The translations under genes were made by a program, and so were the position numbers. A stretch of 64,000 nucleotides of DNA from a virus. The notes beneath the pieces were generated by a model. It ran no database searches. It saw nothing but the letters and a program-made list of their open reading frames with translations, and was not told the DNA's origin. The stretch covers positions 1 to 64,000 of the IMG/VR virus record IMGVR_UViG_3300009157_000016; one strand, written 5' to 3'. Of the stretch, positions 1-64,000 are shown one piece after another. Position 1 is the stretch's first letter, and every line of letters starts with the position of its first letter.

Positions 1-311
1 AAGGCCGCCGCCCGTGACTTCCGCACGTAGATGGTGACTTGCTCCTTGACGTGCGGGCCGTTCCCAACTCGCACAACGCCGCCGCCATCCACCCGTATGC
101 CGTATTTCCTATCGGCGTTGTTGCCACGTCCTCGGGAAATGTCCAAGGTCATGACGCACCATCCGATGGAGTCCGTCTTGTAGAAGGTCAACATCCCGTG
201 CTGACCCACATCGTGAACCATCGGGTCCTTCTGGAAGTCCGGGTAGCTCAGGTCAACCGCCAGCACGTTCGGCGGAAGAGCCTGAGGCTTCTTGCCTGTT
301 GCTCTTTTCAT
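1..311 (-). CDS. hypothetical early protein (runs off window start)
   Basis: ATG at 311 preceded by the repeated RBS CAGCAGGAGAGAGAAC; open frame MKRATGKKPQALPPNVLAVDLSYPDF... to the window edge; not in ORF track. Confidence 0.75.
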   Translation of the reverse strand, partial: MKRATGKKPQALPPNVLAVDLSYPDFQKDPMVHDVGQHGMLTFYKTDSIGWCVMTLDISRGRGNNADRKYGIRVDGGGVVRVGNGPHVKEQVTIYVRKSRAAA

Positions 312-390
312 GTTCTCTCTCCTGCTGTGAAGCACTCACGTTGAGCACTTCCCTATCCAGTCACTCTGACTGACTGGATGAGGCTGCGCT
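312..390 (-). repeat. intergenic hairpin+RBS element, copy 1
   Basis: AGCGC-AG-CCUCAUCCAGUCA-GUCAGAG-UGACUGGAUAGGG-AA-GUGCU (344-390) followed by CACAGCAGGAGAGAGAAC-ATG. Confidence 0.9.
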
Positions 391-471
391 CTACTGCTGT
401 AGAAGGTCGCGGATGCCTGCGATGACTGCTAGCGCAATCATCACAAGCAAGAAGACGTGGTCAGGCTGCAT
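391..471 (-). CDS. small hydrophobic peptide (26 aa)
   Basis: MQPDHVFLLVMIALAVIAGIRDLLQQ; overlaps the end of the upstream gene and stops at the hairpin. Confidence 0.45.
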   Translation of the reverse strand: MQPDHVFLLVMIALAVIAGIRDLLQQ

Positions 472-778
472 CCGGCACCGCCTGATACTGCTTCGCGTAT
501 CCAAGTGAATGAAGATTGTGGATGATTGACACCGCCATTTCTTCGTTTGATGGCAGTATCTCGTGCCCAAAGATGGTGTGACGGTAGATGTCAAACGCCT
601 GCAAGAGCACCAGCGCGGCATATTCGTCACTGACCTTCTTCGCCGTGCTGCCAATGCCCATCGCCGTGAAGATGTCCATCCCATTGGGATATTCCGTTGG
701 GTAGCCATCTTCACTGCTGTAGTGGGCGCTCATCTCTTCCGCGATGAGCCGGATGCGCTTTCCTAAATTTGTGTCCAT
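461..778 (-). CDS. hypothetical early protein
   Basis: 105 aa ORF; start preceded by the repeated RBS. Confidence 0.8.
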   Translation of the reverse strand: MDTNLGKRIRLIAEEMSAHYSSEDGYPTEYPNGMDIFTAMGIGSTAKKVSDEYAALVLLQAFDIYRHTIFGHEILPSNEEMAVSIIHNLHSLGYAKQYQAVPDAA

Positions 779-855
779 AGTTCTCTCTCCTGCTGTGAAA
801 TGCTTCCTAGCACTTCCCTATCCAGCCGCTCTGACCGGCTGGATGAGGCTGCGCT
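779..855 (-). repeat. intergenic hairpin+RBS element, copy 2
   Basis: Same as copy 1 with compensatory stem changes (UCA/UGA to CCG/CGG). Confidence 0.9.
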
Positions 856-1309
856 ACACTTGGATGTGGCTGGAAGTATCCAGCCGCTCCATTGGCAAAT
901 AGCTCTCAAGTGCCTCGAAGATCAGGTGATTGTAGAACTGCTCAATGATCTCCGGAGTGGCACCGTTGCCTTCCGTGAGGCCCTGCTGCATGTGCTCGGG
1001 GACATCGTCCCAGAGGAACGTGTCTTCCGTGGCCGCCACTTCGCCATCGCCGGCGCTGGAAGCAAGGGCGTAGGCTTTGCTGTTCCAATCCCAGCTTCCC
1101 ATGATGATCGTAATCGTGAGATCACGCTCATACACCAGCGTCATCGCAACGCCATGCTGCCGGAGTTCCCAGCCCTCGTTGAGAGGCCAGTTTTCCGCCA
1201 GCTTGAACGTCTCATGCTGCGCGTAGTCCTTGCTGTCCATTGTGTAACGGGGGTTGCCCATCCCATCCTGGAGCATGGTCACGCGCGGCAATGTGATCTT
1301 GTCACTCAT
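854..1309 (-). CDS. hypothetical early protein
   Basis: MSDKITL start chosen from the repeated RBS. Confidence 0.8.
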   Translation of the reverse strand: MSDKITLPRVTMLQDGMGNPRYTMDSKDYAQHETFKLAENWPLNEGWELRQHGVAMTLVYERDLTITIIMGSWDWNSKAYALASSAGDGEVAATEDTFLWDDVPEHMQQGLTEGNGATPEIIEQFYNHLIFEALESYLPMERLDTSSHIQV

Positions 1310-1390
1310 AGTTCTCACTCCTGCTGTGAAGTCCTCATCGTGAGCACTTCCCCTACCGGCGCAGTTCCCTGCGCCGGTAATGGCAGCGCT
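1310..1390 (-). repeat. intergenic hairpin+RBS element, copy 3
   Basis: AGCGC...UACCGGCGCAG-GGAA-CUGCGCCGGUA...GUGCU plus CACAGCAGGAGTGAGAACT-ATG. Confidence 0.9.
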
Positions 1391-1882
1391 CTAGCTGACA
1401 ATCATCTTCATGATGACCACATCCAAGCTTGGCTGCGCCTTGTAGAAGACACGCAGCTCGTCGCGTTCATAGGGTGTGGCATCCTCGCCAAGGCGGTTCT
1501 TGACTTCCGCCACAGCCGCTTCTTCGGTGGCATACGTTCCCGTGATGGGTTCCTCCACGGTCACGCCGCCATCCATGCTGACTTCGTAAACCAGCCACAC
1601 GGCCCAGTCTTCGCCGGGCTCCAGCGGGGGCTTGAACGTCCCTTCGCTCCGGTGCGGGTTGAACGGCCCGCCCAGCTTCTGGACGATCTCGCCCAGCCGG
1701 TAGTGGGCTTCCTCATCGCAGTCCAGGAAGCACTCCGTGCCGCCCTCTTCCGGGCTGTTGACATCCAGCGTGCCTCCCGGCGCTAACCAGATGTCTACGC
1801 CGTTGGCCTCCCGCATCAGCCATGACAGCTTCTCACGGAGGGCCTGCTCTTGGGCGTCAGTCAACTCAAGTATCTTGCTCAT
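1391..1882 (-). CDS. hypothetical acidic early protein
   Basis: 163 aa Glu/Asp-rich ORF with the repeated RBS. Confidence 0.8.
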   Translation of the reverse strand: MSKILELTDAQEQALREKLSWLMREANGVDIWLAPGGTLDVNSPEEGGTECFLDCDEEAHYRLGEIVQKLGGPFNPHRSEGTFKPPLEPGEDWAVWLVYEVSMDGGVTVEEPITGTYATEEAAVAEVKNRLGEDATPYERDELRVFYKAQPSLDVVIMKMIVS

Positions 1883-1962
1883 AGTTCTCTCTCCTGCTGT
1901 GTTGAAATGCTCCTAAGCACTTCCACATCTAACCGGGCTGGCCGGTTAGATGGGGCTGCGCT
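1883..1962 (-). repeat. intergenic hairpin+RBS element, copy 4
   Basis: AGCGC-AG-CCC-CAUCUAACCGG-CCAGC-CCGGUUAGAUG-UGG-AA-GUGCU plus RBS. Confidence 0.9.
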
Positions 1963-1963
1963 C

Positions 1964-2194
1964 TTATATGTTCTGTTGCACAAGCCGTTCCCGCACCATT
2001 TCTTGGGCGCGCAGGAGGCCAGCTTTATCCAAGGTGCTGACCATCCCGCTGAGCCTAAGCTCGTAGATGAACTGTCTTCTGTCATTGCTGACTTCCTTCA
2101 CGTAGCCCCTGTGGAGGGCAACGCGGAGGGCCGCCGGATCAGCGGCAATGAACGTGTCATCGTCAAGCTTGAGAAAGGCGGTGACTTTCTTCAT
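1964..2194 (-). CDS. hypothetical protein
   Basis: 76 aa; ATGA-coupled to the upstream small ORF. Confidence 0.7.
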   Translation of the reverse strand: MKKVTAFLKLDDDTFIAADPAALRVALHRGYVKEVSNDRRQFIYELRLSGMVSTLDKAGLLRAQEMVRERLVQQNI

Positions 2195-2316
2195 GACGTT
2201 ATCTCAAACGTCAAGCCCATCCCAGCCCGGAGGTTCCTCTCTTCGAGGGCTTCCAAGTAGGTTGCGCATTCTATGACCAACGGCTCTTCGTAGCCGTAAA
2301 AGGTGATCGTGATCAT
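2191..2316 (-). CDS. hypothetical small protein (41 aa)
   Basis: MITITFYGYEEPLVIECATYLEALEERNLRAGMGLTFEITS; ATGA overlaps at both ends. Confidence 0.6.
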   Translation of the reverse strand: MITITFYGYEEPLVIECATYLEALEERNLRAGMGLTFEITS

Positions 2317-2543
2317 CTGCGCCTCCGGGGGCCAATCTTGCCGGTCACCGGATCCACAGGCTTTCCGTTCACCGTGACATTCCCTTGGCTCAGGGCGGCG
2401 AAGAAAGAGTTGGCCACGTTGGCTATCTCAGCCTTCGTTGCCGGCCTGCTTCTGCCAACCACTCCGTCAGCGTTTTCCACGGTGATCTTACCCACCTTGA
2501 AGTTATCCAGGTTCTTCAACCTTCGGGTTCTCTTTGCTGTCAT
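2313..2543 (-). CDS. hypothetical basic protein
   Basis: MTAKRTRR start behind the repeated RBS. Confidence 0.75.
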   Translation of the reverse strand: MTAKRTRRLKNLDNFKVGKITVENADGVVGRSRPATKAEIANVANSFFAALSQGNVTVNGKPVDPVTGKIGPRRRR

Positions 2544-2625
2544 GATTCTCACTCCTGCTGTGAAGTATCCTGCTGTGAACACTCCTGCATCCAGCGGCCA
2601 CGCCGCTGGATATAGTTGCCTTCAC
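2544..2625 (-). repeat. intergenic hairpin+RBS element, copy 5 (divergent)
   Basis: GUGAA...AUCCAGCGGC-GUG-GCCGCUGGAU...UUCAC plus CACAGCAGGAGTGAGAATC-ATG. Confidence 0.8.
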
Positions 2626-2894
2626 TCTACTTTCATCTGACGCTGCCATTTTGTGGGAGTGTCATTGTACTTGTAGTATCTTGGATGCTGCTGCCTTTTC
2701 TTGAACCTTATCTTCGGCTTGCTATCATCCACGAAGTCATGCGTGCTGTGCTTCTCAGGTATTCCTCGGGGGAGGATACCGTAAAAGGAACACAGCGCTT
2801 CTTGCCTGCCGGGTTCCTTGTGCCTGCGTTCCCGCAATCTGCGGGGCAGCTTAGCTCTTGGAACCTTGCGGGCCTTACGCCAAGGTTTCTTCAT
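2622..2894 (-). CDS. hypothetical very basic protein
   Basis: Lys/Arg-rich ORF behind the repeated RBS. Confidence 0.7.
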   Translation of the reverse strand: MKKPWRKARKVPRAKLPRRLRERRHKEPGRQEALCSFYGILPRGIPEKHSTHDFVDDSKPKIRFKKRQQHPRYYKYNDTPTKWQRQMKVE

Positions 2895-2980
2895 GTTCAA
2901 CTCCTGCTGTGACGTGCTCTTGTGAACACCTCCCCAATGACTGAACGCGAAGTGCGCCCAGCCATTGAGATGACGTTCAT
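2895..2980 (-). repeat. intergenic hairpin+RBS element, copy 6 (divergent)
   Basis: CUCAAUGGCUGGGCGC/GCGUUCAGUCAUUGGG stem with several G-U pairs, plus CACAGCAGGAGTTGAAC-ATG. Confidence 0.8.
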
Positions 2981-2981
2981 C

Positions 2982-3635
2982 TTACCCCCTACCCTTCGCA
3001 GGGCTGCTTCCCCAACGGGCCACTTCCTTTTGCCTCAGCGGCCCATGCCGCTTTGCCTTCTTGGCCTTGGGTTTCTTTTGTGTTAGCTGCTCTTGCAAGT
3101 TGTCAGTGCCTACGCTGCGCATCTTGGGGAGCGCAACGTCACCATGATTCTCATTCATGGGGCCGCACTGGATGAGAAGCCACGTGATCACTTGGGATTG
3201 CAAGGCCACCGGGAGTGTGATCATCCACACCCCCTGACGCAGCCTGCGCCCTGAGATCATGAAGAGGCTATTCACCATGTGAGGCTGGAGCACCGGCTGC
3301 TTGCCCTTCATCTTGTAGCTCCAGCCAGCCGGCCGGCGTACAGTGAAGGGGAGTTTGACGCCACCTCTTTCAAGGCGGTCACCAAACCTCTTGCGAACAG
3401 CCTTGTCATTGAGAGTGACCGGCACATCCCGCGTGGGGTAGTGCGGCTTGCTCATCGCACGCTCATCCTGGCCCTTGGCTATCTCACGGAGCAGTGCCCG
3501 TGCTTCACCAAAGGCTAGGCCCTGCTCACTTAAGAGGAGCGTGCCTGCCGCCTCACGCCGTGCCCGCTGGGATGCGCGCCGCGCTTCCCGTAGGTCATGT
3601 TCAGCATGAAGCAGCTTTCTTACTGCCTTTTCCAT
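2982..3635 (-). CDS. hypothetical basic protein, first gene of the leftward operon
   Basis: ~217 aa ORF; RBS CAGGAGG upstream of ATG 3635. Confidence 0.75.
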   Translation of the reverse strand: MEKAVRKLLHAEHDLREARRASQRARREAAGTLLLSEQGLAFGEARALLREIAKGQDERAMSKPHYPTRDVPVTLNDKAVRKRFGDRLERGGVKLPFTVRRPAGWSYKMKGKQPVLQPHMVNSLFMISGRRLRQGVWMITLPVALQSQVITWLLIQCGPMNENHGDVALPKMRSVGTDNLQEQLTQKKPKAKKAKRHGPLRQKEVARWGSSPAKGRG

Positions 3636-3710
3636 TTCAACCACCTCCTGTGTGATGCCCTACGCATCAGCAAATGGCCTTCTTGGAAGCCACTTGCTGA
3701 TGGGTAGGTG
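3636..3710 (-). repeat. intergenic hairpin+RBS element, copy 7 (divergent)
   Basis: CCUAC-CCAUCAGCAAGUGGCUU...AAGGCCAUUUGCUGAUG-CGUAGG plus CACAGGAGG. Confidence 0.65.
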
Positions 3711-4507
3711 GCAGGCGCGCTTGTGACGGCGCGCCCGCCTACCCAACATTGCAGGAGGAGGAGAACAGCGTGGTGTGTGAGATGGCAGCTACTTGGCCCC
3801 TCACTTGAGATGCCTAAGAACCTTGCAGCATTGGCTGGTTGCTAGCGGCTTCACTTATCTTGCTGCCCTTGCGGCTTGACACCTACGTGCTGAACAGGAT
3901 CACGGGAACTGTTCAGGTTTCAGGGCGTCACTACACTTCCCTTTGCTGGCTTGCCTTGTGGGAGGGCTGCCGGTGCGTCACGTAGGCTGATTGCCGCCAG
4001 CCAGCCCTTGCGGGGCTGGCGGGATGCAAGATGTGGCTGATTGAGCTATGCAGGGTGCTATCATGGGTGCGGGAGTAGAAGCCCACACACCACGCTTGAA
4101 TTTGCCGCCCGGCTAATTGAGATGAGGAGTGCTACCCCTCACCCTAGGCGCGTTGAAAAGCGCCAAGCCTGTGAGATACGGAAGGGTTTTGCCCCCATGC
4201 CCCGCGCCGGTGACCGGCTGCAACACATGGGAAGACTTACTCACTGCCCCCTACAACGGGAGTTACAGGCCAGTGTCACCATCATCAGCGGTTACTCATC
4301 TCACCCCCTTGCCGTCAGGTGCCCCTCAGCAATCAAGATCACGCTAGATGACCCCTTTTGCCCGTGCCCGTGCGCCGCAGCTTAACAGCGGGATGAGAGT
4401 TTCACCAGCAGCGCAGTGGCTACCGGGTTACCCTCATGAGAGTTTGCGGTGCCTCACGGCGCTGCTCATCTCAGATGCCTTCACCTATGCCATAACGCAT
4501 AGCGGCA
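3710..4507 (-). ncRNA. candidate large structured leader/ncRNA (~800 nt)
   Basis: No credible ORF. Perfect 13-bp long-range inverted repeat (3767-3779/4084-4096), 9-bp inverted repeat (4118-4126/4295-4303), several GNRA-capped hairpins; starts just after a sigma70 promoter. Confidence 0.55.
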
Positions 4508-4512
4508 GCTAC

Positions 4513-4541
4513 ACGTTACCATAGGCGTTACACAGTGTCAA
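4513..4541 (-). promoter_or_regulatory. sigma70-type promoter (leftward)
   Basis: TTGACA (4541-4536), 17-bp spacer, TAACGT (4518-4513). Confidence 0.8.
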
Positions 4542-5288
4542 CCTAGCCAAAAGGATAATTTTGAGCCTGTGCAAAAGATAAGGCAGCTCATCCTGCTACC
4601 ATCCTCGCACCCATCTTCATCGCATTCTTCATACCCATCTTATTCGTATATCTTCCCGCCCCTCATAGCAAAGAAGAAAGCAGATTCGAAAACAAATCTA
4701 GCAAACGGGATTAAGAGCAAAACCCCCAACCCCGTCAAACGACATAAGTGCAACAATGCCCGCAAGAAGGGGACCAAACCGCATCCATGTGTAGGAGGAA
4801 TCGAAAACAAATCTAGCAACCAAGGATCAGGAGCTAACTCCTTGTCCAGCCAACGAATAAACAACAAAGCCCCAAGGCCCAAGAGAAGCGGTTCCCAGTG
4901 TCCTAAGATGCAAACGTTCTAGCAGTCCTACGACTCTAAGAAAAGCCCCATCCAGCAACCTTACTCTTCCTACGTCCCACCCCCGTCACATAGAACAGGT
5001 TCCTAGGACAAAGCAAACCGACACCAAGAGGATAATCCTGCCAAAGACACCAAGAATGCAGCTTATGTGGACAGCACTCCCCATAGAGCCCACTGGACCC
5101 ACAATGCAGCTTAAGAAAACAGGAAACCCACGTAGTCCGTTGAAAAAGCCTGTCTAAGGCCGCCTCCCCTCAAGAAGAATTAATCGTGGACTGAGAAGAA
5201 CAGGACAGACTCTATCGTGTTCTTTCTTCCCCACAGTCCCCCATACCACATAAGGGGGTTTGCTAGAAGAACAAGATACTCTTCTTTG

Positions 5289-5416
5289 GCACGACCCGCA
5301 GGAATTATATGCACGACAGGACTCAATTCCCTTGCACGAGCAGGTTCAATTCTTGTGTGCGACGCTGGGTATTTCTTCACACCGACCATGTGGAATAGTG
5401 TAGCACGACTATCAGG
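5289..5416 (+). repeat. imperfect ~22-23 bp tandem repeats GCACGA..CAGG..AATT
   Basis: Units start at 5289, 5311 and 5334; weaker copies at 5359 and 5403. Confidence 0.6.
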
Positions 5417-5531
5417 ATGAAAGTAGATTCGAAAAAATTTCTAGCAACCGGGTTTTCGAACGACGTGGGGAATGCTCTAGCTGTCTTATTCATTGTGCTA
5501 CTTAGGTCGTCGTTCCTTGCGGAAGGGCTCT

Positions 5532-5734
5532 ATCGTCTTCTTTCTTCTTCCGGGGGTCTCTTTCTTCTTCCCCATGCGGACATGCGGGGAAGAAGATGGA
5601 AGGCGATTCGAAAAAATTTCTAGCGAAGGGGGTTTGATAGCGCGGGCCAACTATGAGAAGAAGAGTGCCCAAGAAATGGTTAATCGTCCTCTTTCTTCTT
5701 CCGGGGGTCTCTGTCTGCTTCTTTCTTCTTCCCC
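5532..5734 (+). repeat. pyrimidine-rich direct repeat pair
   Basis: ATCGTC(T/C)TCTTTCTTCTTCCGGGGGTCTCT...TCTTCTTCCCC at ~5532-5573 and ~5683-5734. Confidence 0.8.
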
Positions 5735-5923
5735 GCGCCGTGAAGGGAAGAGGGCGGGAAGAAGAGGGAGGAGATTCGAAAGCGATTATAGGAAGAAGAA
5801 TGAGGAGCGCCGGCGCGAGGAGGCCGGGAAGAGGGGTGCCGGCCGCCGGCCGCAAGGCGGCATGGTTAACGGGAGGTTTATTAACCATATGCCTGAAAGC
5901 GCCGCCGGCATTGTTGTTTTTTG

Positions 5924-5952
5924 TTGCCGTTACGCTGTGTAACGCCCATATT
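5924..5952 (+). promoter_or_regulatory. putative sigma70-type promoter (rightward)
   Basis: TTGCCG, 17-bp spacer, CATATT; the spacer contains the CTGTGTAACGC motif. Confidence 0.5.
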
Positions 5953-6122
5953 GACGTTGCACCGGGCTTGACCGGTCAGGGCGGCCCATGCCGCCCGCTT
6001 CACCGGGCCACGCGCGCTTGACGGCGCTTGCACGTGGTACCGCGGCGGCGCTAAGCGGCCGGGCTCACTTGCCCGTGCCATGCTGCGCAAGGTGACACGG
6101 CGCAAGCCGGTGCCGCGCTATG

Positions 6123-6141
6123 GCGTTACGCTGTGTAACGC
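6123..6141. promoter_or_regulatory. palindromic operator-like site GCGTTAC-N5-GTAACGC
   Basis: Related copies at 4525-4541 (-), 5928-5945 and 6808-6824 share CTGTGTAACGC. Confidence 0.6.
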
Positions 6142-6169
6142 TAGGCGCAAAGCCTGAAAGGTTGAAGCA

Positions 6170-6760
6170 ATGGCAAAGGGTATTGACTACGGTTTCACCG
6201 GCGTGAGCCGCGCGGCGCTTGACTACTGGCCCACGGGCAAGGCGGCGCAAGGCGGCATTGACTGCGGCCCACGGCCCACGCAAGCGCAGCTTGACGCGGC
6301 CGCCGTGCTACTGCCACGGCAGGGTACGGGCAAACACTTGGCGCTTGCCATGTACGGCCGTGAAGGCGGCGCGCTACAGGCGCAAGTGAGCCGCGTGACC
6401 GGTGACACGCAAGTGAACGTACTGCGCAACCTCATTGCCGCCGGCAAGGTTGTGGCGCGGCCGTTGCCGGGTGAGGGCAACGCCAAGCGCTACGCGTACG
6501 CGTTGCCGGGCGCGGCCAAGGGCAAGGGCAAGGGCGCGGCCAAGGTGACCGCCACGCCGGCCGCCAAGGTGACCGCCAAGGGCGCGGCCAAGCCGGCCGC
6601 CAAGGGCAAGGGCAAGGGCAACGTGCCCGCCGTGCCCGCCAAGCCTGACCGCGCGGCGCTTAAGCGCGCGGCTGACGCGCTTTTGGCCAAGCGCAAGCCG
6701 GCCGCCACGGTGGCCGCCACGCCGGCCGCCACGCCGGCCGGTGACAAGCCGGCCGCCTGA
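6170..6760 (+). CDS. putative DNA-binding protein: winged-helix-like domain plus histone-H1-like Ala/Lys/Pro tail
   Basis: 196 aa; GT...EGGA...TG..Q.NVL..L...G core; AAKVTA/KGKGKG repeats in the C-terminal half. Confidence 0.75.
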   Translation: MAKGIDYGFTGVSRAALDYWPTGKAAQGGIDCGPRPTQAQLDAAAVLLPRQGTGKHLALAMYGREGGALQAQVSRVTGDTQVNVLRNLIAAGKVVARPLPGEGNAKRYAYALPGAAKGKGKGAAKVTATPAAKVTAKGAAKPAAKGKGKGNVPAVPAKPDRAALKRAADALLAKRKPAATVAATPAATPAGDKPAA

Positions 6761-6773
6761 TAGCGGCTCACAT

Positions 6774-6801
6774 GCTAGGGCGCGCCACGGCGCGCCCTAG
6801 C
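6774..6801. terminator. GC-rich hairpin after the H1-like gene
   Basis: GCTAGGGCGCGCC-AC-GGCGCGCCCTAGC; no U-tract. Confidence 0.4.
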
Positions 6802-6838
6802 GCCACGGTGACACTGTGTAACGCATGAGGTTGCGGCA

Positions 6839-7027
6839 ATGATTGATGACACAACGCATAGGCAATGGGCCGGCATGAGTGCCGGTCACAAGCTGGTCAG
6901 CGGTACGCGTGACCAGCTAGCGCGCTACGCGCCGCGCAAGCGCTACAGCTTGACGCGCGCTTTTGCGCTGACGTTTGCCGCCGGCTTTGCGCTTTGCGGC
7001 TTTGCGCTTGCGCTTTACGCGCTTTGA
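6839..7027 (+). CDS. small protein with C-terminal transmembrane segment
   Basis: 62 aa; RBS GAGG; hydrophobic C-terminus. Confidence 0.6.
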   Translation: MIDDTTHRQWAGMSAGHKLVSGTRDQLARYAPRKRYSLTRAFALTFAAGFALCGFALALYAL

Positions 7028-7033
7028 TTGCAT

Positions 7034-7067
7034 GGGGGCGGGTACCCGTTTGCGGGTACCCGCCCCC
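7034..7067. terminator. 15-bp perfect hairpin between convergent transcription units
   Basis: GGGGGCGGGTACCCG-TTTG-CGGGTACCCGCCCCC. Confidence 0.65.
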
Positions 7068-7167
7068 CTATTGCCGGGGGGCACCTTCCCTGCGAATTTC
7101 AGCACTCCAATACTCTAAGGAAGCGGTTCTCAGGACACCCCCATGCCCCCACTGAAACCCGCCATAG

Positions 7168-7392
7168 CTACGCGGTTTCACCAGAAGCCGATCCCGACAT
7201 TTCTCCACGGATTTCACGCAACAGAACCGGGTCACTCAGCAAGATGCATCGACCGCATAGTTCCCGCACCCGCACCGCCTCACCAAGCAGCAGGCGTAGG
7301 AAGTCTGACGCATTGCAGAACCCATTGCAGTCACGAATGATCACTCCGCATTCCACGCAGCGTCTCTCACCAATCCCATCCCACCCGCTCAT
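7168..7392 (-). CDS. hypothetical Zn-finger-like protein
   Basis: CxxC...CxxC; ATGA-coupled to the upstream gene. Confidence 0.6.
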   Translation of the reverse strand: MSGWDGIGERRCVECGVIIRDCNGFCNASDFLRLLLGEAVRVRELCGRCILLSDPVLLREIRGEMSGSASGETA

Positions 7393-7685
7393 GGGACGTT
7401 CCGCAGGTTCGACTTCCCCTGATCCGGTTGCGGCTCATCCTGGACTCCGGCGTCGGCTCCTCGATCAATCGAGAATTTCATCCCTCCCCGAACCGGATCG
7501 AAGTCGCCAGCCTGATTCCAAGCAGCAGATGCAATCGCCTTGTCAAACTGCACAACGTCGAACACCGCGCTCCGCTCAGTGAGGGTGCGAACGAATGCGT
7601 CACGAACTGTCTTTCTGATCTCTTCGGGACATGCTGCAATTCCCTTGGCGATCACGACATAGTGTCCGGAATCAAACTTCGCCAT
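7389..7685 (-). CDS. hypothetical protein
   Basis: ORF in a tightly coupled minus-strand run; start MAKFD chosen. Confidence 0.6.
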   Translation of the reverse strand: MAKFDSGHYVVIAKGIAACPEEIRKTVRDAFVRTLTERSAVFDVVQFDKAIASAAWNQAGDFDPVRGGMKFSIDRGADAGVQDEPQPDQGKSNLRNVP

Positions 7686-7962
7686 TCCCTTCGGCCTTCC
7701 TCGGTTCTTCACTATCGGTTTCAGGGGAGGTAGACTCATCGCAGATCTCCATTGTTGGAACTTCGCATCTGGCGTGGATCGTCAGAGCTTCTTCATCCAC
7801 CGTTTGCTGGATGATCTCTTCGTCCTCTCCCAAAGGATCACCGCAATGGGCGCAGAGGGCTCCTGCTAGGAACCTTCGCATTTGCCGGAGCATTGCTTCC
7901 AGTTCTCGCTCCCTATCCTCCCGCCGGATTTTCAGAAGCAGTTCTTCCACTCGTCCCGCCAT
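7672..7962 (-). CDS. hypothetical protein (CxxC...HxxC)
   Basis: ORF overlapping both neighbours; GAGG RBS. Confidence 0.6.
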   Translation of the reverse strand: MAGRVEELLLKIRREDRERELEAMLRQMRRFLAGALCAHCGDPLGEDEEIIQQTVDEEALTIHARCEVPTMEICDESTSPETDSEEPRKAEGNGEV

Positions 7963-8176
7963 TTGGTTCCTCGTTGCTTGGGAAGAGGACGCTCTCACAG
8001 AGCACGATTGTTTCTTCGTGTTCTGCAAGCGGTGGCGTCCCGAACCTATACTTGACCTTGTAGGATGGGAGGCCGTCGTCAGGACAGACGTTGTGGTAGC
8101 AGACTACTTCCCCTTTCCAGTATCCGGCCGTCCCTATGATCGCTACCTTGTCTCCCGTCTTGAACTTCGGCTTCAT
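7913..8176 (-). CDS. hypothetical SH3-like protein
   Basis: Starts MKPKFKTGDKV, typical of KOW/SH3-like small phage proteins. Confidence 0.6.
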   Translation of the reverse strand: MKPKFKTGDKVAIIGTAGYWKGEVVCYHNVCPDDGLPSYKVKYRFGTPPLAEHEETIVLCESVLFPSNEEPNGGTSGRTASENPAGG

Positions 8177-8466
8177 GTGTCTTCCTCGAATGGGGTGAAG
8201 CTTCCGTCGTCAAGGACGCGGAGCCAGAGTTCGGGTTTGTTCTCGGAACTGAGGACCCTATCCCATCCCACCATCCAGTTCCGGTTCCCGGCGTCTTCTT
8301 CGCCGAAGTCGTCGAGGTAGATTTCGATGGTTGACCGGAAGGCGTCCTTGGATACTTCGACGTAGTATCCGCTCAGCCCTTCCACCGGGACGTAGACCTT
8401 GTCCATCTCCTGCAATTCTTCGAGCAGATCTTGCAGGTGGGACTTTTCAGACTTTATCCTTGTCAT
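8173..8466 (-). CDS. hypothetical acidic protein
   Basis: 97 aa; coupled ORF. Confidence 0.65.
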   Translation of the reverse strand: MTRIKSEKSHLQDLLEELQEMDKVYVPVEGLSGYYVEVSKDAFRSTIEIYLDDFGEEDAGNRNWMVGWDRVLSSENKPELWLRVLDDGSFTPFEEDT

Positions 8467-8692
8467 AGATTAGTTCCTCTTCGTGGTAGATGCGGACCAG
8501 TCCTGGATGGTGCGATACGACGATCTCCGCTTCGTAAGGATAGCGGGCCAGATCCATCAAGGCGTGCTCAGCTCGGCCGAGCTCAGTCCAGTGTTCTGGC
8601 TTCGCTTCTAGGCCCAGCTCGATGACGCGCTCTCGAGCGTTCTTCCAATCCTCGAGCGCGTCAAGTATCTGTCTTGTCTTTAGCTGGATCAT
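8447..8692 (-). CDS. hypothetical protein
   Basis: 81 aa; GAGGAGG RBS. Confidence 0.65.
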   Translation of the reverse strand: MIQLKTRQILDALEDWKNARERVIELGLEAKPEHWTELGRAEHALMDLARYPYEAEIVVSHHPGLVRIYHEEELIYDKDKV

Positions 8693-9119
8693 GGAACCTC
8701 CTCAGCGCCGCTTCCAGCACTTCCTTGGAATGCGGTTCTGTCACCACGTCGTCGATGACGGTGATCGTCTTCTTTGGCTCACCGTGTTCTGTCCAATCGT
8801 CCCGATCGTAGATCTTCCTGTCTCCTGCAAACAGGACTTGGACCTCAGTGCCGCATCCTGGACAGGTCATGTTGCTGTCAAGGTAGACCTTGAAGCAGGC
8901 GGGACAGATGATCCTATTCCCCGGTTCCTCTACCTGCGGCATGTCCTCACACCTGATCTTGCAGTTGCAGTTCCGCGCCATGAACCGGCAGTATTGGAAT
9001 GGTGTGCCAGAATCAATTCCCATGTGGCGTGCTCCTTCTATCCAGCAGTAGCAGAAGTGCAGCGGCATCCTGCACTTCTCACAGTAGGTGTATTTGTTCT
9101 GATCGTGGTAGCTAGTCAT
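8661..9119 (-). CDS. Cys-rich hypothetical protein
   Basis: Multiple CxxC motifs. Confidence 0.65.
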   Translation of the reverse strand: MTSYHDQNKYTYCEKCRMPLHFCYCWIEGARHMGIDSGTPFQYCRFMARNCNCKIRCEDMPQVEEPGNRIICPACFKVYLDSNMTCPGCGTEVQVLFAGDRKIYDRDDWTEHGEPKKTITVIDDVVTEPHSKEVLEAALRRFHDPAKDKTDT

Positions 9120-9273
9120 ACTCCATCCATTGCCTGCCGCAGCGCCGGCACCACCACTGCCACGAATGATGGACGGGCCAGCAGCGATGATAGGGAACGT
9201 GGTTCGTTTCGCAGTGACGGCGCTCCCGCCACTTCCTCCACGCCCTGCGGAAGTCCCTGAGGAACTTCTTCAC
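9112..9273 (-). CDS. small Trp/Cys/His-rich protein
   Basis: GTG start coupled to the upstream stop; ...HCE...WCRRCGR. Confidence 0.45.
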   Translation of the reverse strand: MKKFLRDFRRAWRKWRERRHCETNHVPYHRCWPVHHSWQWWCRRCGRQWMEYD

Positions 9274-9479
9274 GTCTTTATCTCCCCGTGCAGCATCAGG
9301 AGGTAGGTGCGGCCGTTGGACAGCACGAGATGCAGCTCGCCCTTGTGCGGTAGGAAATAGACCGTGGCATCTGCGTCACCAAGATCTACCATCCCCTCAG
9401 GACGATGCTTCTTGTCAGTCGGTATCCAAGGAACGCCTTTGGCGAGGCATTCCAGATAGTATCTGAGAGCTTCGATCAT
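9270..9479 (-). CDS. hypothetical protein
   Basis: 69 aa coupled ORF. Confidence 0.6.
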   Translation of the reverse strand: MIEALRYYLECLAKGVPWIPTDKKHRPEGMVDLGDADATVYFLPHKGELHLVLSNGRTYLLMLHGEIKT

Positions 9480-9595
9480 AGAAGCACCCCTGCGATGATT
9501 GTTACGAACCCGGTGAGGACGGAACCAATGACTACGCCAAGCACGAAGTAGAACTTGGCGACTTCTATGTCCGTCCCCGTGACTAGCAGTTTCAT
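9476..9595 (-). CDS. small membrane peptide (39 aa)
   Basis: MKLLVTGTDIEVAKFYFVLGVVIGSVLTGFVTIIAGVLL; coupled at both ends. Confidence 0.55.
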   Translation of the reverse strand: MKLLVTGTDIEVAKFYFVLGVVIGSVLTGFVTIIAGVLL

Positions 9596-9930
9596 TATCT
9601 GTCCTCCAATCTCACGCGCACCTTGTCAGACGAAGCTTCCAGCCGCAGCTCGTCCAGCGCTGCTTGCAGCGTCTCATGGCGGGCGACGAAGTTGTCCACG
9701 GCTGCCTGCTCTGCCTTCGCCTTCTCATGGCTGATCATCACGGCTCGAACTTCCTCCAGCGCGCCCCGCGCAGTCGTGCGCCGGCCCTGATTGTCCACGT
9801 AGCGCGGCAAGGATAGGCTCTCAGGCAGGCGCGCGAACAGAGGCTCGAACAGACCGTTGATGTCTTGCTGGAGCTTCGCGAACGCCTTCCGGCGGATGAT
9901 CCCGTCTACTGTCTCTGTCTCAGTGGTCAC
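9595..9930 (-). CDS. hypothetical protein with C-terminal RVRLE tag
   Basis: 111 aa; ends KVRVRLEDR. Confidence 0.7.
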   Translation of the reverse strand: MTTETETVDGIIRRKAFAKLQQDINGLFEPLFARLPESLSLPRYVDNQGRRTTARGALEEVRAVMISHEKAKAEQAAVDNFVARHETLQAALDELRLEASSDKVRVRLEDR

Positions 9931-10507
9931 GTCTTTTACCTTTCAGGTCGTAGTGATCGCGAAACCAGTCAATGCCCTTCTCTTTGTAGACCCCGCGCCA
10001 CAGATGGCCTTTGCGGAACAGGACATAGAGATCCCAGTCCTTGTCGTCCAGGATCTCTTTGAGGAAGGGATACAGCTCATCGTAGTTCTCAAGGACGTCC
10101 ATCATGGTGTCACCACCGCACCACGGCGCTTTGGTCGTGCTGGAGCCTCGGTAGTTGAGAACCCATTCTTTCTCTTCACGGGTAGCGCGGCGCAGGATCT
10201 TCGCATCCCGCCCGGTCTCTTCATTGAGTTTGCGCTCGCCCGTGGGCACGATGCGGCCTTCACACTGGAGAGTGTTGACGGCACCTGAGATTGGATCTTG
10301 ATAGAGGGTCTCACCACGGCGCTTTGCGCGGCGGATCATCTCAATGGTGAGATCCCATAGCGTGCATGGTTCAATGTCAAGAAAGACGCTCCACACATCC
10401 TCCTTGAAGGCCCGCTTTAGATTTCGGGCTGCTTCACGAGATGTCTCAGGCCCGACGCTGCGGGCGTAGCTGTCATATGTCTCCCGGTCCCTGTTCGCCA
10501 CCGTCAA
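9920..10507 (-). CDS. hypothetical protein, possible HTH
   Basis: 195 aa; TSREAA... and GRIVPTGERK winged-helix-like segment. Confidence 0.6.
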   Translation of the reverse strand: MTVANRDRETYDSYARSVGPETSREAARNLKRAFKEDVWSVFLDIEPCTLWDLTIEMIRRAKRRGETLYQDPISGAVNTLQCEGRIVPTGERKLNEETGRDAKILRRATREEKEWVLNYRGSSTTKAPWCGGDTMMDVLENYDELYPFLKEILDDKDWDLYVLFRKGHLWRGVYKEKGIDWFRDHYDLKGKRRDH

Positions 10508-10727
10508 GCTCCTTCATGGGCAGCACCCCCTGATCGGATGGGGGATTGGGGTACACCCTGACGCAGCCCTTGCGGCGGATGAGGCCGAAGGATCTGCCGT
10601 CAGAGAACGTCACACCCATAACATACCCGAGAGGCTTTGATCTCATGTAGTCAAGATAGTCGCCGCCAGCGCGAACTTGCCCCCACAAGTCAGGATGGTC
10701 GGCGTCAAGGATGAGGCGAAACTTGGC
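10473..10727 (-). CDS. hypothetical protein
   Basis: ORF fills the gap between coupled genes; start uncertain. Confidence 0.5.
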   Translation of the reverse strand, partial: AKFRLILDADHPDLWGQVRAGGDYLDYMRSKPLGYVMGVTFSDGRSFGLIRRKGCVRVYPNPPSDQGVLPMKELDGGEQGPGDI

Positions 10728-11301
10728 CAAAGGCTGGTACTCCTGCAATGGTCTTGTCGAATTCTGTGCGGTGGCACATGAAGCCGCGAAGCAGGATGAG
10801 GGAAGCAACTGGCGGATCTGCGTCGATAGCGGCTACGTCGGTGAACTGCACGAACTCAGACGGGTGCCAGTTCGAGACGTGCGCCTCAGACAGCACTCCG
10901 CCGGCGTCGTTCTGGATGTAGCCGTAGGGCACCACGATCATGATGTATTCGCAGCGGTAGAGAAAGAAGTGGATCAGGTCGACCGCTTCTGACTTGTACA
11001 TGTGCTCCAATACGTCACCAAATATCACCATCGACCACCGCTCGTTGATCCCTTCGTGCGTGCCCATGTGGTCGTAGATATCGTGCAGTCGCACTTCGTC
11101 ATAGATCTCCGTCAGCTTGAATCGCTTGACGTAGGCTTCCTCCTTCTCATAGGCCACGCGCCGGCACTGAGCGCCCCTGATGGACTTGAGCATGGTCCCA
11201 TACTTGCCCATGCCCGCGCCTACGTCCAGCGCCGCCGTGGGCTGCGCTGCGGTGATGATTTGGGCAGCGGCCAAGTCAAACAGGCTCCACGATGTCGGCA
11301 T
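10705..11301 (-). CDS. class I SAM-dependent methyltransferase
   Basis: ALDVGAGMGKYG motif I; FGDVLEH motif. Confidence 0.85.
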   Translation of the reverse strand: MPTSWSLFDLAAAQIITAAQPTAALDVGAGMGKYGTMLKSIRGAQCRRVAYEKEEAYVKRFKLTEIYDEVRLHDIYDHMGTHEGINERWSMVIFGDVLEHMYKSEAVDLIHFFLYRCEYIMIVVPYGYIQNDAGGVLSEAHVSNWHPSEFVQFTDVAAIDADPPVASLILLRGFMCHRTEFDKTIAGVPAFGQVSPHP

Positions 11302-11302
11302 G

Positions 11303-11620
11303 TCACAATTCCTTTCCGATAACGAACTCTTGGAAGGCGAGGCTGGGGCGCACACAGTGGGCCACTAGGTAGTGCATGTACCCATCGGGCCATTCCCAGC
11401 CTTCGTAGAAGAACGTCGAGCTGCCGTTGTGAGCGCCGCACAGGCGGCACGTTGAGAAGCCTCTGTAGGTTCGCATTGAGCCGCCGCGCTTCTTGCGAAG
11501 TATATCCTCTAAGCCAGCAAGGGCTGAGATGAGCTCTTGCTGCCCATCCCACGGTTTGCCCATGATGGGCTCCGGCAACTGCGGGTGATGGCGCTCCATC
11601 CAAAAGCCTTCGCGAGGCAT
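11303..11620 (-). CDS. phage hypothetical protein
   Basis: YRGFSTCRLCG...WEWPDGYMHY; coupled ORF. Confidence 0.7.
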   Translation of the reverse strand: MPREGFWMERHHPQLPEPIMGKPWDGQQELISALAGLEDILRKKRGGSMRTYRGFSTCRLCGAHNGSSTFFYEGWEWPDGYMHYLVAHCVRPSLAFQEFVIGKEL

Positions 11621-11874
11621 CAGTCCCACTCCTCGTGTTTGGCGGGTTTCGTGTCCCACTTGGCCAACTGAGAGCGCTCGTACTGCTTGCGGCGCTGCTC
11701 ATCCGGGTGGCCGGGCTTCCAGTCCTCAATGCCGTAGTTGTCAACTTCGAAGACACGGGACTTCGCATAGCGGTTGAGACTCATCGGCCGGTACCGATAA
11801 GCCCCGGTTGCCATGTTGAACTGGACTTCGAACTCGCTCTGCACTGTGGTAATGTCAATCCAGTCGTCGTCCAT
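11620..11874 (-). CDS. hypothetical protein
   Basis: MDDDWID start with GGGGG RBS. Confidence 0.6.
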   Translation of the reverse strand: MDDDWIDITTVQSEFEVQFNMATGAYRYRPMSLNRYAKSRVFEVDNYGIEDWKPGHPDEQRRKQYERSQLAKWDTKPAKHEEWD

Positions 11875-12130
11875 CGTCACCCCCTGCTTCGTAGTCAACG
11901 AAGAAGATCTGACCGGTTGCCGTATCCGCTCCGTACTTTCGGTCCTCCGGTAAGCCATGCTCCAACGCTGCTTGACGGACCCAATGGTGCGGCGGCGCTG
12001 GCCGCTCTACAATGGTCTGACCCTTTGCAAGGTCCATGCTGATCGTAGGGCCGCGTTTCGCCGCTTCAATCCGTTTCGTTTGTTCAGGTGTGAGACGCTT
12101 TCCCGTATCCGTCAACTTTGGCGTAGCCAT
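11855..12130 (-). CDS. hypothetical protein
   Basis: GAGG RBS; coupled ORF. Confidence 0.6.
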   Translation of the reverse strand: MATPKLTDTGKRLTPEQTKRIEAAKRGPTISMDLAKGQTIVERPAPPHHWVRQAALEHGLPEDRKYGADTATGQIFFVDYEAGGDDGRRLD

Positions 12131-12134
12131 GATC

Positions 12135-12584
12135 CTATCCTCGCACACTTCGCCTGTACATCAGGCCGTCCACCATGACCATCTGCTTCGCCTCAACCCA
12201 TTCGCGCAGTTTGACGGCCTTGCCTATGGCGTGGTCTTCAAGCTTAGGATGAGATATACCGGCGAGCTGGCAAAGGTGTTCTATCTGCAACACCATGTCA
12301 GCCAATTCTTGGAGCCGATCAAAGGTGTCGCCCAGCGGCTTCATGTTGGAGGGATAGACGCCGGCCTTCTTGGCTTCGTTGTAGATGGCGTCCATGACGT
12401 GCTTGAGAATGTCGGCAGGCGGCAGACCAAAGATCAGCGCCAGCTCCACCGCCTCCTCAAGCATACGGCCGGCTGAGCGCGCATGAAGATGCGACTTGCG
12501 AATGTTGTCGTACTGCTTGGGGTCCACGAATCGTACGGTTTGCTGGATGTGTAAGCCAAGGTCATTCATGGTGGGCTTCGGCAT
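12135..12584 (-). CDS. MazG-like nucleotide pyrophosphohydrolase
   Basis: RMLEEAVEL ... QELADM acidic motifs (ExxE/ExxD). Confidence 0.65.
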   Translation of the reverse strand: MPKPTMNDLGLHIQQTVRFVDPKQYDNIRKSHLHARSAGRMLEEAVELALIFGLPPADILKHVMDAIYNEAKKAGVYPSNMKPLGDTFDRLQELADMVLQIEHLCQLAGISHPKLEDHAIGKAVKLREWVEAKQMVMVDGLMYRRSVRG

Positions 12585-12606
12585 TCTTACCTCCTACCTG
12601 TAGAGA

Positions 12607-12638
12607 GGGCCGGGGTGTCGCATTCCACCCCGGCCCCT
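12607..12638 (-). terminator. hairpin terminator
   Basis: AGGGCCGGGGTG...CACCCCGGCCCCT inverted repeat after the small basic gene. Confidence 0.55.
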
Positions 12639-12641
12639 AGT

Positions 12642-12800
12642 TCACCGGCGGTCCCGCTTGTCGCTGCCGCCGCTCTTGCCGCCCTTGTGCGCGGTGTCCA
12701 TCTGCCGGTCCTGATAGCCGGCAGGGCTGCCAGACTTCTTCTGGCCGCCAGCGGGCTGCTTGCCCTTGCTCTCCTTGCGCCTGTCCTTGTCTTTGGCCAT
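12642..12800 (-). CDS. small hydrophilic Gly/Lys-rich protein (KGG stress-protein-like)
   Basis: MAKDKDRRKES...AHKGGKSGGSDKRDRR; AGGAG RBS. Confidence 0.65.
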   Translation of the reverse strand: MAKDKDRRKESKGKQPAGGQKKSGSPAGYQDRQMDTAHKGGKSGGSDKRDRR

Positions 12801-12851
12801 TTCTGCTCTCTCCTTCTGCCCGAAGCGCGGGCCACGCAAGCGGATGATCCG

Positions 12852-13511
12852 CTATTCTGTTGCGTAGGTCACCAGAAGCGGCCGACGCCGTGGTGCCTCA
12901 CTGAAATCGTCCCGGTCCATTCCATAGGCCCACATGAGGTCTACAGGCGAACGATAGTAGCTCAATTCGTTGAGATTGAGCGTGAGAATGCGTGCAGCAC
13001 GCGAATTATGGGCGATTTCCTTGTTTCTGCCCTCGATATGGCGGTCAACGGTGGTCAGAAACACGTTCTTTTTGTGCCCTCTCGTGCCCAATCTCTTGCG
13101 GAATCGCACTAGCTGATCACGAATCGCGGTGGAATTCGCCACGGATTCGGTGACTCCTTTGAGCGATTCAGTCATCCCAATTTTCATAGCCTCAATCAAA
13201 TCCGCCTTGTCCAGCTCCTTTCCGCACCCTGCGAGGGCCGAATCGAAGGCTTCGACCAGCACTTTCATGTACAGCTCTTCGGCTGTCTTGAAGGATTCCT
13301 CATCCTTGTTGCCGGTGGTGTCGTAGATGTGACGGGAATCCGGGTCCATGAGGATCCGGTATGCCCGGTTGATTTCAAGATAGGCGTCTTCGTCGCCCGT
13401 GACCTTGTTGTCAGGGTGCAGGGCCTTCGCCTTCTTGCGGAACGCCTTTTTGATGACTGTCTCAGTCGCGTCTTCGTCGACTCCTAGCAGCTCGTAAAAT
13501 TCCTTTGCCAT
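12852..13511 (-). CDS. DnaJ (J-domain) protein
   Basis: FYELLGV...IKKAFRKKAKALHPD...EINRAYRILMDP; HPD motif intact. Confidence 0.9.
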   Translation of the reverse strand: MAKEFYELLGVDEDATETVIKKAFRKKAKALHPDNKVTGDEDAYLEINRAYRILMDPDSRHIYDTTGNKDEESFKTAEELYMKVLVEAFDSALAGCGKELDKADLIEAMKIGMTESLKGVTESVANSTAIRDQLVRFRKRLGTRGHKKNVFLTTVDRHIEGRNKEIAHNSRAARILTLNLNELSYYRSPVDLMWAYGMDRDDFSEAPRRRPLLVTYATE

Positions 13512-13526
13512 TGCCTGCCTGCCTAC

Positions 13527-13835
13527 CTAGTGTCTCTGCGGCCTCATGACCATGCGCGCCGGATTGAGCGGTGCCGCCTCACGGCTGAGCCCTGCGGCGC
13601 AAAGCTCGTCATACGTCGCTTGATGCCCGCCAGCGCACTCCACCTCCACGTAGCGGATCACGCTATGGTCGTAGGGCGGGTTCCAGCTCGTGAACATCTC
13701 CACGGCTTGGTCCACCGTGTCAAATACCGGGACCGACTCCTGCCCGGCGTCCTCCACGAAGGAGAAAAACGCGAGGCCCAAACCCGTGCCGACAAAAACC
13801 CCATCGGTCGGATGCACTGCGACCAGCTTCTTCAT
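13527..13835 (-). CDS. hypothetical protein
   Basis: 102 aa; GAGG RBS. Confidence 0.65.
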   Translation of the reverse strand: MKKLVAVHPTDGVFVGTGLGLAFFSFVEDAGQESVPVFDTVDQAVEMFTSWNPPYDHSVIRYVEVECAGGHQATYDELCAAGLSREAAPLNPARMVMRPQRH

Positions 13836-13864
13836 GATTAGGGAACCCTCAGTTGCCTACAGAC

Positions 13865-14488
13865 CTATACGGTTCTGGCGGCGTTCTCAAGCCTACGAAA
13901 TATCGTCACCATACGAACCCGGTGATTGGTAGATTTGACCATCCCGATGTAGGCTTCAACTGCCCACTCATCCTTGCGATACATGGGCAGCACTTGATCC
14001 AGCCAGACAAGGTGAGCGCCGGCCTTCAACTTGCGCGCCAAGGTGCGGAGAACGGTGTTCCGGTTGATCATGGATGCCTGATAGTGCTCCGCGTCCTCAA
14101 CGCTGTAGGGCGGATCAGCCAGAACAAGGTCTATCCCGTCAAAAGGCACCAAATCCAGCGATTCGGCGTTATCCACGTAGTCAGGACACCTATCGGGGTT
14201 GATATCCACCGTAATTCCGGGGAATTCGTCAACATTCACCGCCCCGGCGAACAGATGCAGGCACTTTCGCTTGTCAGGAAACATGCATCTGACCCGCCGT
14301 AGGTAGGTTGGCGGGTATCCACCGTAAAAGCCGGATTTCACGCTGTAGTCGTTCCCCATGACCCAAGTTCCCACGATTCGGCCGTCTCCAGCCAAGAATA
14401 GGCTCTCAGGGAAGCCAGATCGGGCCGAATAGCACGAAATCCGGTCAGAAGGGGTCAAATCTAGCCGAATTCGCCGAATTCCGCTCAT
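13865..14488 (-). CDS. putative DNA N6-adenine methyltransferase
   Basis: LHLFAG (motif I) and DLVLADPPY (motif IV). Confidence 0.7.
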   Translation of the reverse strand: MSGIRRIRLDLTPSDRISCYSARSGFPESLFLAGDGRIVGTWVMGNDYSVKSGFYGGYPPTYLRRVRCMFPDKRKCLHLFAGAVNVDEFPGITVDINPDRCPDYVDNAESLDLVPFDGIDLVLADPPYSVEDAEHYQASMINRNTVLRTLARKLKAGAHLVWLDQVLPMYRKDEWAVEAYIGMVKSTNHRVRMVTIFRRLENAARTV

Positions 14489-14799
14489 TTTCGCGGTTCT
14501 CCACGTCTTTTTGTGTTGTACGGCTCATTATACTTCTGCATCCCCTCAATATAGGAATTGAGCGGGCCAAGAATGGCGAAGCCGTCCATGAAGGGCAATC
14601 TGCCGTATTCCGTGCGGCTAAGGTTGGTCGCAGCGCACGCAAGCAGGACCCCAAACTCAGGATGGCCGGCAAAAGGCAGAATGTCGTCAGTGAGCGGCAT
14701 CCTGACCTCCATCCTTGCGCCGTTGCTGAGCGTGAGTGTGGTAAGCAGTTCCCGTTCCTTGTATTCCGCTTCGGGCAGCGGTTTGTATTCTGCTCTCAT
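14485..14799 (-). CDS. hypothetical protein (weak resemblance to Mu gp41-type chaperones)
   Basis: 104 aa; TLTLSNG..EVRMP..D pattern. Confidence 0.55.
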   Translation of the reverse strand: MRAEYKPLPEAEYKERELLTTLTLSNGARMEVRMPLTDDILPFAGHPEFGVLLACAATNLSRTEYGRLPFMDGFAILGPLNSYIEGMQKYNEPYNTKRRGEPRK

Positions 14800-15005
14800 A
14801 CCAGCCCTTTCTCCTCCGCTAAGTCCTGCGGCATGGTGGCAATGATGATGGTGCCTTCACGCGTCTGCTTCTTAACCTCCCACTCCACCGGTTCCTTGGG
14901 AATCCAGACCGCCGTAGCGCGCACGCCGTCAGTTGAGACGAGCAACGCCTTGGGGCGCTCAAAGTGGAGGCACAGTTCCAGGTCGCAAAGGTTTGATCTA
15001 GCCAT
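14796..15005 (-). CDS. hypothetical protein
   Basis: KALLVSTDG...VWIPK pattern common in small phage proteins. Confidence 0.65.
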   Translation of the reverse strand: MARSNLCDLELCLHFERPKALLVSTDGVRATAVWIPKEPVEWEVKKQTREGTIIIATMPQDLAEEKGLV

Positions 15006-15012
15006 GTTGCAC

Positions 15013-15390
15013 CTATACCTTTCTCAGCTCTCGGTTTAGCCGCTTCTTTAACGTGTCGGCAAGCACACCGATCTCCTCAGCCCATTCTGTGAGGGTTTTA
15101 GTTCTACCGTCAAGCGTCACCAGTCGATTGCGGCGCGTGTTTCGAGCTTGTTGGCGTGCGGTTGCCCAATGGCAATTCTTTTTGAAGTAGCCGCGTTCGT
15201 TGTTCTTTCGCTCAAGGGTTAGGCCGTGCGGGGCCTCACCCATGTCAGCTAGGAAGTTTTCAAAGTTGTTCCAGCGCTCACAAATCACTAGGCCGCGCCC
15301 GCCGTAGTCCTTGAACTTCGGGTGATTGGGATTGAGGCACCGCTGCCGCATGTTAAGCCAGCAACGGTAGGTTCTGGTTTCTTGTGCCAT
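15013..15390 (-). CDS. HNH homing endonuclease-like protein
   Basis: WLNMRQRC.NP...YGGRG..ICERW..FENFLADMG...TLERKNN..GY..NCHWAT. Confidence 0.85.
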   Translation of the reverse strand: MAQETRTYRCWLNMRQRCLNPNHPKFKDYGGRGLVICERWNNFENFLADMGEAPHGLTLERKNNERGYFKKNCHWATARQQARNTRRNRLVTLDGRTKTLTEWAEEIGVLADTLKKRLNRELRKV

Positions 15391-15412
15391 GCACAATCAT
15401 ACCGTTCGGGAT

Positions 15413-15439
15413 AAAAAAAAAGCGGCTTCGCAGCCGCTT
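15413..15439 (-). terminator. Rho-independent terminator
   Basis: AAGCGGCTGCGAAGCCGC followed by a 9-T run on the minus strand. Confidence 0.8.
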
Positions 15440-15492
15440 CAAGTTCTGCCTCGGGGTGATAGGATGAGGCAGTTCGCAGGGAGGAGGGAACA

Positions 15493-15768
15493 TCAGAGCT
15501 TGTTGAGGTCCTCCTGAATACCTTCGAGGACCTTGTTCACGCTCCGGTTCATGCTCATGCCGAGAGCAACACCGACACGCTCCTTGATCCGTGCAAGCAC
15601 GGTAGCGTTGTCTTCGGCCACCTCGGCTTCGGCAGGGGCGGCGGCTGCGGCTGTGGCAGCGGTCTTTGCCTGTTCAGGCGTCTTCGCTGCCGCAGGACTT
15701 GCCTTACCGCCCGGTTCGGGTGTCTTGGCTGCGCCCCCTGCGGCGGCAGCCGTTCCCTGTTCGCTCAT
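15493..15768 (-). CDS. Ala-rich hypothetical protein
   Basis: MSEQGTAAAAGG; GAAGGA RBS. Confidence 0.65.
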   Translation of the reverse strand: MSEQGTAAAAGGAAKTPEPGGKASPAAAKTPEQAKTAATAAAAAPAEAEVAEDNATVLARIKERVGVALGMSMNRSVNKVLEGIQEDLNKL

Positions 15769-15811
15769 GCTATGTCCTTCCGTTTGTTGGTGCTTCGGTG
15801 TGGAGCTGGTC

Positions 15812-16000
15812 TCAGCCGCTCGAGCCGGGCCGCTGCTGGCCGGGAGCCTTGCCGGCCTCACGCTCGCCTTCGTCGGTCTGGCGCTGGTCCTGACCGGGCT
15901 TGCGGGAGGGATCCTCCTTGCCCTGCTCACCGGGCTTCCGGCGGTCCACGTTTTCCTTGTCCTGCGACTGGTCGCCCTTGCCTTTGTCGTGCTCACTCAT
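15812..16000 (-). CDS. small hydrophilic disordered protein
   Basis: 62 aa, Gly/Gln/Lys/Asp/Arg-rich; AAGGA RBS. Confidence 0.65.
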   Translation of the reverse strand: MSEHDKGKGDQSQDKENVDRRKPGEQGKEDPSRKPGQDQRQTDEGEREAGKAPGQQRPGSSG

Positions 16001-16022
16001 TGGTAGTTCCTTTCTTCGGGTT

Positions 16023-16592
16023 TCACAAGAAGCCGGGGTCTTTCGTTCCCAGCTCTATCACTATACTGCCGCTCAACCTATGCACTGGCAAGACGCCCGG
16101 TTCTTGGAACTTGCCGCGTCGGTTCCAGACTTCTGCCTGTTGCGTCACGGCATCGGCCCAAATGACGTGGTCGAGTTGTTCGCCACGATACCAAACCGAC
16201 ATCCTTCGCCAATCCAAAGGCCAGCCTTGGCGCACGTACGGTACCAGATTCTCCGCGCGCAGGGCAGCTATAAGGCTGCCCTGTAACGCAAAGCGAGCCA
16301 TCTTGGTTGCACTGAGGCTGTTAGAGGGGTCGACCAGCGCCGGCCCGCCGTCAGGTCGGTGCCATATCAGGGCGTGGAGGCCATTGAGGGGAAGGTCGGG
16401 GGAGCCCATGAGAAGAGCGTTTTCAACAGATCCCCATCCGGTGTTCCAGATGCGATCAATGCGGTCAGGTGATGCAAGGTCGTTCGCCGTGCATCCCAGC
16501 GCCTCAGCGGTCACCTTGGTCCAATCCTCATCCGCCTGATTAACCAAAAGCAGGTACCGCAGTGCTGAGACTTTGACCGATTCTATCTGCAT
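16023..16592 (-). CDS. hypothetical protein
   Basis: MQIESVK start with GGAGG RBS; divergent from the head genes. Confidence 0.6.
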   Translation of the reverse strand: MQIESVKVSALRYLLLVNQADEDWTKVTAEALGCTANDLASPDRIDRIWNTGWGSVENALLMGSPDLPLNGLHALIWHRPDGGPALVDPSNSLSATKMARFALQGSLIAALRAENLVPYVRQGWPLDWRRMSVWYRGEQLDHVIWADAVTQQAEVWNRRGKFQEPGVLPVHRLSGSIVIELGTKDPGFL

Positions 16593-16677
16593 GGATAAAT
16601 CCTCCGGTTGACTTTTGACGAAATCGGGGCTTTTGTCCACGGTTATACCTTTCCCACGCAAGCAGGGTGTAATCCCG

Positions 16678-18531
16678 ATGAGCAAAAAGACGCTACAGCG
16701 CGAAGCGCCAGTTAAGGGGGAGCCGGAGCGCAAGTCGTATCCAAGCGTCATCAAATCAATCGACCAAGCGACACGGAGGATTGACTTCATCATTTCGACG
16801 GAGTCAGTTGACCGCTACGGCGATGTCATTCGTGTCAAGGGGTGGAGCCTCAAACCCTACAAGGCGAACCCGGTTGTCCTCTTCGGTCACCAGAACCGCG
16901 AACCGCCTGTCGCGCAGGCCGTGCGCGTGTGGAAGGAAGATGGAGCGCTGCGGGCAACCGCTCAGTTCATGTCTGAGGATCTGAGCCCGTTCGCGCACAG
17001 CATTTTCCGCATGTACGAGGAGCGCTTCCTGCGCGCCACGTCCGTCGGCTTCATGCCCCGCGAATGGGACTTCATTCAGGACGCGGACGGGAACATCACC
17101 GGCTACGACTTCGTGAAGTCGGAGCTTCTGGAATTCAGCGCCGTGCCTGTGCCGGCCAACCCGGAGGCCCTTGTCAACGCACGGGCGAAGGGGATCAACA
17201 CCGCTCCGTTCAAGAAGTGGGCGGAGCACATGCTCGACGAGTGGCCCGAGCGTGAGTCGCAACTTCGTGGCCTCTACGGCATTGACCGGAAGGGGCTCGA
17301 GTCTATCCGCCGTAAGGCGGCAGGAACCGGCGCAGTGTACCGCTTGTCCGCCGAGGAGACGGAAGAACTCCGTCGCCGGAACTTCGGGGACATCATCATC
17401 AACATTGGTGGGGCCGACGCCGTTGAGAAGGACGCGCAGCGCTCCTTCGCCAACTCCGGAATGAGCGAGGACCAGGATCACAAGGAGAGCACGATGAAAG
17501 TGAAGCAGGGAATCTTCGGCGTTTCGGCCGCAGAGGTCGAAGAGTTGAAGGAGGCTTGCAAAGAAGCGGAGCTGTACGCAATCCCGCTGCCCGACAAGGA
17601 CGGCAAGAAGCAGTTCCTGCTTGTCCCGGAGATCGACTCGGGGATGATGGAAGGCACGAAGGGCATCCAGATGTCCGTCGAGGAGCACAACGGCAAGCGG
17701 TCATTCGTGATCGACAAGGCCCCGAAGCTCGCCGTCATCGCCCCCGAGGTCCTCGGCAAGGACGCCAACCTGTTCGAGTTCAAGATGGACGACAAGGCGT
17801 CGCACGTCTTGCTCACCATCAAGGGAGCGAACTTCGCCGCCACCTACAAGCTTCACGGCATGGTGGACGCGGACGCCGAACTCATGGCCGAGCTGGTCGG
17901 AACCAAGGACCAGAAGCAGCCCAACGAGAAGGGCGACGACGCCGACAAGGGCACCAAGAAGCCCGACACCAAGGACACCAAGAAGGAGTCCAAGGACGGT
18001 GAGGAGTCCAAGGACGAGTCGAAGGACGAGTCCAAGGGTGGCGACGACGCCGAGGGCGAGAAGAAGGCCACGAAGGACGGCGACGACGAGCCGCTGGAAA
18101 TCGGCGGCAAGAAGATCCCGGCCGAGGCCGCCAAGGAAATCCGTCGGCTCATTGCAGCCGCCGTGAAGAAGGAGGAAGACGAGGCCGCGAAGGGTCCCAT
18201 CGACCTCATGAAGGAAATCGAGAAGGCCGAGGCGCTGATGTCCTCCCTCGAGGAGGCTCTTGCCAAGGCGAAGAAATCCGGGCAGTTTGTCTCCAAGCTT
18301 GCTGGGCGGAAGCTCAAGACGCTTGGGGCCTACCTGCGCGAGCTGGCCGACGACCTCGACCCGGAGGGGAAGGTCAAGGTCAATACCAACGGGCACGATG
18401 AGTCCAAGTCCGACGACAAGGACGAAATCGACCTGAAAGATCTCGGTTCGTTCTTGGCCAAGGAGGTTCAGCCCCAACTTGCCGCCCTGATCGCGACCGA
18501 AGTGAAGAAGGCACGGGGGGCGCTCGACTAG
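16678..18531 (+). CDS. HK97-type prohead protease with long C-terminal scaffold-like extension
   Basis: STESVDRYGD, NPVVLFGH, ATSVGF, LLEFSAVPVPANPEAL motifs; charged C-terminal half. Confidence 0.9.
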   Translation: MSKKTLQREAPVKGEPERKSYPSVIKSIDQATRRIDFIISTESVDRYGDVIRVKGWSLKPYKANPVVLFGHQNREPPVAQAVRVWKEDGALRATAQFMSEDLSPFAHSIFRMYEERFLRATSVGFMPREWDFIQDADGNITGYDFVKSELLEFSAVPVPANPEALVNARAKGINTAPFKKWAEHMLDEWPERESQLRGLYGIDRKGLESIRRKAAGTGAVYRLSAEETEELRRRNFGDIIINIGGADAVEKDAQRSFANSGMSEDQDHKESTMKVKQGIFGVSAAEVEELKEACKEAELYAIPLPDKDGKKQFLLVPEIDSGMMEGTKGIQMSVEEHNGKRSFVIDKAPKLAVIAPEVLGKDANLFEFKMDDKASHVLLTIKGANFAATYKLHGMVDADAELMAELVGTKDQKQPNEKGDDADKGTKKPDTKDTKKESKDGEESKDESKDESKGGDDAEGEKKATKDGDDEPLEIGGKKIPAEAAKEIRRLIAAAVKKEEDEAAKGPIDLMKEIEKAEALMSSLEEALAKAKKSGQFVSKLAGRKLKTLGAYLRELADDLDPEGKVKVNTNGHDESKSDDKDEIDLKDLGSFLAKEVQPQLAALIATEVKKARGALD

Positions 18532-18588
18532 TTCGAGCCTTCCTTCAACAGCGGCCTGAGCGCCGCAAGTTTGCAAGGCTGTAAAGGA

Positions 18589-19842
18589 ATGAGCAAAGTC
18601 ACGAAGCAAGAGCTGCGGGAAGTCGTCAACGACTCGCTGGCTCCCATTGTCGCCGCCGCAATCTCGAAGGCTCTCGGCCGACCGGAAAGCGACGACGACA
18701 GCAATCTGCCGTCGACTCGGTCTTCGCAGTCGCGTGAGTTGCAACTGTACCGGACCCCCGGTGCAATCATCCGCGCACGGAAGTTCGAGATCAAGCCGGA
18801 ACAGAAGGGCATCGCTGCTGCCCGCTACGTTCGCGCCCTTGCGGCGTCGCGTGGCGACGTGGGCCGCGCACGGCACTTCCTCAAGACCCTGTACGACGAC
18901 GAACTGAGCGTGGAAATCCAGCGCGCCATGATGGCGGGCGAACTGATTTCCGGCGGTGCCTTGATTCCTCCCGAATACGCGGCGGAGATCATCGAACTGC
19001 TTCGCTCCCGGACCGTCGTTCGTGCGGCCGGTGCGCGGCGCCTCGACATGGACAGCGGTTCGCTGACCATCCGGAAGCAGACGGCCGGCACCACGGCCTC
19101 GTACGTTGGTGAGTCGCAGGACATTCCGGTGACCGAACCGGAAGTCGGCCTGATCAACCTCGTGAGCAAGAAGCTTGCGGCAATCGTTCCCATCTCGAAC
19201 GACCTGCTCAAGTTTACGAGCTCGCCGGCCGCCGACGAGTTCGTGCGTGACGACCTTGTCCTGGAGATCTCGATCCGCGAGGATCGTGCGTTCCTCCGTG
19301 ACGACGGCACGCAGAACACCCCGAAGGGTCTCAGGCATTGGGCGCTGCCCGGCAACCTGATCCCGATGGAGGGCACCGGCACCGCGACGGACATTGAAAC
19401 GGACTTCCGCGATCTGGTCAACGCACTGGAAAGCGCTGACGTTCGTCTCATCCGCCCGGCGTGGTTCATGCATCCGACCCGCAAAAACTACCTGCGGACC
19501 TTGCGTGACTCGAACGGCAACCTGATCTACCCCGAGATTCGGACTTCCAGCCCGACGCTCTACGGGTGGCCGGTCTTCACCACGACGTCGCTTCCCGCCA
19601 ACCTTGGCGGCGGCGGCAACGAGTCGGAAATCATGCTCGTCGATATGGTCGACGCGATCATCGGCGAAGCCACTTCGCTGGAGATCGTCGTGGACGCTTC
19701 GGCTTCCTACGTCGAGGGCGGCGTGATGAAGTCGGCGTTCAGCCGCGACGAGACGCTCATCCGTGCCATCAGCCGGCACGACTTCGCAATGCGCCATGCA
19801 GAGTCCGTCGCCGTCAAGACCGGCGTGACTTGGGGCGGCTGA
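18589..19842 (+). CDS. major capsid protein (HK97 fold)
   Basis: GGALIPPEYAAEIIELLR, YVGESQDIP, KKLAAIVPISNDLL, AFSRDETLIRAISRHDF. Confidence 0.95.
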   Translation: MSKVTKQELREVVNDSLAPIVAAAISKALGRPESDDDSNLPSTRSSQSRELQLYRTPGAIIRARKFEIKPEQKGIAAARYVRALAASRGDVGRARHFLKTLYDDELSVEIQRAMMAGELISGGALIPPEYAAEIIELLRSRTVVRAAGARRLDMDSGSLTIRKQTAGTTASYVGESQDIPVTEPEVGLINLVSKKLAAIVPISNDLLKFTSSPAADEFVRDDLVLEISIREDRAFLRDDGTQNTPKGLRHWALPGNLIPMEGTGTATDIETDFRDLVNALESADVRLIRPAWFMHPTRKNYLRTLRDSNGNLIYPEIRTSSPTLYGWPVFTTTSLPANLGGGGNESEIMLVDMVDAIIGEATSLEIVVDASASYVEGGVMKSAFSRDETLIRAISRHDFAMRHAESVAVKTGVTWGG

Positions 19843-19910
19843 GCCTAGGAGGCTCCCGTAGCAGGACCATGAGGGAAGGCTAAGACCCTTCTCAACTGAA
19901 AGGAAATGAA

Positions 19911-20387
19911 ATGAGCTCGATTGCTTTCTTGAAGAACGCGGGAGCACTTATCACTCCGGTTGCCGCGTTCCCCTCGACCCCCGCCACGGCGGGCGGCTCC
20001 GGGGATGCCACGGAAGTGAACGGCTTCTCGGTCGATCTGCTTGCCTATGGCACGCGGTTCCGCTCGGCGAAGCTGTGCATTCCTGTGGCCGCCGTCTTGG
20101 CGTCCGGCGCAACCATTTCGGTCGCGGCGAACTTCCAGGACTCGGCGAATGACTCCGACTGGTCGGACTACGCTACGGCGTTGGCGGCCACCACGCTTCT
20201 CACCGGCCCCTCGGGCGGCGGCGCGGCGCGTGGGGTGGCGGAGTTGGAAGTGGACATCACGGGCGCTCGCCGATACATCCGTGCTCAGGCCACGCCCAAT
20301 ATGTCCGCCGCCGGTACCGACACCGCCGTCATGGGAGCCGGTATGCTGCTCCTTTGCGGTCCGCAGGAACTTCCGGCCCCGTACTAA
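19911..20387 (+). CDS. head decoration/minor virion protein
   Basis: Directly after MCP; QDSANDSDWSD and RRYIRA motifs; beta-rich. Confidence 0.6.
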   Translation: MSSIAFLKNAGALITPVAAFPSTPATAGGSGDATEVNGFSVDLLAYGTRFRSAKLCIPVAAVLASGATISVAANFQDSANDSDWSDYATALAATTLLTGPSGGGAARGVAELEVDITGARRYIRAQATPNMSAAGTDTAVMGAGMLLLCGPQELPAPY

Positions 20388-20416
20388 ACGGGAACCAGTT
20401 CCGGTAGCGCGTAGGG

Positions 20417-20444
20417 AAAGGGCGGCCTTGTGCCGCCCTTTCTT
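20417..20444 (+). terminator. Rho-independent terminator
   Basis: AAAGGGCGGC-CTTGT-GCCGCCCTTTCTT. Confidence 0.7.
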
Positions 20445-20474
20445 ATCTCAGGCAACAGGTAAGAGGAACGCAAC

Positions 20475-21182
20475 ATGGCCACATTGAATCTTAACGGCAT
20501 TGGCGTGGTGATTGGAGTTCCCACGTGGCAGCAATGCATCAACGCTCAGTTTGTGAACTCCCTCTATTCCACAATCAACTATCTTACCGCACAAGGCGTG
20601 CGCCACGGCTTCATCTGCTTCGACGGAGCGTGCGTTGAGAAGTCACGCAACGCCATTGTCGCGAAGTTCATGACGAGCGGTTACTCACACTTGCTCTTCA
20701 TTGATCCCGACCAAGGGTGGCAGCCGCCTGACGTTGTGCGCCTGCTGGCGCACCAGAAGGATTTCGTAGGCGCAGCCATTCGCAAGAAGAGCGAGGATGT
20801 GCGCTGGAACGTCAATTTCACCGAAGGGGCGGAGGTGAGCGAGGAGGGCCTCCTCCTTGTGGACGAGATTGGCACCGGCTTCGCAATGATGTCACGTCGC
20901 GTGTTTGAGCGCACCGCCATTGCCATGCCGGAACAGCGGATCATTGACAAGACCGTCGAAGGTCCGTTCTACCGCTGGTACTACCCTGAGGTCGTGAACG
21001 GTGACTACTTAGGGGAGGACATCAACTTCGCCCGGAAGTGGCGTCAGCTCTGCAACGGTGCAATCTATGTGGACGTGACGCTGAGCCTTTCGCACTTCGG
21101 CAGCTACGACTACAAGGGCTGCCTAGGCGAGCACCTTCTTGAAGCGCAGGAAGCTTCGATGAGTAGCGGCGATGCTCGTTAA
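20475..21182 (+). CDS. GT-A fold glycosyltransferase
   Basis: VIGVPT, SRNAIV, HLLFIDPD (DxD), IGTGFAMMSRRVF, GEDINF. Confidence 0.85.
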   Translation: MATLNLNGIGVVIGVPTWQQCINAQFVNSLYSTINYLTAQGVRHGFICFDGACVEKSRNAIVAKFMTSGYSHLLFIDPDQGWQPPDVVRLLAHQKDFVGAAIRKKSEDVRWNVNFTEGAEVSEEGLLLVDEIGTGFAMMSRRVFERTAIAMPEQRIIDKTVEGPFYRWYYPEVVNGDYLGEDINFARKWRQLCNGAIYVDVTLSLSHFGSYDYKGCLGEHLLEAQEASMSSGDAR

Positions 21183-21489
21183 GCTGAATAACGGGACGGG
21201 AGGATGGCACCTTGTTGACGGCGTTGAGCGCTGCAATCTTCCAGGTAGCCGCCCCTCAGTCCGAGATCCGCAGGGCCTAGCGAGGCTAGTTCAGGCTGGA
21301 TATGAGATGATCAACCTGATCCCAAAAGAAGCGTTCACCGGCAAGCAGCCGGTAGACGTCGGGGTTGTCGAATTTCTACGCGCCGGGCAGTGGCATACTG
21401 CCTTGTTCACATCCGTCGCATACATTTGCAACGATCAGGGTGATACGTTAGAAATTGAGCGCGTCAAGTTCCAGTCAAACAGGAGATGA
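21172..21489 (+). CDS. hypothetical protein
   Basis: 105 aa; AYICNDQGDTLE C-terminal pattern. Confidence 0.7.
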   Translation: MLVKLNNGTGGWHLVDGVERCNLPGSRPSVRDPQGLARLVQAGYEMINLIPKEAFTGKQPVDVGVVEFLRAGQWHTALFTSVAYICNDQGDTLEIERVKFQSNRR

Positions 21490-21495
21490 ATTCCA

Positions 21496-22278
21496 ATGCC
21501 CAGCGAGAGAGTCAATATCACTTTCACGGGTTCGGCGAGCCCGTACACGTCCGGTGACAAGGCCAGCTTCCCGATGGCCAAGGCCAAGGCGTTCATCCGA
21601 CGCGGCGTTGCTCATTTCACGAACCCCGACCTTCGTGACAATGAGAAGGCTATCCGCCGCGTTCGCCTTGGCGACGTTCAGGACCGTATGCACAGCGTCC
21701 ACGGCAACGTCACGTCCGGCAAAGACTTCCAATCGCCGCCCGACGAGTTCGACCGTGCCATGCGCGGCGGTGCCGTTGACGTGGACGAACGCGGTGAGCC
21801 GCTTCTGGACAAGGACGGCATTCCGCTCGACGAGACGGGTGAGCGGAGCAAGCCTATCGATCCGCGCCTGCGTCCGGGCGGCACGGGCACGGGGGCGGGA
21901 CGACTTGGCACGCAGGACTCGGCCGGTCACTCGATGAACGTGGGCGAGCACGGCGGCGATCCTTCCTTGACGAAGGAGACGGGCGTGAAAACGGCTGCGG
22001 AAGCCGAAGCCCGCCGTACCGGTACCGACCCGGTGGAAGCCGGCGCGACGGCCGAGCGCGAGAAGCAGGCGGCTGAGGGTGACGCCATCAAGGAGGCGAA
22101 TCGTGACGCCGCCGCCGAGGCCAAGGGACCCGACGCCGTTGCCAAGCGCGAGGAGCAGAAGGCCGAGACGGTGAAGAAGGAGATCGCCGAGCAGGCTGAG
22201 GCCGACAAGGCGGCTGCTGACGCGGCGGCTGAGGCAGAGGCGGCCAAAGCCAAGAGCAAGACCCGGACCCGCCTGTAG
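21496..22278 (+). CDS. hypothetical head-region protein with Ala/Glu/Lys-rich tail
   Basis: 260 aa; AGGAG RBS; contains RRVRL, ends KTRTRL. Confidence 0.75.
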   Translation: MPSERVNITFTGSASPYTSGDKASFPMAKAKAFIRRGVAHFTNPDLRDNEKAIRRVRLGDVQDRMHSVHGNVTSGKDFQSPPDEFDRAMRGGAVDVDERGEPLLDKDGIPLDETGERSKPIDPRLRPGGTGTGAGRLGTQDSAGHSMNVGEHGGDPSLTKETGVKTAAEAEARRTGTDPVEAGATAEREKQAAEGDAIKEANRDAAAEAKGPDAVAKREEQKAETVKKEIAEQAEADKAAADAAAEAEAAKAKSKTRTRL

Positions 22279-22321
22279 GCCCGGCCGCAGCCCCGAGAAA
22301 CGCTAAGGAACAGGTGCGCCA

Positions 22322-23029
22322 ATGAGGTCCGGTGGAACCATTGTGGTCGTCACGCCGCCGCAGAGCACGCTCCTCACCACGATGGCGATGGTGCGGGCTT
22401 ATCTGAACGCGCCGGCTAACCCCGATGCGAATGACCTGACCGTCATGGAGCACCTGCTCCAGATGTCGTCTGACTTCATCTGCAACTACTGCGGACGACA
22501 ATTCGCCCGGCAGACCGTCACTGAGCATTTGCCCGGTGATGGCCTGCCGGACCTTCTTGTCAGCATCACTCCCATTATCACGGTGTCGGAAGTGGATTGG
22601 GACGACGGCAGCATTATTACCGACTACACGATCTATGATGCTGAGATGGGGTGCCTGCAACGTGAGGCGGGATGGACGGACAGCGGGTTCTATTCCAACT
22701 ACCTGAACCGCAGCCCGACCAGCTACAATATGCGGAAGTGGGCAATCACCTACGAAGGTGGATACATCCTGCCCGGTTGGGTAGACGGGGCTGGTGCGCC
22801 TATGACGCGCACGCTTCCCTATGATCTCGAGCGGGCGTGCATTGAGATGATCCGCAGCGGCTACAAGCAGATCAAGACGGGGGCAGACCCCGCCATGACG
22901 AGCTACAAGATTGGTGAGACGATGGCCGCGTGGAAGCAGGACGCGGAGTTCCTTGGCGGTGACGTGGCAGCGCTAGGTGTCCCGGCTTCGGCTATGGGCA
23001 TCTTGCAGCACTACCGCCGCGCCTACTAG
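22322..23029 (+). CDS. head-tail connector/adaptor protein
   Basis: LTTMAMVRAYL...ICNYCGRQF..QT...ITYEGGY...LPYDLERAC...ILQHYRR. Confidence 0.85.
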   Translation: MRSGGTIVVVTPPQSTLLTTMAMVRAYLNAPANPDANDLTVMEHLLQMSSDFICNYCGRQFARQTVTEHLPGDGLPDLLVSITPIITVSEVDWDDGSIITDYTIYDAEMGCLQREAGWTDSGFYSNYLNRSPTSYNMRKWAITYEGGYILPGWVDGAGAPMTRTLPYDLERACIEMIRSGYKQIKTGADPAMTSYKIGETMAAWKQDAEFLGGDVAALGVPASAMGILQHYRRAY

Positions 23030-23038
23030 GGGGGTGGG

Positions 23039-23371
23039 ATGAGCTTCCTAACCATGTATCTCAACCAAGTTACGACTTGGTGGAGGAAGACAGGAACAGA
23101 CGGCTTCGGGAACGTGACGTTTGCGCCGCCTGTGCCGCTGCCTTGTCGTTGGGAGGATAGCTCGCGTTTGATTACGAACGCCGAAGGTCAGCAAATCCCG
23201 TCACGGTCGCGTGTTTGGCTGGACAGGGACATCAGCATTGGTGACTGGCTCTATCTTGGGAACAGTTCCACGACTGACCCGCAGGACGTTGACATGGCTT
23301 TCATCGTTCAGGATTTCAGGAAAGTCCCGTCACTGGACGCAACCGACTTCGAGAGATTGGCATATCTCTGA
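23039..23371 (+). CDS. head closure protein
   Basis: TDGFGNVTF...PCRWED; position in the neck module. Confidence 0.7.
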   Translation: MSFLTMYLNQVTTWWRKTGTDGFGNVTFAPPVPLPCRWEDSSRLITNAEGQQIPSRSRVWLDRDISIGDWLYLGNSSTTDPQDVDMAFIVQDFRKVPSLDATDFERLAYL

Positions 23372-23820
23372 TGGCACGGCAGACCCCTTTCGCAACAGGC
23401 AAATCGGGCCGGAAGGATGTCCGTCAGGTAGGCCGTGTTCTCACTGACTACAAACGCTTCGTGCAAGTGGTGGAGGATGAGGCGCTGCGCATCATGGAGG
23501 AAGCTGCCTACATGGTGCTGGAAGCGACTATCCCCCACACACCGCTCCAGTTTGGCGGCTTGCGTGAGAGCGGCCGTGCCTATGCTGAGATGGGTCCCAA
23601 AGGCCCGCGTGGCATCGTTACTTTCGGCGGCGACTCGAACCCGGTGACGCCCACTCCGAACGCTCCTACTGGCATCGTGACGTACGCGCTCAAGGTTCAC
23701 GAAGACCTGGAGCGCACCTACAACGTCGGCGGTCCAAAGTTCTTAGAGAACGGCGGCCTTGACGCCAAACAGGAAGTGGACGAGTTCATTATCAGGGAGC
23801 TCAGGAAGATCAAGCCATGA
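23371..23820 (+). CDS. neck/tail completion protein (HK97 gp10-like)
   Basis: TPLQFGGLRESG...YALKVHE...GPKFLE. Confidence 0.75.
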   Translation: MARQTPFATGKSGRKDVRQVGRVLTDYKRFVQVVEDEALRIMEEAAYMVLEATIPHTPLQFGGLRESGRAYAEMGPKGPRGIVTFGGDSNPVTPTPNAPTGIVTYALKVHEDLERTYNVGGPKFLENGGLDAKQEVDEFIIRELRKIKP

Positions 23821-24248
23821 GCGCGCCGACCATCGATATGAAGAACCTTATGCTGACCGCGCCGGCCTTGGGCACGTTCGGTGAGAATCCCAACAAGGCT
23901 CTTTTCTCAATCTACATCGGCAAGGAGCCTGCGATACCCGACAACACCGTGACTCTCTACGACACGGCGGGTGAGGCACCGAATCCGAAGTGGTTGCTAG
24001 ACTTCCCTCGCTTGCAAGTGCGGGTAAGGGCGAAGGCATACGAGGCCGCGTACAATCAGTGTGAGGCTGTGAAAAGCCGTCTCCTCGGTTTGCCAAGCCA
24101 AGACTTAGGTGGTATCCGTTATATCGGAGTCTATATTGTGATGGACACGGCCTTCTTGATGGTGGATGAGAACCAGCGGTTCATCTTCACCACCACGTAT
24201 CGCATCACAAGGGAGCCGATAGTCGGGCAGCACCGGAGGCCACTGTAA
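23817..24248 (+). CDS. tail terminator protein
   Basis: LYDTAGEAP...PRLQVRVRA...DENQRFIF. Confidence 0.75.
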   Translation: MSAPTIDMKNLMLTAPALGTFGENPNKALFSIYIGKEPAIPDNTVTLYDTAGEAPNPKWLLDFPRLQVRVRAKAYEAAYNQCEAVKSRLLGLPSQDLGGIRYIGVYIVMDTAFLMVDENQRFIFTTTYRITREPIVGQHRRPL

Positions 24249-24263
24249 CAAGGAGACTGACAG

Positions 24264-25319
24264 ATGACTGTGGCGAAAGAAGTCCTGATTTCGGGTGACG
24301 GGGGAACCACCTATTTCACGCTCCCCGGCGGTTCCGGTGAATGGAACGACGAAGCGGACCAGATCGAGGATACCATCTTCGGTCAAACGTTTGCCTCCAC
24401 GCAACCGGGTCTGATCACTTGGACGTCAAACGCGAACGCTCTCTACAAGGGCTTCGCCGGCTACGTCGCCAAGCTGATGTCCAGCGGCACCGCCACGGCC
24501 ATGACGGCGGAAGCGATGTCGCTTGTTACCGGCAAGACCTACCGGGTGACCGACAACACGAAGAGCGTCATTTCGTTCGCTCATGCCTACACGTTCAAGG
24601 ACAACGGCGTCGCCGTGGACGTGGACGACCCGGCTGAGGTCGAGTCGGTGAACCTCCTGTTCGGCCGCATCACCTTCGCAGCCGCCTACACGGTCACCGG
24701 ACCGGTCACCGTGGACGCCAGCTACCTGCCCATGACGGAAATCGGGAAGGGCTCCAGCTTCACGCTCACGCAGACCGTGGAACCGCTGGACAAGACCGAC
24801 TTTCCCACGGCGCGGGCGAACAACGGCTACCGGATCTTCGACCCCGGCCTGCGAACCGTCAATCTTGAGATTGGCGGCTTCTACGACACGGCGTCGGAGT
24901 TCTGGACGGTCCTTGAAGCCCGTGAGAACATCGTCATTGAGATCAACCCGGATGGTTCCAATCTCAGCCGGGCTCGTGGCGTGTTCAAGCTGGTCACCCG
25001 TTCTCAGTCCGGCGACGTGGGCGCGCTGGAGGAAGAGACCAGGAACTTCAATCTGGCCGTGCCGGAAGGACTGCCCCTTCCGTTCGACTGGCTGCACGAC
25101 GCGGCGACCACGCTTTCGCAGGGCATCCGCATCGCACTGGACTCGTTCATCGACCAGACGCACATTGACGTTCGCTACTTGCCGGAAGGGCCGACCATCC
25201 TCGGCTTCGAAGGCGACGGCATCGTCACCGACCTGTCGCTCAGCTCGTCGCTCGACGCGATGAACGAATTCACCGTCAACGTTCAGGGGTCCGGAGCGCC
25301 GACCCGCGCCGTGTTCTAG
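24264..25319 (+). CDS. major tail tube protein
   Basis: 351 aa, Thr/Gly-rich; precedes chaperone and tape measure. Confidence 0.8.
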   Translation: MTVAKEVLISGDGGTTYFTLPGGSGEWNDEADQIEDTIFGQTFASTQPGLITWTSNANALYKGFAGYVAKLMSSGTATAMTAEAMSLVTGKTYRVTDNTKSVISFAHAYTFKDNGVAVDVDDPAEVESVNLLFGRITFAAAYTVTGPVTVDASYLPMTEIGKGSSFTLTQTVEPLDKTDFPTARANNGYRIFDPGLRTVNLEIGGFYDTASEFWTVLEARENIVIEINPDGSNLSRARGVFKLVTRSQSGDVGALEEETRNFNLAVPEGLPLPFDWLHDAATTLSQGIRIALDSFIDQTHIDVRYLPEGPTILGFEGDGIVTDLSLSSSLDAMNEFTVNVQGSGAPTRAVF

Positions 25320-25368
25320 TTGCGTGGCGGCATAGGGCCGCCACATAGGTAGGAAGGGAAGAGGAAAG

Positions 25369-25746
25369 ATGACACAGGCAATGACGAGAAACGAACTCCG
25401 TGCGGCAATCTTTGCGGCGGAGAACAAAAAGCCGAAGAGCAAGGAGATCACGCTCTTCGGACAGAAGGTGGACATCCGCCAACCCACGGTTGGCGAAGTG
25501 ACGGCGATGGTTGACAAGGCGGGGAAGCCCAACGTGTCGGCCATCGTCACCATCTTGATCACGTACTGCTACGTGCCGGGCACTGACGAGAAAGTGTTCG
25601 AAGAGGCGGACCGCGAAGGTCTCCTATCCATGCCGACGGGCCAGTGGCTCACAGACCTCAACAACACGATTGAGGAACTGACCGGCGTGAACGTGAAGGA
25701 ACAGGAAAAAAACTCCGACGCAGCCCCCTCCGACTCGCCGTTATAG
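25369..25746 (+). CDS. tail assembly chaperone (gpG-like)
   Basis: Position; VDIRQPTVG, PGTDEKVF; ends ..EKN at a slippery site. Confidence 0.85.
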   Translation: MTQAMTRNELRAAIFAAENKKPKSKEITLFGQKVDIRQPTVGEVTAMVDKAGKPNVSAIVTILITYCYVPGTDEKVFEEADREGLLSMPTGQWLTDLNNTIEELTGVNVKEQEKNSDAAPSDSPL

Positions 25747-25937
25747 CGGTCGCAGAGGCGTTTGGGAAGCTCCCAAACGAGATAGCTGACATTCTCAGCT
25801 CTGAGGAACTCGGAGAGCTATTGGCGTACTTCAACATCAAGACCGCCGACCAGAAGAAAGCCATTGAGGACGCCAAGCGCAAGCAAGGCAAGGGTGGCAA
25901 TCAGGGCGGAAGGCGGGGACGGGGAAGACGACGGTGA
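25707..25937 (+). CDS. -1 frameshift extension of the tail chaperone (gpGT-like)
   Basis: A AAA AAC at 25707-25713; -1 frame reads LRRSPLRLAVIAVAEAFGKLPNEIADILSSEELGELLAYF... to TGA overlapping the TMP GTG. Confidence 0.8.
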   Translation, partial: KKLRRSPLRLAVIAVAEAFGKLPNEIADILSSEELGELLAYFNIKTADQKKAIEDAKRKQGKGGNQGGRRGRGRRR

Positions 25938-28900
25938 CCACTCTTCGAGACCTCGAATATCAGATCGCGGCAAACACGGACGGCCTCAACAAAGCCTTCC
26001 CTGTTCTGGACAAGCTTGTCAAGTCGCTTGAGAAGCTTGAAACGACTGTTGAGAAGCTCGCGCAGAGCTACGATCAGTCCATGAACCAGATGGCGCGGTC
26101 AACCGTGACCGCGCAGGCTGCGACGACGAGGTCGGCGAACTCAAACCGCCAGAGTATGCGGAAGCAGGCGGACGCCGTCAAGGACATGAAGGTTCGCGTG
26201 GACGAGCTGAACGCCCGTCTACGCACGAACAACCTAACAAGCTGGATGGGCGGGACAACCCGCTCATTCACATCCTTTGAGCGTGCCATGAAGAGCGGCA
26301 CGCTGAGCGCCTATGACTTCCAGCGTGCCAAGAAGCGCCTGACTGATACGCTCGGCCGTGCCAACACCGCCTTGCGCGAGACGGAACGGAACCACCGGGC
26401 TGCCGCTTCTGCTGTGCGTATGGGCGACACTCAGATGATCCGGCAGGAGAACACGGTTGACCGGCTAAGGCACAAGTACGAGGACACTCAGGCGGCGCTC
26501 CAGAAGTACACGCGGTCGATGGATCCTGCCATCATGCAACGCCTGCATACCGCGTTCCAGCAATTGAACACGGATATGACCGCTGGTCCCATGTCCGCGC
26601 GCAGGTACGCGGCGGCGCAGCGCGATTTCAACAATGTCATTCGTCAGACCTATGCTGACGCGAAGGTCACGCATCCTATCTTGCGGCTGCTCGGCTCGGA
26701 AGTGGACGACCTGACAAAGGCCGTTCAGGTCGCTCTTGGCCCGCTCTCCGGCGTCGCTTCCCGTATTACCGCCACCGCTGCATTGTTCAAGACGAACGCT
26801 GCGGCTATCGCGTTCATGATCTCTGGCATCATCGCTCTAGGTGTCGGCTTCGGCATGGCCGTCAATGCTGGCGCTCAGTGGGAGCAAGAACTGCTCCGCA
26901 TTGACGCGGTGCTCAAAGCGACAGGACGTTCGTCCGATGGCGCTGCCGACACTTTGGATAGGCTGGCCGGTGAAATCGGCCGACTGACTTCCGCTACCGA
27001 CAATCAAGCGCGTGCCGCCATTGCGAACCTCCTGACGTTGGATAACGTTACTTCGGACCTCTACAAGGGGGCGTTGCTTGCCGCGCAAGGCTTGAGCCTG
27101 ATCGGCCGAGGCACGCTGGAGTCACAAATCCGCCGCGTCGGTAAGGCGCTGGATGATCCCATCAACAACCTGACTGAGCTCGGTGAGTCCGGCGTGTTCT
27201 TCAACGCTACGGAAAAGGAGACGATTGAGATCCTGCAAAGGAGCGGCAAGCTCCACGACGCACAAGCGCTTGTCATGGCGAAGCTGTCCGACGTCACTGC
27301 GGCGGCCACGGGTGAGACGGGCGGCCTTATGGGCGCTTGGCACCGGCTGACTGAGTCGCTGGACGACTTCCTGACTGAGTCCGTTGCCGCGACTGGTGTG
27401 CTCACGACCTTGACCGCTGGCCTCAACGAACTGACTGAGGACTTCGAGCAGCTTAACCGGGACATGGACCTCGCGAGGAACATCGGCAGTATCTTCTACT
27501 ACTCAATGGTCATCCTTGGCGGTGTGCTCAAAGTGCTTGCCACGCATCTTGACACAGTTCTGATGCTGCTTGGCGGGTTCATCACGCTAAAGATCGCGAC
27601 GTGGGTTCTTGCCGCTGTCAAGAACTTTAGATTGCTGATTAGCGCGATGGGAATGGTGGCGGCGCAGGCTGCCATCATGTCTCGTGTCTTGGGAGCTACC
27701 TATCTTGGCCTAGCCGCCGCTGCCGTTATGGCGATTACTCGCATCGTAACGTCGCAGAAGATTCTATCTGCTGAGACGTCTACGTTTGCGAACGAACACA
27801 CGCGGGCGTTTGATCAGGTTCGCAAGAACTACGAGGACTCCATCAACGCTACGTCGCGGTTTGGAAGCTTCCTTGACGAAGTTCTCAACAGCACCGTTCT
27901 GGTGTTCGGCAAGTCCGTCAATGAGATGCGCTTCGACCGGGTGATGAACAATCTCCATGATCTCATGGAGAACGTGACCGGACTGGTCCAGTCGCGGGCT
28001 CTCAAATTCATCAACGCGCCGGAACTCAATCCTTCGTCACAGGAGAAGCTTAAGGAACAGTACCGGACGCTCGTGCAAGCTATTGTCGCCATGCAGTCCG
28101 AGTTCTTGCGGGCGGCGCGTGAAGGCACGACCCCTGACATTGATCCCGCGCCTCTGGAGAACGCTCTCAGGGTGCTTGAGACCATTGGCCTCGAGCCGAC
28201 CATTGAGAACGTCAAGCAGCTTGAGACGGTCATGGAGGCGCTCAATCGGGAGTATGCGCCACTACTCGAGCATATGCGGAAGACCGGAACTATCGCCGAC
28301 TCGCTGAACGCGCCGCTGCGCCAAGCGCTGGACCGCTTCACGCAGATGCGGGATCAGTTCATGCCGTTCATCAAGGACGAGAAGCTGGCCGGTGCCAGCA
28401 TCACCGACCTGACAGACAACATTGAGAAGATGCGTGAAGCACTTCGTCAGACCGGCGACCTTGAGGGATTGGCTCTTCTTGACGACATGCAGCGTGTCGT
28501 GGAAGAGAACGGCACGGCCGCGCGCAAGTTTGTCAGCGACTTGGGCCGCCAGACGAAGGCTATGGAACGGTCGATCAAGATTGCCGGCGCGTTGGGCAAG
28601 GAACTGTATGACCTAACCCTTGCTGAGGAGATCAATCAGAACGTCTTGTCGCAATTCCCCACGCTTGGTGAGAACTGGCGCGACACGATGAAGTTCCAGA
28701 GTGAGGAGATCCGCAAGCAGATTGAGGCGATCATCGCCCTGACGACTGCTATGGCCGGTTTCCGGCAGCAAGCCGCTCAGGTGACGATGCAGAAGGATCT
28801 CACTGAGGAACTGGCCCGCCAGTCCAGCGAGCTTGGGAACATTGGCAAGTCCGATCGTGAGCGCGCCATCATTGCGGCTGAGCTCGCCAAGAAGCAGGAG

Positions 28901-31114
28901 ATGCTCAACAACAAGGTTGAGGAAGGAAGCGAGTCGTGGAAGGAACAGCTTCGCATTGTGCGGCAGTTGGTTGAGGTCGACTTCGCAACGCAGCAGGAAG
29001 AGGCGCTCATCGCGCTTCGTGATAATGTCAAGGTTCTCGAGCGTGGTGTCAGCACGGCGCGGGGCCTCACTGCCATCCATGACGAAGAGATTGCGCAGTT
29101 GCGTGACCGGCTAGAGCTGGAGCGCCAGTACGGCAAGGCGTCGGAAGAGGAACTGCAACTGCGGAAGCAGATCCGTACGCTGGAGCGGGCTGAGGCGCAG
29201 GAGCAGTCGATCAAGGCGCTGGGCGACGAGATCTTCCTCCTTGAGAAGCAGGTCCAGCTTGGCAACGCTTCCACGGCGGTCATGAACGAGCAGGTCGCGC
29301 AGTGGCGCGACATGATCGAGCTGGCGAACACCTATGGCGTCATCAGCGAAGAGGAATTGCAGCGCCGGCAGAAGATCCGGCAACTGAACATGCTGGTCCA
29401 GCACAACGCTGAGATCAAGGCTCTCCAGACGCAGCTTAGTTTGCAGGATGCACTGGTCGAGTCCTACTTCCAGTCTGAGACGACGCAGCGCCATATGCTT
29501 GCCCTGCGGCAAAAGGAACTGGAGCTGATTGAGAAGTATGGGTCCATGCAGGATCCAATGGCGCAGCGTGAGATGGCTCTGTTCAAGGCCATCCAAGACC
29601 GCGTGGCGTGGATTGAGCGTAACCTTGCGCCCATTGCGGACGCTTTTGATAGCATGTTCCAGAGCATGGAGGACGGGCTGGTTGAGTTCCTGTCCACCGG
29701 CAAGATGGACGTCGTGGCGTGGGGCCAGTCCTTGGCTGAGGACGTGTTCCGCACCATGTACAAGTCCCTTGTCACCGACCCGCTCAAAGATGCGCTTGGC
29801 GGTATGCTGAGCAACTTCCTGAAAGGCGGACTGCCGAGTATCCCCGGTCTCGGTGGCGGCCTAGGCGAGCTTGGCACCATGAACAATCCCATGTGGGTTC
29901 GCGTGTCTGGTGGCATTCCCGGTCTAGGCGGGGCTGCGAATCCTCTTGCTGCGGCTACTGCGTTGACTGGAACTGCCGCTACCGCTGCGACTGCGGCTGC
30001 GGCCGTTCCTGCCGGCGTCACGGGCGCGGGCAGTGCGGTGGATACGGCCACGCAGTTGATTGGCTTGAATGAGAGCGCGAACACGGCCCAAATCAACTCC
30101 TTCCTCAAAGCAGGCGGCGTGGACATCAACAGTGCTCAGACGGCATGGTGCGCGGCCTTCGTGAAATCCAGCCTTGCGCAAGTAGGCATTGACGCGCAGG
30201 GGGCAACTCTCACTGCTACGTCCTTCTTGAATGTCGGCACAGCGGTCAAACCCGAGGACGTTCTCAAGGGTGACATTCTTGTGCAAGCGCGCGGGCTGGC
30301 GGCCGGGCAGAGTGGAGGCCACGTTGGCTTCGCTACCGGCGCTACGCGCATGGCCGAATCCGGCTTGCAGCTTGAGATGCTTGGTGGCAATCAAGGGCCT
30401 ACCGGAATGGGAGGCGTGAGCAAACAGTGGATTGACGCGGCGGAACTGAACGTCCAGCGTCTCACGGCGTCCACCGAGTCGCTCGCCGGCGCTCAGACCG
30501 CTGCGGTCACTTCCTTGCAGACGGTTCCGGGGGCGGCCAACAGTCTCACGTCCTCTGTCAATACGCTGGCGACGGGAGCCGTTCCGGCCACGACGCAGGC
30601 CATGCAGCAAATGACCACGTCCGGCGTTGTGAGCGCCACGACGGGCATGACCACCACCGGCACCGCTGCTCTCACTACAGCGGCCAGTCTGAACGCCCTA
30701 GGGGCTGCCGCAGGCGGAGCGGCTATCAGTGCTCAGGCACAGGCCGCGATGGCGGCTGCTCCGATGGGCGGTCTCTGGCACGAAGGCGGTGTGGTTGGCG
30801 CAGGCGGTGCGCTAACATCGATGTGGACAGGTGGATTCTCAGGTCCGCGCCTAGCCAAGGGCCTCATGCCGGACGAATTCCGCGCCGTGCTGCATCGCAA
30901 CGAAGCGGTGTTCAACGAGGATCAGTTGAACGCGCTCGGCAACGGCCTTCGTGCGCGCAACGAATTTGATGACGACGGGCAGCCGTCAATGGGCGGTGAG
31001 AACCACTTCCACTTCCACGGCGTCAAGGACGTCAGCGGCTTCAACAAGAGCAAGTCGCAGATGGCGGCGTGGGCAGCGCAGGCGAACCGCAAAGCGGATT
31101 ACTACGAGAACTGA
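25934..31114 (+). CDS. tape measure protein with C-terminal TIGR02594/NlpC-P60-like peptidase domain
   Basis: 1726 aa, helical; VGKALDDPI motif; TAWCAAFV...GGHVGF...LGGNQ. Confidence 0.92.
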   Translation: MTTLRDLEYQIAANTDGLNKAFPVLDKLVKSLEKLETTVEKLAQSYDQSMNQMARSTVTAQAATTRSANSNRQSMRKQADAVKDMKVRVDELNARLRTNNLTSWMGGTTRSFTSFERAMKSGTLSAYDFQRAKKRLTDTLGRANTALRETERNHRAAASAVRMGDTQMIRQENTVDRLRHKYEDTQAALQKYTRSMDPAIMQRLHTAFQQLNTDMTAGPMSARRYAAAQRDFNNVIRQTYADAKVTHPILRLLGSEVDDLTKAVQVALGPLSGVASRITATAALFKTNAAAIAFMISGIIALGVGFGMAVNAGAQWEQELLRIDAVLKATGRSSDGAADTLDRLAGEIGRLTSATDNQARAAIANLLTLDNVTSDLYKGALLAAQGLSLIGRGTLESQIRRVGKALDDPINNLTELGESGVFFNATEKETIEILQRSGKLHDAQALVMAKLSDVTAAATGETGGLMGAWHRLTESLDDFLTESVAATGVLTTLTAGLNELTEDFEQLNRDMDLARNIGSIFYYSMVILGGVLKVLATHLDTVLMLLGGFITLKIATWVLAAVKNFRLLISAMGMVAAQAAIMSRVLGATYLGLAAAAVMAITRIVTSQKILSAETSTFANEHTRAFDQVRKNYEDSINATSRFGSFLDEVLNSTVLVFGKSVNEMRFDRVMNNLHDLMENVTGLVQSRALKFINAPELNPSSQEKLKEQYRTLVQAIVAMQSEFLRAAREGTTPDIDPAPLENALRVLETIGLEPTIENVKQLETVMEALNREYAPLLEHMRKTGTIADSLNAPLRQALDRFTQMRDQFMPFIKDEKLAGASITDLTDNIEKMREALRQTGDLEGLALLDDMQRVVEENGTAARKFVSDLGRQTKAMERSIKIAGALGKELYDLTLAEEINQNVLSQFPTLGENWRDTMKFQSEEIRKQIEAIIALTTAMAGFRQQAAQVTMQKDLTEELARQSSELGNIGKSDRERAIIAAELAKKQEMLNNKVEEGSESWKEQLRIVRQLVEVDFATQQEEALIALRDNVKVLERGVSTARGLTAIHDEEIAQLRDRLELERQYGKASEEELQLRKQIRTLERAEAQEQSIKALGDEIFLLEKQVQLGNASTAVMNEQVAQWRDMIELANTYGVISEEELQRRQKIRQLNMLVQHNAEIKALQTQLSLQDALVESYFQSETTQRHMLALRQKELELIEKYGSMQDPMAQREMALFKAIQDRVAWIERNLAPIADAFDSMFQSMEDGLVEFLSTGKMDVVAWGQSLAEDVFRTMYKSLVTDPLKDALGGMLSNFLKGGLPSIPGLGGGLGELGTMNNPMWVRVSGGIPGLGGAANPLAAATALTGTAATAATAAAAVPAGVTGAGSAVDTATQLIGLNESANTAQINSFLKAGGVDINSAQTAWCAAFVKSSLAQVGIDAQGATLTATSFLNVGTAVKPEDVLKGDILVQARGLAAGQSGGHVGFATGATRMAESGLQLEMLGGNQGPTGMGGVSKQWIDAAELNVQRLTASTESLAGAQTAAVTSLQTVPGAANSLTSSVNTLATGAVPATTQAMQQMTTSGVVSATTGMTTTGTAALTTAASLNALGAAAGGAAISAQAQAAMAAAPMGGLWHEGGVVGAGGALTSMWTGGFSGPRLAKGLMPDEFRAVLHRNEAVFNEDQLNALGNGLRARNEFDDDGQPSMGGENHFHFHGVKDVSGFNKSKSQMAAWAAQANRKADYYEN

Positions 31115-31123
31115 GGATGAGCT

Positions 31124-31771
31124 ATGGCATACCGCGACGCATTGTTCCCGACGGGGCTGGCCTACGGGTTCCGTGGCGGCCCCATGTTCAACACGACGGT
31201 CTTGGAGCTGGCAAGCGGCTTTGAGAAGCGGAACATCAACTGGAGCCAAGCCCGCGCTCAATATGACGTTTCGCATCTAGTCAAGAAGCCGGACACCTTT
31301 GCCGCGCTGCTTGACTGGTTCTTTGTCATGGAAGGCAGGGGCCACTCCTTCAAATTCTGGGACAACAAAGATGATACCATTACTGCGCAGTCGCTTGGTG
31401 ATGGTGACGGCGCGAAAACCGTCTACCAAATCTACAAAGAATACCGTGTCCAAGGCGTCTCCCAAGTCTTCACCTACCACCGCTGGATCACCAAAATCCA
31501 GCCGGCCCTCATCACCGGGGTCACGGTAGGCGGTGCGGCAAGAACTGAGAACGCGGTCGGTTCCACCGGTTTCACCGTAGACCGGAACACCGGCAAGATC
31601 ACGTTCAACAGCGCACCGGCACTGGACGCTGAGATCATCTTGGGCAGCGTGAAGTTCTACGTCCACGTGCGGCTCAACATTGACTACATGGACACGGAAT
31701 ACACGAATTGGGAAGCTATCTCGTGGGGTAGCATCCTGTTTCAGGAAGTCAGGGAGAAGGTCACCCCATGA
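31124..31771 (+). CDS. distal tail protein (DUF2460, GTA-like)
   Basis: GGPMFNTTV..LASGFEKRNINWS, GRGHSFKFWD, GDGAKTVYQ. Confidence 0.9.
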   Translation: MAYRDALFPTGLAYGFRGGPMFNTTVLELASGFEKRNINWSQARAQYDVSHLVKKPDTFAALLDWFFVMEGRGHSFKFWDNKDDTITAQSLGDGDGAKTVYQIYKEYRVQGVSQVFTYHRWITKIQPALITGVTVGGAARTENAVGSTGFTVDRNTGKITFNSAPALDAEIILGSVKFYVHVRLNIDYMDTEYTNWEAISWGSILFQEVREKVTP

Positions 31772-33855
31772 AGTCCATCTCAGGAGCAATGGCGGCGCAC
31801 CTCCTCGAGGTCACCACCACCCTTTGCAATTGCTGGCGGCTCACTCGCAAGGACGGTGTCGTCCTTGGCTTTACTGATCTGGACGCCGACCTTGTGATTG
31901 ACGGCCTGACCTATGCGTCGGAGACCGGCTTCTTCCGCAGTGCCATCACCAATAGCGCCACGGTGGCGGTGGGCAGCATGGAGGTGCGTGGCTTCCTTGA
32001 CAGCGAAATGATCACGGCCAACGACCTCAAGAACGGTCGCTATGACTACGCGGAAGTGGAAGTGTTCGCAGTCAACTACCGCGACCTTACGATGGGCGTG
32101 ATCCGGCTGCGCTACGGCTACTTCGGTGAGAGCGTCCGCTATCCCAGCGGTCTGTTCAGCATTGAACTTCGCGGCCTCACGCAACTGCTCCAGCAGAAGG
32201 TGGGAAGGACCATCGTGCCTGAGTGTGATGCTGACCTTGGCGATGATCGCTGCAAGGTCGTCCTCCAGCCGGAGGAAGTCCATCGCAATCACCAGTACAG
32301 CGTAGGCGATCGCGTACTCGTTCCTGTTGACGGCGTAGGCGTTGCGCGCCGGTTACCCTTGCTCAACCCGTCCTTTGAGGATGCATCTTCAAGCGCTGTC
32401 TTTGGCTGGAGCCTGACCGACTGCTTGGCGCAGAACTTGCCGCCCTACATTGCCAAAGAAGGTCGCGTCTACATCCTGCCTGAGGATGAGGAAGGCAAGG
32501 TTGAGCAGCTTGTGGATGAGAACGCCATTGGCGACACGACCACGCTGGCTACGTTCGTGTTCAACCAGTTCCAGCTTAATGCCGACTGGCAGGCGCGCGG
32601 CGTGGTAGAGATCCTGGACGCAGGCGGCCTTGTGGCGGTTACGAAGACCACCACGTGGGCGGCCACCACGCTCAATACGTGGGTTACAAGAACGCTGGAC
32701 TGCGACGACGAGGACATCACGCCCGGAGGCTTCCGCGTGCGGATCGAGTGGCGGCCTGATCCGGTGGAGCTTCCCACCGGGGCGGCGCAAATCCTGTTCG
32801 ATGATTGCAGCATCACGCACAACGGGACTGCGGAAGCCGGCGCAGCGCTCCAGTCACCGGGGTTCGAGCTGACCTATCAGGCTGACCTTGGCATCATATC
32901 TTGGGGCGGCGGCTTCGGTCCCGTCAGGCGTCTTGCCAACATCAACTTCCAGCCGTATGAGGGGGAAGCCTATCTCCTCATTAGCACGTTCGATGCCACC
33001 ACGCAGGTCGTGGTTTTCACTGACGCTGACGGCGTTGAGGAAGTGGACATTGACGCCGGCGAGTTCGAGGTCCAAGTCAAGGGCCGCGTGGGCGCTGAGG
33101 AGTGGGGATACGTCTATGAGGTACGGCTTGACTTCCTGACCGCCGCTGACGGCCTTATCTCAACGCTGACCACGGGTGAGATCGAAGTGCGCCCGGAGCG
33201 GGTGTGGCGGGACTTCACCTTGCGCGGCCCTGTGCCGGCCACGGCGCGCAAGGTCAGGGTGGAGCTGGATGGTGGACCGGGGCCGCGCAACACAAGCACG
33301 CGGCAGAAGGTGGTCTATGACGCGGTCTATCTTGACCTCTACGATTCCAACTATCAGGCGAACCGCTTTGACGCTTATGGCGGGATTGAGTTCGTGGCTC
33401 TCACAAACGGCTACACCGCCGGTACCCAGCCCACGTTCGACACGGACCTCGGGGATGAGACGATTGATGGAACGGTCGTGTGGGACGCCGTGGTGCCGAC
33501 ATTCACCTTCCTGGGAACAGTGGTGACCGTCACCGACCACACTCACTTTACCATCTCTGGCGCTGAGAGCGCCGTGGACCAGTGGTTCCAGTTTGGCATC
33601 ATTGAGTTCCTTGACGGTGAGAATGCCGGCCGCATGGTTGAGATCGTGTCGTGGGTCCAGTCCACGGGCGCGCTGGAGATTCTGCTTCCCATGCTGTGGG
33701 AGCCTGAGGTCGGCGACCTCTGCAAGGTCGTGGTAGGATGCGACAAGTCAACGGATATGTGCTTCACGCGGTTCAACAACATCCTCAACTTCCGCGGCTT
33801 CCCGGCAGTGCCGGGGACAGATGAGTACTTCAAGGTAGGAGGCGTTTCAACATGA
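31768..33855 (+). CDS. baseplate hub protein (DUF2163/BR0599) with large insertion
   Basis: CWRLTRKDGVVLGFTD, ECDADLGDDRC, GCDKS...C..RFNNILNFRGFP. Confidence 0.9.
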   Translation: MKSISGAMAAHLLEVTTTLCNCWRLTRKDGVVLGFTDLDADLVIDGLTYASETGFFRSAITNSATVAVGSMEVRGFLDSEMITANDLKNGRYDYAEVEVFAVNYRDLTMGVIRLRYGYFGESVRYPSGLFSIELRGLTQLLQQKVGRTIVPECDADLGDDRCKVVLQPEEVHRNHQYSVGDRVLVPVDGVGVARRLPLLNPSFEDASSSAVFGWSLTDCLAQNLPPYIAKEGRVYILPEDEEGKVEQLVDENAIGDTTTLATFVFNQFQLNADWQARGVVEILDAGGLVAVTKTTTWAATTLNTWVTRTLDCDDEDITPGGFRVRIEWRPDPVELPTGAAQILFDDCSITHNGTAEAGAALQSPGFELTYQADLGIISWGGGFGPVRRLANINFQPYEGEAYLLISTFDATTQVVVFTDADGVEEVDIDAGEFEVQVKGRVGAEEWGYVYEVRLDFLTAADGLISTLTTGEIEVRPERVWRDFTLRGPVPATARKVRVELDGGPGPRNTSTRQKVVYDAVYLDLYDSNYQANRFDAYGGIEFVALTNGYTAGTQPTFDTDLGDETIDGTVVWDAVVPTFTFLGTVVTVTDHTHFTISGAESAVDQWFQFGIIEFLDGENAGRMVEIVSWVQSTGALEILLPMLWEPEVGDLCKVVVGCDKSTDMCFTRFNNILNFRGFPAVPGTDEYFKVGGVST

Positions 33856-34268
33856 CACGCGATGAGATTGTCGCCGAAGCGCGCAGCTACCTGGAGGTCC
33901 ATTTCAAGCTGCACGGCCGCAGTCGTGTCGGCATTGACTGCATTGGCCTTCTCATCGCGGTGGCCAAGTCCTTCGGCCAGACGATTGAGGACCGGGTCGA
34001 CTACTCGCTTCGCAGCCCGTTCGAGGTAATGCTGAACAAGCATCTGCGGGCACACTGCAATCCTGCCCCCATCACGCCTATCCGGCATGGGCAGATCCTC
34101 AAGTTCCGGCAGTCGCAGATTCCCATGCACGTAGGCATCCTGACGATGGACGGCAGGGTGCCTACGGTCATCAACGCCAATCTGCGTAAGCGCAAGGTCG
34201 TGGAAGAGCCGCTGACCGAGTGGAAGAACTTGCTGATGGAAATTCGCGAGTTCAAGGGAGTCGTCTGA
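33852..34268 (+). CDS. NlpC/P60 tail-associated peptidase
   Basis: IVAEARSYL...GRSRVGIDCIGL...HVGI. Confidence 0.9.
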   Translation: MTRDEIVAEARSYLEVHFKLHGRSRVGIDCIGLLIAVAKSFGQTIEDRVDYSLRSPFEVMLNKHLRAHCNPAPITPIRHGQILKFRQSQIPMHVGILTMDGRVPTVINANLRKRKVVEEPLTEWKNLLMEIREFKGVV

Positions 34269-37200
34269 TGCAACTAGCTGTAGCCTTCGGCGCGCAAGGG
34301 CTTCTCAGCTCGGCCGGGTTGCTGCGGATTGGCCTTGGGGTCGGTTCCGCAGTTGCCATGTACATGCTTGGCAGCCGGGACAGTGAGAGCAACCGGCTCA
34401 ACGACCTCAAGGTGTCTTGCAGCACCTACGGGAAGGGTCTGCCCATTGTGTTCGGCACGATGCGCACGACCGGGAATATGATTTGGGCCACCGACTTTGA
34501 GGAGGAAAAATCCTACTTCGACTCCAAGGGCAAGGACATCACCGACAAGAAAAAGGCGGAGAAGAAGGGAACTGAGTTCTACGAATACTTCGCCAATTTC
34601 GCAATGGCCTTGTGTGAAGGTCCGGTTGATGAACTCCTGCGCGTATGGGCAGATGGGAACCTTATCTACGACAAGTACAACCCTGACAACGAGGACCTGG
34701 TCGGCCCCGGCTTCTCAACTGACGAAGAGGACGGCGGCAAGAGCGGCAAGACCGCCGGCAAGGGCAAGGGCAGTGAAGGCGGCGACTCAGGCCGCTTCGC
34801 TTTCCGCTTCTATGACGGCAGTGAGGAGCAGCTACAGGACCCGTTCATGGTGTCCAAGGAGGGCGTTGAGAAGGTCCCCGGCTACCGTGGTTGCTGCTAC
34901 ATCTTCTTTGAGCACTTCGCCCTGATGGACTTCGGCAACCGCTGCCCCACCATCACGGCCGAGGTCTCGGTCTTGAAGAAGCGGGCGGTCAGCTATGTCT
35001 ACGCCAAGCCCATCATGGATGAGGATGCGCCGCAGCCGGTTGACAACAATCTGGAAGACGCGGTGTACGTTGATCCCAATCGCTACCGCTGCTACGTGAT
35101 CAAGGACTCGGTGGAAGGCGGCCGGCTGGTTCAGGTCTACGACATCAGCACGCTGGAGGAAGTGACACGCGCCCGCATCACCGGCGAAGTGGACAGCATC
35201 CCGCAGTACAACGGCTTGGGCCAGTTCATAGGCTACGCGTCGCTCGACCTGGAGGCCCTGCATATCATTGGCGTCTCGGCCGAGGGTGATCTGGTAGGCG
35301 TGCCGGGCGGCGGCAACAGTCAGCCCATCGTCTTCCTTGATCCCAACACGTTCACTGCAAAGTTCGTGTTTGGTGCTTCGTCGGCCGACCTCAGCAACAC
35401 CGACTTAAGCATCCAGCACGCGGAATGGGCGGTGCCGCTTATGACGATGAGCGTGGACCCGGTGAGCGGGGAAACCACGCCTTACTTCGTGACCGGTATC
35501 ATCAGCCAGTTCGGTGACTTGGCGTTCTTCCAGAACGTCGGCGGGGTGTACAACTACACCTACCAGAACACTGCCATTCCCGGCAGCAGCCATTTTATCT
35601 TCCCCGGCCTGCCTGACGTGGACAGCTCGTTCATGTATGTGCAGACAGAAGGTAAGATCTATCGCTGCAACACGGTCGGCGCTCCCGTTGAAGGGACAAT
35701 GTTCGGTCAGGCTGACACAAGCGTCCTGATCTATGAGCCTACGCTGCTCCCGGCTGACATAAGCATCAGCGCGACGACTGTCCCGTCGGTGTTCGTGGGG
35801 GCTGAGTGCATTGGCTTCTTGGAGCAGATCAGCTCCAACGATCCGGCACGCGACGGCCTGTGGGCGGTCAAGCTGGACCCGTTTGACGGGACGGAACTGT
35901 GGCGCGGCAAGATCACCGACTCCAGCGGGTGGTACTACAGCGGCAGGATGCAGCAGACGCCTATCATCACCGGCAACAAGATCATGTGGCTGGGGCAGAC
36001 GGTGTCCTCAACCTACACCGTGTTCGAGGTGGACTACCGCACGCTGGAAATCAACAGCTTCATCCTACCCGAGGAGGGTTCCCCCAACGACGGCTTCGCC
36101 GGTCAGTTTCAGGCGTACTGGGCACCGGGCGGCTACATCCTGATTGGCGGCCTCATTGAGGATGGCTCTGAGTTTGACGGCGAGTGGTCAATCTTCCTTG
36201 CCAAGGTTGACAAGCTGTCTCAAGTGGCCGTGGGGGTGCGGGACATCTGCTCCGGCTTGTGTGAGCGCGTGGGCCTGCCGCCTGAGCGCTTCAATCTGTC
36301 GTCGCTGACGGACGACGAGATCATCGGCTACATCATTGAGGAACCGACCGGGGCGCGCAACGTCATTGAGGATCTGACGAAGATCTTCATGTTTGACGTG
36401 GTTGAGAGCGACTACGCGCTGAAATTCGTCACGCGCGGCGGTCCGTCCATCTTGACCATCCCGCAGGAGGACTTGGGCATCATCATTGAGGATACCCATG
36501 AGCCCTACAAGGAGACGACCGTCCAAGCCATTGACTGTCCCATGACGGTCAACATTGGATACGTCAACCCGGAGGAAGACTACAAGAACGGGATGCAGCA
36601 CTACAAGCGCCCGCGCAGCCCCATGCCGGTCATGCATTCCCGTGACGTGCTTGAGATCTCGTATCCTATGGCCATGACACCTGACTTCGCCAAGCAGACG
36701 GCGCAGAAGGTGTGCGTCAGCATTTGGGCAGAGCGCACGAACTACGACACGCTCCTGCCTTGGGAATACCTTGCCTACGACCCGGCTGACGTGGTGACGT
36801 TCGTGATGGATGATGGCTTCTCATTCGTCACGCGCTTGCTCAAGATGGACTTGGGCGGTGACTTCTCAATTGAGTCTGAGGCGTGCGGCTACCAGCCGGG
36901 CTCCTACAGCAGCGACATCCTTGCGGTGAAGCCCGGCCATACCTTCCCCATTCCCAGCCGGCCAGCGCCGGTTGTCTTCCCCATCGTGCTTGACGTGCCG
37001 TTCCTTAGTGACGGCGACGCCTCGGCGGGTGGTGGTGGCTTCTCATACTATTGGGGAGCGGGTGCCTACAGCCCCGGCCTCAAGTACGCTGCCCTAGAAC
37101 GGCGCGTGACACCGGGCGACTGGGAGCTTATGGACGCGACCAGCCATGAGGCTATCTACGGAACGGTTTTTGACACCGTGCCGCCGCCTCCCAACGGGCC

Positions 37201-37999
37201 GTTCGCAACGGATGATCAGACAGTGCTCACCCTAGCGCAGGCCCACAGTTTCCAGTTCGGCACGCAACAGTTCGAGTGGGTAAGCATTCCTGCTGCCAAC
37301 TGGCCGTCAGAGGACAACATGGTCATCATCGGAGACGAGGTGATCTTGTTCCGTGACGTGAACGAACTAGGCGACGGGCGGGTTGAGATCAGTCACCTGA
37401 TCCGTGGCTGGCGCGGCACTGAGAACGCCGCCTATGCTCACGTCGGGAAGTTCAATGAGACGTGGATCGTGGTGACGACCAACGGCGTGCGGGACGTGGC
37501 TGAGGACATCAATCTGATCAACACGCAGTTCCAGTTCAAGGCGGCCTCACCGGGTCTCATGATTAGCATCCCGCAAGTCTATCCCAAGGTGCTGACCGGT
37601 GCGTCCTTGAAGCCCTATGCGCCCGGCTATTTCAACCGGCTGGAGGACACGCCGGGGGCGGGTGACATCCGCATCACGTGGCAGCGTCGCACGCGCTACG
37701 GCGGCGGTCTCAAGAACGGGACGGCGGTGGTGCCGCTGAATGAGGAAGCGGAGGTCTATGACGCCTACATCCTTGCCGCACCATTTGACGCGACAACCTT
37801 CGACCCGGCCGACCCTGAAACCTTCGTGCGTGAGTTCCCCGGCCTGACCAGTCCGCAGTTGGACTACCTAGCGGCTGACTTGGCTACGGACGGCTTCACG
37901 CTGGCGAGCCCGCTGCACGTTGTAGTCTTCCAAATCAGTGCTACGGTAGGGCGTGGATTCCCCGGTAGCACTACCCTGTATCATTCCGTCGTGACGTGA
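34268..37999 (+). CDS. central tail tip / host-specificity protein (GTA megatron-like)
   Basis: STYGKGLPIVFGTMR..GNMIWA, ALCEGP, RVWADG, PGYRGCCY, LIRGWRGTE, ITWQRRTR. Confidence 0.9.
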   Translation: MQLAVAFGAQGLLSSAGLLRIGLGVGSAVAMYMLGSRDSESNRLNDLKVSCSTYGKGLPIVFGTMRTTGNMIWATDFEEEKSYFDSKGKDITDKKKAEKKGTEFYEYFANFAMALCEGPVDELLRVWADGNLIYDKYNPDNEDLVGPGFSTDEEDGGKSGKTAGKGKGSEGGDSGRFAFRFYDGSEEQLQDPFMVSKEGVEKVPGYRGCCYIFFEHFALMDFGNRCPTITAEVSVLKKRAVSYVYAKPIMDEDAPQPVDNNLEDAVYVDPNRYRCYVIKDSVEGGRLVQVYDISTLEEVTRARITGEVDSIPQYNGLGQFIGYASLDLEALHIIGVSAEGDLVGVPGGGNSQPIVFLDPNTFTAKFVFGASSADLSNTDLSIQHAEWAVPLMTMSVDPVSGETTPYFVTGIISQFGDLAFFQNVGGVYNYTYQNTAIPGSSHFIFPGLPDVDSSFMYVQTEGKIYRCNTVGAPVEGTMFGQADTSVLIYEPTLLPADISISATTVPSVFVGAECIGFLEQISSNDPARDGLWAVKLDPFDGTELWRGKITDSSGWYYSGRMQQTPIITGNKIMWLGQTVSSTYTVFEVDYRTLEINSFILPEEGSPNDGFAGQFQAYWAPGGYILIGGLIEDGSEFDGEWSIFLAKVDKLSQVAVGVRDICSGLCERVGLPPERFNLSSLTDDEIIGYIIEEPTGARNVIEDLTKIFMFDVVESDYALKFVTRGGPSILTIPQEDLGIIIEDTHEPYKETTVQAIDCPMTVNIGYVNPEEDYKNGMQHYKRPRSPMPVMHSRDVLEISYPMAMTPDFAKQTAQKVCVSIWAERTNYDTLLPWEYLAYDPADVVTFVMDDGFSFVTRLLKMDLGGDFSIESEACGYQPGSYSSDILAVKPGHTFPIPSRPAPVVFPIVLDVPFLSDGDASAGGGGFSYYWGAGAYSPGLKYAALERRVTPGDWELMDATSHEAIYGTVFDTVPPPPNGPFATDDQTVLTLAQAHSFQFGTQQFEWVSIPAANWPSEDNMVIIGDEVILFRDVNELGDGRVEISHLIRGWRGTENAAYAHVGKFNETWIVVTTNGVRDVAEDINLINTQFQFKAASPGLMISIPQVYPKVLTGASLKPYAPGYFNRLEDTPGAGDIRITWQRRTRYGGGLKNGTAVVPLNEEAEVYDAYILAAPFDATTFDPADPETFVREFPGLTSPQLDYLAADLATDGFTLASPLHVVVFQISATVGRGFPGSTTLYHSVVT

Positions 38000-38008
38000 G
38001 GACCTGAC

Positions 38009-38809
38009 ATGGCTGACAGCCCCATCCTTGGTATCCCTGAGGTCCTGCCGAACCAAGCGGCAAAAGAAGTAACGATAAACGATGGCTTTTCCATCTCTGA
38101 GCGCGCGGCCAACGCGACCGGTGTGGTGGATATGACTGCCGGCAACGTGGACCTGACAGCATCTCCCAACGACTTCAAGCATCACATGGTGCTGCGGTGC
38201 GAAGGCCACACTGTTCCGCGCACGCTTACCATTCCAGCACAGGAGCGGTGGTTCGCTGTCCACAACGCTGGAACGGGGGTGGTGACCGTGGACCCCGGCG
38301 CTGGCGCTTCTGTGAACGTAGCTGTTGGTTCTAAGTGCCTCCTTGCTTGCGACGGCGTAGACGTGGAACTGATTGCCGACAGCGCGGCGGTGACAATTCC
38401 CGGATTGGATGGCCTTACCGACGTTACCATCACGACGCCGGTAGCTGGTCAGATTCTGGAATACAATGGTTCTGCGTGGGTGAATGGCAGTCGCTATCCC
38501 GCGCCGGTCAACATCACGGCGACTGGGGAAATCAACGCCGCTTCGCACGCCGGAAAGTTCCTGCACGTCAGCAGTGCGACGGACGTTACTTTGACCATTG
38601 ACGCGGAAGCTGACGGCGCATGGCCGGCTGATACTGAGATGAGCGGTGTCCAGTACAATACTGGAAAGGTTATTTTCGCTGTGCAGACGGGCAGCCTGCG
38701 AGTTCCTACAGGCTGCGAACCGAACACACGCGATCAGTATTCCAGCTTTGCGCTCAAGCGGCTTGCTTCCAATGAATGGCTTCTTACGGGGGATTTGGAA
38801 CTGACATGA
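38009..38809 (+). CDS. tail fibre-associated protein (DUF2793-like N-terminus)
   Basis: SPILGIPEVLPNQAAKEVTIND; GLTDV...GQILEYNGSAWVN. Confidence 0.75.
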   Translation: MADSPILGIPEVLPNQAAKEVTINDGFSISERAANATGVVDMTAGNVDLTASPNDFKHHMVLRCEGHTVPRTLTIPAQERWFAVHNAGTGVVTVDPGAGASVNVAVGSKCLLACDGVDVELIADSAAVTIPGLDGLTDVTITTPVAGQILEYNGSAWVNGSRYPAPVNITATGEINAASHAGKFLHVSSATDVTLTIDAEADGAWPADTEMSGVQYNTGKVIFAVQTGSLRVPTGCEPNTRDQYSSFALKRLASNEWLLTGDLELT

Positions 38810-39582
38810 GCATACATCCCTTTCCTCTGGGAATTGTTTCCAGTCCTCTCATCGGGAGCGCGGGTGGCGGCGGCGGGCCGGCAACGGACCCGTTCTTCGC
38901 CAACGTCCTTGCGTTGCTCAACTTCCAGACGTCGGTTATCACGAATAGCGGACCTTCCGGGTTCACCTTCACGTCCTCCCTTGTCGCACTGACGACAGGA
39001 TCAGGCGGTAAGTTTGGGGAAGGTGTGCATCAGCCTACCGGAGCGGTCGGCAGCCACACCTTCCAGGGTGTGAACACCGACAATTGGGATTTCACCACGG
39101 TAGACTTCACGGTCGAAGCTTGGGTTTATCGTGAGAACGCTGTGACCAAAGCTTTGCTCTCTCATTGGCGCAATGCCAGCTCGCAGCAAGCGTGGTGGAT
39201 GGGCATTGATGGCACTGGCCATCTTCGCGTTGATTTCAACGCGCCGGTCTCGACGCCGCTTAATATCGTGGATACCGGCGTGATGTCGAACTCTGCTTGG
39301 GATCACGTGGTCTTTGAGCGCGCCAGCACTACGTTCCGCCTCTACAGGAACGGGGCTATGGTCGGTACCAAGATCACTGGCAATTCCAGCTCCCTAGCGG
39401 CCGTGACAAACGCCGCTGACGACTTCCTGCGGATCGGCATTCTCGCAGGTGCGGCTCAGAATTTCTTCGACGACGACTTTCCGAACCAACGCATGGACGA
39501 GATTCGCATCACGCGCGGCACGGCGCGCTACGCTAGCGATGCCGGCTATACGGTGCCCAGCGCTCCCTTCCCGACCTCATAG
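38806..39582 (+). CDS. LamG/concanavalin-like receptor-binding protein
   Basis: DPFFANVLALL, DFTVEAWVY, WDHVVFER, LYRNG, MDEIRITRG.ARY. Confidence 0.85.
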   Translation: MSIHPFPLGIVSSPLIGSAGGGGGPATDPFFANVLALLNFQTSVITNSGPSGFTFTSSLVALTTGSGGKFGEGVHQPTGAVGSHTFQGVNTDNWDFTTVDFTVEAWVYRENAVTKALLSHWRNASSQQAWWMGIDGTGHLRVDFNAPVSTPLNIVDTGVMSNSAWDHVVFERASTTFRLYRNGAMVGTKITGNSSSLAAVTNAADDFLRIGILAGAAQNFFDDDFPNQRMDEIRITRGTARYASDAGYTVPSAPFPTS

Positions 39583-39588
39583 GTGACG

Positions 39589-39611
39589 GCATACGGCTTC
39601 ATGCCGTATGC
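39589..39611 (+). terminator. hairpin after the tail module
   Basis: GCATACGGC-TTCAT-GCCGTATGC. Confidence 0.5.
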
Positions 39612-39633
39612 TACTCCGATAGGTTAGAAGGAG

Positions 39634-40281
39634 ATGACGATGCACAGGAACTACATCATCACAATCATCGCCGTGCTGGTCTTGGCGGCAATGCCGGTCG
39701 GCATGGTCAAAATGGGCCGCGCCGTGGCTCAGACAGCCCCGACAGCAGCCGAAGCGCCTAGCGCCGGCCCTGTGCCGCTGGTCGGCCTTGACAGCGCTGC
39801 GACGCCCGCCTCACAGGCCACCGAAGCTGTTCCCGTTGTGAGCGTGCCAAGCGGCGAACCGATGAGCGTCACCGGCGATGCCCTGATTGACAAAATCGTG
39901 GGGTATCTCATCGCGCTCACGTCAGCGCTGGTACCGGTACTCATCACGATGATCACCTTGTCGTTCCAGAAGCGAACGGGCATCAAGGTCGACGAGGACC
40001 TGCGTGCGAGCTTCCAGTCAGCGCTCAATAACGGTGCCGGCCTGCTCATCCAGCGGTTGGGCAAGGAAGCGGCGGCCATGACGAACTTGGACACCGCCAA
40101 TCCGAACGTGAAGGACGCAATTGCGCTCGTGAAAGCGGGTGCCGGCGAGGCTATTGACCACTGGAAGATTCCTCCCAACGAAGTCATCAAGCGGCTGGAA
40201 GCCAAGATTGGTATCCAGACCGGCATGACCGACGACCTCGGCATCCCACTGACTGCAAAGTTCCCTGCGCCGATTGCGTAG
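39634..40281 (+). CDS. membrane protein, holin/spanin-like
   Basis: N-terminal signal/TM, second TM, then GIKVDEDLRASFQSAL. Confidence 0.6.
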   Translation: MTMHRNYIITIIAVLVLAAMPVGMVKMGRAVAQTAPTAAEAPSAGPVPLVGLDSAATPASQATEAVPVVSVPSGEPMSVTGDALIDKIVGYLIALTSALVPVLITMITLSFQKRTGIKVDEDLRASFQSALNNGAGLLIQRLGKEAAAMTNLDTANPNVKDAIALVKAGAGEAIDHWKIPPNEVIKRLEAKIGIQTGMTDDLGIPLTAKFPAPIA

Positions 40282-40294
40282 GTAGGAGTGGTCG

Positions 40295-40768
40295 ATGGCC
40301 GAAGTGGTTTCTGGGACGGGCTTCGACACGTTGATCCTTGAGCTCGTCAAGTACGGCGTTTTCGGTGTTCTATTCGGGTTGTTGATCATCGCCTATCGCG
40401 AAAAGCTTAAGGAGTTGAATACGCTTTGGAAGGAGCGTATTGAGGACAACAAGCAGGTTGCGCAGGTCGCCACCACCACGAACAAAATGTATGAGGAGCT
40501 GGCACGCTCCATGAACTCTCGTGGTCAGACGATGGAACATATGGGTGAGGCCCAATCCATTGCCGCCAAGGCTTTGGAGAAGCAAGCCGAGCTCCTTGAT
40601 CTTATCCGTCGCATTGCAGAAGCTAACGGCAATGAGATGCGACGGATAACTGAGACACAAGAACGCACACGGCGGGATTTGGAAGCACTTACAGTAAGAA
40701 CAGAAGAACTTCTTCGTCAAGTGACTATCTTGCTTGAGAATCCGCCAAAGCGCGTGACTGTTAGATGA
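40295..40768 (+). CDS. TM plus coiled-coil protein (holin-like)
   Basis: Single N-terminal TM followed by coiled coil. Confidence 0.6.
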   Translation: MAEVVSGTGFDTLILELVKYGVFGVLFGLLIIAYREKLKELNTLWKERIEDNKQVAQVATTTNKMYEELARSMNSRGQTMEHMGEAQSIAAKALEKQAELLDLIRRIAEANGNEMRRITETQERTRRDLEALTVRTEELLRQVTILLENPPKRVTVR

Positions 40769-41085
40769 GCTTCGTCCAAAGAATCTTGGACCGTTGGCTA
40801 GGCGAGCCCGGTACCGCCGATCTGCCGGCTGAGGCTGCGGCTTCGTCTGAGGAGGCCAAGCAAAAGGTAAAGGAGCTTCGAGGGAGCACTGCCGGCATAC
40901 TCAAGCAAGTGCGCAGCGAACGCCGTGAGGCGGATAAGGTGCTTGACGTGGTGCATGAAACAACTGACATTCTTAAGGGAGTTGAGGAGCGCGCGGAATC
41001 TCGAGATCAGGAAACAATGACCAAGCTTTTGGAAGACACACTCGACCTTCTGAGAAGGAGGAAAGACAACAATGAGCACCGTTAA
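40765..41085 (+). CDS. hypothetical coiled-coil protein
   Basis: 106 aa; coupled ORF. Confidence 0.65.
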   Translation: MSFVQRILDRWLGEPGTADLPAEAAASSEEAKQKVKELRGSTAGILKQVRSERREADKVLDVVHETTDILKGVEERAESRDQETMTKLLEDTLDLLRRRKDNNEHR

Positions 41086-41563
41086 GAAGCATTGGCGCTG
41101 GATAGCGTTCGTAACGGTCCTCGTGTCGAGCTATCTTGGCTTAGTTGCGCTGCTCGGATTCGAGAACATTGCGATCCCGAATCACTTCGCGCGGGTTGCT
41201 CTTGTTACGGCCGGCTTCATTCTTTTCGTGCGTGAGATTGCTGGAGTGTTCCATGAAATACCCGCTCCTCGTCGAGACTACCTGCTAGCAGGGATCATTT
41301 GCAATTCCGCATCTGGTCTCGGGTTTTCTCTTTGGAACGAAACGAGCCGATTGTTTGATGTCGACTCTAATGTTTTCACCAGTCCGGTTGCTGGTTTTTT
41401 CAGCCTCCTCTTGACGCTTAGCTATGTGTTCTTCATTCTTGCTGTACCGGGTTATGAAGGCGAAGACGGTAATTGGTTTTCACGGCACTGGAAGACAATT
41501 TCCATTGTAATCGGCTGTTTAGTTGGGTTAGCAATCGCTCTTGTCGCACCGATGTTTCGGTAG
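41072..41563 (+). CDS. multi-pass membrane protein
   Basis: About five hydrophobic segments. Confidence 0.7.
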   Translation: MSTVKKHWRWIAFVTVLVSSYLGLVALLGFENIAIPNHFARVALVTAGFILFVREIAGVFHEIPAPRRDYLLAGIICNSASGLGFSLWNETSRLFDVDSNVFTSPVAGFFSLLLTLSYVFFILAVPGYEGEDGNWFSRHWKTISIVIGCLVGLAIALVAPMFR

Positions 41564-41585
41564 GTGAAAAACGAAGGAGACTGAC

Positions 41586-41744
41586 ATGACACTTGGAACG
41601 ATCTTACTTATCATTCTCATCCTGTTGCTGATTGGCGCTATCCCCCGTTGGGGATACAACAGCAGTTGGGGTTACGGTCCCGGTGGCATCGTGGGCGTGC
41701 TCTTGATCATCGTCCTCATTTTGTTCCTCACCGGGCATATCTGA
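41586..41744 (+). CDS. DUF3309-family small membrane protein (52 aa)
   Basis: MTLGTILLIILILLLIGAIPRWGYNSSWGYGPGGIVGVLLIIVLILFLTGHI; AAGGAG RBS; not in ORF track. Confidence 0.85.
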   Translation: MTLGTILLIILILLLIGAIPRWGYNSSWGYGPGGIVGVLLIIVLILFLTGHI

Positions 41745-41803
41745 CCCTCTGGACGTCCTAGGTCTGTGAGGCTAAGCTTGGTTGCTCGTAAGGAGAGTTA
41801 ACC

Positions 41804-42061
41804 ATGCATCGTATTCTTGTCTTGGCGTTCGCCCTGCCGCTTGCTGGCTGCACCACATTCGCCGCAAATCAAGGTCCGGGCTGTGCCGCTGGAACCATTG
41901 TCGGTGCCACTGCCGGCGGTCTTGCGGGGAGTGCCATCGGGGCCGGGTCCGGTCAGCTCGCGGCAATAGGTGCCGGCGTAGCGCTTGGAGGCGCTGCCGG
42001 CTATGCGGTCACACCCGCCTGCCGACGGAACGAAGTGGTGCTCATCGAATCTCTGAAATAG
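41804..42061 (+). CDS. glycine-zipper lipoprotein
   Basis: Lipobox LAGC; GxxxG zipper. Confidence 0.8.
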   Translation: MHRILVLAFALPLAGCTTFAANQGPGCAAGTIVGATAGGLAGSAIGAGSGQLAAIGAGVALGGAAGYAVTPACRRNEVVLIESLK

Positions 42062-42089
42062 CTTTAGCCTCAACTGAGGCAGGAAGGAG

Positions 42090-42323
42090 GTGAAAGGAAT
42101 GATCAACATTGGACAGGCTGTTACGTATGTTGATCCGCGCGGGCAGGATCGCCCGGCGGTCGTCACGAACGTTTTCGGGAAGGACGACACGCCGAGCATC
42201 AACGTCGTTTTCGTGAACGACGATGAAAGCCAGTCGGACAACTACGGAAGGAAGATCGAGCGTGCGACTTCAGTGCCGCACGGCGATCAGCAGAAGGCTC
42301 ACGGGAACTACTGGACCCCGTGA
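42090..42323 (+). CDS. hypothetical protein
   Basis: IGQAVTY...RPAVVTNVFG...INVVF. Confidence 0.7.
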   Translation: MKGMINIGQAVTYVDPRGQDRPAVVTNVFGKDDTPSINVVFVNDDESQSDNYGRKIERATSVPHGDQQKAHGNYWTP

Positions 42324-42832
42324 GCCTAAAGCTGCCAAAGCCCGACCCGCGAGCGACGGTGGAAGCAGCCGATCAGGAGTTTAACATGGTTGAATTAGAT
42401 CTGAAGTCTGAGAAGATCAGTCTGACGGTCTTGATTGGTTTTCTCACCATGTTCGCATCCTTGATATTGGCTTATGCCGATCTAAGGAATGGTCTTGGTG
42501 ACGCAGATGCTTTTATTGAGAACCAACGAAGTGAAAACACGCGAATGTTTCGCAAGATAGATGATCACATTGAGCTATTGACTGCCACTATCGCACGGGT
42601 CGACAGGTTGGAGTTTCAGATCGAGCAGATGCAGCAAAATGCCACGAATACGACTGAGCGCATTGGTGTCGTTACCGAGAGCTTCTCCAATCAGATGAGC
42701 AGCGCGAACACTTTGATCAGTCGCATCAATATCGAGCTGGCTATTGTCAATCAGATGCTTAGGCAGCTAGGATATAGGAACGACGATGATCGAGGACTGA
42801 GTGGTCTGGCTCCGGATGAAGTTGGTCGCTAA
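42320..42832 (+). CDS. TM plus coiled-coil protein
   Basis: One TM and heptad-rich C-terminus. Confidence 0.65.
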   Translation: MSLKLPKPDPRATVEAADQEFNMVELDLKSEKISLTVLIGFLTMFASLILAYADLRNGLGDADAFIENQRSENTRMFRKIDDHIELLTATIARVDRLEFQIEQMQQNATNTTERIGVVTESFSNQMSSANTLISRINIELAIVNQMLRQLGYRNDDDRGLSGLAPDEVGR

Positions 42833-43560
42833 GGAATGACTGTGATGGGGCGGTCCACGCCCTTGCCAGTCAGAAGTTCTTCATCACGCTCTTGCAGCAC
42901 TTTCTGCAAGCGCCGCGTTCCTTCCACAATCAGATCATTCTCAACGAACTCAGAGGCGGTAGGCGCTAGGCCCATCTGCATGAGTTCCTTGGCGCGCTCA
43001 GACGGCTCGTAGATGGGACCCTGTGGCTTCTTGCGCTGATGCTGATACTTCCCGTCGTAGGGCTTGTTGGTAGGATGGTCCAGCCAGTCAAAGATCATCT
43101 GGCAGACCGGATCACCCTTCTTGTAGGTCACGTTGGCGGTTCCAAGGTTGACCAGCTCCAACGTGCCGTTGCCCCAAAAGCCGGGATCAAAGAACGTGTT
43201 GAAGGCGGACACGAAGACCCGCGCGTAGGTGCTTTTGTCGCACACGCCGCCTGACACTTGGTCGGGCATGTAGAAGTCTTCCAGTGTGTAGGCCAGCGCC
43301 GCCATAGGCGGGTTGTTGCTCAGCTTGTCCTTGAGCAGCTCCACGTTTGCGAAGCCGTGCTCCAGGATGTGGTCGGAGATGATATGGGCGGGATTGATCC
43401 CAAGGATCAGATCGTGGTCAATGTGGCAGTCGTAGGAAGCCGAGCTGAGCCCGCCTGACTTGCCGTTGATCACGACCTTCTCTCGCCGGAACGGAGAGAT
43501 CATCGGCTGGTTTGTGTCTGCGCACAACGCTAGAATGCTTTGATGGGACAGCCGAGCCAT
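42829..43560 (-). CDS. dcd: dCTP deaminase
   Basis: SGGLSSASYD, DKSTYAR, FDPGFWGNGTLELVN, VCQMIF, YDGKYQHQ. Confidence 0.9.
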   Translation of the reverse strand: MARLSHQSILALCADTNQPMISPFRREKVVINGKSGGLSSASYDCHIDHDLILGINPAHIISDHILEHGFANVELLKDKLSNNPPMAALAYTLEDFYMPDQVSGGVCDKSTYARVFVSAFNTFFDPGFWGNGTLELVNLGTANVTYKKGDPVCQMIFDWLDHPTNKPYDGKYQHQRKKPQGPIYEPSERAKELMQMGLAPTASEFVENDLIVEGTRRLQKVLQERDEELLTGKGVDRPITVIP

Positions 43561-43877
43561 TACCTTCTCCTCTTGCTCCGGTAGACCTTCTCCGGGCTTG
43601 CTAGGACCCGCGTGCAAAGCTTGTGATGCTTCTCGCACCAACTCTTACCCGGCAAAACGGGGTCTCCGCAATAGCGTGCTTTGGGGTCCCGCAGTTCACC
43701 GTAGATGTACTTGCATTCGTCAAAGTTGGGTATGTTGCCTAGACGGAACTTGGCAAGCTTCTTCGCTTTGCGTTCTTTGTAAGCTTCCAAGTTGAAATCA
43801 GGCGGCAGGCGTTCCCGGTGCTTAGGCGGCCATAGCCGCGCAATGTCCTCCTCAGTGAGGCGAACCCGGTGTTTCAC
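43560..43877 (-). CDS. GcrA-like regulator (C-terminal Cys/His domain)
   Basis: ECKYIYGE..D..ARYCG.PV.PGKSWCEKH matches the GcrA C-terminal pattern. Confidence 0.7.
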   Translation of the reverse strand: MKHRVRLTEEDIARLWPPKHRERLPPDFNLEAYKERKAKKLAKFRLGNIPNFDECKYIYGELRDPKARYCGDPVLPGKSWCEKHHKLCTRVLASPEKVYRSKRRR

Positions 43878-45730
43878 GCAAGAATCTCCTCGTACTCAAG
43901 CGAGGAGCTTTCCTCCGCCATGACGGCCGTGAGCACGCCGGCAAATTCACCGCTGTCGAAGGCATGGTGATCTACCAGCCATACCTTCTTGTTCTCCCGG
44001 TCAGCCCGTTCGCGTAGGTTGTCAATGAGGTCGGCCATCCCCTCAGCGCTCAGGTGCTCAGAAGGCTCGTCATGCATCTCAATGCCGCTTGTGAGCCCCA
44101 CGCGCTCAAGGATCATATTCGACACGGCCAAGTCGCCGGCCAGCCTGATCCGCTGGATCTCGCCGCCGCTAAAGGCTTCGTATGGTACCGGCTCAGTGTG
44201 GCGCGGTGAGTAGATGAGAACGGTGAAACCCTTCGTGATCCCGCCTGACTTGTTCTCACGTTCAATGTCAAGCTGGATCTCCCAGCCAATGAGGCCGAGC
44301 TGCGTCAGGTTGTTGTTCGTCTCAATCTCAAGCTGCTTGAGAGTGCGCTCAATAACGAACAGGCGAATGCGCTTGAAGCCGGCGACCCAATAGAACACCG
44401 CATCATAGTGTTCCTTGAGCCGGGCAATCTCATCCTGCGACTCCTCAATGTCCTTCTCATAAGCATTGATGTCGTCACGGCGCTTATCCAGCAGCGCCTC
44501 AAAGGGGTCCTGCGCCGCCTGTAGCGTGTCGTAGTCCAGTTGCGCCTTCTTCAAGTCGCGCTCAGCTTGCGTCAGGGCGTTGTCGCAGTCCACGCGGGCA
44601 TGGTGCGTCCCGGTGACCTTGTCGCTCGCCAATCTCAGGAGGCCGTCCGACTCTTCCATCTGACGCTTCAACTTCTTGCGGCGGCCCTTGGCGCGCTCAA
44701 GCCGCTCATAGATGTCGTCAGCCTCCTGCTCATCCTTCTCGCGCAACGCTTCTATCTTGTCACCCTGCTTCTTAAGGTGATCACCGTCCACGACCTGTAG
44801 GCACGTGGGGCAGATCTTGCCGCGCAGACTGTCGAAGTGCTTGTGGTCGTCTTGCAGCGCCGCCAGCTTGGCGGTCACGCGGTCGTAGTCGCCCTGCAAG
44901 GAAGCTGCGTCCCGGCGTTCGTCGAAGTAGGTCAGCTCCAATCCCTGCCGCCCCTGTTTCAAGCTGTCCAGCGAACGCGCGGCGGCCTGCTCAGCTTTGC
45001 GCAGCGCCGGCAGCGCATCCTTAAGGTCGGTCACGCGCTCATCGTGTTTGCTGATCTGCTTCTTTAGGGCTTTCAGGCTGACCTTCCTGTCGTCTACGAA
45101 CTGGTCCGACTTGCGCCTCAGCTCTTTCAAGCCGGCAATGGCTTCCTCACGCCGCCCCTCAGCGCGGTTCAGTTCTGCTTCCTCCTTGCGCATGTCAGTT
45201 GAGATGCGCTCAGCTTTGGACGAAGCGCGCTTGCTGCGCTCAAGCCAGAAGTCAAGCTGCATGATGGACGCGAACAGTGACAGCTTGGCGGCCGGCAGCA
45301 AGTCAAAGAACGACGTGCCAAACTGCGGGATGAAGATGGCGTACTTGAACGCCTCATCGTTCATGCGCAGGAGCTTGTCAACTTGATCCTGCGTTGCCTT
45401 CTGTCCGTCAATGGTCAGGAAGTTCGGGTTTTGCCCGCGCGCTATGGTGAAGGTGCCGAGTCCAACGGTTACGTCGACTTCCACCTTGCACGACTGCGTG
45501 CCCCAATGGACGACGTTCGCCGCTTTGATCCCCCGCGTGCTAGTGCCGTAGAAGCACCAATATATGGCGTCCACAAGAGACGTCTTGCCGCAGGCGTTCG
45601 CCCCAAGGCCGGGGCTGTCCTCGTTGCGGCCGGTGAGATAGTAGAGGCCAATGCCTTCCGGGAACCAGAACTCGTGTTCGCCGTAGTAGGACTTGAACCA
45701 CCACATGCAGATGCGCAGGATGTCGAACAT
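43874..45730 (-). CDS. SbcC/Rad50-like ATPase
   Basis: GANACGKTS Walker A, CPTC hook, FSGGE signature, HDEP. Confidence 0.92.
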   Translation of the reverse strand: MFDILRICMWWFKSYYGEHEFWFPEGIGLYYLTGRNEDSPGLGANACGKTSLVDAIYWCFYGTSTRGIKAANVVHWGTQSCKVEVDVTVGLGTFTIARGQNPNFLTIDGQKATQDQVDKLLRMNDEAFKYAIFIPQFGTSFFDLLPAAKLSLFASIMQLDFWLERSKRASSKAERISTDMRKEEAELNRAEGRREEAIAGLKELRRKSDQFVDDRKVSLKALKKQISKHDERVTDLKDALPALRKAEQAAARSLDSLKQGRQGLELTYFDERRDAASLQGDYDRVTAKLAALQDDHKHFDSLRGKICPTCLQVVDGDHLKKQGDKIEALREKDEQEADDIYERLERAKGRRKKLKRQMEESDGLLRLASDKVTGTHHARVDCDNALTQAERDLKKAQLDYDTLQAAQDPFEALLDKRRDDINAYEKDIEESQDEIARLKEHYDAVFYWVAGFKRIRLFVIERTLKQLEIETNNNLTQLGLIGWEIQLDIERENKSGGITKGFTVLIYSPRHTEPVPYEAFSGGEIQRIRLAGDLAVSNMILERVGLTSGIEMHDEPSEHLSAEGMADLIDNLRERADRENKKVWLVDHHAFDSGEFAGVLTAVMAEESSSLEYEEILA

Positions 45731-46056
45731 TAGCCGAAGGGCTCCGGATCGTGGTCGCCGTCACGCCATTGCTGGAAGGCTGCCTTGTCGCGCTCGTTGA
45801 GCTTCCCGTGGCCCATCATGCCCACGCTGTCGGTGATCTCGAAGCGGCCGTCAAGGAGCTGACGGATAGCGCGGGTGAACGGTACCGGCGACTCGCTGGA
45901 TGTGTAGAAGCCATCCCATTCGTCCGTCTTGGCGTTCCACACGTAGTCGCTCAGCACGTAGTAGGTGTCACGTTCCTTGTGGTGGAGGACGTGGTAAAGC
46001 AAACTCATGTCCGGCACGTCACCGTTCTTGTCCGGCGTGTCGTAGTTGATCGGCAT
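45730..46056 (-). CDS. hypothetical protein (DUF1653-like)
   Basis: HHKERDTYYV...PFTRAIRQLLDGRFE. Confidence 0.6.
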   Translation of the reverse strand: MPINYDTPDKNGDVPDMSLLYHVLHHKERDTYYVLSDYVWNAKTDEWDGFYTSSESPVPFTRAIRQLLDGRFEITDSVGMMGHGKLNERDKAAFQQWRDGDHDPEPFG

Positions 46057-47047
46057 TTCCTTCCTCCAGCAGTAAGGCCCCCTCACGCTTGAAAGGGGCG
46101 GATACCTTCTCGACGACAGTGAACTCTTCAAACACGACCTTGGGATCTTTTGAGGCGATCTCCTTGGCGCTGGCTCTGCGCCGCTCCTTGGCCTTTTGGA
46201 CCTTCATCTCAACACCATACACTTCCAGGTCCAATCTGCGGCATTCGTCAAGAACTGCTTTCTTGACACGCTGCCATTCAAAGGCTTCCTCGCGTGTGAG
46301 ATCCACGGTGATCTTGACGTGGTCGCCTTGCTTCACCTGACCGTCAATCTCCCCCACTTCCCTGATTGTGAGGCTGCGCTTGGCGGGCGCTTCAAAGTGG
46401 ATGTCGTCAAGCAGGTCGTGCTTCGTATCCAGCAAGACGCAGCGCGGCTGAAAATCGTCGCCAAAGCGCACATGATAGGGCGCGCCAACGTAGGCGACAG
46501 CGCCGACGTCCTGCGGGCGGTGTATGTCACCGGCCAATATGCGTTTGGCGCGTAGGCGCTCAATTGTCGCGGTCTCTAGGCCGTTCAGACGTGCCCCGGA
46601 CTCAGCTATGGCCCCTTCAATGCATTGGTGAATGAGGATGTAGTCCGGTCGACCCTCCAGCCAGTTAAAATCAGGCCATCCGTCCCATTGGTGCGGCACG
46701 CACAGAAAGTGGATGCCAGCGATTTTGAGCAGCATTGGCGTGGTGATGAAGCTGATCCCTTCCAGCCCGCTGAGGAACTTGAAGAAGGGATTCGCAGGGT
46801 CAACGTAGTCGTGGTTCCCTTGCAGCACGTAAACCGGTGGAATTAGGTGCTGCAATCCTTCCACGATCGCGTTGACAAGCTTCGCGCTATGCTTGTCTTT
46901 CTTGTCAGTGAGGTCGCCAAGGATGAACGTGAAGTCGACATCGTGTTGCCGCTGTTGCTTGCGCAGCCACGGCCATAAATCGAAACGATACTTATCCTTC
47001 GGCCGGTCAGTCATGTGCAAGTCACTCGCGAAAAGACCTATGCTCAT
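46019..47047 (-). CDS. SbcD/Mre11-like metallophosphoesterase nuclease
   Basis: SDLH, LGDLTD, GNHD, GDIH motifs. Confidence 0.92.
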   Translation of the reverse strand: MSIGLFASDLHMTDRPKDKYRFDLWPWLRKQQRQHDVDFTFILGDLTDKKDKHSAKLVNAIVEGLQHLIPPVYVLQGNHDYVDPANPFFKFLSGLEGISFITTPMLLKIAGIHFLCVPHQWDGWPDFNWLEGRPDYILIHQCIEGAIAESGARLNGLETATIERLRAKRILAGDIHRPQDVGAVAYVGAPYHVRFGDDFQPRCVLLDTKHDLLDDIHFEAPAKRSLTIREVGEIDGQVKQGDHVKITVDLTREEAFEWQRVKKAVLDECRRLDLEVYGVEMKVQKAKERRRASAKEIASKDPKVVFEEFTVVEKVSAPFKREGALLLEEGNADQLRHAGQER

Positions 47048-47610
47048 ATGTTGGGGATCCATTTTTGGAGGGGGGTGGAGCCATCCACGTATAGCGGGTG
47101 GCGGGGATGGCGGTCCTTGGTCGTGCCAAGGCAGTACACGTCCTTGCCTGAGTGTTCCAGGATGCCGGCTACCGCGTCAGCGTAGTGCTGGAGCTTATTT
47201 GGAACCTTCCCCCACGCCGCTATGATGAAGCTTGCCTTGGCCGCATACTTCTTGATCAGGAAGTGATTGTCGGCCGAGCAGGGTTCCTTGCCTATCAGGT
47301 CCTCCGGGTGCGTGAACCGCAGATCCATGACGTTCATCTTCATGTAGGAAGTCATGATCAGCTTGTCGGTGAACAGGCACTCCCGCGCAATGGTGGGGTC
47401 GTTCATGGTGGCAATGGCGGTGCTTGGATTCATGCCTATCCACAAGGCAAAGCGGTCGTCCTCAAACCGCCTTTGTCTGTTCCACCAACGGCGCAGTGTC
47501 AGTCGGTATTCCTGATTGCGGCCGGCGAACGAGGCGTCGCCGCCCATGCCGGCCGGCATCCTTAGGAGCTTCTTTCCGCCGGGGTCGTGCTTTGGAGCGA
47601 AGAACGTCAT
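47044..47610 (-). CDS. DUF1643-family protein
   Basis: YRLTLRRWW, WIGMNPSTA..NDPTI, IAAWG, HPRHPLY. Confidence 0.85.
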   Translation of the reverse strand: MTFFAPKHDPGGKKLLRMPAGMGGDASFAGRNQEYRLTLRRWWNRQRRFEDDRFALWIGMNPSTAIATMNDPTIARECLFTDKLIMTSYMKMNVMDLRFTHPEDLIGKEPCSADNHFLIKKYAAKASFIIAAWGKVPNKLQHYADAVAGILEHSGKDVYCLGTTKDRHPRHPLYVDGSTPLQKWIPNI

Positions 47611-47830
47611 GACGCACCTTTCCACGTTCTTTTAGTTTCACTTTCCTTCCCAACGACCAGTAGACGACCAAGACCCTCTTCGATTGTCGCCACTTGACTA
47701 TGTGGCAGGGAGCGAGGACACGTCTCATCTGCCAGACTTGTTCGAGAAGCTCCTTCAACGTGCAGCCGGGCTCACGGCGGAACTTCCCTTTTATGGGAAT
47801 GCGGAAGAGGGTCGGGTCGTCATCCTTCAT
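47462..47830 (-). CDS. hypothetical protein
   Basis: ATGA-coupled to the resolvase; its 3' part overlaps DUF1643. Confidence 0.45.
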   Translation of the reverse strand: MKDDDPTLFRIPIKGKFRREPGCTLKELLEQVWQMRRVLAPCHIVKWRQSKRVLVVYWSLGRKVKLKERGKVRHDVLRSKARPRRKEAPKDAGRHGRRRLVRRPQSGIPTDTAPLVEQTKAV

Positions 47831-48345
47831 AGGCGCACGCGATCACGCAGCGGCCGGCACTTGAGAAAATCATCCCAAAAGATGACTTGCAGATTGAGTT
47901 GTGGGTAGATGGCTTCAATGCGGAAGATGCCCAGCAAATGGAAGCCCTTCTTGGTGCTGAGGACCAGTATGGGGAAATTGTTCTGGCGGGCAATGAGGAA
48001 CGGTATCTTGTCGAACTTCTCAGCATCCCGGCACAAGGCAAGCCAGAAGTTGACAAGGTTCCCCCTGCGCTTAATCAGCGCATCAATGTCCAAGTTCTTG
48101 AAATGCTTTGAGTCGACGAGGAAGTTGTCGACGAATTTCATGCCGGCTGGATCAATGGCGCTTATGTCACCGGCTTGCGCAGAGAGGATTGTGCCGGACT
48201 TGAAGGCAATGCTGGCCCGGCCTCCTGACATGGCGGTGCGCCAGAATATGTCCTCACGCTTGCCGCGCGTGACCCATTTGGATAGCTCACGGCAACAGTA
48301 GCGTTCGAACGTAGCGCCCTTTTTCTGACTACCGCCCTTCCTCAT
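47827..48345 (-). CDS. Holliday junction resolvase (PD-(D/E)xK)
   Basis: KKGATFER...WRTAMSGG...GDI...VDSKH; ends RDRVRL. Confidence 0.8.
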   Translation of the reverse strand: MRKGGSQKKGATFERYCCRELSKWVTRGKREDIFWRTAMSGGRASIAFKSGTILSAQAGDISAIDPAGMKFVDNFLVDSKHFKNLDIDALIKRRGNLVNFWLALCRDAEKFDKIPFLIARQNNFPILVLSTKKGFHLLGIFRIEAIYPQLNLQVIFWDDFLKCRPLRDRVRL

Positions 48346-48679
48346 CTACCCGCTCCCCTTTATCGTTGATAGGCCACTTCTCACCGCTGATAAGACGGAT
48401 AGTGACCATTTCCTGATGACGGTTCATCATGTCGACTTCGTATTCCGCCTTGCCGTTGGCGACCTCAATGGTGAACCGCATTCCCCTTAGCTTCTCGGGG
48501 TCGCTGATGTCCAAGCCGAACTCACGAAGCATTGCGAACGTCGTCGTGGTGGAGTGCATCCACGGAGTGTCTATTGTGGTGTAGCGCTGGCCGTAGATGG
48601 GCTCCACATCTTTGCCGAATGCGGTATCAGGAACCTCGCCGGTGTGCAGCGAGAATTGCATCCTGCGTAGCTCAACCAT
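48329..48679 (-). CDS. hypothetical protein
   Basis: MVELRRM start with GAGGAGG RBS. Confidence 0.6.
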   Translation of the reverse strand: MVELRRMQFSLHTGEVPDTAFGKDVEPIYGQRYTTIDTPWMHSTTTTFAMLREFGLDISDPEKLRGMRFTIEVANGKAEYEVDMMNRHQEMVTIRLISGEKWPINDKGERVDEEGR

Positions 48680-49724
48680 ACTTCCTCCTCTTGGGTATGA
48701 ACTCGTCCTCGATCTCATTCCAGAGACGACGGACGACCTTGTTGACGCGACGTGTCTCGCGGTCAAACTCCTTGTCGCTCATGTCGTTCAGCGCGTCGCG
48801 GTACTGAGTGAACTCCTTCTTCTCCGCCGGTATGTCAGCCGCCTTGAGACGCTTGATGGACTTGAGCCAGTCCAGCGAAGCCCCAAGGTCATCAATCCCG
48901 TAGCCAAAGATGAAGTCCATGTCGCACGACCTGAACGGGAAGCCGACCTTGTTCTTCTTGCATAGGGCTTTGATGCCGATCCCGTAGACGCGCTCAACGC
49001 CGCGAATGGTGCGCTTAAGCTGCTCCTTGTGGGACAGCCAGAGGATGTGCGTGGCGTAGAAGTCAAGCGCTTTGCCGCCAGCGCGGCGGTGCTTCTCCCC
49101 AAAGCTGACGTTGATGTTGTCCCGCACCTGTGAGACGATAACAAGGCAGACGCGGGCCTTGCCGATCTTCTTGGTCAGCTTGCGGAACAATTCAGACGCC
49201 ATCTTGGCCTTTGCCATGCCGTAGGTGGCGTCACCAATCTCACGCTCCAGTTCCTTCTCGTCGCTGAGGCCGTCATAGCTGTCCAGCACGTACATGCCGG
49301 GCACGTCGTCTTTGATGCAGTCGTCGCAGAAGCGTTCCAAGTCCCGTGCAAACGCTTCAATGGTGGTGATGGGGGCGTCCGGATCGCCGAAGTCTATGTC
49401 GTCAACCGGCGCGCCCATAGCCTGCGCATAGTCCATGTCGTAGGCTTCTTCTGTCTCCCGGTAGGCTGCCTTTCCCTTCGGGTAGTCCATGCAGAAGTTT
49501 GTCAGCCCCTCAGTGGCAAGCGCCGTCTTGGCCGTGCTCTTGTCGCCCACGATGTTGATCATACGTCCTAGGACGTAGCCGCCGCTGAGAACGTTATCAA
49601 GCAGCCCGCAGCCGCTTGACGTGAATTCCAGCTTCTCCTTTTCGGAGGTGAAATAGAGGTTGTCCTCTTTTCTCAGCTTGTCATAAGCCGTTTCATCCTC
49701 AAGCTTTACGCGCCGCTTTGCCAT
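48672..49724 (-). CDS. recA: RecA/UvsX-like recombinase
   Basis: SSGCGLLD..LSGG, GDKSTAKT (variant Walker A), VLDS, SQVRD, GGKALDFYA, KNKVG.PFR. Confidence 0.9.
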   Translation of the reverse strand: MAKRRVKLEDETAYDKLRKEDNLYFTSEKEKLEFTSSGCGLLDNVLSGGYVLGRMINIVGDKSTAKTALATEGLTNFCMDYPKGKAAYRETEEAYDMDYAQAMGAPVDDIDFGDPDAPITTIEAFARDLERFCDDCIKDDVPGMYVLDSYDGLSDEKELEREIGDATYGMAKAKMASELFRKLTKKIGKARVCLVIVSQVRDNINVSFGEKHRRAGGKALDFYATHILWLSHKEQLKRTIRGVERVYGIGIKALCKKNKVGFPFRSCDMDFIFGYGIDDLGASLDWLKSIKRLKAADIPAEKKEFTQYRDALNDMSDKEFDRETRRVNKVVRRLWNEIEDEFIPKRRKYG

Positions 49725-49931
49725 CTGGCCTCCAGTTGTAGACACGGCGCTGCTTGGGAAGGGGGTTGACCGCCAGATAATCCTGCCAGCCCTCGTATCC
49801 CATCGCCCGTATCTGACTTTGATCTCTGTCCAACCTTGCCCAAGGGATTTCGTCATCCATCTGCTCTGCAAGAGGGCGGTTATCTAGCTGGTGGGCGTAG
49901 ATGACGCCCTCTTGCAGGAGGTAGGCAGCCC

Positions 49932-51503
49932 TTAGTCCCGGTCGCGCCTCCGGCGGTCCCGGTCGTCGTCCGGGTCGTCATAGCGGGTGCGCTTCTTGTC
50001 ACCGCGATCGTCGTCACGGTCGCGCTTGCGGTCACGGTCGTCGTCATCATCCCGACCGCCGCGCTTCTCGCCGACGTCACGTTTGCGGTCGTCGTCCTTG
50101 TCCCGGTCCTTGCTGCGCTCACGCATCTCAGCAAGACGGTCCTTCACGTTGCGGCGCTCACCCTTGTCGTCGTCATCGCGCTTCCGGTCCCGGTCCCGGT
50201 CATCGTCATCACGGTCGCGACTGCGGCTGCCACGGTCAACGTCATCCCGGTCACGGCTGCGGCGGTCGTCCTTGTCGTCGTCACGGTCACGCCCGCGCCG
50301 GTCATCACGGTCGTCATCCCGGTCACGGCTGGCACGACGATCATCCCGGTCATCATCACGGTCACGCCGGCCACGACGATCGTCGTCGTCTTCGCTCCTC
50401 TTCCGTGACGACCCACGGTCATCATCACGATCGTCGTCCCGGCCACGGCCGCGCACCGAACCACGATCATCATCATCCCGGTCACGCCGGCCACGGCCTG
50501 AGCCGCGTTCGTCATCATCCCGGTCACGGCTGCGCCCGCCGCGCCGGTCGTCATCCCGGTCACGGTCACGGCTACGGCCACCACGACGATCGTCTTTGTC
50601 GTCGTCGTCCGTTTCAACGCGGACGTGGCCGCCGAAGGCCGCTTCAATGTGGTCGTAGTCGTGGTATTGCAGGACATCAGGGATGGGATTTTCCTTGATG
50701 TAGTCCAGCACGTCCTGCATGTCACGCTTGTTGTCCAAGATGGGACCGCTGGGGAGGATCTTCATCTTGGACGCCGGGTACTTGGTATTGCGGCCGGTGC
50801 CTTCACGGTAGAAGCGGATGTCGTTCCCGTCGTAAGGGTCATCAATGTAGATGAGCGCCTTGGTGTCCTCGTCAACCGTCAGGTTGGCGATGTCCTTGTC
50901 GAACGTCCACGCCATTGCCCAAAACTGAGCGCCTTCGTCAGGAGCGTTCTTGTCAAGGACCCACACGCCCTTCCGCTTCTTGGGCGTCAGGGCTTTGGCC
51001 AGCTTCTCGTCGCCGTCCTTTTCAGCATCACGGCGGGCCTCATCCAGCGGGTCCCTCTTGCCCAGCATCTTGCTGAGGCTGAGGTACGTCTGCGAGTCGA
51101 CGCCAATGCCGTAGTTGCAGTAGATGTCGTAGCAGTAGTACTTCGCATCGTCCCACGTGGGCGGCAGGATGCGGATCGTGTTCTTGCCTTCCTTTGGCTT
51201 GAACACCTTGATCCCATCCTTTACGATGGAGTCGAAGTTCCCTCCGCTTTGGTTGGCGGCTTCCCGCACGGCTTCACGCGACGTGCGCTTGTAGACAAAG
51301 CTACCACCACGACTGGAGCCGCGATCATCATCACGGTCACGATCACGCGAACGACCACGGTCACGATCCCGGTCATCGTCGTCCCTCCCACGGCTTGAGC
51401 GCCTGTCGTCATCATCCCGGCCACGGCGACGATCGTCGTCCCGGTCACGGTCGCGATCCCGGTCATCATCCCGGTCACGGCGTCTATCGTCATCACGTGC
51501 CAT
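49932..51503 (-). CDS. gp32-like single-stranded DNA-binding protein with Arg/Asp-rich N- and C-terminal tails
   Basis: Core FKPKEGKNTIRILPP...DDPYDGNDI...GTGRNTKY; RDRDDD repeats on both sides. Confidence 0.8.
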   Translation of the reverse strand: MARDDDRRRDRDDDRDRDRDRDDDRRRGRDDDDRRSSRGRDDDDRDRDRGRSRDRDRDDDRGSSRGGSFVYKRTSREAVREAANQSGGNFDSIVKDGIKVFKPKEGKNTIRILPPTWDDAKYYCYDIYCNYGIGVDSQTYLSLSKMLGKRDPLDEARRDAEKDGDEKLAKALTPKKRKGVWVLDKNAPDEGAQFWAMAWTFDKDIANLTVDEDTKALIYIDDPYDGNDIRFYREGTGRNTKYPASKMKILPSGPILDNKRDMQDVLDYIKENPIPDVLQYHDYDHIEAAFGGHVRVETDDDDKDDRRGGRSRDRDRDDDRRGGRSRDRDDDERGSGRGRRDRDDDDRGSVRGRGRDDDRDDDRGSSRKRSEDDDDRRGRRDRDDDRDDRRASRDRDDDRDDRRGRDRDDDKDDRRSRDRDDVDRGSRSRDRDDDDRDRDRKRDDDDKGERRNVKDRLAEMRERSKDRDKDDDRKRDVGEKRGGRDDDDDRDRKRDRDDDRGDKKRTRYDDPDDDRDRRRRDRD

Positions 51504-51518
51504 ACACTTCTCTCCTCG

Positions 51519-51689
51519 TCAGGCGCTCTCGGCGCGGGTTTCTTTCTGCCCATGCTGGATAAGGCTCAGGAGTCCCTGAACGTATGCCAGCTTGGCGCGG
51601 TAGTATGCGATGAACACGAAGTTCAAGAAGCAATACAGCAGCGCCAGAACAAGGATCAGGACTGCTACGCCCAGTACGTCCTCAGTCAT
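51519..51689 (-). CDS. small membrane protein (56 aa)
   Basis: MTEDVLGVAVLILVLALLYCFLNFVFIAYYRAK...; GGTGAGG RBS. Confidence 0.6.
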   Translation of the reverse strand: MTEDVLGVAVLILVLALLYCFLNFVFIAYYRAKLAYVQGLLSLIQHGQKETRAESA

Positions 51690-52182
51690 CGTACCTCACC
51701 CTTCGTTTGGAACGGCCTTCAATGATCCGCTCCATGTTGCGCTTGGAACGATACTCGTCAGCCCGGCCGCCTTTGGTGGCGTCCGTCTGATAGTAGTTCG
51801 CTACGTACAGCCCTGCCAGATCCTTGAGCATGTAGGACCGCATTGAGAAGGACTCCTTCAACGTCTGGCACCTGTCCGCCCATTCCTTGGCGTCAAGGTA
51901 GCTCTTGGTGGCCTCAATGTGGTCGTCATGTATCTCAATGGCGTTCTTGATAGCCGCCTCACTGGCCTTGCCGTCCGACCGTTCCAGTTCCCTCCTGCAC
52001 TCAAAGTATAGGCGCGCGTCGATTTGGGACAGTTCCTCTTTGGCTGTGTCCCGGTCAGCGTTTGCCGCTGCCAATAGATCGCCGGCTTCATAGAACAATT
52101 CTGGTTGCCTGACCAATTCCATGTCTAGGTCAAGGCGGTCAATTTGCAGCGCACGGCGCAGTTCGCTAGGTTTTGCGGGCAT
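51682..52182 (-). CDS. UvsY-like recombination mediator
   Basis: LQIDRLDLDMELVRQP, KASEAAIKN, helical; next to SSB and RecA. Confidence 0.65.
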   Translation of the reverse strand: MPAKPSELRRALQIDRLDLDMELVRQPELFYEAGDLLAAANADRDTAKEELSQIDARLYFECRRELERSDGKASEAAIKNAIEIHDDHIEATKSYLDAKEWADRCQTLKESFSMRSYMLKDLAGLYVANYYQTDATKGGRADEYRSKRNMERIIEGRSKRRVRYDD

Positions 52183-52214
52183 GGTTCACCCCTCCGTTTT
52201 CACATATACCTTTC

Positions 52215-53192
52215 CTAGGCCCGGTGGAGTTCCAGAACCAAGCCAATGGAAACGTAGAGGGGAGCGTACTTGGCGGAATTGTCATAGGGCGTTGAGAAGC
52301 ATTCGATGATCCTCAGCAGGCTCGCAGCGCGGCGGTGATCAGTCGTCTTGGCCGCCACCTTCGCCATGTAGTGGCACGTAACGATGCGAATGCTTTCAGC
52401 GTCCTGATTGGCTTCCTCCATGTCCTTGCAGATGCGCATGGCGTCCTTCCATGTGCCCTTGGGCTTCATGAGGAACTGGCAGAAGTCATTGATTTCCTTC
52501 GTCTCACCGGCCAGCCTTAGCGCCTCACGCGCGTCGGTCACCGTTTCGCAGTACTCAACCTTCTCAAGGTAGGTCAAAGCCTGCCGTGGTGAGCCGCCGC
52601 TGTTCTCAGCAATCAGCTCTAGTATCTCATCCTCCACCTTGAGGTCCGCCTTGTCCATGACCTCGGCAAGGATGAGCAGAATTTCATCCTCACTGAGCGG
52701 CTTGAGATGGTAGTCAATGCACCGCGTCTTGATGGTGGCAGGAACCTTGCCGGGCAGCGTGGTGCAGAAGAACCAGTACACGTGCTTGGGCGGTTCCTCC
52801 GTGGCCTTGAGAATGCTGTCCCATGCGTTGCTGGACAGCTTGTGGCACTCATCCACGATGATTCCTTTGACCGGACTGTCGCCAATTGCCCGGTAGTTGG
52901 CCTTCTGGACAATGCTGCGCATGGCGTCCACACCGGTATGCGTGGCAGCGTCCACGTCGAGGATGTTCGCCAGCGTGATAGTGGCATCGTCGCTCTTGGC
53001 CCCAAGCAGGGCAAACTCGTTCGCCACAATGCGGGCAAGCGTCGTCTTGCCAAGGCCGGAGCCGCCCGTGAACAGGAAGGTGTGGGCACGCCCCTCCTTC
53101 ACGACCTTGCGCAAGGACTTCACGACGGCGTCGTGTCCAATGACGTCCTTGAATACGTTCGGCCGATAGGCGGTGTGTAGTGACGTGCTCAT
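52215..53192 (-). CDS. clamp loader, DnaX (gamma/tau)-like
   Basis: YRPNVFKDVIGH, GGSGLGKTT, DAATHTGVD, VDECHKL, LKATEEPP, TIKTRC. Confidence 0.92.
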   Translation of the reverse strand: MSTSLHTAYRPNVFKDVIGHDAVVKSLRKVVKEGRAHTFLFTGGSGLGKTTLARIVANEFALLGAKSDDATITLANILDVDAATHTGVDAMRSIVQKANYRAIGDSPVKGIIVDECHKLSSNAWDSILKATEEPPKHVYWFFCTTLPGKVPATIKTRCIDYHLKPLSEDEILLILAEVMDKADLKVEDEILELIAENSGGSPRQALTYLEKVEYCETVTDAREALRLAGETKEINDFCQFLMKPKGTWKDAMRICKDMEEANQDAESIRIVTCHYMAKVAAKTTDHRRAASLLRIIECFSTPYDNSAKYAPLYVSIGLVLELHRA

Positions 53193-53512
53193 CTTCGTTT
53201 ATCCTTTCGCTTCCCCTGTTGGCTCATGTGAAATATACCGTTCGCACAGTCAGGGCGCTCCCCATTGCACGGCCTCCAGTAGATGTGTCCGCACAACGTA
53301 CACTCAGTTGGCTTGTCACCGGGGAACGCTGGATACATCGTTCGGTGGTCACCGGCTTTGTACTCGGTCATGACCTCTATGGGTCCGTCGTCCAGCCTCA
53401 CCCGCTGACGGTGCGGCGGCGGGGCGGGCTCAGGCAGTATCAGGTCATCTTCGTCAAGCCTGACCCGTTTGCGGGGCACGACGGGCTCATCTAAACGCAC
53501 TCGCTTTTTCAT
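53189..53512 (-). CDS. protein with three RVRLD repeats and a C-terminal Cys motif
   Basis: KKRVRLDE, RKRVRLDE, RQRVRLDD; CTLCGH...C...C. Confidence 0.7.
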   Translation of the reverse strand: MKKRVRLDEPVVPRKRVRLDEDDLILPEPAPPPHRQRVRLDDGPIEVMTEYKAGDHRTMYPAFPGDKPTECTLCGHIYWRPCNGERPDCANGIFHMSQQGKRKDKRR

Positions 53513-53548
53513 CTGTTACCTCCATACGCCCCCGCAGGGCGCGGAGGC

Positions 53549-56266
53549 TTAGATACCCTGAGAATCGAATGACTTGTAGTTCTCGCTCCAGTACTTGCCC
53601 ACGGGCTCAAGCTTGTTCCACTTCTTGCCAATGGACACTTCCACGCTCATAGGCACGTTGATGAAATCATACGGGAGCAGAAGCAGTTCGCGTGCCAAGT
53701 AGCTGATCTCATCTGCCAGTATGCTGTCCTTGTCAGGCATCATGAACGTCAGGTCGTCATGGATTTGCATGATGGGATGACGGTAGCGGATCTTATGCTT
53801 GAGAGAGCTGCGGCTGATCCTCACCATGCCGTCGTTCACAATGTCAGCCGCCAAGGACTGGATGGGGCTGTTGTACAGTTCGTGTCGGCTCATGGGATAG
53901 TAGCGGCGGCGGCCGGTGAACGTTTCCACGTAACCCACGTCGTAGTAGGTCCGCATGGTCTCGTCCTGCCACTCCTTGAGGCCGGAGAACGTTTCCCAAA
54001 ACTCCTCAAAGATGTCCTGCGCCACGTTGTCAGGCATGGCCTCGCCAAGGAAGGGTAGGAAGTAGCTGGCAACCGACGGCTCAGCCGCACCAAAGATAAC
54101 AGGGAACACCATCTTGTTCTTGACCAGTGAGCGCGCACCCTTCAATGCGTCCTCGTCATTCTTCCCCTGCTTCTCCTTAAAGTAGTCGAACAGCCACGGC
54201 CAGCGCTTGCCAATTTTGAGCGCCCATTCCTTGTGAACGTCGTATTCCTTCCACGTAGCACCGACCATGTTCTTGTCATTGCAGAACATGCAGGCGGTAC
54301 ACCACTCCAACTGCCCAAAGTCCACGCTAACGAAGACGTGGCCTTCCAGCGCTTCAACTTGCTCCCTGATCCAAGCGTCCTTGTGCTTGGGCCAGTTCTG
54401 CATGTTGGGGTCGTCCGAACTGAGTCGGGCGGTGGTGGTGAAGGTCGTGTTGAAGGAAGTGTGGAGCTTGCCGTCGGGAAAGATGAGCGTGCCGTCAGGC
54501 AGGATCATCTGGTCGACGTACGTGCTCTTCATCTTCACTTTGTTGCGCAGCTTGATAATCAGCGGCGCAAGCGGATGGTCTATCTTCTCAAGGACGGCTT
54601 TGTCAACCTTCTCAGTGACTTTATCTGAGTCCTTTTTGTCCTTGACGAAGACCTCAGGCCGCTTTAGGTAGTCACGGAATATGGTAAGGACCTGCGGCTG
54701 CGACTCAGGATTGAATTCCCCTTTATGCTCACTGACATACTTCTTGACCACTTTGAGGCCAAGGATGTCATTTACGATACCCTTGACTTCGTCTTCCAGC
54801 TTGCCTTGCAGGCGCTTGGCGGTCTTCTGGTTGATGGGGACGCCGTAGTGCTGCATGAGAGCCACCGCGCCCTGACGCGGCATGGCCATCTCATAGACAT
54901 GCTCCTGCCTGATGTCCCTGATAAGCTTGTCCTGATGGAACCAGAGTTGCAGCGTGGCGCGCGTGTCAGCGCCATTGTAGATGAGGACCTGATCGTAGGG
55001 GCTTTTGCGCAGGTCCTTCTTGTCCAGCTTGAACTGGCTCTTGATGTCTATGCCGAAGTGCTGGCGTGTGAGGAAGCCTAGCTTTTGGTATTGCGAAGCG
55101 TGATCGTCCTGACCCTTCTCGTTTGGCCCTTTGCGGCCGTCAAGGATGTAGGCTTGGACCATTGTGTCTTCCCACGAGTTGTGGTGAACAATGTCTTCGC
55201 CAAAGTAGAAGATGTACCACTCCATCTCAAATGGAGAGTTGTGCGCAATCTTGGGGATGTCACGGCGGCGTATCAACGCCTCAAGCCGGTCAAGGATCTT
55301 CTGCCGCTGCGCTTTGGACCAGTTGGCCTTGGGATGGTCGACTCCGAACGAAAACGTTCTTAGTTTTAGGTGCCTGTCATAGTAGGAAAAGGCGGCCGTC
55401 AGAATGATAGCGCCGGTGCGGTAGGGTCTGAGAGGCCACGTCTCAAGGTCGGTGGCGTAGCAGGCAACTCCTCTCTCAATGTCGTCGAACTCCCGCATCA
55501 GGGAGTCAAAGTCATCCTCGGGGCGCTCACCGCTGTAGGTGTTGACGTCCTTCTTGACAGTCTGCTGAGTCCATACTTCCGGCCACGGCGGATCGTCGTC
55601 CATGAACCGCCATATCTGCTCAAAGTCCAGCTTCCACGCGCCACCTACTCGGCCGTTCAGCGGGCGTCTGTCATCCTTGGCCGACCGCAGGACGTAGGCA
55701 GGGTGATTGGTGGGGAAGAACCAGCACTCATGCTTTCCAATGGTGACCGCAAAGAAGCGGCCCCGCATACCTTGCATGTCTTTCGTGCCAAGCATCCACT
55801 GCAAGGCTGGGATGCCAAGGCCCACGATCAGCTTGGGGGCAGCTTCCTCAATGGCGGCGGTGACGTAGCCGCGACAGCACTCCTGCTCAATCCACTCCGG
55901 CGGCCGTATCTTACCCTCAGCGTTTTTGGGGAAGTGCCTGACTGTGTTCCCGTAACCGCAGTTGTCATAGTATTCGTTGGGGATCATGGACTTGAGAAGC
56001 TTGCCTGACTTCCCAATGAACGGTACGCCCTCCTGTTCCTCCTGCGGACCCGGTGCCTCACCTAGGAAGAAAATGTCGCATCTGCGTGGTACGTCTTCAC
56101 GGACCTCATTGCCGGCACGTGAGAGGGGGCAAGCGCGACAGCCTAGGCGTTGCAGCGTTTCCGAGCTTTGCTTCGTTTGCTGGCCTACCGAAGACCGGCG
56201 GGGGCCGGTTTTGTCGGCGCCCTTTTTCGCGTTCGCCTTATCTGCTTTCTGGTAGAAGAAGCCCAT
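53549..56266 (-). CDS. polA: family A DNA polymerase with N-terminal family-4 uracil-DNA glycosylase domain and 3'-5' exonuclease
   Basis: CRACPL, GEAPG, HPAYVLR (UDG); DLET, HNSPFE, YNGAD (exo); TARLSSDDPNMQN, DFGQLE, QIHDD (pol). Confidence 0.93.
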   Translation of the reverse strand: MGFFYQKADKANAKKGADKTGPRRSSVGQQTKQSSETLQRLGCRACPLSRAGNEVREDVPRRCDIFFLGEAPGPQEEQEGVPFIGKSGKLLKSMIPNEYYDNCGYGNTVRHFPKNAEGKIRPPEWIEQECCRGYVTAAIEEAAPKLIVGLGIPALQWMLGTKDMQGMRGRFFAVTIGKHECWFFPTNHPAYVLRSAKDDRRPLNGRVGGAWKLDFEQIWRFMDDDPPWPEVWTQQTVKKDVNTYSGERPEDDFDSLMREFDDIERGVACYATDLETWPLRPYRTGAIILTAAFSYYDRHLKLRTFSFGVDHPKANWSKAQRQKILDRLEALIRRRDIPKIAHNSPFEMEWYIFYFGEDIVHHNSWEDTMVQAYILDGRKGPNEKGQDDHASQYQKLGFLTRQHFGIDIKSQFKLDKKDLRKSPYDQVLIYNGADTRATLQLWFHQDKLIRDIRQEHVYEMAMPRQGAVALMQHYGVPINQKTAKRLQGKLEDEVKGIVNDILGLKVVKKYVSEHKGEFNPESQPQVLTIFRDYLKRPEVFVKDKKDSDKVTEKVDKAVLEKIDHPLAPLIIKLRNKVKMKSTYVDQMILPDGTLIFPDGKLHTSFNTTFTTTARLSSDDPNMQNWPKHKDAWIREQVEALEGHVFVSVDFGQLEWCTACMFCNDKNMVGATWKEYDVHKEWALKIGKRWPWLFDYFKEKQGKNDEDALKGARSLVKNKMVFPVIFGAAEPSVASYFLPFLGEAMPDNVAQDIFEEFWETFSGLKEWQDETMRTYYDVGYVETFTGRRRYYPMSRHELYNSPIQSLAADIVNDGMVRISRSSLKHKIRYRHPIMQIHDDLTFMMPDKDSILADEISYLARELLLLPYDFINVPMSVEVSIGKKWNKLEPVGKYWSENYKSFDSQGI

Positions 56267-56421
56267 CACTTTTCCGCTTTGAGTTGGTCGAGTCGCTTGC
56301 GGCATGTGGCAAGCAAGTCACGGTTCGCGAAGTCACCGTGACGCTTGAGTTCTGCCTCCTGCACCGCCAGCATGACGTCGACGATTTCGATCAGGGCGTT
56401 AACCTTCTGCACATCCGGCAT
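56266..56421 (-). CDS. hypothetical small protein
   Basis: MPDVQKVNAL...; GGAG RBS; coupled to polA. Confidence 0.6.
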   Translation of the reverse strand: MPDVQKVNALIEIVDVMLAVQEAELKRHGDFANRDLLATCRKRLDQLKAEK

Positions 56422-56422
56422 G

Positions 56423-57478
56423 TCAGTCTCCGAAGTTGGACAAGATTTGGAAGAGGTCCGCCCCCTTCCGGTAGACCGTGAAGCCTTCCAGCACGGCCAT
56501 CTCTGAGCATACGTCAATGCTGCGCGCCATCAAAGCCGCGTTGACCTTGATCTCGACGTCTGGATGATCCCCTTGAAGGTTGACCAGATCGCGCACCTCG
56601 CCCATGTCGGTGTTCGTGTATAGGCGCATCCGGCCTTCCTTGATGCTGATCTCAGTGGGCTGCGATTTGGGCTCAGCCACGACACGCGCCCGGCTCAGAG
56701 CGTGCTCAAGTCCTTTGGGGACCTTCATCCACGGGATCTCATCCCGCGTGGTCTTTTCGACCCACATGGCGTGGTCCACCGGGTCTTCTGGTTTGATGAC
56801 GCGGCCGTAGACCTTGTAGTCCTTCTCAAGCTCGGCCAACACCCATTCGTCAGAAGCGTGCAGCCGGCCGTTCATGGACTTGTCGCTCTTGCAAATGCGC
56901 AGGACCGACTCGCAGAAGGAGTTGGGCATGACGAAGCTGTGCGGGTCGTTGTAGTTGGCTCCGTCGATCAGGTAGTGCGTGAGGCTGTCTGAGTCGCAGG
57001 AGTAGAAGCTGATCCCGTCACCGGTATCCAACGTGATGCCCATGAGCGCCTGTTGGCTGCTGTCCTTGCTGGTCGTGGTGAGGCAAATTTCCATCGCCTC
57101 AATCAGGCTGTCATCCAGGTCCAGCACCACGTCCCACGACTCGTCAGACGGTTCTTTGAACAGGAACTCTGACTCTGGCAAGTAGGGCAGGCGCATCTTG
57201 GACCGGCCGGCAATGAACACGACTTCGTGTTGCTGGTCGTCGAACTCAATCTCCACTTCCTCGGTGCGGCAGTTGCGCAGCAAGCCGAGCATGGTGTCGC
57301 CGTGGCAGGCGAAGGGCGCTACGCCGGACGTGCATTTGGCCACGATGCCTAGGTGGTCGTCCGTCGCGTACAGGGTGTCCCCTGTGAACACGAAGTTCTG
57401 GTAGACGGGAACCAAGTCCTGATCGGCCAAGGCGGGCTTGATCAGTTCCAACATCGTGACCAGTGCTTTGCGTCTCAT
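56423..57478 (-). CDS. DNA sliding clamp (beta-clamp, DnaN-like)
   Basis: ~351 aa; LYATDDH, QALMGI, SCDSDSL repeats of the beta-clamp ATD motif; same module as DnaX. Confidence 0.8.
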   Translation of the reverse strand: MRRKALVTMLELIKPALADQDLVPVYQNFVFTGDTLYATDDHLGIVAKCTSGVAPFACHGDTMLGLLRNCRTEEVEIEFDDQQHEVVFIAGRSKMRLPYLPESEFLFKEPSDESWDVVLDLDDSLIEAMEICLTTTSKDSSQQALMGITLDTGDGISFYSCDSDSLTHYLIDGANYNDPHSFVMPNSFCESVLRICKSDKSMNGRLHASDEWVLAELEKDYKVYGRVIKPEDPVDHAMWVEKTTRDEIPWMKVPKGLEHALSRARVVAEPKSQPTEISIKEGRMRLYTNTDMGEVRDLVNLQGDHPDVEIKVNAALMARSIDVCSEMAVLEGFTVYRKGADLFQILSNFGD

Positions 57479-57918
57479 AGCCTCACCCTTCTTGCTAGTT
57501 TCCAACGGCGCTTGGCCGATTGCTGCATCTTTGCGATAGATTCGGATGTGTGCCGCGTACCATACCTTATGTGACCTATACCTTTCTGCGTGACGCCGGA
57601 GTGACCCTTCTGAGATTTATGTTTGGCGTGACAAGAAGGATAGAGTTGATTCTGACTGTTGGTTCCATCAAGTAAGTGCGCGGCGTTGCAGCACGGATGA
57701 AATTCGCAGTCATGGAGAACCATTCTTGGCCATGCTGGCACGTAACCGTTCTCTAAGAAGAACGCCACGCGATGGGCAGTGTACTGTATGCTGTGACGAA
57801 CTGAGAATACTCCATGCCCACTGGTTTGCGTTCCGCCTAACCAAGGCCAGCATTCGTCGGGGCCGCGTCGGTCAACTTTGGACCAGAAGCGCGCTATGTC
57901 TTTAGCGCTGAGGATCAT
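57475..57918 (-). CDS. HNH endonuclease
   Basis: RFWSKVD..GPDECWPWLG, AHRVAF, VLHDC..PCCNAAHL..GT..QN; ends RRVRL. Confidence 0.9.
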   Translation of the reverse strand: MILSAKDIARFWSKVDRRGPDECWPWLGGTQTSGHGVFSVRHSIQYTAHRVAFFLENGYVPAWPRMVLHDCEFHPCCNAAHLLDGTNSQNQLYPSCHAKHKSQKGHSGVTQKGIGHIRYGTRHTSESIAKMQQSAKRRWKLARRVRL

Positions 57919-58799
57919 TCTGGCTTCCTGAAAATCAAAAGGTGCTCGTGTCTCGGCACGAGCTTCTTACCGCGCCATGCGTTGCCTGCTCTCTTGGCGG
58001 CGCTGGCGAAGTTTTTGGACAGGATAATGTCCTGCCAAAACAGGAAGCCTGCTTCACGGAAGTTCTCAACGGTATGGCTGCGGAAGTCGACCAGCTCCCC
58101 GGTCTTGTCACGGAAGTTGCCGACCACAATGCAGACGAACGCTCCCGGCTTCATGAGCGGCCAATGCGCGTAGGCGCACAGCATCATGGAAGCGTTGAAT
58201 TCTGCGTAAGAGATGGAGTTTGAGACATCGTCCCGCTGTTCGCTATACACCTCGAGATCAAAATAAGGGGGACAGGTGACAGCACAGTCAAAATCAGACT
58301 CGTCGATATCAAGATAGCGAGCGTCATCAAGGTGGTAATGCACGCGGTCAAGATTAAGGTCGGCGATAACCTTTTCGTTCTCATCTAACTGCTCCTGCCT
58401 GACGTCTACCCCGTGGTAGATGTGGCCCATGAGGGAAGCGGCTATGGCACGGGGCGGCCCGCCGCAGAAGGCGTCAAGGACCTTCGCCCTGCGCTCCTTG
58501 CCAGCGTAGCGTAGGTAAATCCATTCAGCCAAGGGAAGGGGGAACACGCTGTACGTGCCGGTGTAGACGCTGTCATGGTCAGCCCGGAACTTCTCAGCGC
58601 GTTCCCCGGTGTGGCCGTCCTCGTCAGTGACGCGACGCCAATCCCGCACGCGGCGCTTGATAGCCTCATCCACGTGCCAGATAGTCATGCTGGTCGAGAA
58701 GTCGAGCGTGGGGCGGACATACCCTTGCTTGAAGTCGGTCAGGGTCGGCCGAGTGATTTCCCGCACGCGGCCGTCAGGGAGAGTCTTCTTAAATAACAT
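57915..58799 (-). CDS. DNA amino-methyltransferase (N4-C/N6-A)
   Basis: VLDAFCGG (motif I), TCPPYFDLEVYS (motif IV), HEHLLIFRK. Confidence 0.88.
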   Translation of the reverse strand: MLFKKTLPDGRVREITRPTLTDFKQGYVRPTLDFSTSMTIWHVDEAIKRRVRDWRRVTDEDGHTGERAEKFRADHDSVYTGTYSVFPLPLAEWIYLRYAGKERRAKVLDAFCGGPPRAIAASLMGHIYHGVDVRQEQLDENEKVIADLNLDRVHYHLDDARYLDIDESDFDCAVTCPPYFDLEVYSEQRDDVSNSISYAEFNASMMLCAYAHWPLMKPGAFVCIVVGNFRDKTGELVDFRSHTVENFREAGFLFWQDIILSKNFASAAKRAGNAWRGKKLVPRHEHLLIFRKPE

Positions 58800-59178
58800 T
58801 CTGGCTACTCCTGTAACCCATGCGGCGGTTCAGCACGTGGTAGGCGTGTTCGATGTTCTTGCCGTGAGTTCCCCATTCAAGGTTATCCTCACAGTTATTC
58901 GACCGGTCGCCGTCGTCGCTCTTATGATTGACTTCGTGATCTGGACTCGGAGGGGGACCGTGAAAGGCTGTGCAGACGAGAACGTGAACAAGGAATTGCT
59001 TCGTCACTCCGTTCTTGCTGAGCACGACAGGTACATACCCACCCTTGCGTGGACGCAGACTTAGCAATTTGCCAGCCTGCGTCCCGATAGCTTGGCGGTC
59101 GCGCCGCACGCGCCCAAGACTGGAAACGCTGTACCAGCCTTCGTAGCCGACCACTGGCTTCCAGACTTCACGGCGCAT
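58789..59178 (-). CDS. NUMOD4-HNH homing endonuclease
   Basis: EVWKPVVGYEGWYSVSSLGRVR; VHVLVCTAF.G; VNHK...NLEWGT..N. Confidence 0.9.
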   Translation of the reverse strand: MRREVWKPVVGYEGWYSVSSLGRVRRDRQAIGTQAGKLLSLRPRKGGYVPVVLSKNGVTKQFLVHVLVCTAFHGPPPSPDHEVNHKSDDGDRSNNCEDNLEWGTHGKNIEHAYHVLNRRMGYRSSQNVI

Positions 59179-59189
59179 GACTGGCTCGC

Positions 59190-59447
59190 TTATGTAAGAG
59201 CGATGGGGGCGACGGCGGTAGTGCGGAGTTCGTGCTCCCGCGTGTAGGCCACCGCCTGTGCAAAGATGTCGGCTGCCCAAGCGTCAACCGTCTCCGCGTC
59301 CGTGAGCGGCTGGCCGTCCACCCCCGGTCCATACTTGATGCGGTGCGCGGCTACGAACCGTCCAAGGTCGGTAGCGTTGACAGTCTTGGTGACCGTCCTT
59401 CTGGTTGCCGGCGTCCCGCCGTTCACGTCAATGCTAATCGTCGCCAT
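59190..59447 (-). CDS. hypothetical protein
   Basis: 85 aa; AAGGAGG RBS. Confidence 0.7.
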   Translation of the reverse strand: MATISIDVNGGTPATRRTVTKTVNATDLGRFVAAHRIKYGPGVDGQPLTDAETVDAWAADIFAQAVAYTREHELRTTAVAPIALT

Positions 59448-59448
59448 G

Positions 59449-60024
59449 TCAGCCTCCTTTCAGGCTATCCTCACGCCGCATCATCTGGTCGTAGATGCGG
59501 GTGTCCATGTTCATCCAGCGGTCACCGCCACCCCGATCAAGATGATTGGATAGGACGGCAGTGTCGTTGGAACCAAACAAGGCTTCAAGGCTGCCTGCGA
59601 ACACCACATACGCCGGCTCACCACGTTCCTTGTCGTAGCATGGTAGCAGCTTGTAGCGGTTCCGGACAACCAGTGTTCCGGAACGGTTTAGCATGAACGG
59701 GCTGACGATGCATCCGAGGGGGCGTTCGGGCAACCGCCAGAGGCCGCATAGGTGCCCCGCTGTCTTGGCCGGACAAAGGCGACAACCGGGCTCTGGCTGT
59801 ATGAAGCCGCCACGAGCTTTGATGCCTATGCGGTGCAGCCTGCGGGCCTCAGACGGGCTCACGTGAACGCGGATGCCAGTGGGGCTCGTAGGGGCGTCGC
59901 AGCATTTGGCCGTGCAGCCCTTCTTGGCGATGCACTCTGGGCCGCATTGGATGAAACGCAACCGACAAGAAGGGGCGGACACCCTTACAGGAGTCCGCCC
60001 CGGTTGCGCGAAGAGTCCGCGCAA
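59449..60024 (-). CDS. YkgJ-like Cys-cluster (putative Zn/Fe-S) protein
   Basis: CxxxC...CxxxCC...CxxC...C...RPxxCxxxPF. Confidence 0.65.
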   Translation of the reverse strand: MRGLFAQPGRTPVRVSAPSCRLRFIQCGPECIAKKGCTAKCCDAPTSPTGIRVHVSPSEARRLHRIGIKARGGFIQPEPGCRLCPAKTAGHLCGLWRLPERPLGCIVSPFMLNRSGTLVVRNRYKLLPCYDKERGEPAYVVFAGSLEALFGSNDTAVLSNHLDRGGGDRWMNMDTRIYDQMMRREDSLKGG

Positions 60025-60025
60025 C

Positions 60026-60256
60026 TCAGTCCCGTTCGCGGTCGCGGTCGTTGTCGTTGTCGCCGGCGTCCTCGTCCTCGGTGATGGCGTCTTCGTCCCA
60101 CCAGTTCTCGCAGGGCGTGCCGGTGCCGTCGGCGTAGCGGATCAGGTACTTGTTGTCGGCGCTGAGATACTCGGCGCGGCCAATGACGACGCCTTTGATC
60201 TCGATGTTGTCCTCGAAGATCACTTTGGCTTCGAGGTCGTACTTGAACTTCGCCAT
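60026..60256 (-). CDS. hypothetical SH3-like protein with acidic/RD tail
   Basis: FKYDL..V...GVVIGRAEY...YLIRY...WWDED. Confidence 0.7.
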   Translation of the reverse strand: MAKFKYDLEAKVIFEDNIEIKGVVIGRAEYLSADNKYLIRYADGTGTPCENWWDEDAITEDEDAGDNDNDRDRERD

Positions 60257-60296
60257 TTCAACTCCTGTTGGTTGTGGCTGCATGATGACTATACGC

Positions 60297-60324
60297 AAAC
60301 GGCCAGCCTTCGCAGGCTGGCCGT
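60297..60324 (-). terminator. hairpin terminator
   Basis: ACGGCCAGCCT-GCGA-AGGCTGGCCGT-TT. Confidence 0.65.
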
Positions 60325-60343
60325 CAGTTTCCTGGAAGGTCGA

Positions 60344-61285
60344 TCAGTCGTCGCGGCGGCGGCGGCTGCCCTTCCGGTCGTCATCGTCATCCTTGCGGCT
60401 GGACCGCTTGGAGTCCTTGGCATCGTCGTCGTCACGGCTGCGGCGCTTGGACGAGGAAGCCTCCTTGTCGTCGTCGCGGCTGCGGCGCTTGCCCTTGTCG
60501 TCATCGTCGTCACGGGAGCGGCGCTTGCTGCTGCCCTTGTCGTCGTCATCACGGGACCGCTTCCGGTCGCCGTCGTCGGAGTCACGCTCCTTGTTCGAAG
60601 CGGTGGTCATTTTCCGCTTCTGCGCCGAGGACAGGTCATCCTTGTGCGTGACCTTGATCAGACCGTCGTAGCGCTCGACAAGGTGCCCATCCTTGGTCAG
60701 CTTCTTGAGCACGTTGTTCTGCGGGCCGCCGGTCTTGTCCTTGATGGTCTTCATGGACGCGCCGCCCTCGAAGAGCTTCACGGCGTCGGAGACCTTGGTG
60801 CCGACGACGAGCCCGTAGCGGTCGCGCTTCGCACCCTCGTAGTCACGGGGCGACTTCTTTTTGGAGCCCTTGTCGTCGTCCTTGTCACGGCCGCGGATGG
60901 ATTTGCGGTCGTCCTTGTCGTCGTCCTTGGAGGAACGACGGCCGCGCCGGTCATCCTTGTCCTCGTCCTTGTCCTTCGACTTGGCCGACTTGCGGTCATC
61001 GTCGTCGTCCTTGGACGAACGCTTGCCGCCCTTGCGGTCGTCGTCCTTGCCGCCCTTCTCCTCCTCGAAGTCCTCGATATCCTGGTCGGTCTTCAAGGCG
61101 TCCAGCGCGTTGTTCGCCCAGTCGGTCGCCGGGTCTGAGACCGCGTTGAACTCGTCGTCGGGAAGCTTGTTGACTTCCTTGGCGAGCGCGGCAAGGTAGT
61201 CCTGCCGGGTCTTGTAGTCGTCCTCGTCCTTCTTGAAGCCGGTCGCCTTGATCAGCTCCTTCTCGATTGCATGGAGTTTGGCCAT
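60344..61285 (-). CDS. winged-helix-like protein with long Lys/Arg/Asp mixed-charge tracts
   Basis: Core GTKVSDAVKLFEGGASMKTIKDKTGGPQNNVLKKLTKDGHLV flanked by KDDDR/RSRDDD repeats. Confidence 0.75.
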   Translation of the reverse strand: MAKLHAIEKELIKATGFKKDEDDYKTRQDYLAALAKEVNKLPDDEFNAVSDPATDWANNALDALKTDQDIEDFEEEKGGKDDDRKGGKRSSKDDDDDRKSAKSKDKDEDKDDRRGRRSSKDDDKDDRKSIRGRDKDDDKGSKKKSPRDYEGAKRDRYGLVVGTKVSDAVKLFEGGASMKTIKDKTGGPQNNVLKKLTKDGHLVERYDGLIKVTHKDDLSSAQKRKMTTASNKERDSDDGDRKRSRDDDDKGSSKRRSRDDDDDKGKRRSRDDDKEASSSKRRSRDDDDAKDSKRSSRKDDDDDRKGSRRRRDD

Positions 61286-61302
61286 TTCCTACTGCCTTCC
61301 TT

Positions 61303-61875
61303 TCAAGCTGTTAACCACTCACGAAACGCGGCCACCAAGTCAGCGTCGCTATCCAGACCAAGAATGCGCTTGATCCTTGTGTTGAAGCTGGGGCGTGGAA
61401 GCCCACGGTGTCTCCTACTTGGTTTCCTAAGCTCTTGCAAGTGGCGGTCACTGGCGAACACGCTGAGAAGCAAAAGCACTTCCGGAGGCGCGTTCGCCAA
61501 GACAATAGACACTGACCCTTCGTCGGCAAGATTGCAAGCTAATTCGCTCACATCTTCTACGCCGTCAACGAAGGCGGACTTGCGTTCAATGTTCTTGTTT
61601 GCTAGGTCAATCAGCTCGTTCAGGAGAGCCGTCTTGTAGAGCGCCATGAAATGGGGCGCGTGCATGACGCGCGGATACTTGACTGTGCAGCGCTCGAATA
61701 CAATGTAGGCGTCTTGCAGGAGGTCGTCCATGCCACATAGGACTGGATCATAGCGCCATAGGTTTTCACGTAAGAACTTGATCGTGTAGGCTTTTATCAC
61801 CCCGTCCCATTCAGGATACCATTCAAGACGGACACGACTGGACAACTTTTCAAGCCGCACACGGCGCTTCGGCAT
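61303..61875 (-). CDS. sigma70 region-2-like factor
   Basis: MDDLLQDAYIVF...KY...F...Y...L.N..ID...K; GGAGAGG RBS. Confidence 0.65.
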   Translation of the reverse strand: MPKRRVRLEKLSSRVRLEWYPEWDGVIKAYTIKFLRENLWRYDPVLCGMDDLLQDAYIVFERCTVKYPRVMHAPHFMALYKTALLNELIDLANKNIERKSAFVDGVEDVSELACNLADEGSVSIVLANAPPEVLLLLSVFASDRHLQELRKPSRRHRGLPRPSFNTRIKRILGLDSDADLVAAFREWLTA

Positions 61876-62010
61876 GGCCCTCTCCCCGACATAGAGCAGC
61901 GCCCCATTGCCCGGCTGCACTTCGATGTGGGTAATGGGAGCTCTAGCTGCGAAAAGTGAGCCAAGCACTTTCACGTTTCAGAGGCAAATGGAATCTTGTC
62001 ATCCACACAG

Positions 62011-62577
62011 CTAGTCATCAAGCAGCCGGCGCAGCCTCATTTGTCCGGTCTCCATGAACTGGACTTCGAAGCCCTTTTCGTCCCCATACGCCTCATAGAT
62101 GATAGGACCCTCGTGCGGAAGCTCGCCCCGAATGTAAACACCGTGGCGCTTGCAAAGCTTCTCAAGGTCCTCAGTGAACTTGCGAATGCGGTCGCGGGTT
62201 TGCGACTCGCGTTTGTTCAGGCAATGAGCGGGATACATAAGCTCCAATTCAAATTCAGCTTTGCGAATTAACTCTTCGGTGATCTTGGGATCACACCTGA
62301 GAAGCTCCTCCTCAGTGGTCAGTCTGACGTCGCATCCAGACCAACCATCCGTGAATTCGACACTGCGCATGAACCCACGCACGTCAAAGAACATCCCGTT
62401 GGAACGGTTGCCCGCGTGCATGAGTTCGTCGCCACGAAATATCCCGTAAAGTTCGCCGTATCGAAGCTTGCGTTGGATGGCAATTGCGAAGGCCACGCAA
62501 AGCCCCATCATGTACTTTCCGGAGAAGATCCGGCGCGCCAGCTTTTGCCCGGTGTCATCCAGTTCCTTGAATCTCAT
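62011..62577 (-). CDS. hypothetical protein
   Basis: YMMGLCVAFAIA...HAG...FFDVRG (Cys-His-Asp pattern). Confidence 0.65.
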   Translation of the reverse strand: MRFKELDDTGQKLARRIFSGKYMMGLCVAFAIAIQRKLRYGELYGIFRGDELMHAGNRSNGMFFDVRGFMRSVEFTDGWSGCDVRLTTEEELLRCDPKITEELIRKAEFELELMYPAHCLNKRESQTRDRIRKFTEDLEKLCKRHGVYIRGELPHEGPIIYEAYGDEKGFEVQFMETGQMRLRRLLDD

Positions 62578-62872
62578 ACCGCTCTCCTGTCAACCAATCA
62601 CGCTCCCCGGCCTTGATTTCCCGGTAAGTCATGACAGCCTCACGAATTTCGAAGTCGAAGTCGAGTATCCTGTCCACTGTCAACGGCTCAACTTGTTCTG
62701 TGAACGCTTTGTGGATGCTCGCAATGGCATAGCACTCTCGCGCGTCGCGCGGCTGTGACTTGATAGGGGAATCAACCATGATCTGCCGCTCCATGAGAAC
62801 GCCATACCAAAGGACGCCGCCATAAGGAAGGTTGTACTTGCGCGCGATGTCAAGATAGACTGCTTTCGCCAT
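62555..62872 (-). CDS. hypothetical protein
   Basis: 105 aa coupled ORF. Confidence 0.6.
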   Translation of the reverse strand: MAKAVYLDIARKYNLPYGGVLWYGVLMERQIMVDSPIKSQPRDARECYAIASIHKAFTEQVEPLTVDRILDFDFEIREAVMTYREIKAGERDWLTGERYEIQGTG

Positions 62873-63873
62873 TACAAGAAGCTCCTGACTAAGCGTTGCG
62901 TCAGCGTAGGCGTGAGCGCCCCCACGTCCTCAGTCACGAAGGACGGGTACTCACCTACTTCGAAGCCAGCCCCCATCAACAGGTCGCTGGCAAGAAAGAC
63001 GGTCTCGACCTCAGTGGGGTCGTAAAGCAGGATGCGCCGCCTGTAGCGGCGTCCAATCCTGCCAATGATGTACGCCTGATCCGTGCTCATCCTTGTTCCC
63101 AACGGGCAACACGCATTGACGTTGTAGTTGACTCCATAGAAGTCCAGCTTGAGCACGTCAATGGGGCCTTCAACTACGAACAGGATGTCACCGCCGCGAC
63201 ACTCATCCGCGTTGTAGACAAGCTGATTGCGGTCCACCGTAGCTGACGGCCCCACTTCCTCTTCCATACCGAGGATCTTGTAGCGGGGTGCGTCCACCAC
63301 GTGCATGATGGCGCGGCCGGTCCAGCTTACCAATTCCCCATCCTGATAGATGGGGAATATGATCCGGTCCTTGTGCGGTCCAGTGGTCGCGTATTTGAGG
63401 TTGTACTCGCTGACAATGCCACGGACGTCGTCAAAGCCACGGCGCTCGAGGTAGTGCCAGAATCGCTTGGCTGTCCCGGTGCGGACAATGCGGTTGAAGT
63501 TGTCGGGCATGTGCAGGCGGCTGCGCCGCCTAGGGCCGCTTGTCGGGGCGCTGTCGTGGCCCTGTAGCAGCGCCACGGCGTCCTCAAAGGTCTCAGGATC
63601 CGCTTGGCTGTATTGAGCCGCTATCAGCTTGCTCTGTCCGAAGCTGCAACCCAACAAAGCACGGATGAGATTGTGTGGTTTCTTGCCTGCGTGAGCCGCT
63701 GAGCGCCAGCACCCATACAGCTCTTGCGACAGGTGGATACCCATGTGCTCAGATGGATCGTCTGAGCCGCAGAAGGGGCACTTGACGTTTATGTGTCCCT
63801 TCTTGACGTTGCGCCCCTTGCTGACATAGGGGATGTTGTGGTCCTCAAGGAACCTAATCCAGTCGATTTGCAT
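62872..63873 (-). CDS. DNA primase (Zn-ribbon plus TOPRIM)
   Basis: CPFCG...H...CWR; YLERRG; RIIFPI; WTGR; VVEGPIDV. Confidence 0.88.
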   Translation of the reverse strand: MQIDWIRFLEDHNIPYVSKGRNVKKGHINVKCPFCGSDDPSEHMGIHLSQELYGCWRSAAHAGKKPHNLIRALLGCSFGQSKLIAAQYSQADPETFEDAVALLQGHDSAPTSGPRRRSRLHMPDNFNRIVRTGTAKRFWHYLERRGFDDVRGIVSEYNLKYATTGPHKDRIIFPIYQDGELVSWTGRAIMHVVDAPRYKILGMEEEVGPSATVDRNQLVYNADECRGGDILFVVEGPIDVLKLDFYGVNYNVNACCPLGTRMSTDQAYIIGRIGRRYRRRILLYDPTEVETVFLASDLLMGAGFEVGEYPSFVTEDVGALTPTLTQRLVRSFL

Positions 63874-64000
63874 AGAGCGTCTGCACCGTTTCGTCGTTAG
63901 TGCAATTTTTCCCGCACCTGTCCATCCACATAGTGTGTTGGTGCTGCGCGCATTTGACGAAGTAGAACGTTTTGCGAAGGCCGTCCCTGACACGCCAGAT

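What the first reader, a model, noticed from the sequence alone, without database searches (positions are those of the whole stretch)
49932..51503. gp32-like SSB flanked by about 290 residues of Arg/Asp mixed-charge repeats
Seen: the folded SSB core is bracketed by an ~65-aa N-terminal and ~225-aa C-terminal tract of RDRDDD/RGRDDD/RSRD repeats. Established: T4 gp32-type SSBs have a short acidic tail, and Arg-rich mixed-charge domains drive condensation of eukaryotic nuclear-speckle proteins. Inference: this SSB may scaffold a phase-separated phage replication compartment, with the RVRL-tagged proteins as clients.
Basis: partly seen in the sequence, partly recalled or inferred. Interest (0 to 1): 0.8.

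Follow-up and report, generated by a model that had tools for sequence, protein, structure and literature searches.

The report
Phage SSB with giant Arg/Asp tails
This is the single-stranded-DNA-binding protein of an uncultured 108-kb phage, a T4 gp32-type fold flanked by 292 floppy residues made almost only of arginine and aspartate; such mixed-charge tails are normal in its protein family, this one is the most extreme found, and whether it forms droplets is untested.

Summary
ORF 49932-51503 (-) encodes 523 aa: an N tract of 66 aa, a gp32-type core, and a C tract of 226 aa. Both tracts are 81-82% charged.

The core passes Pfam gp32. Its predicted fold matches RB69 and T4 gp32 (Z 14.6 and 14.4). 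The gene lies between a clamp loader and a RecA/UvsX gene, as in Mardecavirus Vibrio phages.

The tail is not unique. Every complete homologue examined has a mixed-charge C tail of 47-233 aa. In 93% of them it ends in a conserved basic helix followed by a short tip, acidic in most of those inspected.

This protein is the extreme case:
- It has the longest tails combined and the highest R+D content (0.71; family median 0.31).
- It has the finest charge mixing (kappa 0.09; median 0.37) and no proline.
- It has a rare long N tract and 53-58 extra residues after the helix.

The Arg and Asp preference far exceeds that of the phage's other proteins.

Published RD-repeat work makes condensation plausible, but it is untested. 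The idea that RVRL-tagged proteins are its clients is not supported.

This scan has noted similar SSB tails on other DNA (e1-372929, and Enc34-type SSBs). Verdict: a new variant of a known kind, of moderate interest.

The parts
49932..51503 (-). SSB gene, 523 aa plus stop (P0001)
   Evidence: Pfam gp32 PF08804 scores 30.6 bits against a cutoff of 26.8. phrog_34306 E 1.7e-55 and phrog_1192 'single strand DNA binding protein'.
51510..51517 (-). Shine-Dalgarno GAGGAGAG, 6 nt upstream of the ATG
51306..51503 (-). N-terminal Arg/Asp tract, residues 1-66
   Evidence: 82% charged, no K or E, kappa 0.05. pLDDT about 45-52. A mixed-charge N tract of 30 aa or more is present in only about 14 of 155 family representatives.
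51216..51305 (-). Conserved N-proximal basic motif, residues 67-96 (F-x-Y-K-R-T-S-R-E...). This is the position of the T4 gp32 N-terminal cooperativity domain.
   Evidence: F69, Y71, R74 and A83 are nearly invariant in A1. Predicted helix 76-82. The structural alignment starts at model residue 97 = gp32 residue 27.
50613..51215 (-). gp32-type OB-fold core, residues 97-297, without zinc ligands
   Evidence: pLDDT above 90. Foldseek's top six hits are all gp32 cores, prob 1.0. VIA Z 14.6 (2a1k_A) and 14.4 (1gpc), 193 residues aligned, rmsd 3.5-3.6; the next unrelated hit has Z 4.0. Loss of the Zn ligands.
50151..50612 (-). C-terminal Arg/Asp linker, residues 298-451
   Evidence: 80% charged, NCPR -0.06, kappa 0.086, the same as random mixing. 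pLDDT below 50.
50109..50150 (-). Family-conserved basic amphipathic helix (N-V-K-D-R-L-A-E-M-R-E-R), residues 452-465
   Evidence: Motif [ILVM][RK][DEAS][RKQ][LIM] found in 179 of 193 homologues, a median of 13 aa from the C end. Aligned in A1. Predicted helix 453-465.
49935..50108 (-). Region after the helix, residues 466-523. After a short acidic stretch it carries an Arg/Asp extension that other family members lack.
   Evidence: 66 residues follow the motif here, against 5-29 in all other homologues.
49971..49997 (-). Tag-like island K-K-R-T-R-Y-D-D-P, residues 503-511
   Evidence: One of only two non-low-complexity islands in the C tail. Resembles the C end K-R-R-V-R-Y-D-D of the ORF at 51682-52182. 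Not enriched family-wide.
48672..49724 (-). Neighbour: RecA/UvsX-like recombinase
   Evidence: Pfam RecA 1.7e-33; phrog_97 UvsX-like 4.8e-52.
51519..51689 (-). Neighbour: 56-aa hydrophobic ORF. An ORF of similar size lies at the same position in MAR10 and ZHS.
   Evidence: No family hit.
51682..52182 (-). Neighbour: 166-aa protein of unknown function ending R-R-V-R-Y-D-D
   Evidence: phrog_1069 and phrog_2058, both of unknown function. An ORF lies at the same position in MAR10 and ZHS.
52215..53192 (-). Neighbour: clamp-loader ATPase
   Evidence: PF13177 7.5e-18; phrog_5846 2.5e-73.

Best explanation
This is the phage's gp32-type single-stranded-DNA-binding protein, encoded within its replication and recombination gene block. 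The folded OB core coats ssDNA. The conserved basic motif just before the core (F-x-Y-K-R-T-S) sits where the T4 gp32 cooperativity domain sits. The C tract is the family's universal disordered mixed-charge linker. It ties the core to a conserved basic amphipathic helix followed by a short acidic stretch. That helix is the likely docking or self-regulating element, in the way the bacterial SSB linker carries the C-terminal tip and the T4 gp32 acidic domain binds partners.

In this lineage the linker has been lengthened and purified to Arg and Asp. An RD tract has grown on the N end, and another after the helix. I read the tails as flexible polyampholyte tethers. Their many Arg-Asp and Arg-DNA contacts would tune how SSB molecules attract each other and their partners on ssDNA. 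Clustering at high concentration is a possible extension of this, not a demonstrated property.

Shown here: identity, fold, disorder, composition, and the family-wide pattern. Inferred: every functional role of the tails.
For: Identity: Pfam gp32 above its cutoff. Fold Z 14.6 and 14.4 to RB69 and T4 gp32, with the next unrelated hit at Z 4.0. Gene order clamp loader - a 163-173-aa ORF - a 44-56-aa ORF - SSB, with RecA just downstream, as in Vibrio phage MAR10 (which has a thymidylate kinase gene between SSB and RecA) and Edwardsiella phage ZHS.

Disorder: pLDDT is below 50 over almost all of residues 1-67 and 298-523, apart from helix 453-465.

Family trait: all complete homologues have charged C tails. 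This covers 120 proteins with tails of 61-223 aa, 68 IMG/VR loci with 64-229 aa, and 151 representatives of 50%-identity clusters with a median of 123 aa, of which only one truncated fragment has less than 40 aa.

Conserved end module: the helix motif is present in 179 of 193 homologues, a median of 13 aa from the C end.

Selection on composition: tails prefer Arg over Lys family-wide (median 0.69, against 0.44 in cores), independent of GC (rho -0.007 over 71 loci). Within this phage the tail composition differs from its other proteins at p 2e-12 and 1.5e-24.

Analogy: the E. coli SSB linker varies in length and composition but is always disordered, and it carries a conserved partner-binding tip (PMC7584906).
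Against: No functional data exist for any member of this subfamily. The role of the conserved helix is inferred from conservation alone. A simple tether does not explain three things: why this lineage removed all proline, why it removed nearly all Glu and Lys, and why it added a tract beyond the helix. The N tract places 66 residues in front of a motif that lies within about 10 residues of the N terminus in most relatives. That could disturb rather than tune cooperativity.
Confidence: 0.55

Rival explanations
1. Condensate scaffold. The RD tails act as arginine-enriched mixed-charge domains that make the abundant SSB phase-separate, alone or with ssDNA or RNA. This would concentrate replication and recombination proteins in a phage factory.
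For: Pure RD dipeptide repeats condense in a length-dependent way. From about 40 dipeptides they pellet in vitro at 5 uM without crowder, they form inclusion bodies in E. coli, and Arg-to-Lys substitution abolishes the effect (Greig et al., 10.1101/771592). The C tract here is 226 aa with 72% R+D and R/(R+K) 0.88. E. coli SSB condenses through its linker, and T4 gp32 forms droplets with PEG. A second protein of this phage, at 60344-61285, carries two similar tracts. RD-type tails and N tracts are scattered across the family tree, consistent with repeated gain.
Against: Untested for any phage SSB of this family. The tails are slightly net negative (NCPR -0.03 to -0.06). In Greig et al. NCPR 0 gave only modest condensation and -0.1 gave none. 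Charges are as finely mixed as random (kappa 0.05-0.09). Relatives mostly have blocky, proline-rich, more acidic tails, so the family-wide function cannot depend on RD chemistry.
Confidence: 0.3
2. Largely neutral low-complexity expansion. The linker only needs to be long, charged and disordered. Its exact length and R/D purity in this lineage would be drift through replication slippage and biased substitution.
For: Tail length varies widely, from about 47 to 233 aa, with no correlation to GC or phylogeny. Short seeds such as M-A-R-D-R-D-D-D exist at the N termini of relatives. Weak 36- and 39-nt periodicities occur in the DNA.
Against: The DNA is not a young repeat array: the longest exact repeat is 21 nt and codons are mixed. 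The Arg and Asp bias is far beyond that of the phage's own proteins and of the gene's core. The Arg preference is family-wide and independent of GC. Both of the last two points suggest selection on composition.
Confidence: 0.12
3. The SSB tails or core are the docking site for the basic R-V-R-L terminal tags carried by about a dozen proteins of this phage. This would resemble the T4 gp32 acidic domain, which binds many replication and recombination proteins.
For: Five ORFs end exactly in R-V-R-L using different codons, and other ORFs carry variants of it near their C ends. The neighbouring recombinase, the 166-aa protein and a PDDEXK nuclease carry the tag or a close variant of it. The tags are basic and SSB tails in the family are net acidic.
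Against: The SSB itself carries a tag-like K-K-R-T-R-Y-D-D, which fits a common third-party hub better. Tags occur in relatives whatever their tail flavour. Tag-like motifs are not enriched in SSB tails. Earlier notes of this scan, which I did not check, report the tag also on proteins they read as sigma-like, methyltransferase and small-terminase proteins; these are not obvious SSB partners.
Confidence: 0.1

Closest known systems
T4 and RB69 gp32 (Pfam PF08804; PDB 1gpc, 2a1k, 8gme)
   Same: Same OB-fold core (Z 14.4-14.6, 193 residues aligned). A basic motif precedes the core where the gp32 cooperativity domain lies. Disordered C-terminal region. The gene sits among replication and recombination genes.
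   Different: Only 12-14% sequence identity, and no PDB match by sequence. All four zinc ligands are replaced. In place of a short purely acidic tail there is a 226-aa near-neutral R/D polyampholyte with an embedded basic helix, plus a 66-aa N tract.
Orthologues in cultured phages: Vibrio phage MAR10 gp073 and its SSP002 counterpart (Mardecavirus), and Edwardsiella phage vB_EpM_ZHS gp54. Most are annotated as hypothetical.
   Same: 39-42% identical core. Closely similar gene neighbourhood. Mixed-charge C tails of about 150 aa. ZHS also has an 81-aa R/D/E N tract.
   Different: Their tails contain an acidic helical module, Glu, Pro and Ser. They are shorter and less pure. ZHS keeps an H-x11-C-x9-C-x2-C pattern at the position of the gp32 zinc site.
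Bacterial SSB architecture: OB fold, intrinsically disordered linker and conserved C-terminal tip (E. coli SSB; Harami et al. 2020, PMC7584906)
   Same: The layout is the same: a folded core, a linker that varies in length and composition but is always disordered, and a conserved terminal motif. Several relatives even end in P-F plus acidic residues, like D-D-D-I-P-F. The E. coli linker drives condensation.
   Different: A different OB family and presumably a different oligomeric state. The linker chemistry differs, Gly/Gln/Pro-rich against R/D. The conserved element here is a basic helix, and in this protein it is not terminal.
Eukaryotic arginine-enriched mixed-charge domains and the fungal SPA-5 domain (Greig et al., bioRxiv 10.1101/771592)
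   Same: R and D dominate. Charges are finely mixed. Arg is preferred over Lys. Length is above the published condensation threshold.
   Different: Natural speckle domains tend to be net positive, whereas these tails are slightly negative. The host is a bacterium and the partner is ssDNA. There is no experimental evidence. The resemblance is compositional, not homology.
Enc34 ORF6-type phage SSBs (PF10991) with alternating-charge tails, as noted earlier in this scan
   Same: A phage SSB carrying a disordered mixed-charge tail of variable length (scan notes e1-202712, e1-194054, e1-179030; not re-tested here).
   Different: An unrelated SSB fold family. Those tails are blocky tandem repeats ending in arginines.

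Membership tests
gp32 family (Pfam PF08804) | Match to the family HMM above the curated cutoff | tested here: met
   30.6 bits against a cutoff of 26.8, residues 104-251. phrog_1192 'single strand DNA binding protein' 4.4e-08.
gp32 family (Pfam PF08804) | gp32-type OB-fold core | tested here: met
   AF2 core pLDDT above 90. Foldseek prob 1.0 to 2a1k, 1gpc and 8gme. VIA Z 14.6 and 14.4, rmsd 3.5-3.6 over 193 residues, next unrelated hit Z 4.0.
gp32 family (T4 type) | Structural zinc site (His plus three Cys; the T4 residue numbers are from my own knowledge) | tested here: not met
   ZHS has an H-x11-C-x9-C-x2-C pattern at this position. In the query the His and the first Cys align to N130 and S142, and no Cys or His occupies the other two positions. 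N130 and S142 are invariant in alignment A1.
gp32 family (T4 type) | N-terminal basic cooperativity domain with a (K/R)(S/T) motif | tested here: inconclusive
   The conserved F-x-Y-K-R-T-S-R-E motif at residues 69-77 lies just before the structurally aligned core. This is resemblance only, and here it is preceded by 66 extra residues.
gp32 family (T4 type) | Short, purely acidic C-terminal domain | tested here: not met
   The C tail is 226 aa with 87 basic and 95 acidic residues, NCPR -0.035.
gp32 family | Cooperative ssDNA binding | not testable with these tools
   Needs purified protein.
Arginine-enriched mixed-charge domain (Greig et al.) | Disordered tract dominated by R and D/E, well mixed, with Arg rather than Lys | tested here: met
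   Fraction charged 0.81-0.82, kappa 0.05-0.09, R/(R+K) 0.88, pLDDT below 50.
Arginine-enriched mixed-charge domain (Greig et al.) | Net charge neutral to positive, as needed for condensation | tested here: inconclusive
   NCPR is -0.03 to -0.06. The paper reports modest condensation at 0 and none at -0.1.
Arginine-enriched mixed-charge domain (Greig et al.) | Condensation in vitro or in cells | not testable with these tools
   Needs an experiment.
Bacterial SSB-type layout (works-like comparison only) | Core, then a variable disordered linker, then a conserved terminal interaction motif | tested here: met
   Variable tails in all homologues. Conserved motif in 179 of 193, a median of 13 aa from the end. 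In the query 66 residues follow the motif.

The most novel reading that the evidence does not exclude
The Arg/Asp tails make this SSB a self-condensing scaffold. It would be a prokaryotic-virus counterpart of eukaryotic arginine-rich mixed-charge domains, gathering ssDNA and the phage's recombination and replication proteins into a membrane-less factory. The mixed-charge tails seen on several unrelated phage SSB families would then be a general device for this.
Probability: 0.25. Interest if true: 0.8.

Novelty: new variant of a known kind. Interest (0 to 1): 0.5.

Why it matters
SSB tails control how replication and recombination proteins are recruited. Bacterial SSB and T4 gp32 have recently been shown to form droplets in vitro. 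Here a large family of gp32-type SSBs from mostly uncultured phages (1,765 clusters at 50% identity) turns out to carry long mixed-charge tails with a conserved end helix. I found no paper describing this.

This member is close to a natural, near-pure RD polymer fused to both ends of an OB fold. That makes it a clean test object for two questions. Does Arg/Asp mixed-charge chemistry drive condensation in bacteria? What do SSB linkers do?

If the tails only serve as tethers, the finding is a well-characterised extreme of an ordinary theme.

Tried and rejected
- Sequence searches of the PDB with the core alone and with the family profile found nothing at E <= 1. The link to gp32 rests on Pfam and on fold.
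- Megablast of 12 kb around the gene against cultured phages found no match. The exact protein is not in the 15-billion-protein collection, so no close relatives are available for dN/dS.
- The ESM Atlas search with the C tail gave no usable hits, as expected for a disordered tract.
- I tested whether the tag-like K-K-R-T-R-Y-D-D is a recurrent motif of SSB tails. It is not significant: 5 observed against 2.1 +/- 1.4 in shuffles, maximum 7.
- I tested whether the Arg preference follows GC content. It does not.
- I tested whether RD-type tails or N tracts form clades. They do not: the number of changes equals the number of carriers, as with shuffled labels. This used a FastTree tree only.
- ORFs on other frames and on the opposite strand across the RD-coding DNA are treated as by-products of the codon periodicity. 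None was studied further.
- A search for a DnaN-type clamp N domain in the genome was blank. Other clamp families were not searched.
- tblastn of the second mixed-charge protein, P0124, against cultured phages found no match.
Full report
**1. The observation**

The window is the first 64 kb of a 108,377-bp IMG/VR virus record that CheckV rates complete. ORF 49932-51503 on the minus strand is uninterrupted and encodes 523 aa.
- Residues 1-66 are 42% Asp and 39% Arg, with no Lys or Glu.
- Residues 298-523 are 39% Asp, 33% Arg and 6% Lys.
- Both tracts are 81-82% charged and nearly neutral (net -2 and -8). The core between them is 33% charged.

This is not genome bias.
- R/(R+K) is 0.88 in the tails, 0.36 in the same gene's core and 0.57 in the phage's long ORFs (p 2e-12).
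- D/(D+E) is 0.95 against 0.53 (p 1.5e-24).

The reading frame is secure.
- GAGGAGAG lies 6 nt before the ATG.
- Residues 2-68 contain no Met, Val or Leu, so no alternative in-frame start precedes the conserved Phe69.
- Homologues have like tails at protein level.

The DNA is not a simple repeat. Tandem Repeats Finder reports only weak arrays of period 6-39 nt. The longest exact repeat in the C-tail DNA is 21 nt. Arg uses CGT, CGC and CGG at 43, 27 and 25%, and Asp uses GAC and GAT at 67 and 33%. A slippage or assembly artefact is therefore unlikely.

**2. What it is**
- Sequence: the core passes Pfam gp32 (PF08804, 30.6 bits against a cutoff of 26.8). It also hits phrog_34306 (1.7e-55) and the SSB family phrog_1192.
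- Structure: AlphaFold2, run on a 36-sequence alignment, gives pLDDT above 90 for residues 90-297. It gives below 50 for both tails, apart from helices at 76-82 and 453-465.
- Fold: Foldseek's six best PDB hits are all gp32 cores at probability 1.0. VIA-align gives Z 14.6 to RB69 gp32 and 14.4 to T4 gp32 (193 residues, rmsd 3.5-3.6, model 97-294 onto gp32 27-239). The next unrelated chain scores Z 4.0.
- Sequence searches of the PDB were blank.
- Gene order: clamp loader, a 166-aa protein, a 56-aa hydrophobic ORF, SSB, then a RecA/UvsX-like recombinase. Vibrio phage MAR10 and Edwardsiella phage ZHS have closely similar orders; MAR10 has an extra thymidylate kinase gene between SSB and RecA. 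The MAR10 core is 42% identical to this one and the ZHS core 39%.
- Zinc site: ZHS has an H-x11-C-x9-C-x2-C pattern where gp32 binds zinc. In the query the first two ligand positions are N130 and S142, both invariant in A1, and the other two carry no Cys or His. This is a zinc-less gp32-type SSB.

**3.

The family is large: 1,765 clusters at 50% identity with E <= 1e-3, and 601 with E <= 1e-30.

Every complete member examined has a charged C tail.
- 120 proteins: 61-223 aa.
- 68 complete IMG/VR loci: 64-229 aa, median 114.
- 151 representatives: median 123, maximum 233. Only one, a truncated fragment, has less than 40 aa.

The alignment shows a shared plan:
- a few residues, then a conserved F-x-Y-Q-x-R-S-x-E-D-V-K-E-R-A-N motif;
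- the core;
- a variable linker built from acidic blocks and K-P-x-R-R blocks;
- a motif S-I-R-E-R-L-x-x-R-R;
- a short tip, acidic in most of those inspected.

That motif is found in 179 of 193 homologues, a median of 13 residues from the C end, with a range of 5-29 in all but the query. Some tips read P-P-F-D-E-D-E or D-E-D-A-P-F, which recalls the bacterial SSB tip.

**4. How this protein differs from its family**

Among 172 tails it ranks first for R+D content and first for fine charge mixing.

| Property of the C tail | This protein | Family |
|---|---|---|
| R+D fraction | 0.71 | median 0.31, 95th percentile 0.47 |
| kappa (charge mixing) | 0.09 | median 0.37, 5th percentile 0.23 |
| Proline | 0 | median 11% |

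Its kappa is the same as that of its own shuffles (0.10 +/- 0.03). Its nearest relatives, at 60-65% core identity, have Lys-rich, blockier tails.
- The conserved helix (N-V-K-D-R-L-A-E-M-R-E-R, residues 452-463) is followed by 66 residues rather than about 13.
- Only 13 of the 226 tail residues are not R, D, K, E, G or S. They form two islands: the helix, and T-R-Y-D-D-P at 506-511.
- The 66-aa N tract is rare. Mixed-charge N tracts of 30 aa or more occur in about 14 of 155 representatives, among them ZHS with 81 aa. Short seeds such as M-A-R-D-R-D-D-D occur in a few others.
- On a FastTree tree of the cores, carriers of N tracts (14) and of RD-type C tails (11) need as many changes as there are carriers, the same as shuffled labels. 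These states are scattered, so they are probably gained repeatedly. Caveat: this is a quick tree of 50%-identity representatives, and counts of changes cannot separate gain from loss.
- Across 71 related loci the tails prefer Arg (median R/(R+K) 0.69, against 0.44 in cores). This preference does not follow GC (rho -0.007), which points to selection for Arg.

**5. Mechanism**

Shown here: a gp32-type OB core; two disordered polyampholyte tracts; a conserved N-proximal basic motif at the position of the gp32 cooperativity domain; and a conserved basic helix near the C end.

Inferred: the C tract is a linker that presents the helix and tip to partners or to the protein's own DNA-binding cleft. 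This is how the bacterial SSB linker with its tip works (PMC7584906), and how the T4 gp32 acidic domain works (my own knowledge). The many Arg-Asp and Arg-DNA contacts would tune SSB-SSB attraction on ssDNA.

The condensate reading is physically reasonable.
- RD dipeptide repeats of about 40 units or more pellet at 5 uM without crowder.
- They form inclusion bodies in E. coli.
- The effect depends on Arg (Greig et al., 10.1101/771592).
- E. coli SSB and T4 gp32 form droplets in vitro.

Two points count against it.
- The same paper reports only modest condensation at zero net charge and none at -0.1 per residue. These tails sit at -0.03 to -0.06.
- Most of the family uses a different tail flavour.

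I put the tether or regulator reading at about 0.55, a true scaffold role at 0.25-0.3, and neutral expansion at about 0.12.

**6. The RVRL clients**

Five ORFs of this genome end exactly in R-V-R-L using different codons, and other ORFs carry variants near their C ends. Some of these ends overlap the next gene's ribosome-binding site, but the codon variety argues for a peptide signal.

Three results count against a specific link to the RD tails.
- The same tags occur next to SSB genes in relatives whose SSB tails are blocky; in L014, for example, the tail is strongly acidic.
- The SSB carries its own tag-like K-K-R-T-R-Y-D-D, close to the neighbour's terminal K-R-R-V-R-Y-D-D.
- Such motifs are not enriched in SSB tails.

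The client idea is thus neither shown nor excluded. A common third-party reader fits at least as well.

**7. Novelty and earlier notes**

My literature searches found no description of these tails. The library is incomplete, so this is not proof of absence. In cultured phages the orthologues are mostly annotated as hypothetical.

This scan has noted the same kind of thing on other DNA:
- a gp32-type SSB with R/D repeat tails and a basic end helix (e1-372929);
- Enc34-type SSBs with alternating-charge tails (e1-202712 and others);
- a chimallin with mixed-charge tails (e1-5282410).

I confirmed the gp32-family pattern myself and did not re-test the others. The verdict is a new variant of a known kind: ordinary in identity, extreme in its tails, with an attractive but untested hypothesis.

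Noticed in passing
window 47827-48345, 57475-57918, 9595-9930, 21496-22278, 51682-52182; genome 69141-69467, 94086-94427, 98824-99228, 99537-99839: Five ORFs end exactly in R-V-R-L, using different codons. Others end in R-T-R-L, R-V-K-L or R-V-R-Y-D-D, and one has R-V-R-L three residues from its end. In some of them the coding DNA doubles as the next gene's Shine-Dalgarno sequence or as a hairpin. Similar tags occur in related phage loci L006, L009, L013, L014 and L083.
   Followed up: partly
window 60344-61285 (-): A 313-aa protein of unknown function (P0124) has two mixed-charge tracts, roughly residues 77-150 and 232-313, of K/R-D type such as K-R-R-S-R-D-D-D-D. No Pfam hit, only a weak phrog_38529 hit (1.8e-05), and no tblastn match in cultured phages. 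It is a second carrier of this chemistry in the same phage.
   Followed up: partly
window 50613-51215 (-), against L002:2752-4122: The zinc-ligand positions of gp32 carry no His or Cys here, and two of them (N130, S142) are invariant in the 36-sequence alignment. Edwardsiella phage ZHS has H-x11-C-x9-C-x2-C at those positions.
   Followed up: yes
homologues P0007, P0008, P0009, P0017, P0029, P0107 (C termini): Several family members end in P-P-F-D-E-D-E, V-P-F-D-E-D or D-E-D-A-P-F. This resembles the bacterial SSB tip D-D-D-I-P-F and may allow use of host SSB partners. The query lacks it.
   Followed up: no
window 48672-49724 (-), and L006, L015, L078, L083: The RecA/UvsX-like proteins of this lineage share a C-terminal F-x-P-[KR]-R-x-K-Y motif. 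Some, including this phage's, also begin with a basic R-V-K-L tag.
   Followed up: no
window 49932-51503 (-): The Arg codon CGT makes up 43% of Arg codons in the tails, against 18% in the phage's long ORFs. Third-position GC is 0.64 in the tails, 0.81 in the core and 0.73 in the long ORFs.
   Followed up: no
window 49880-51562, other frames and + strand: Several long ORFs (51-257 aa, Ser/Arg-rich or Thr-rich) are open across the RD-coding DNA. I treat them as by-products of the codon periodicity, not as genes.
   Followed up: no
whole genome G000: No match to the DnaN beta-clamp N domain (PF00712), although a clamp-loader ATPase is encoded at 52215-53192. Other clamp families were not searched.
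   Followed up: partly
window 16615-18531 (+): A 638-aa ORF has a K/E/S/D-rich charged stretch around residue 447. It was not examined.
   Followed up: no

Follow-up and report, generated by a model that had tools for sequence, protein, structure and literature searches.

A recurrent RVRL peptide on DNA-acting proteins of an uncultured tailed phage, and a small Cys4 protein of its replication module that carries three copies

P0001, a small protein encoded between the polymerase and clamp-loader genes of an uncultured phage, is on balance best read as a tagged client of the replication module, that is, a predicted zinc-finger protein with a high dosage of a short peptide, RVRL, that recurs on other proteins of the same phage, and not as a purpose-built adaptor. 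RVRL would be a short linear docking motif, used in one to three copies at either terminus of DNA-working proteins, and it would tether all tagged proteins to the same partner. In this scheme P0001 would be a client that gains avidity from its three tags and is co-translated with the clamp loader. The window, the whole stretch of 64,000 nucleotides that was analysed, forms the beginning of an IMG/VR virus record of 108,377 bp with 58% GC, and all gene calls are crude longest-ORF calls (Table 1).

Table 1. Coordinates of P0001, its parts, the neighbouring replication genes and a further tag carrier, numbered from the first nucleotide of the window
Feature	Position	Strand	Remarks
Clamp loader (gamma/tau-like AAA+)	52215..53192	-	no tag; Pfam DNA_pol3_delta2, E 7.5e-18
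ATGA overlap	53189..53192	-	P0001 TGA stop and clamp-loader ATG start
P0001 gene	53189..53512	-	translation of 107 aa; disordered N-terminal half (three tags), Cys4 core, basic tail
Basic C-terminal tail of P0001	53192..53224	-	residues 97-107; helix predicted
Cys4 core of P0001	53228..53311	-	residues 68-95; P-x2-C-x2-C-x3-Y-x2-P-C-[ND]-G-x4-C-x5-H; predicted zinc-binding mini-domain
Tag 3 of P0001, RQRVRLDD	53387..53410	-	residues 35-42
Tag 2 of P0001, RKRVRLDEDD	53444..53473	-	residues 14-23
Tag 1 of P0001, KKRVRLDE	53486..53509	-	residues 2-9
Shine-Dalgarno GGAGG of P0001	53519..53523	-	strong ribosome-binding site, 6 nt 5' of ATG (53510-53512), read from sequence
UDG-exonuclease-PolA fusion polymerase (polA)	53549..56305	-	no tag; Pfam DNA_pol_A, UDG, exo1
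DnaN-type sliding clamp	56423..57505	-	phrog_947, E 2.6e-27; PDB 1vpk beta subunit, E 2.2e-9
61303-61974 protein	61303..61974		tag carrier, two copies

The sequence-only reading described three tags followed by a CxxC...C...C domain, in a gene placed between polA and the clamp loader. Translation of 53189-53512 on the minus strand bears out the first of these points, and the flanking genes, identified with Pfam, bear out the second: polA lies upstream of P0001 and the clamp loader downstream, with the clamp one gene further up. The ATGA overlap suggests that P0001 and the clamp loader are translationally coupled. The first tag reads MKKRVRLDE from the start methionine, the R of each RVRL stands at residues 4, 16 and 37, and residues 1-42 follow the pattern [KR]-[KR/Q]-R-V-R-L-D-[DE] three times, with proline-rich spacers between the copies. 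Three RVRL copies within one 107-aa protein are far beyond chance. The cysteines (C71, C74, C82 and C89) are spaced C-x2-C-x7-C-x6-C and the tail sequence is QQGKRKDKRR. The gene has a GC3 of 0.66, and the ORF is a real gene, since HMMER finds homologues with E-values down to 5.7e-12 (P0131, E 5.7e-12; P0132, E 5.2e-10).

The peptide is a property of the whole phage. Exact RVRL is seen 17 times in the 108,377-bp genome, counted on a crude whole-genome proteome of 168 ORFs and 34,404 residues, while 1.64 copies are expected from within-protein shuffles (maximum 6 in 500); the shuffles reject a chance origin of this enrichment. Arg/Asp repeats of SSB aside, RVRL is the most over-represented tetrapeptide of the genome, and none of the 17 exact copies is more than 60 residues away from a protein terminus. 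Codons for Arg, Val and Leu vary from copy to copy, the three copies of P0001 included. Because synonymous codons vary at every RVRL copy, selection acts at the level of the peptide; the same variation rules out a repeat at the DNA level and a regulatory site at the ends of genes. A promoter and terminator scan gave no excess over shuffles. Over 93 copies, the consensus of the tag is P-[KR]-[KR]-[KR]-R-[VI]-[RK]-L-x-x-P. Several copies stop exactly at the C-terminal Leu of the protein, and about half of the tags in this phage (G000) have acidic residues immediately after them.

Carriers were listed by the looser form R-[VI]-[RK]-[LY], SSB being counted by the near variant RTRY. The tag is N-terminal in the large terminase (two copies), the small terminase, RecA, a methyltransferase and a GcrA-like protein, whose Pfam match is weak (E 9.5e-5, below the Pfam cut-off). 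It is C-terminal in a UvsY-like protein, a PD-(D/E)xK resolvase and an HNH nuclease, and lies near the C-terminus of the gp32-like SSB. The 61303-61974 protein and five small proteins of no known family are also tagged. A ‘sigma-like’ label for the 61303-61974 protein was dropped, as it has no Pfam match and its PDB matches are spurious. The tagged proteins that have an annotation are DNA-acting proteins only. A motif scan of this phage's proteins found no RVRL-like tag on polA, the clamp loader, the clamp, the primase or the helicases.

Conservation of the tag is clearest on the large terminase. Among the first 40 relatives listed (P0004-P0043, 48-77% identical), 37 carry the motif, or a variant close to it, one to three times in the N-terminal arm ahead of the conserved LTPEALAYALPGG block. 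Tagged large-terminase clusters number more than 35, and in two terminases (P0010 and P0013) the motif is present three times at intervals of 8-9 residues. The closest complete genome (G005; 102,569 bp with terminal repeats, 52% GC, most genes 35-64% identical) tags the same orthologues, namely TerL, TerS, RecA, the resolvase and the orthologue of 61303-61974, and has 10 R[VI][RK]L motifs near termini against 1.3 expected. A metagenomic contig with a clamp loader 49% identical (L111) is tagged as well. In G008 (107,975 bp, 62% GC), the tag takes the form of a dialect, R-[KR]-R-L, in which Val is replaced by Lys or Arg (8 seen, 1.6 expected). The tag-bearing phages span 42-62% GC.

The more distant genomes G001-G004 and G006, which share the order of the replication genes, have no RVRL tag, and the clamp-loader relatives in IMG/VR (L001-L010, G001-G004) keep the synteny with neither a tag nor a P0001 homologue. 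Cultured relatives reached via the terminase (Ruegeria RpAliso and Caulobacter CcrRogue) have no tag. Looser versions (RPRLD, HRSRLDD) are found on some RecA N-termini and SSB C-termini of distant tag-free relatives, and the G006 orthologues have looser basic tails at the same termini. The tag also behaves as a module: the GcrA-like protein of G000 has lost its N-terminal DNA-binding domain and kept the tag and the C-terminal domain; its orthologue in G005 is complete in the N-terminal domain, the tag being placed in the linker.

The other half of P0001 belongs to a small family of its own. An exhaustive HMMER search, which covered 1.8 billion representatives, yielded five relatives: P0131 (91 aa) and P0132 (90 aa) with two tags each, P0134 (120 aa) and P0136 (81 aa) without a canonical tag, and P0135 (45 aa), which consists of the core alone. 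The status of an orphan ORF is rejected by these five. A word-indexed search with P0001 matched only the query itself, and a profile search of the family added no further members. Together with P0001, P0138 and a copy in G008 they form the Cys4 family, with HMMER E-values from 5.7e-12 to 5e-4. The alignments show C71, C74, Y78, P81, C82, G84 and C89 to be invariant (core C-x2-C-x3-Y-x2-P-C-[ND]-G-x4-C), and Lys/Arg-rich tails are found in P0131, P0132, P0134 and P0135.

An orthologue in G005 (profile match E 1.3e-9) occupies the same slot between polA and the clamp loader; it overlaps the end of polA and stops 11 nt before the clamp loader. Its order is reversed, with the Cys4 core first and a single tag, KKRKRVRL, at the extreme C-terminus. 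The G008 copy, found by a degenerate DNA pattern, lies away from polA and the clamp loader, has 74 residues and ends in two tags of the G008 dialect, ARKRLTE and VRRRIT. Since this copy carries the dialect of G008 itself, the tags on the Cys4 protein track the genome-wide tag. The number and the end of the tags vary and the dialect follows the genome, so the Cys4 core is the conserved, defining part and the tags are an optional, movable add-on. The description of P0001 as a protein built from three tandem tags therefore stands only in part. The tags are real and their motif is shared with other phage proteins, but what is conserved is the Cys4 core with the basic tail, the tags being optional (0-3) and movable. 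Homologues do vary in repeat number, a point that the sequence-only reading had marked for checking, with 3, 2, 2, 1 or 0 tags.

The family is very rare, with 6 clusters in 5.8 billion proteins and two more members found in IMG/VR genomes. The slot between polA and the clamp loader is empty in other relatives or holds unrelated small genes; in the tagged contig L111, polA abuts the clamp loader directly and the 19.8 kb seen contain no P0001-type gene. Most tag-bearing phages have no detectable Cys4 protein, small genes being easily missed on short contigs.

Structure prediction separates the two halves of P0001. In AF2 models, residues 1-60 have no secondary structure, a small beta-hairpin forms around the cysteines (mean pLDDT 65-75 for residues 61-100) and a helix is placed at residues 90-106 with low confidence; the mean pLDDT of the protein is 55 alone and 65 with 6 sequences. 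Pfam and PHROGs gave no match for P0001, and Foldseek against the PDB none at E <= 0.001. PDB profiles gave only weak C2H2 matches (E >= 2e-4), confined to a linker-like PGDKPxxCxxC stretch, and the ESM Atlas only generic zinc-finger and AT-hook look-alikes. The Cys4 core presumably binds zinc, judging only from its four invariant cysteines. It resembles small C4 zinc-ribbon and zinc-knuckle proteins in these cysteines, in a CxxC knuckle followed by a beta-hairpin, in its length of ~30 residues and in its basic tail. A C4 zinc ribbon, however, has two CxxC knuckles and two beta-hairpins, whereas the second pair of P0001 is C-x6-C within P-C-[ND]-G-x4-C, in an AF2 model of low confidence. The spacing also differs from that of a C2H2 zinc finger (C-x2-4-C-x12-H-x3-5-H), and the single His (residue 95) is not invariant.

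DNA metabolism is organised, in cells as well as in T4, by networks in which peptides converge on a hub; examples are PIP boxes, beta-clamp motifs and SSB tails. With the T4 clamp-binding peptides, beta-clamp motifs and PIP boxes, the RVRL tag shares the form of a short peptide in flexible terminal arms of unrelated DNA-transaction proteins. Clamp-binding peptides are interchangeable and position-tolerant and tether clients to one hub (PMC2988020, PMC11139829, PMC9690074). In T4, one interchangeable clamp-binding peptide is found at the C-termini of the gp43 polymerase, the late sigma gp55 and the co-activator gp33 (PMC2988020), and in phage Mu the beta clamp is also used for late transcription (PMC12867686). 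The differences are nevertheless substantial. Clamp motifs are of the types QL[SD]LF, QLxLxL, Qxx[LIM]xx[FY][FY], QxxLxxFF and, in T4, the hydrophobic/acidic LDFL, whereas the RVRL tag is basic and has neither Gln nor an aromatic residue over its 93 copies. Here, unlike in clamp-motif networks, the polymerase is untagged, the copies are often tandem (1-3), and the candidate clients include RecA, SSB and both terminase subunits.

As to the hub, the acidic DnaN-type clamp of the phage is the best guess, a tentative one that leans on the T4 precedent and on charge. Among the conserved non-structural proteins, none is as acidic as the clamp. Across 7 related genomes, which are not independent, its net charge is -25 (this phage), -17 and -27 where the tag is present and -1, -7 and +10 in three tag-free relatives, and other replication proteins show no such shift. 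The GcrA-like protein of G000, reduced to the tag and the C-terminal domain, would fit a tag that tethers its carrier to DNA. Several observations speak against the clamp. RVRL matches no known clamp-binding consensus, and with a spacing of only 9-21 residues the copies are too close together to occupy two clefts of a single ring. The polymerase of T4 shares the clamp motif, whereas polA is untagged here; its own C-terminal extension, with VGKYWS in this phage and the motif [IV]GK[FY][WY]S in all clamp-bearing relatives, looks more like a clamp-binding motif. In G006, moreover, the clamp is acidic (-22) and yet there is no RVRL.

Recombination proteins (RecA, SSB or the UvsY-like protein) are rather unlikely as the hub, and the same holds for a host protein. 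In favour of the former, RecA N-termini and SSB C-termini carry an older, looser motif even in tag-free relatives. As to the host, genome-contig scans gave no match, and no tRNAs were found in 60-108 kb.

For P0001 itself, the sequence-only reading had proposed a multivalent adaptor, cross-linker or decoy dedicated to the receptor of the tag, which is now unlikely. Such a protein might bridge receptors, bring the untagged polA or clamp loader along through its Cys4 core, or compete with the tagged proteins. Its tag density, the highest in the genome, would suit this role, as would its place between two large untagged replisome genes with coupling to the clamp loader, and the G005 orthologue uses the same slot. 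A piggy-back carrier would also make sense given that polA, clamp, clamp loader, primase and helicases are untagged. However, multivalency is not special to P0001, because two large terminases (P0010 and P0013) have three tags as well, and the tag system is independent of the Cys4 protein, because tagged terminases are common and the Cys4 family is very rare. This independence argues against a role as core adaptor, regulator or decoy. An adaptor is also difficult to reconcile with homologues that have 0-2 tags or a single C-terminal tag, with the G008 gene, which is not near polA or the clamp loader, and with L111 and the other relatives that lack such a gene in the slot or have unrelated small genes there.

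Several further readings concern the tag. One of them, an improbable one, takes it as an address signal that sorts DNA-handling proteins into a compartment or condensate made by the phage, P0001 being strongly addressed cargo or a carrier. The nuclear localisation signal (NLS) of c-Myc, a classical monopartite signal, is PAAKRVKLD, and the consensus PKKKRVRLD is almost identical to it in form. Classical NLSs (SV40 PKKKRKV, c-Myc) share with the tag the order K-[KR]-x-[KR], then hydrophobic, then acidic, as in KKRVRL, KRRVRL and KRRVKL in disordered segments; they also work from either end, and multiple copies raise their strength. The occurrence of the tag at either terminus, in 1-3 copies, in proline-flanked disordered arms and only on DNA-acting proteins is in keeping with an address, and the SSB of this phage contains ~290 residues of Arg/Asp mixed-charge sequence, a feature of the condensate type. 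On the other hand, the proteins scanned included no recognisable shell, tubulin or importin-like repeat protein, the core of the replisome carries no tags, and a genome of ~108 kb is not of the jumbo, nucleus-forming type.

Function as a eukaryotic NLS is excluded for the normal life cycle by the bacterial-style host, to which Shine-Dalgarno sites and tailed-phage genes point. The genome is that of a tailed phage: it encodes TerL and TerS and has genes of the portal region, an ORF as long as a tape-measure gene and a GGAGG ribosome-binding site. NLS-like signals are documented in phage terminal proteins, which prime replication (PMC3609834), but no terminal protein was recognised here among the proteins scanned. 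The RVRL tag differs further in its spread over about 17 proteins, in a tailed phage whose expression signals are bacterial and whose host would have no importin. The RVRL network resembles the hub networks in its presumed function and NLSs in its form, and is a member of neither class by sequence or context.

It is equally doubtful that the reader of the tag is a conserved machine of the host, either the N-terminal zinc-binding domain of ClpX or DnaK acting via a phage J-domain protein, which would remodel or assemble the tagged proteins or time their turnover. The ClpX N-domain binds terminal basic/hydrophobic peptides, such as LRVVK of SspB and RRKKAI of MuA. The motif is likewise strictly terminal, with basic and hydrophobic residues alternating and several copies ending at the C-terminal Leu; a J-domain protein is present in G000 and G005 and absent from the tag-free G006, and a universal receptor would agree with the conservation of the motif in phages that range from 42% to 62% GC. 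It makes little sense, however, for an unfoldase to be given access to the terminase, to RecA and SSB and to a transcription factor. Acidic residues, which follow many tags, are disfavoured in DnaK sites, and the C-terminal part of the J-protein is not conserved between G000 and G005, whose J-proteins align over only 88 residues.

Direct binding of nucleic acid in the manner of AT-hooks, which would make P0001 a small architectural DNA-binder with a zinc finger and basic tail besides its three hooks, has a similarly low probability. It would explain why the carriers are DNA-handling proteins only, and it agrees with the looser basic tails of the G006 orthologues, with Lys or Arg for Val in G008 and with the G000 GcrA-like protein, which kept the tag when the N-terminal DNA-binding domain was lost. 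An invariant Leu and a mostly invariant Val/Ile are nevertheless unexpected for contacts with phosphate or groove, the acidic residues after about half of the G000 tags would repel DNA, and a core of four residues that is kept so strictly suggests a pocket in a protein. A pair of MoxR and VWA-peptidase proteins is an unlikely receptor, being present in the tag-free G006 as well.

A bolder reading, given very little weight, makes RVRL the label of a new sorting or hub system in a clade of uncultured phages of ~100 kb. A single receptor, encoded by phage or host, would bring the proteins of recombination, packaging and transcription and the nucleases together at replicating phage DNA, possibly in a compartment or condensate that the phage builds on the Arg/Asp-rich SSB, and P0001 would be a triple-labelled carrier of the untagged polymerase and clamp loader.

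The tag system is more interesting than P0001 itself, which is of moderate interest. P0001 and its relatives are convenient natural baits, since the small core that they share comes with anything from no tag to three. The receptor, if found, would show how such phages couple replication, recombination, transcription and packaging, and the tag could provide a portable handle for recruiting proteins. A full-text literature search for RVRL with ‘phage’ returned nothing relevant. What sets this case apart from the known hub networks is a basic peptide on about 17 proteins of one phage that is conserved on the terminases of dozens of uncultured relatives and occurs in genome-specific dialects, RVRL and R[KR]RL. 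The canonical form also closes an HNH protein of the contig L113, which ends in RPRVRL.

The DnaN-type clamp, a candidate receptor of the RVRL tag, is strongly acidic throughout the terminase-related clade: its net charge is -25 in the complete genome of this phage (G000), -17 in its closest complete relative (G005), -27 in the tag-bearing contig L111 and -22 in the tag-free relative G006. Values of -1, -7 and +10 are found in the other relatives G001, G002 and G003, respectively, and in the same genome comparison no parallel charge shift was seen in the clamp loader, polA, RecA or the helicases.

Wherever a relative has a gene for a DnaN-type clamp as well, its polA runs on for 10-20 residues past the canonical terminus of Pol I (G-x-x-W-x-x-[ML]). 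This C-terminal extension contains the conserved motif [IV]G[KTE][FY][WYFE]S, which is a candidate for the clamp-binding motif of the polymerase. The R5C-type polymerases (L008, L124 and L129) end in NWDEAK.

The junction between polA and the clamp loader is a hot spot of unrelated small genes (L001, L002, L005-L007, L010, L110, L113, L117 and L123), among them ORFs of 49-140 aa, an HNH nuclease bearing the tag (L113) and a 66-aa Cys-rich ORF (L002); the slot is empty in L003, L004, L009 and L111.

The position and spelling of the tag are not fixed. The GcrA-like protein of G000 consists only of the tag and a C-terminal Cys/His domain; its orthologue in G005 possesses a complete N-terminal helix-turn-helix-like domain and has its RVRL inside the linker (residue 121), and the C-terminal domains of the two proteins align (E 5e-10). 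In the related phage G008 (108 kb, 62% GC), the dialect of the tag reads [VI]-E-R-[KR]-R-L where it is N-terminal and R[KR]RL where it lies close to a C-terminus (8 observed, 1.6 expected). This dialect differs from RVRL, and the valine of RVRL is therefore not universal. In G006, which lacks the RVRL tag, an array of nine tandem small ORFs of 68-108 aa, each ending in [DN]xYNAF-stop, represents paralogues with a common C-terminal end (YNAF in 9 proteins against 0.09 expected).

The gp32 domain of the SSB is flanked by ∼65 N-terminal and ∼225 C-terminal residues, nearly all Arg, Asp, Gly or Ser, whereas the SSBs of relatives have a short poly-Asp/Glu run followed by a basic end. Elsewhere in G000, a MoxR-like AAA+ ATPase gene (weak AAA_5 match) adjoins a gene for a DUF2201 metallopeptidase-plus-VWA protein, and the pair is kept in G005 and G006.

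Coordinates of the features discussed, in the window or in the genome named
Feature	Location	Strand	Remarks
gp32-like SSB	window 49932-51503	-	Pfam gp32, E 4.4e-7, residues 104-251
polA C-terminus	window 53549-53602		compared with polA of L001-L010, L110-L123 and G005
GcrA-like protein	window 43560-43877	-	105 aa
GcrA-like orthologue	G005 54985-55596 (L147:14985-15596)		203 aa
MoxR-like AAA+ ATPase and DUF2201/VWA protein	G000 103962-105290, 106084-107151 (L013:3962-5290, L013:6084-7151)	-	
Dialect-tag examples	G008 (IMGVR_UViG_3300013121_000002) 34762-35076, 53158-53715, 72801-74288, 85180-85473, 37984-39504		
Small-ORF array	G006 (IMGVR_UViG_3300005253_000193) 16415-18854	-
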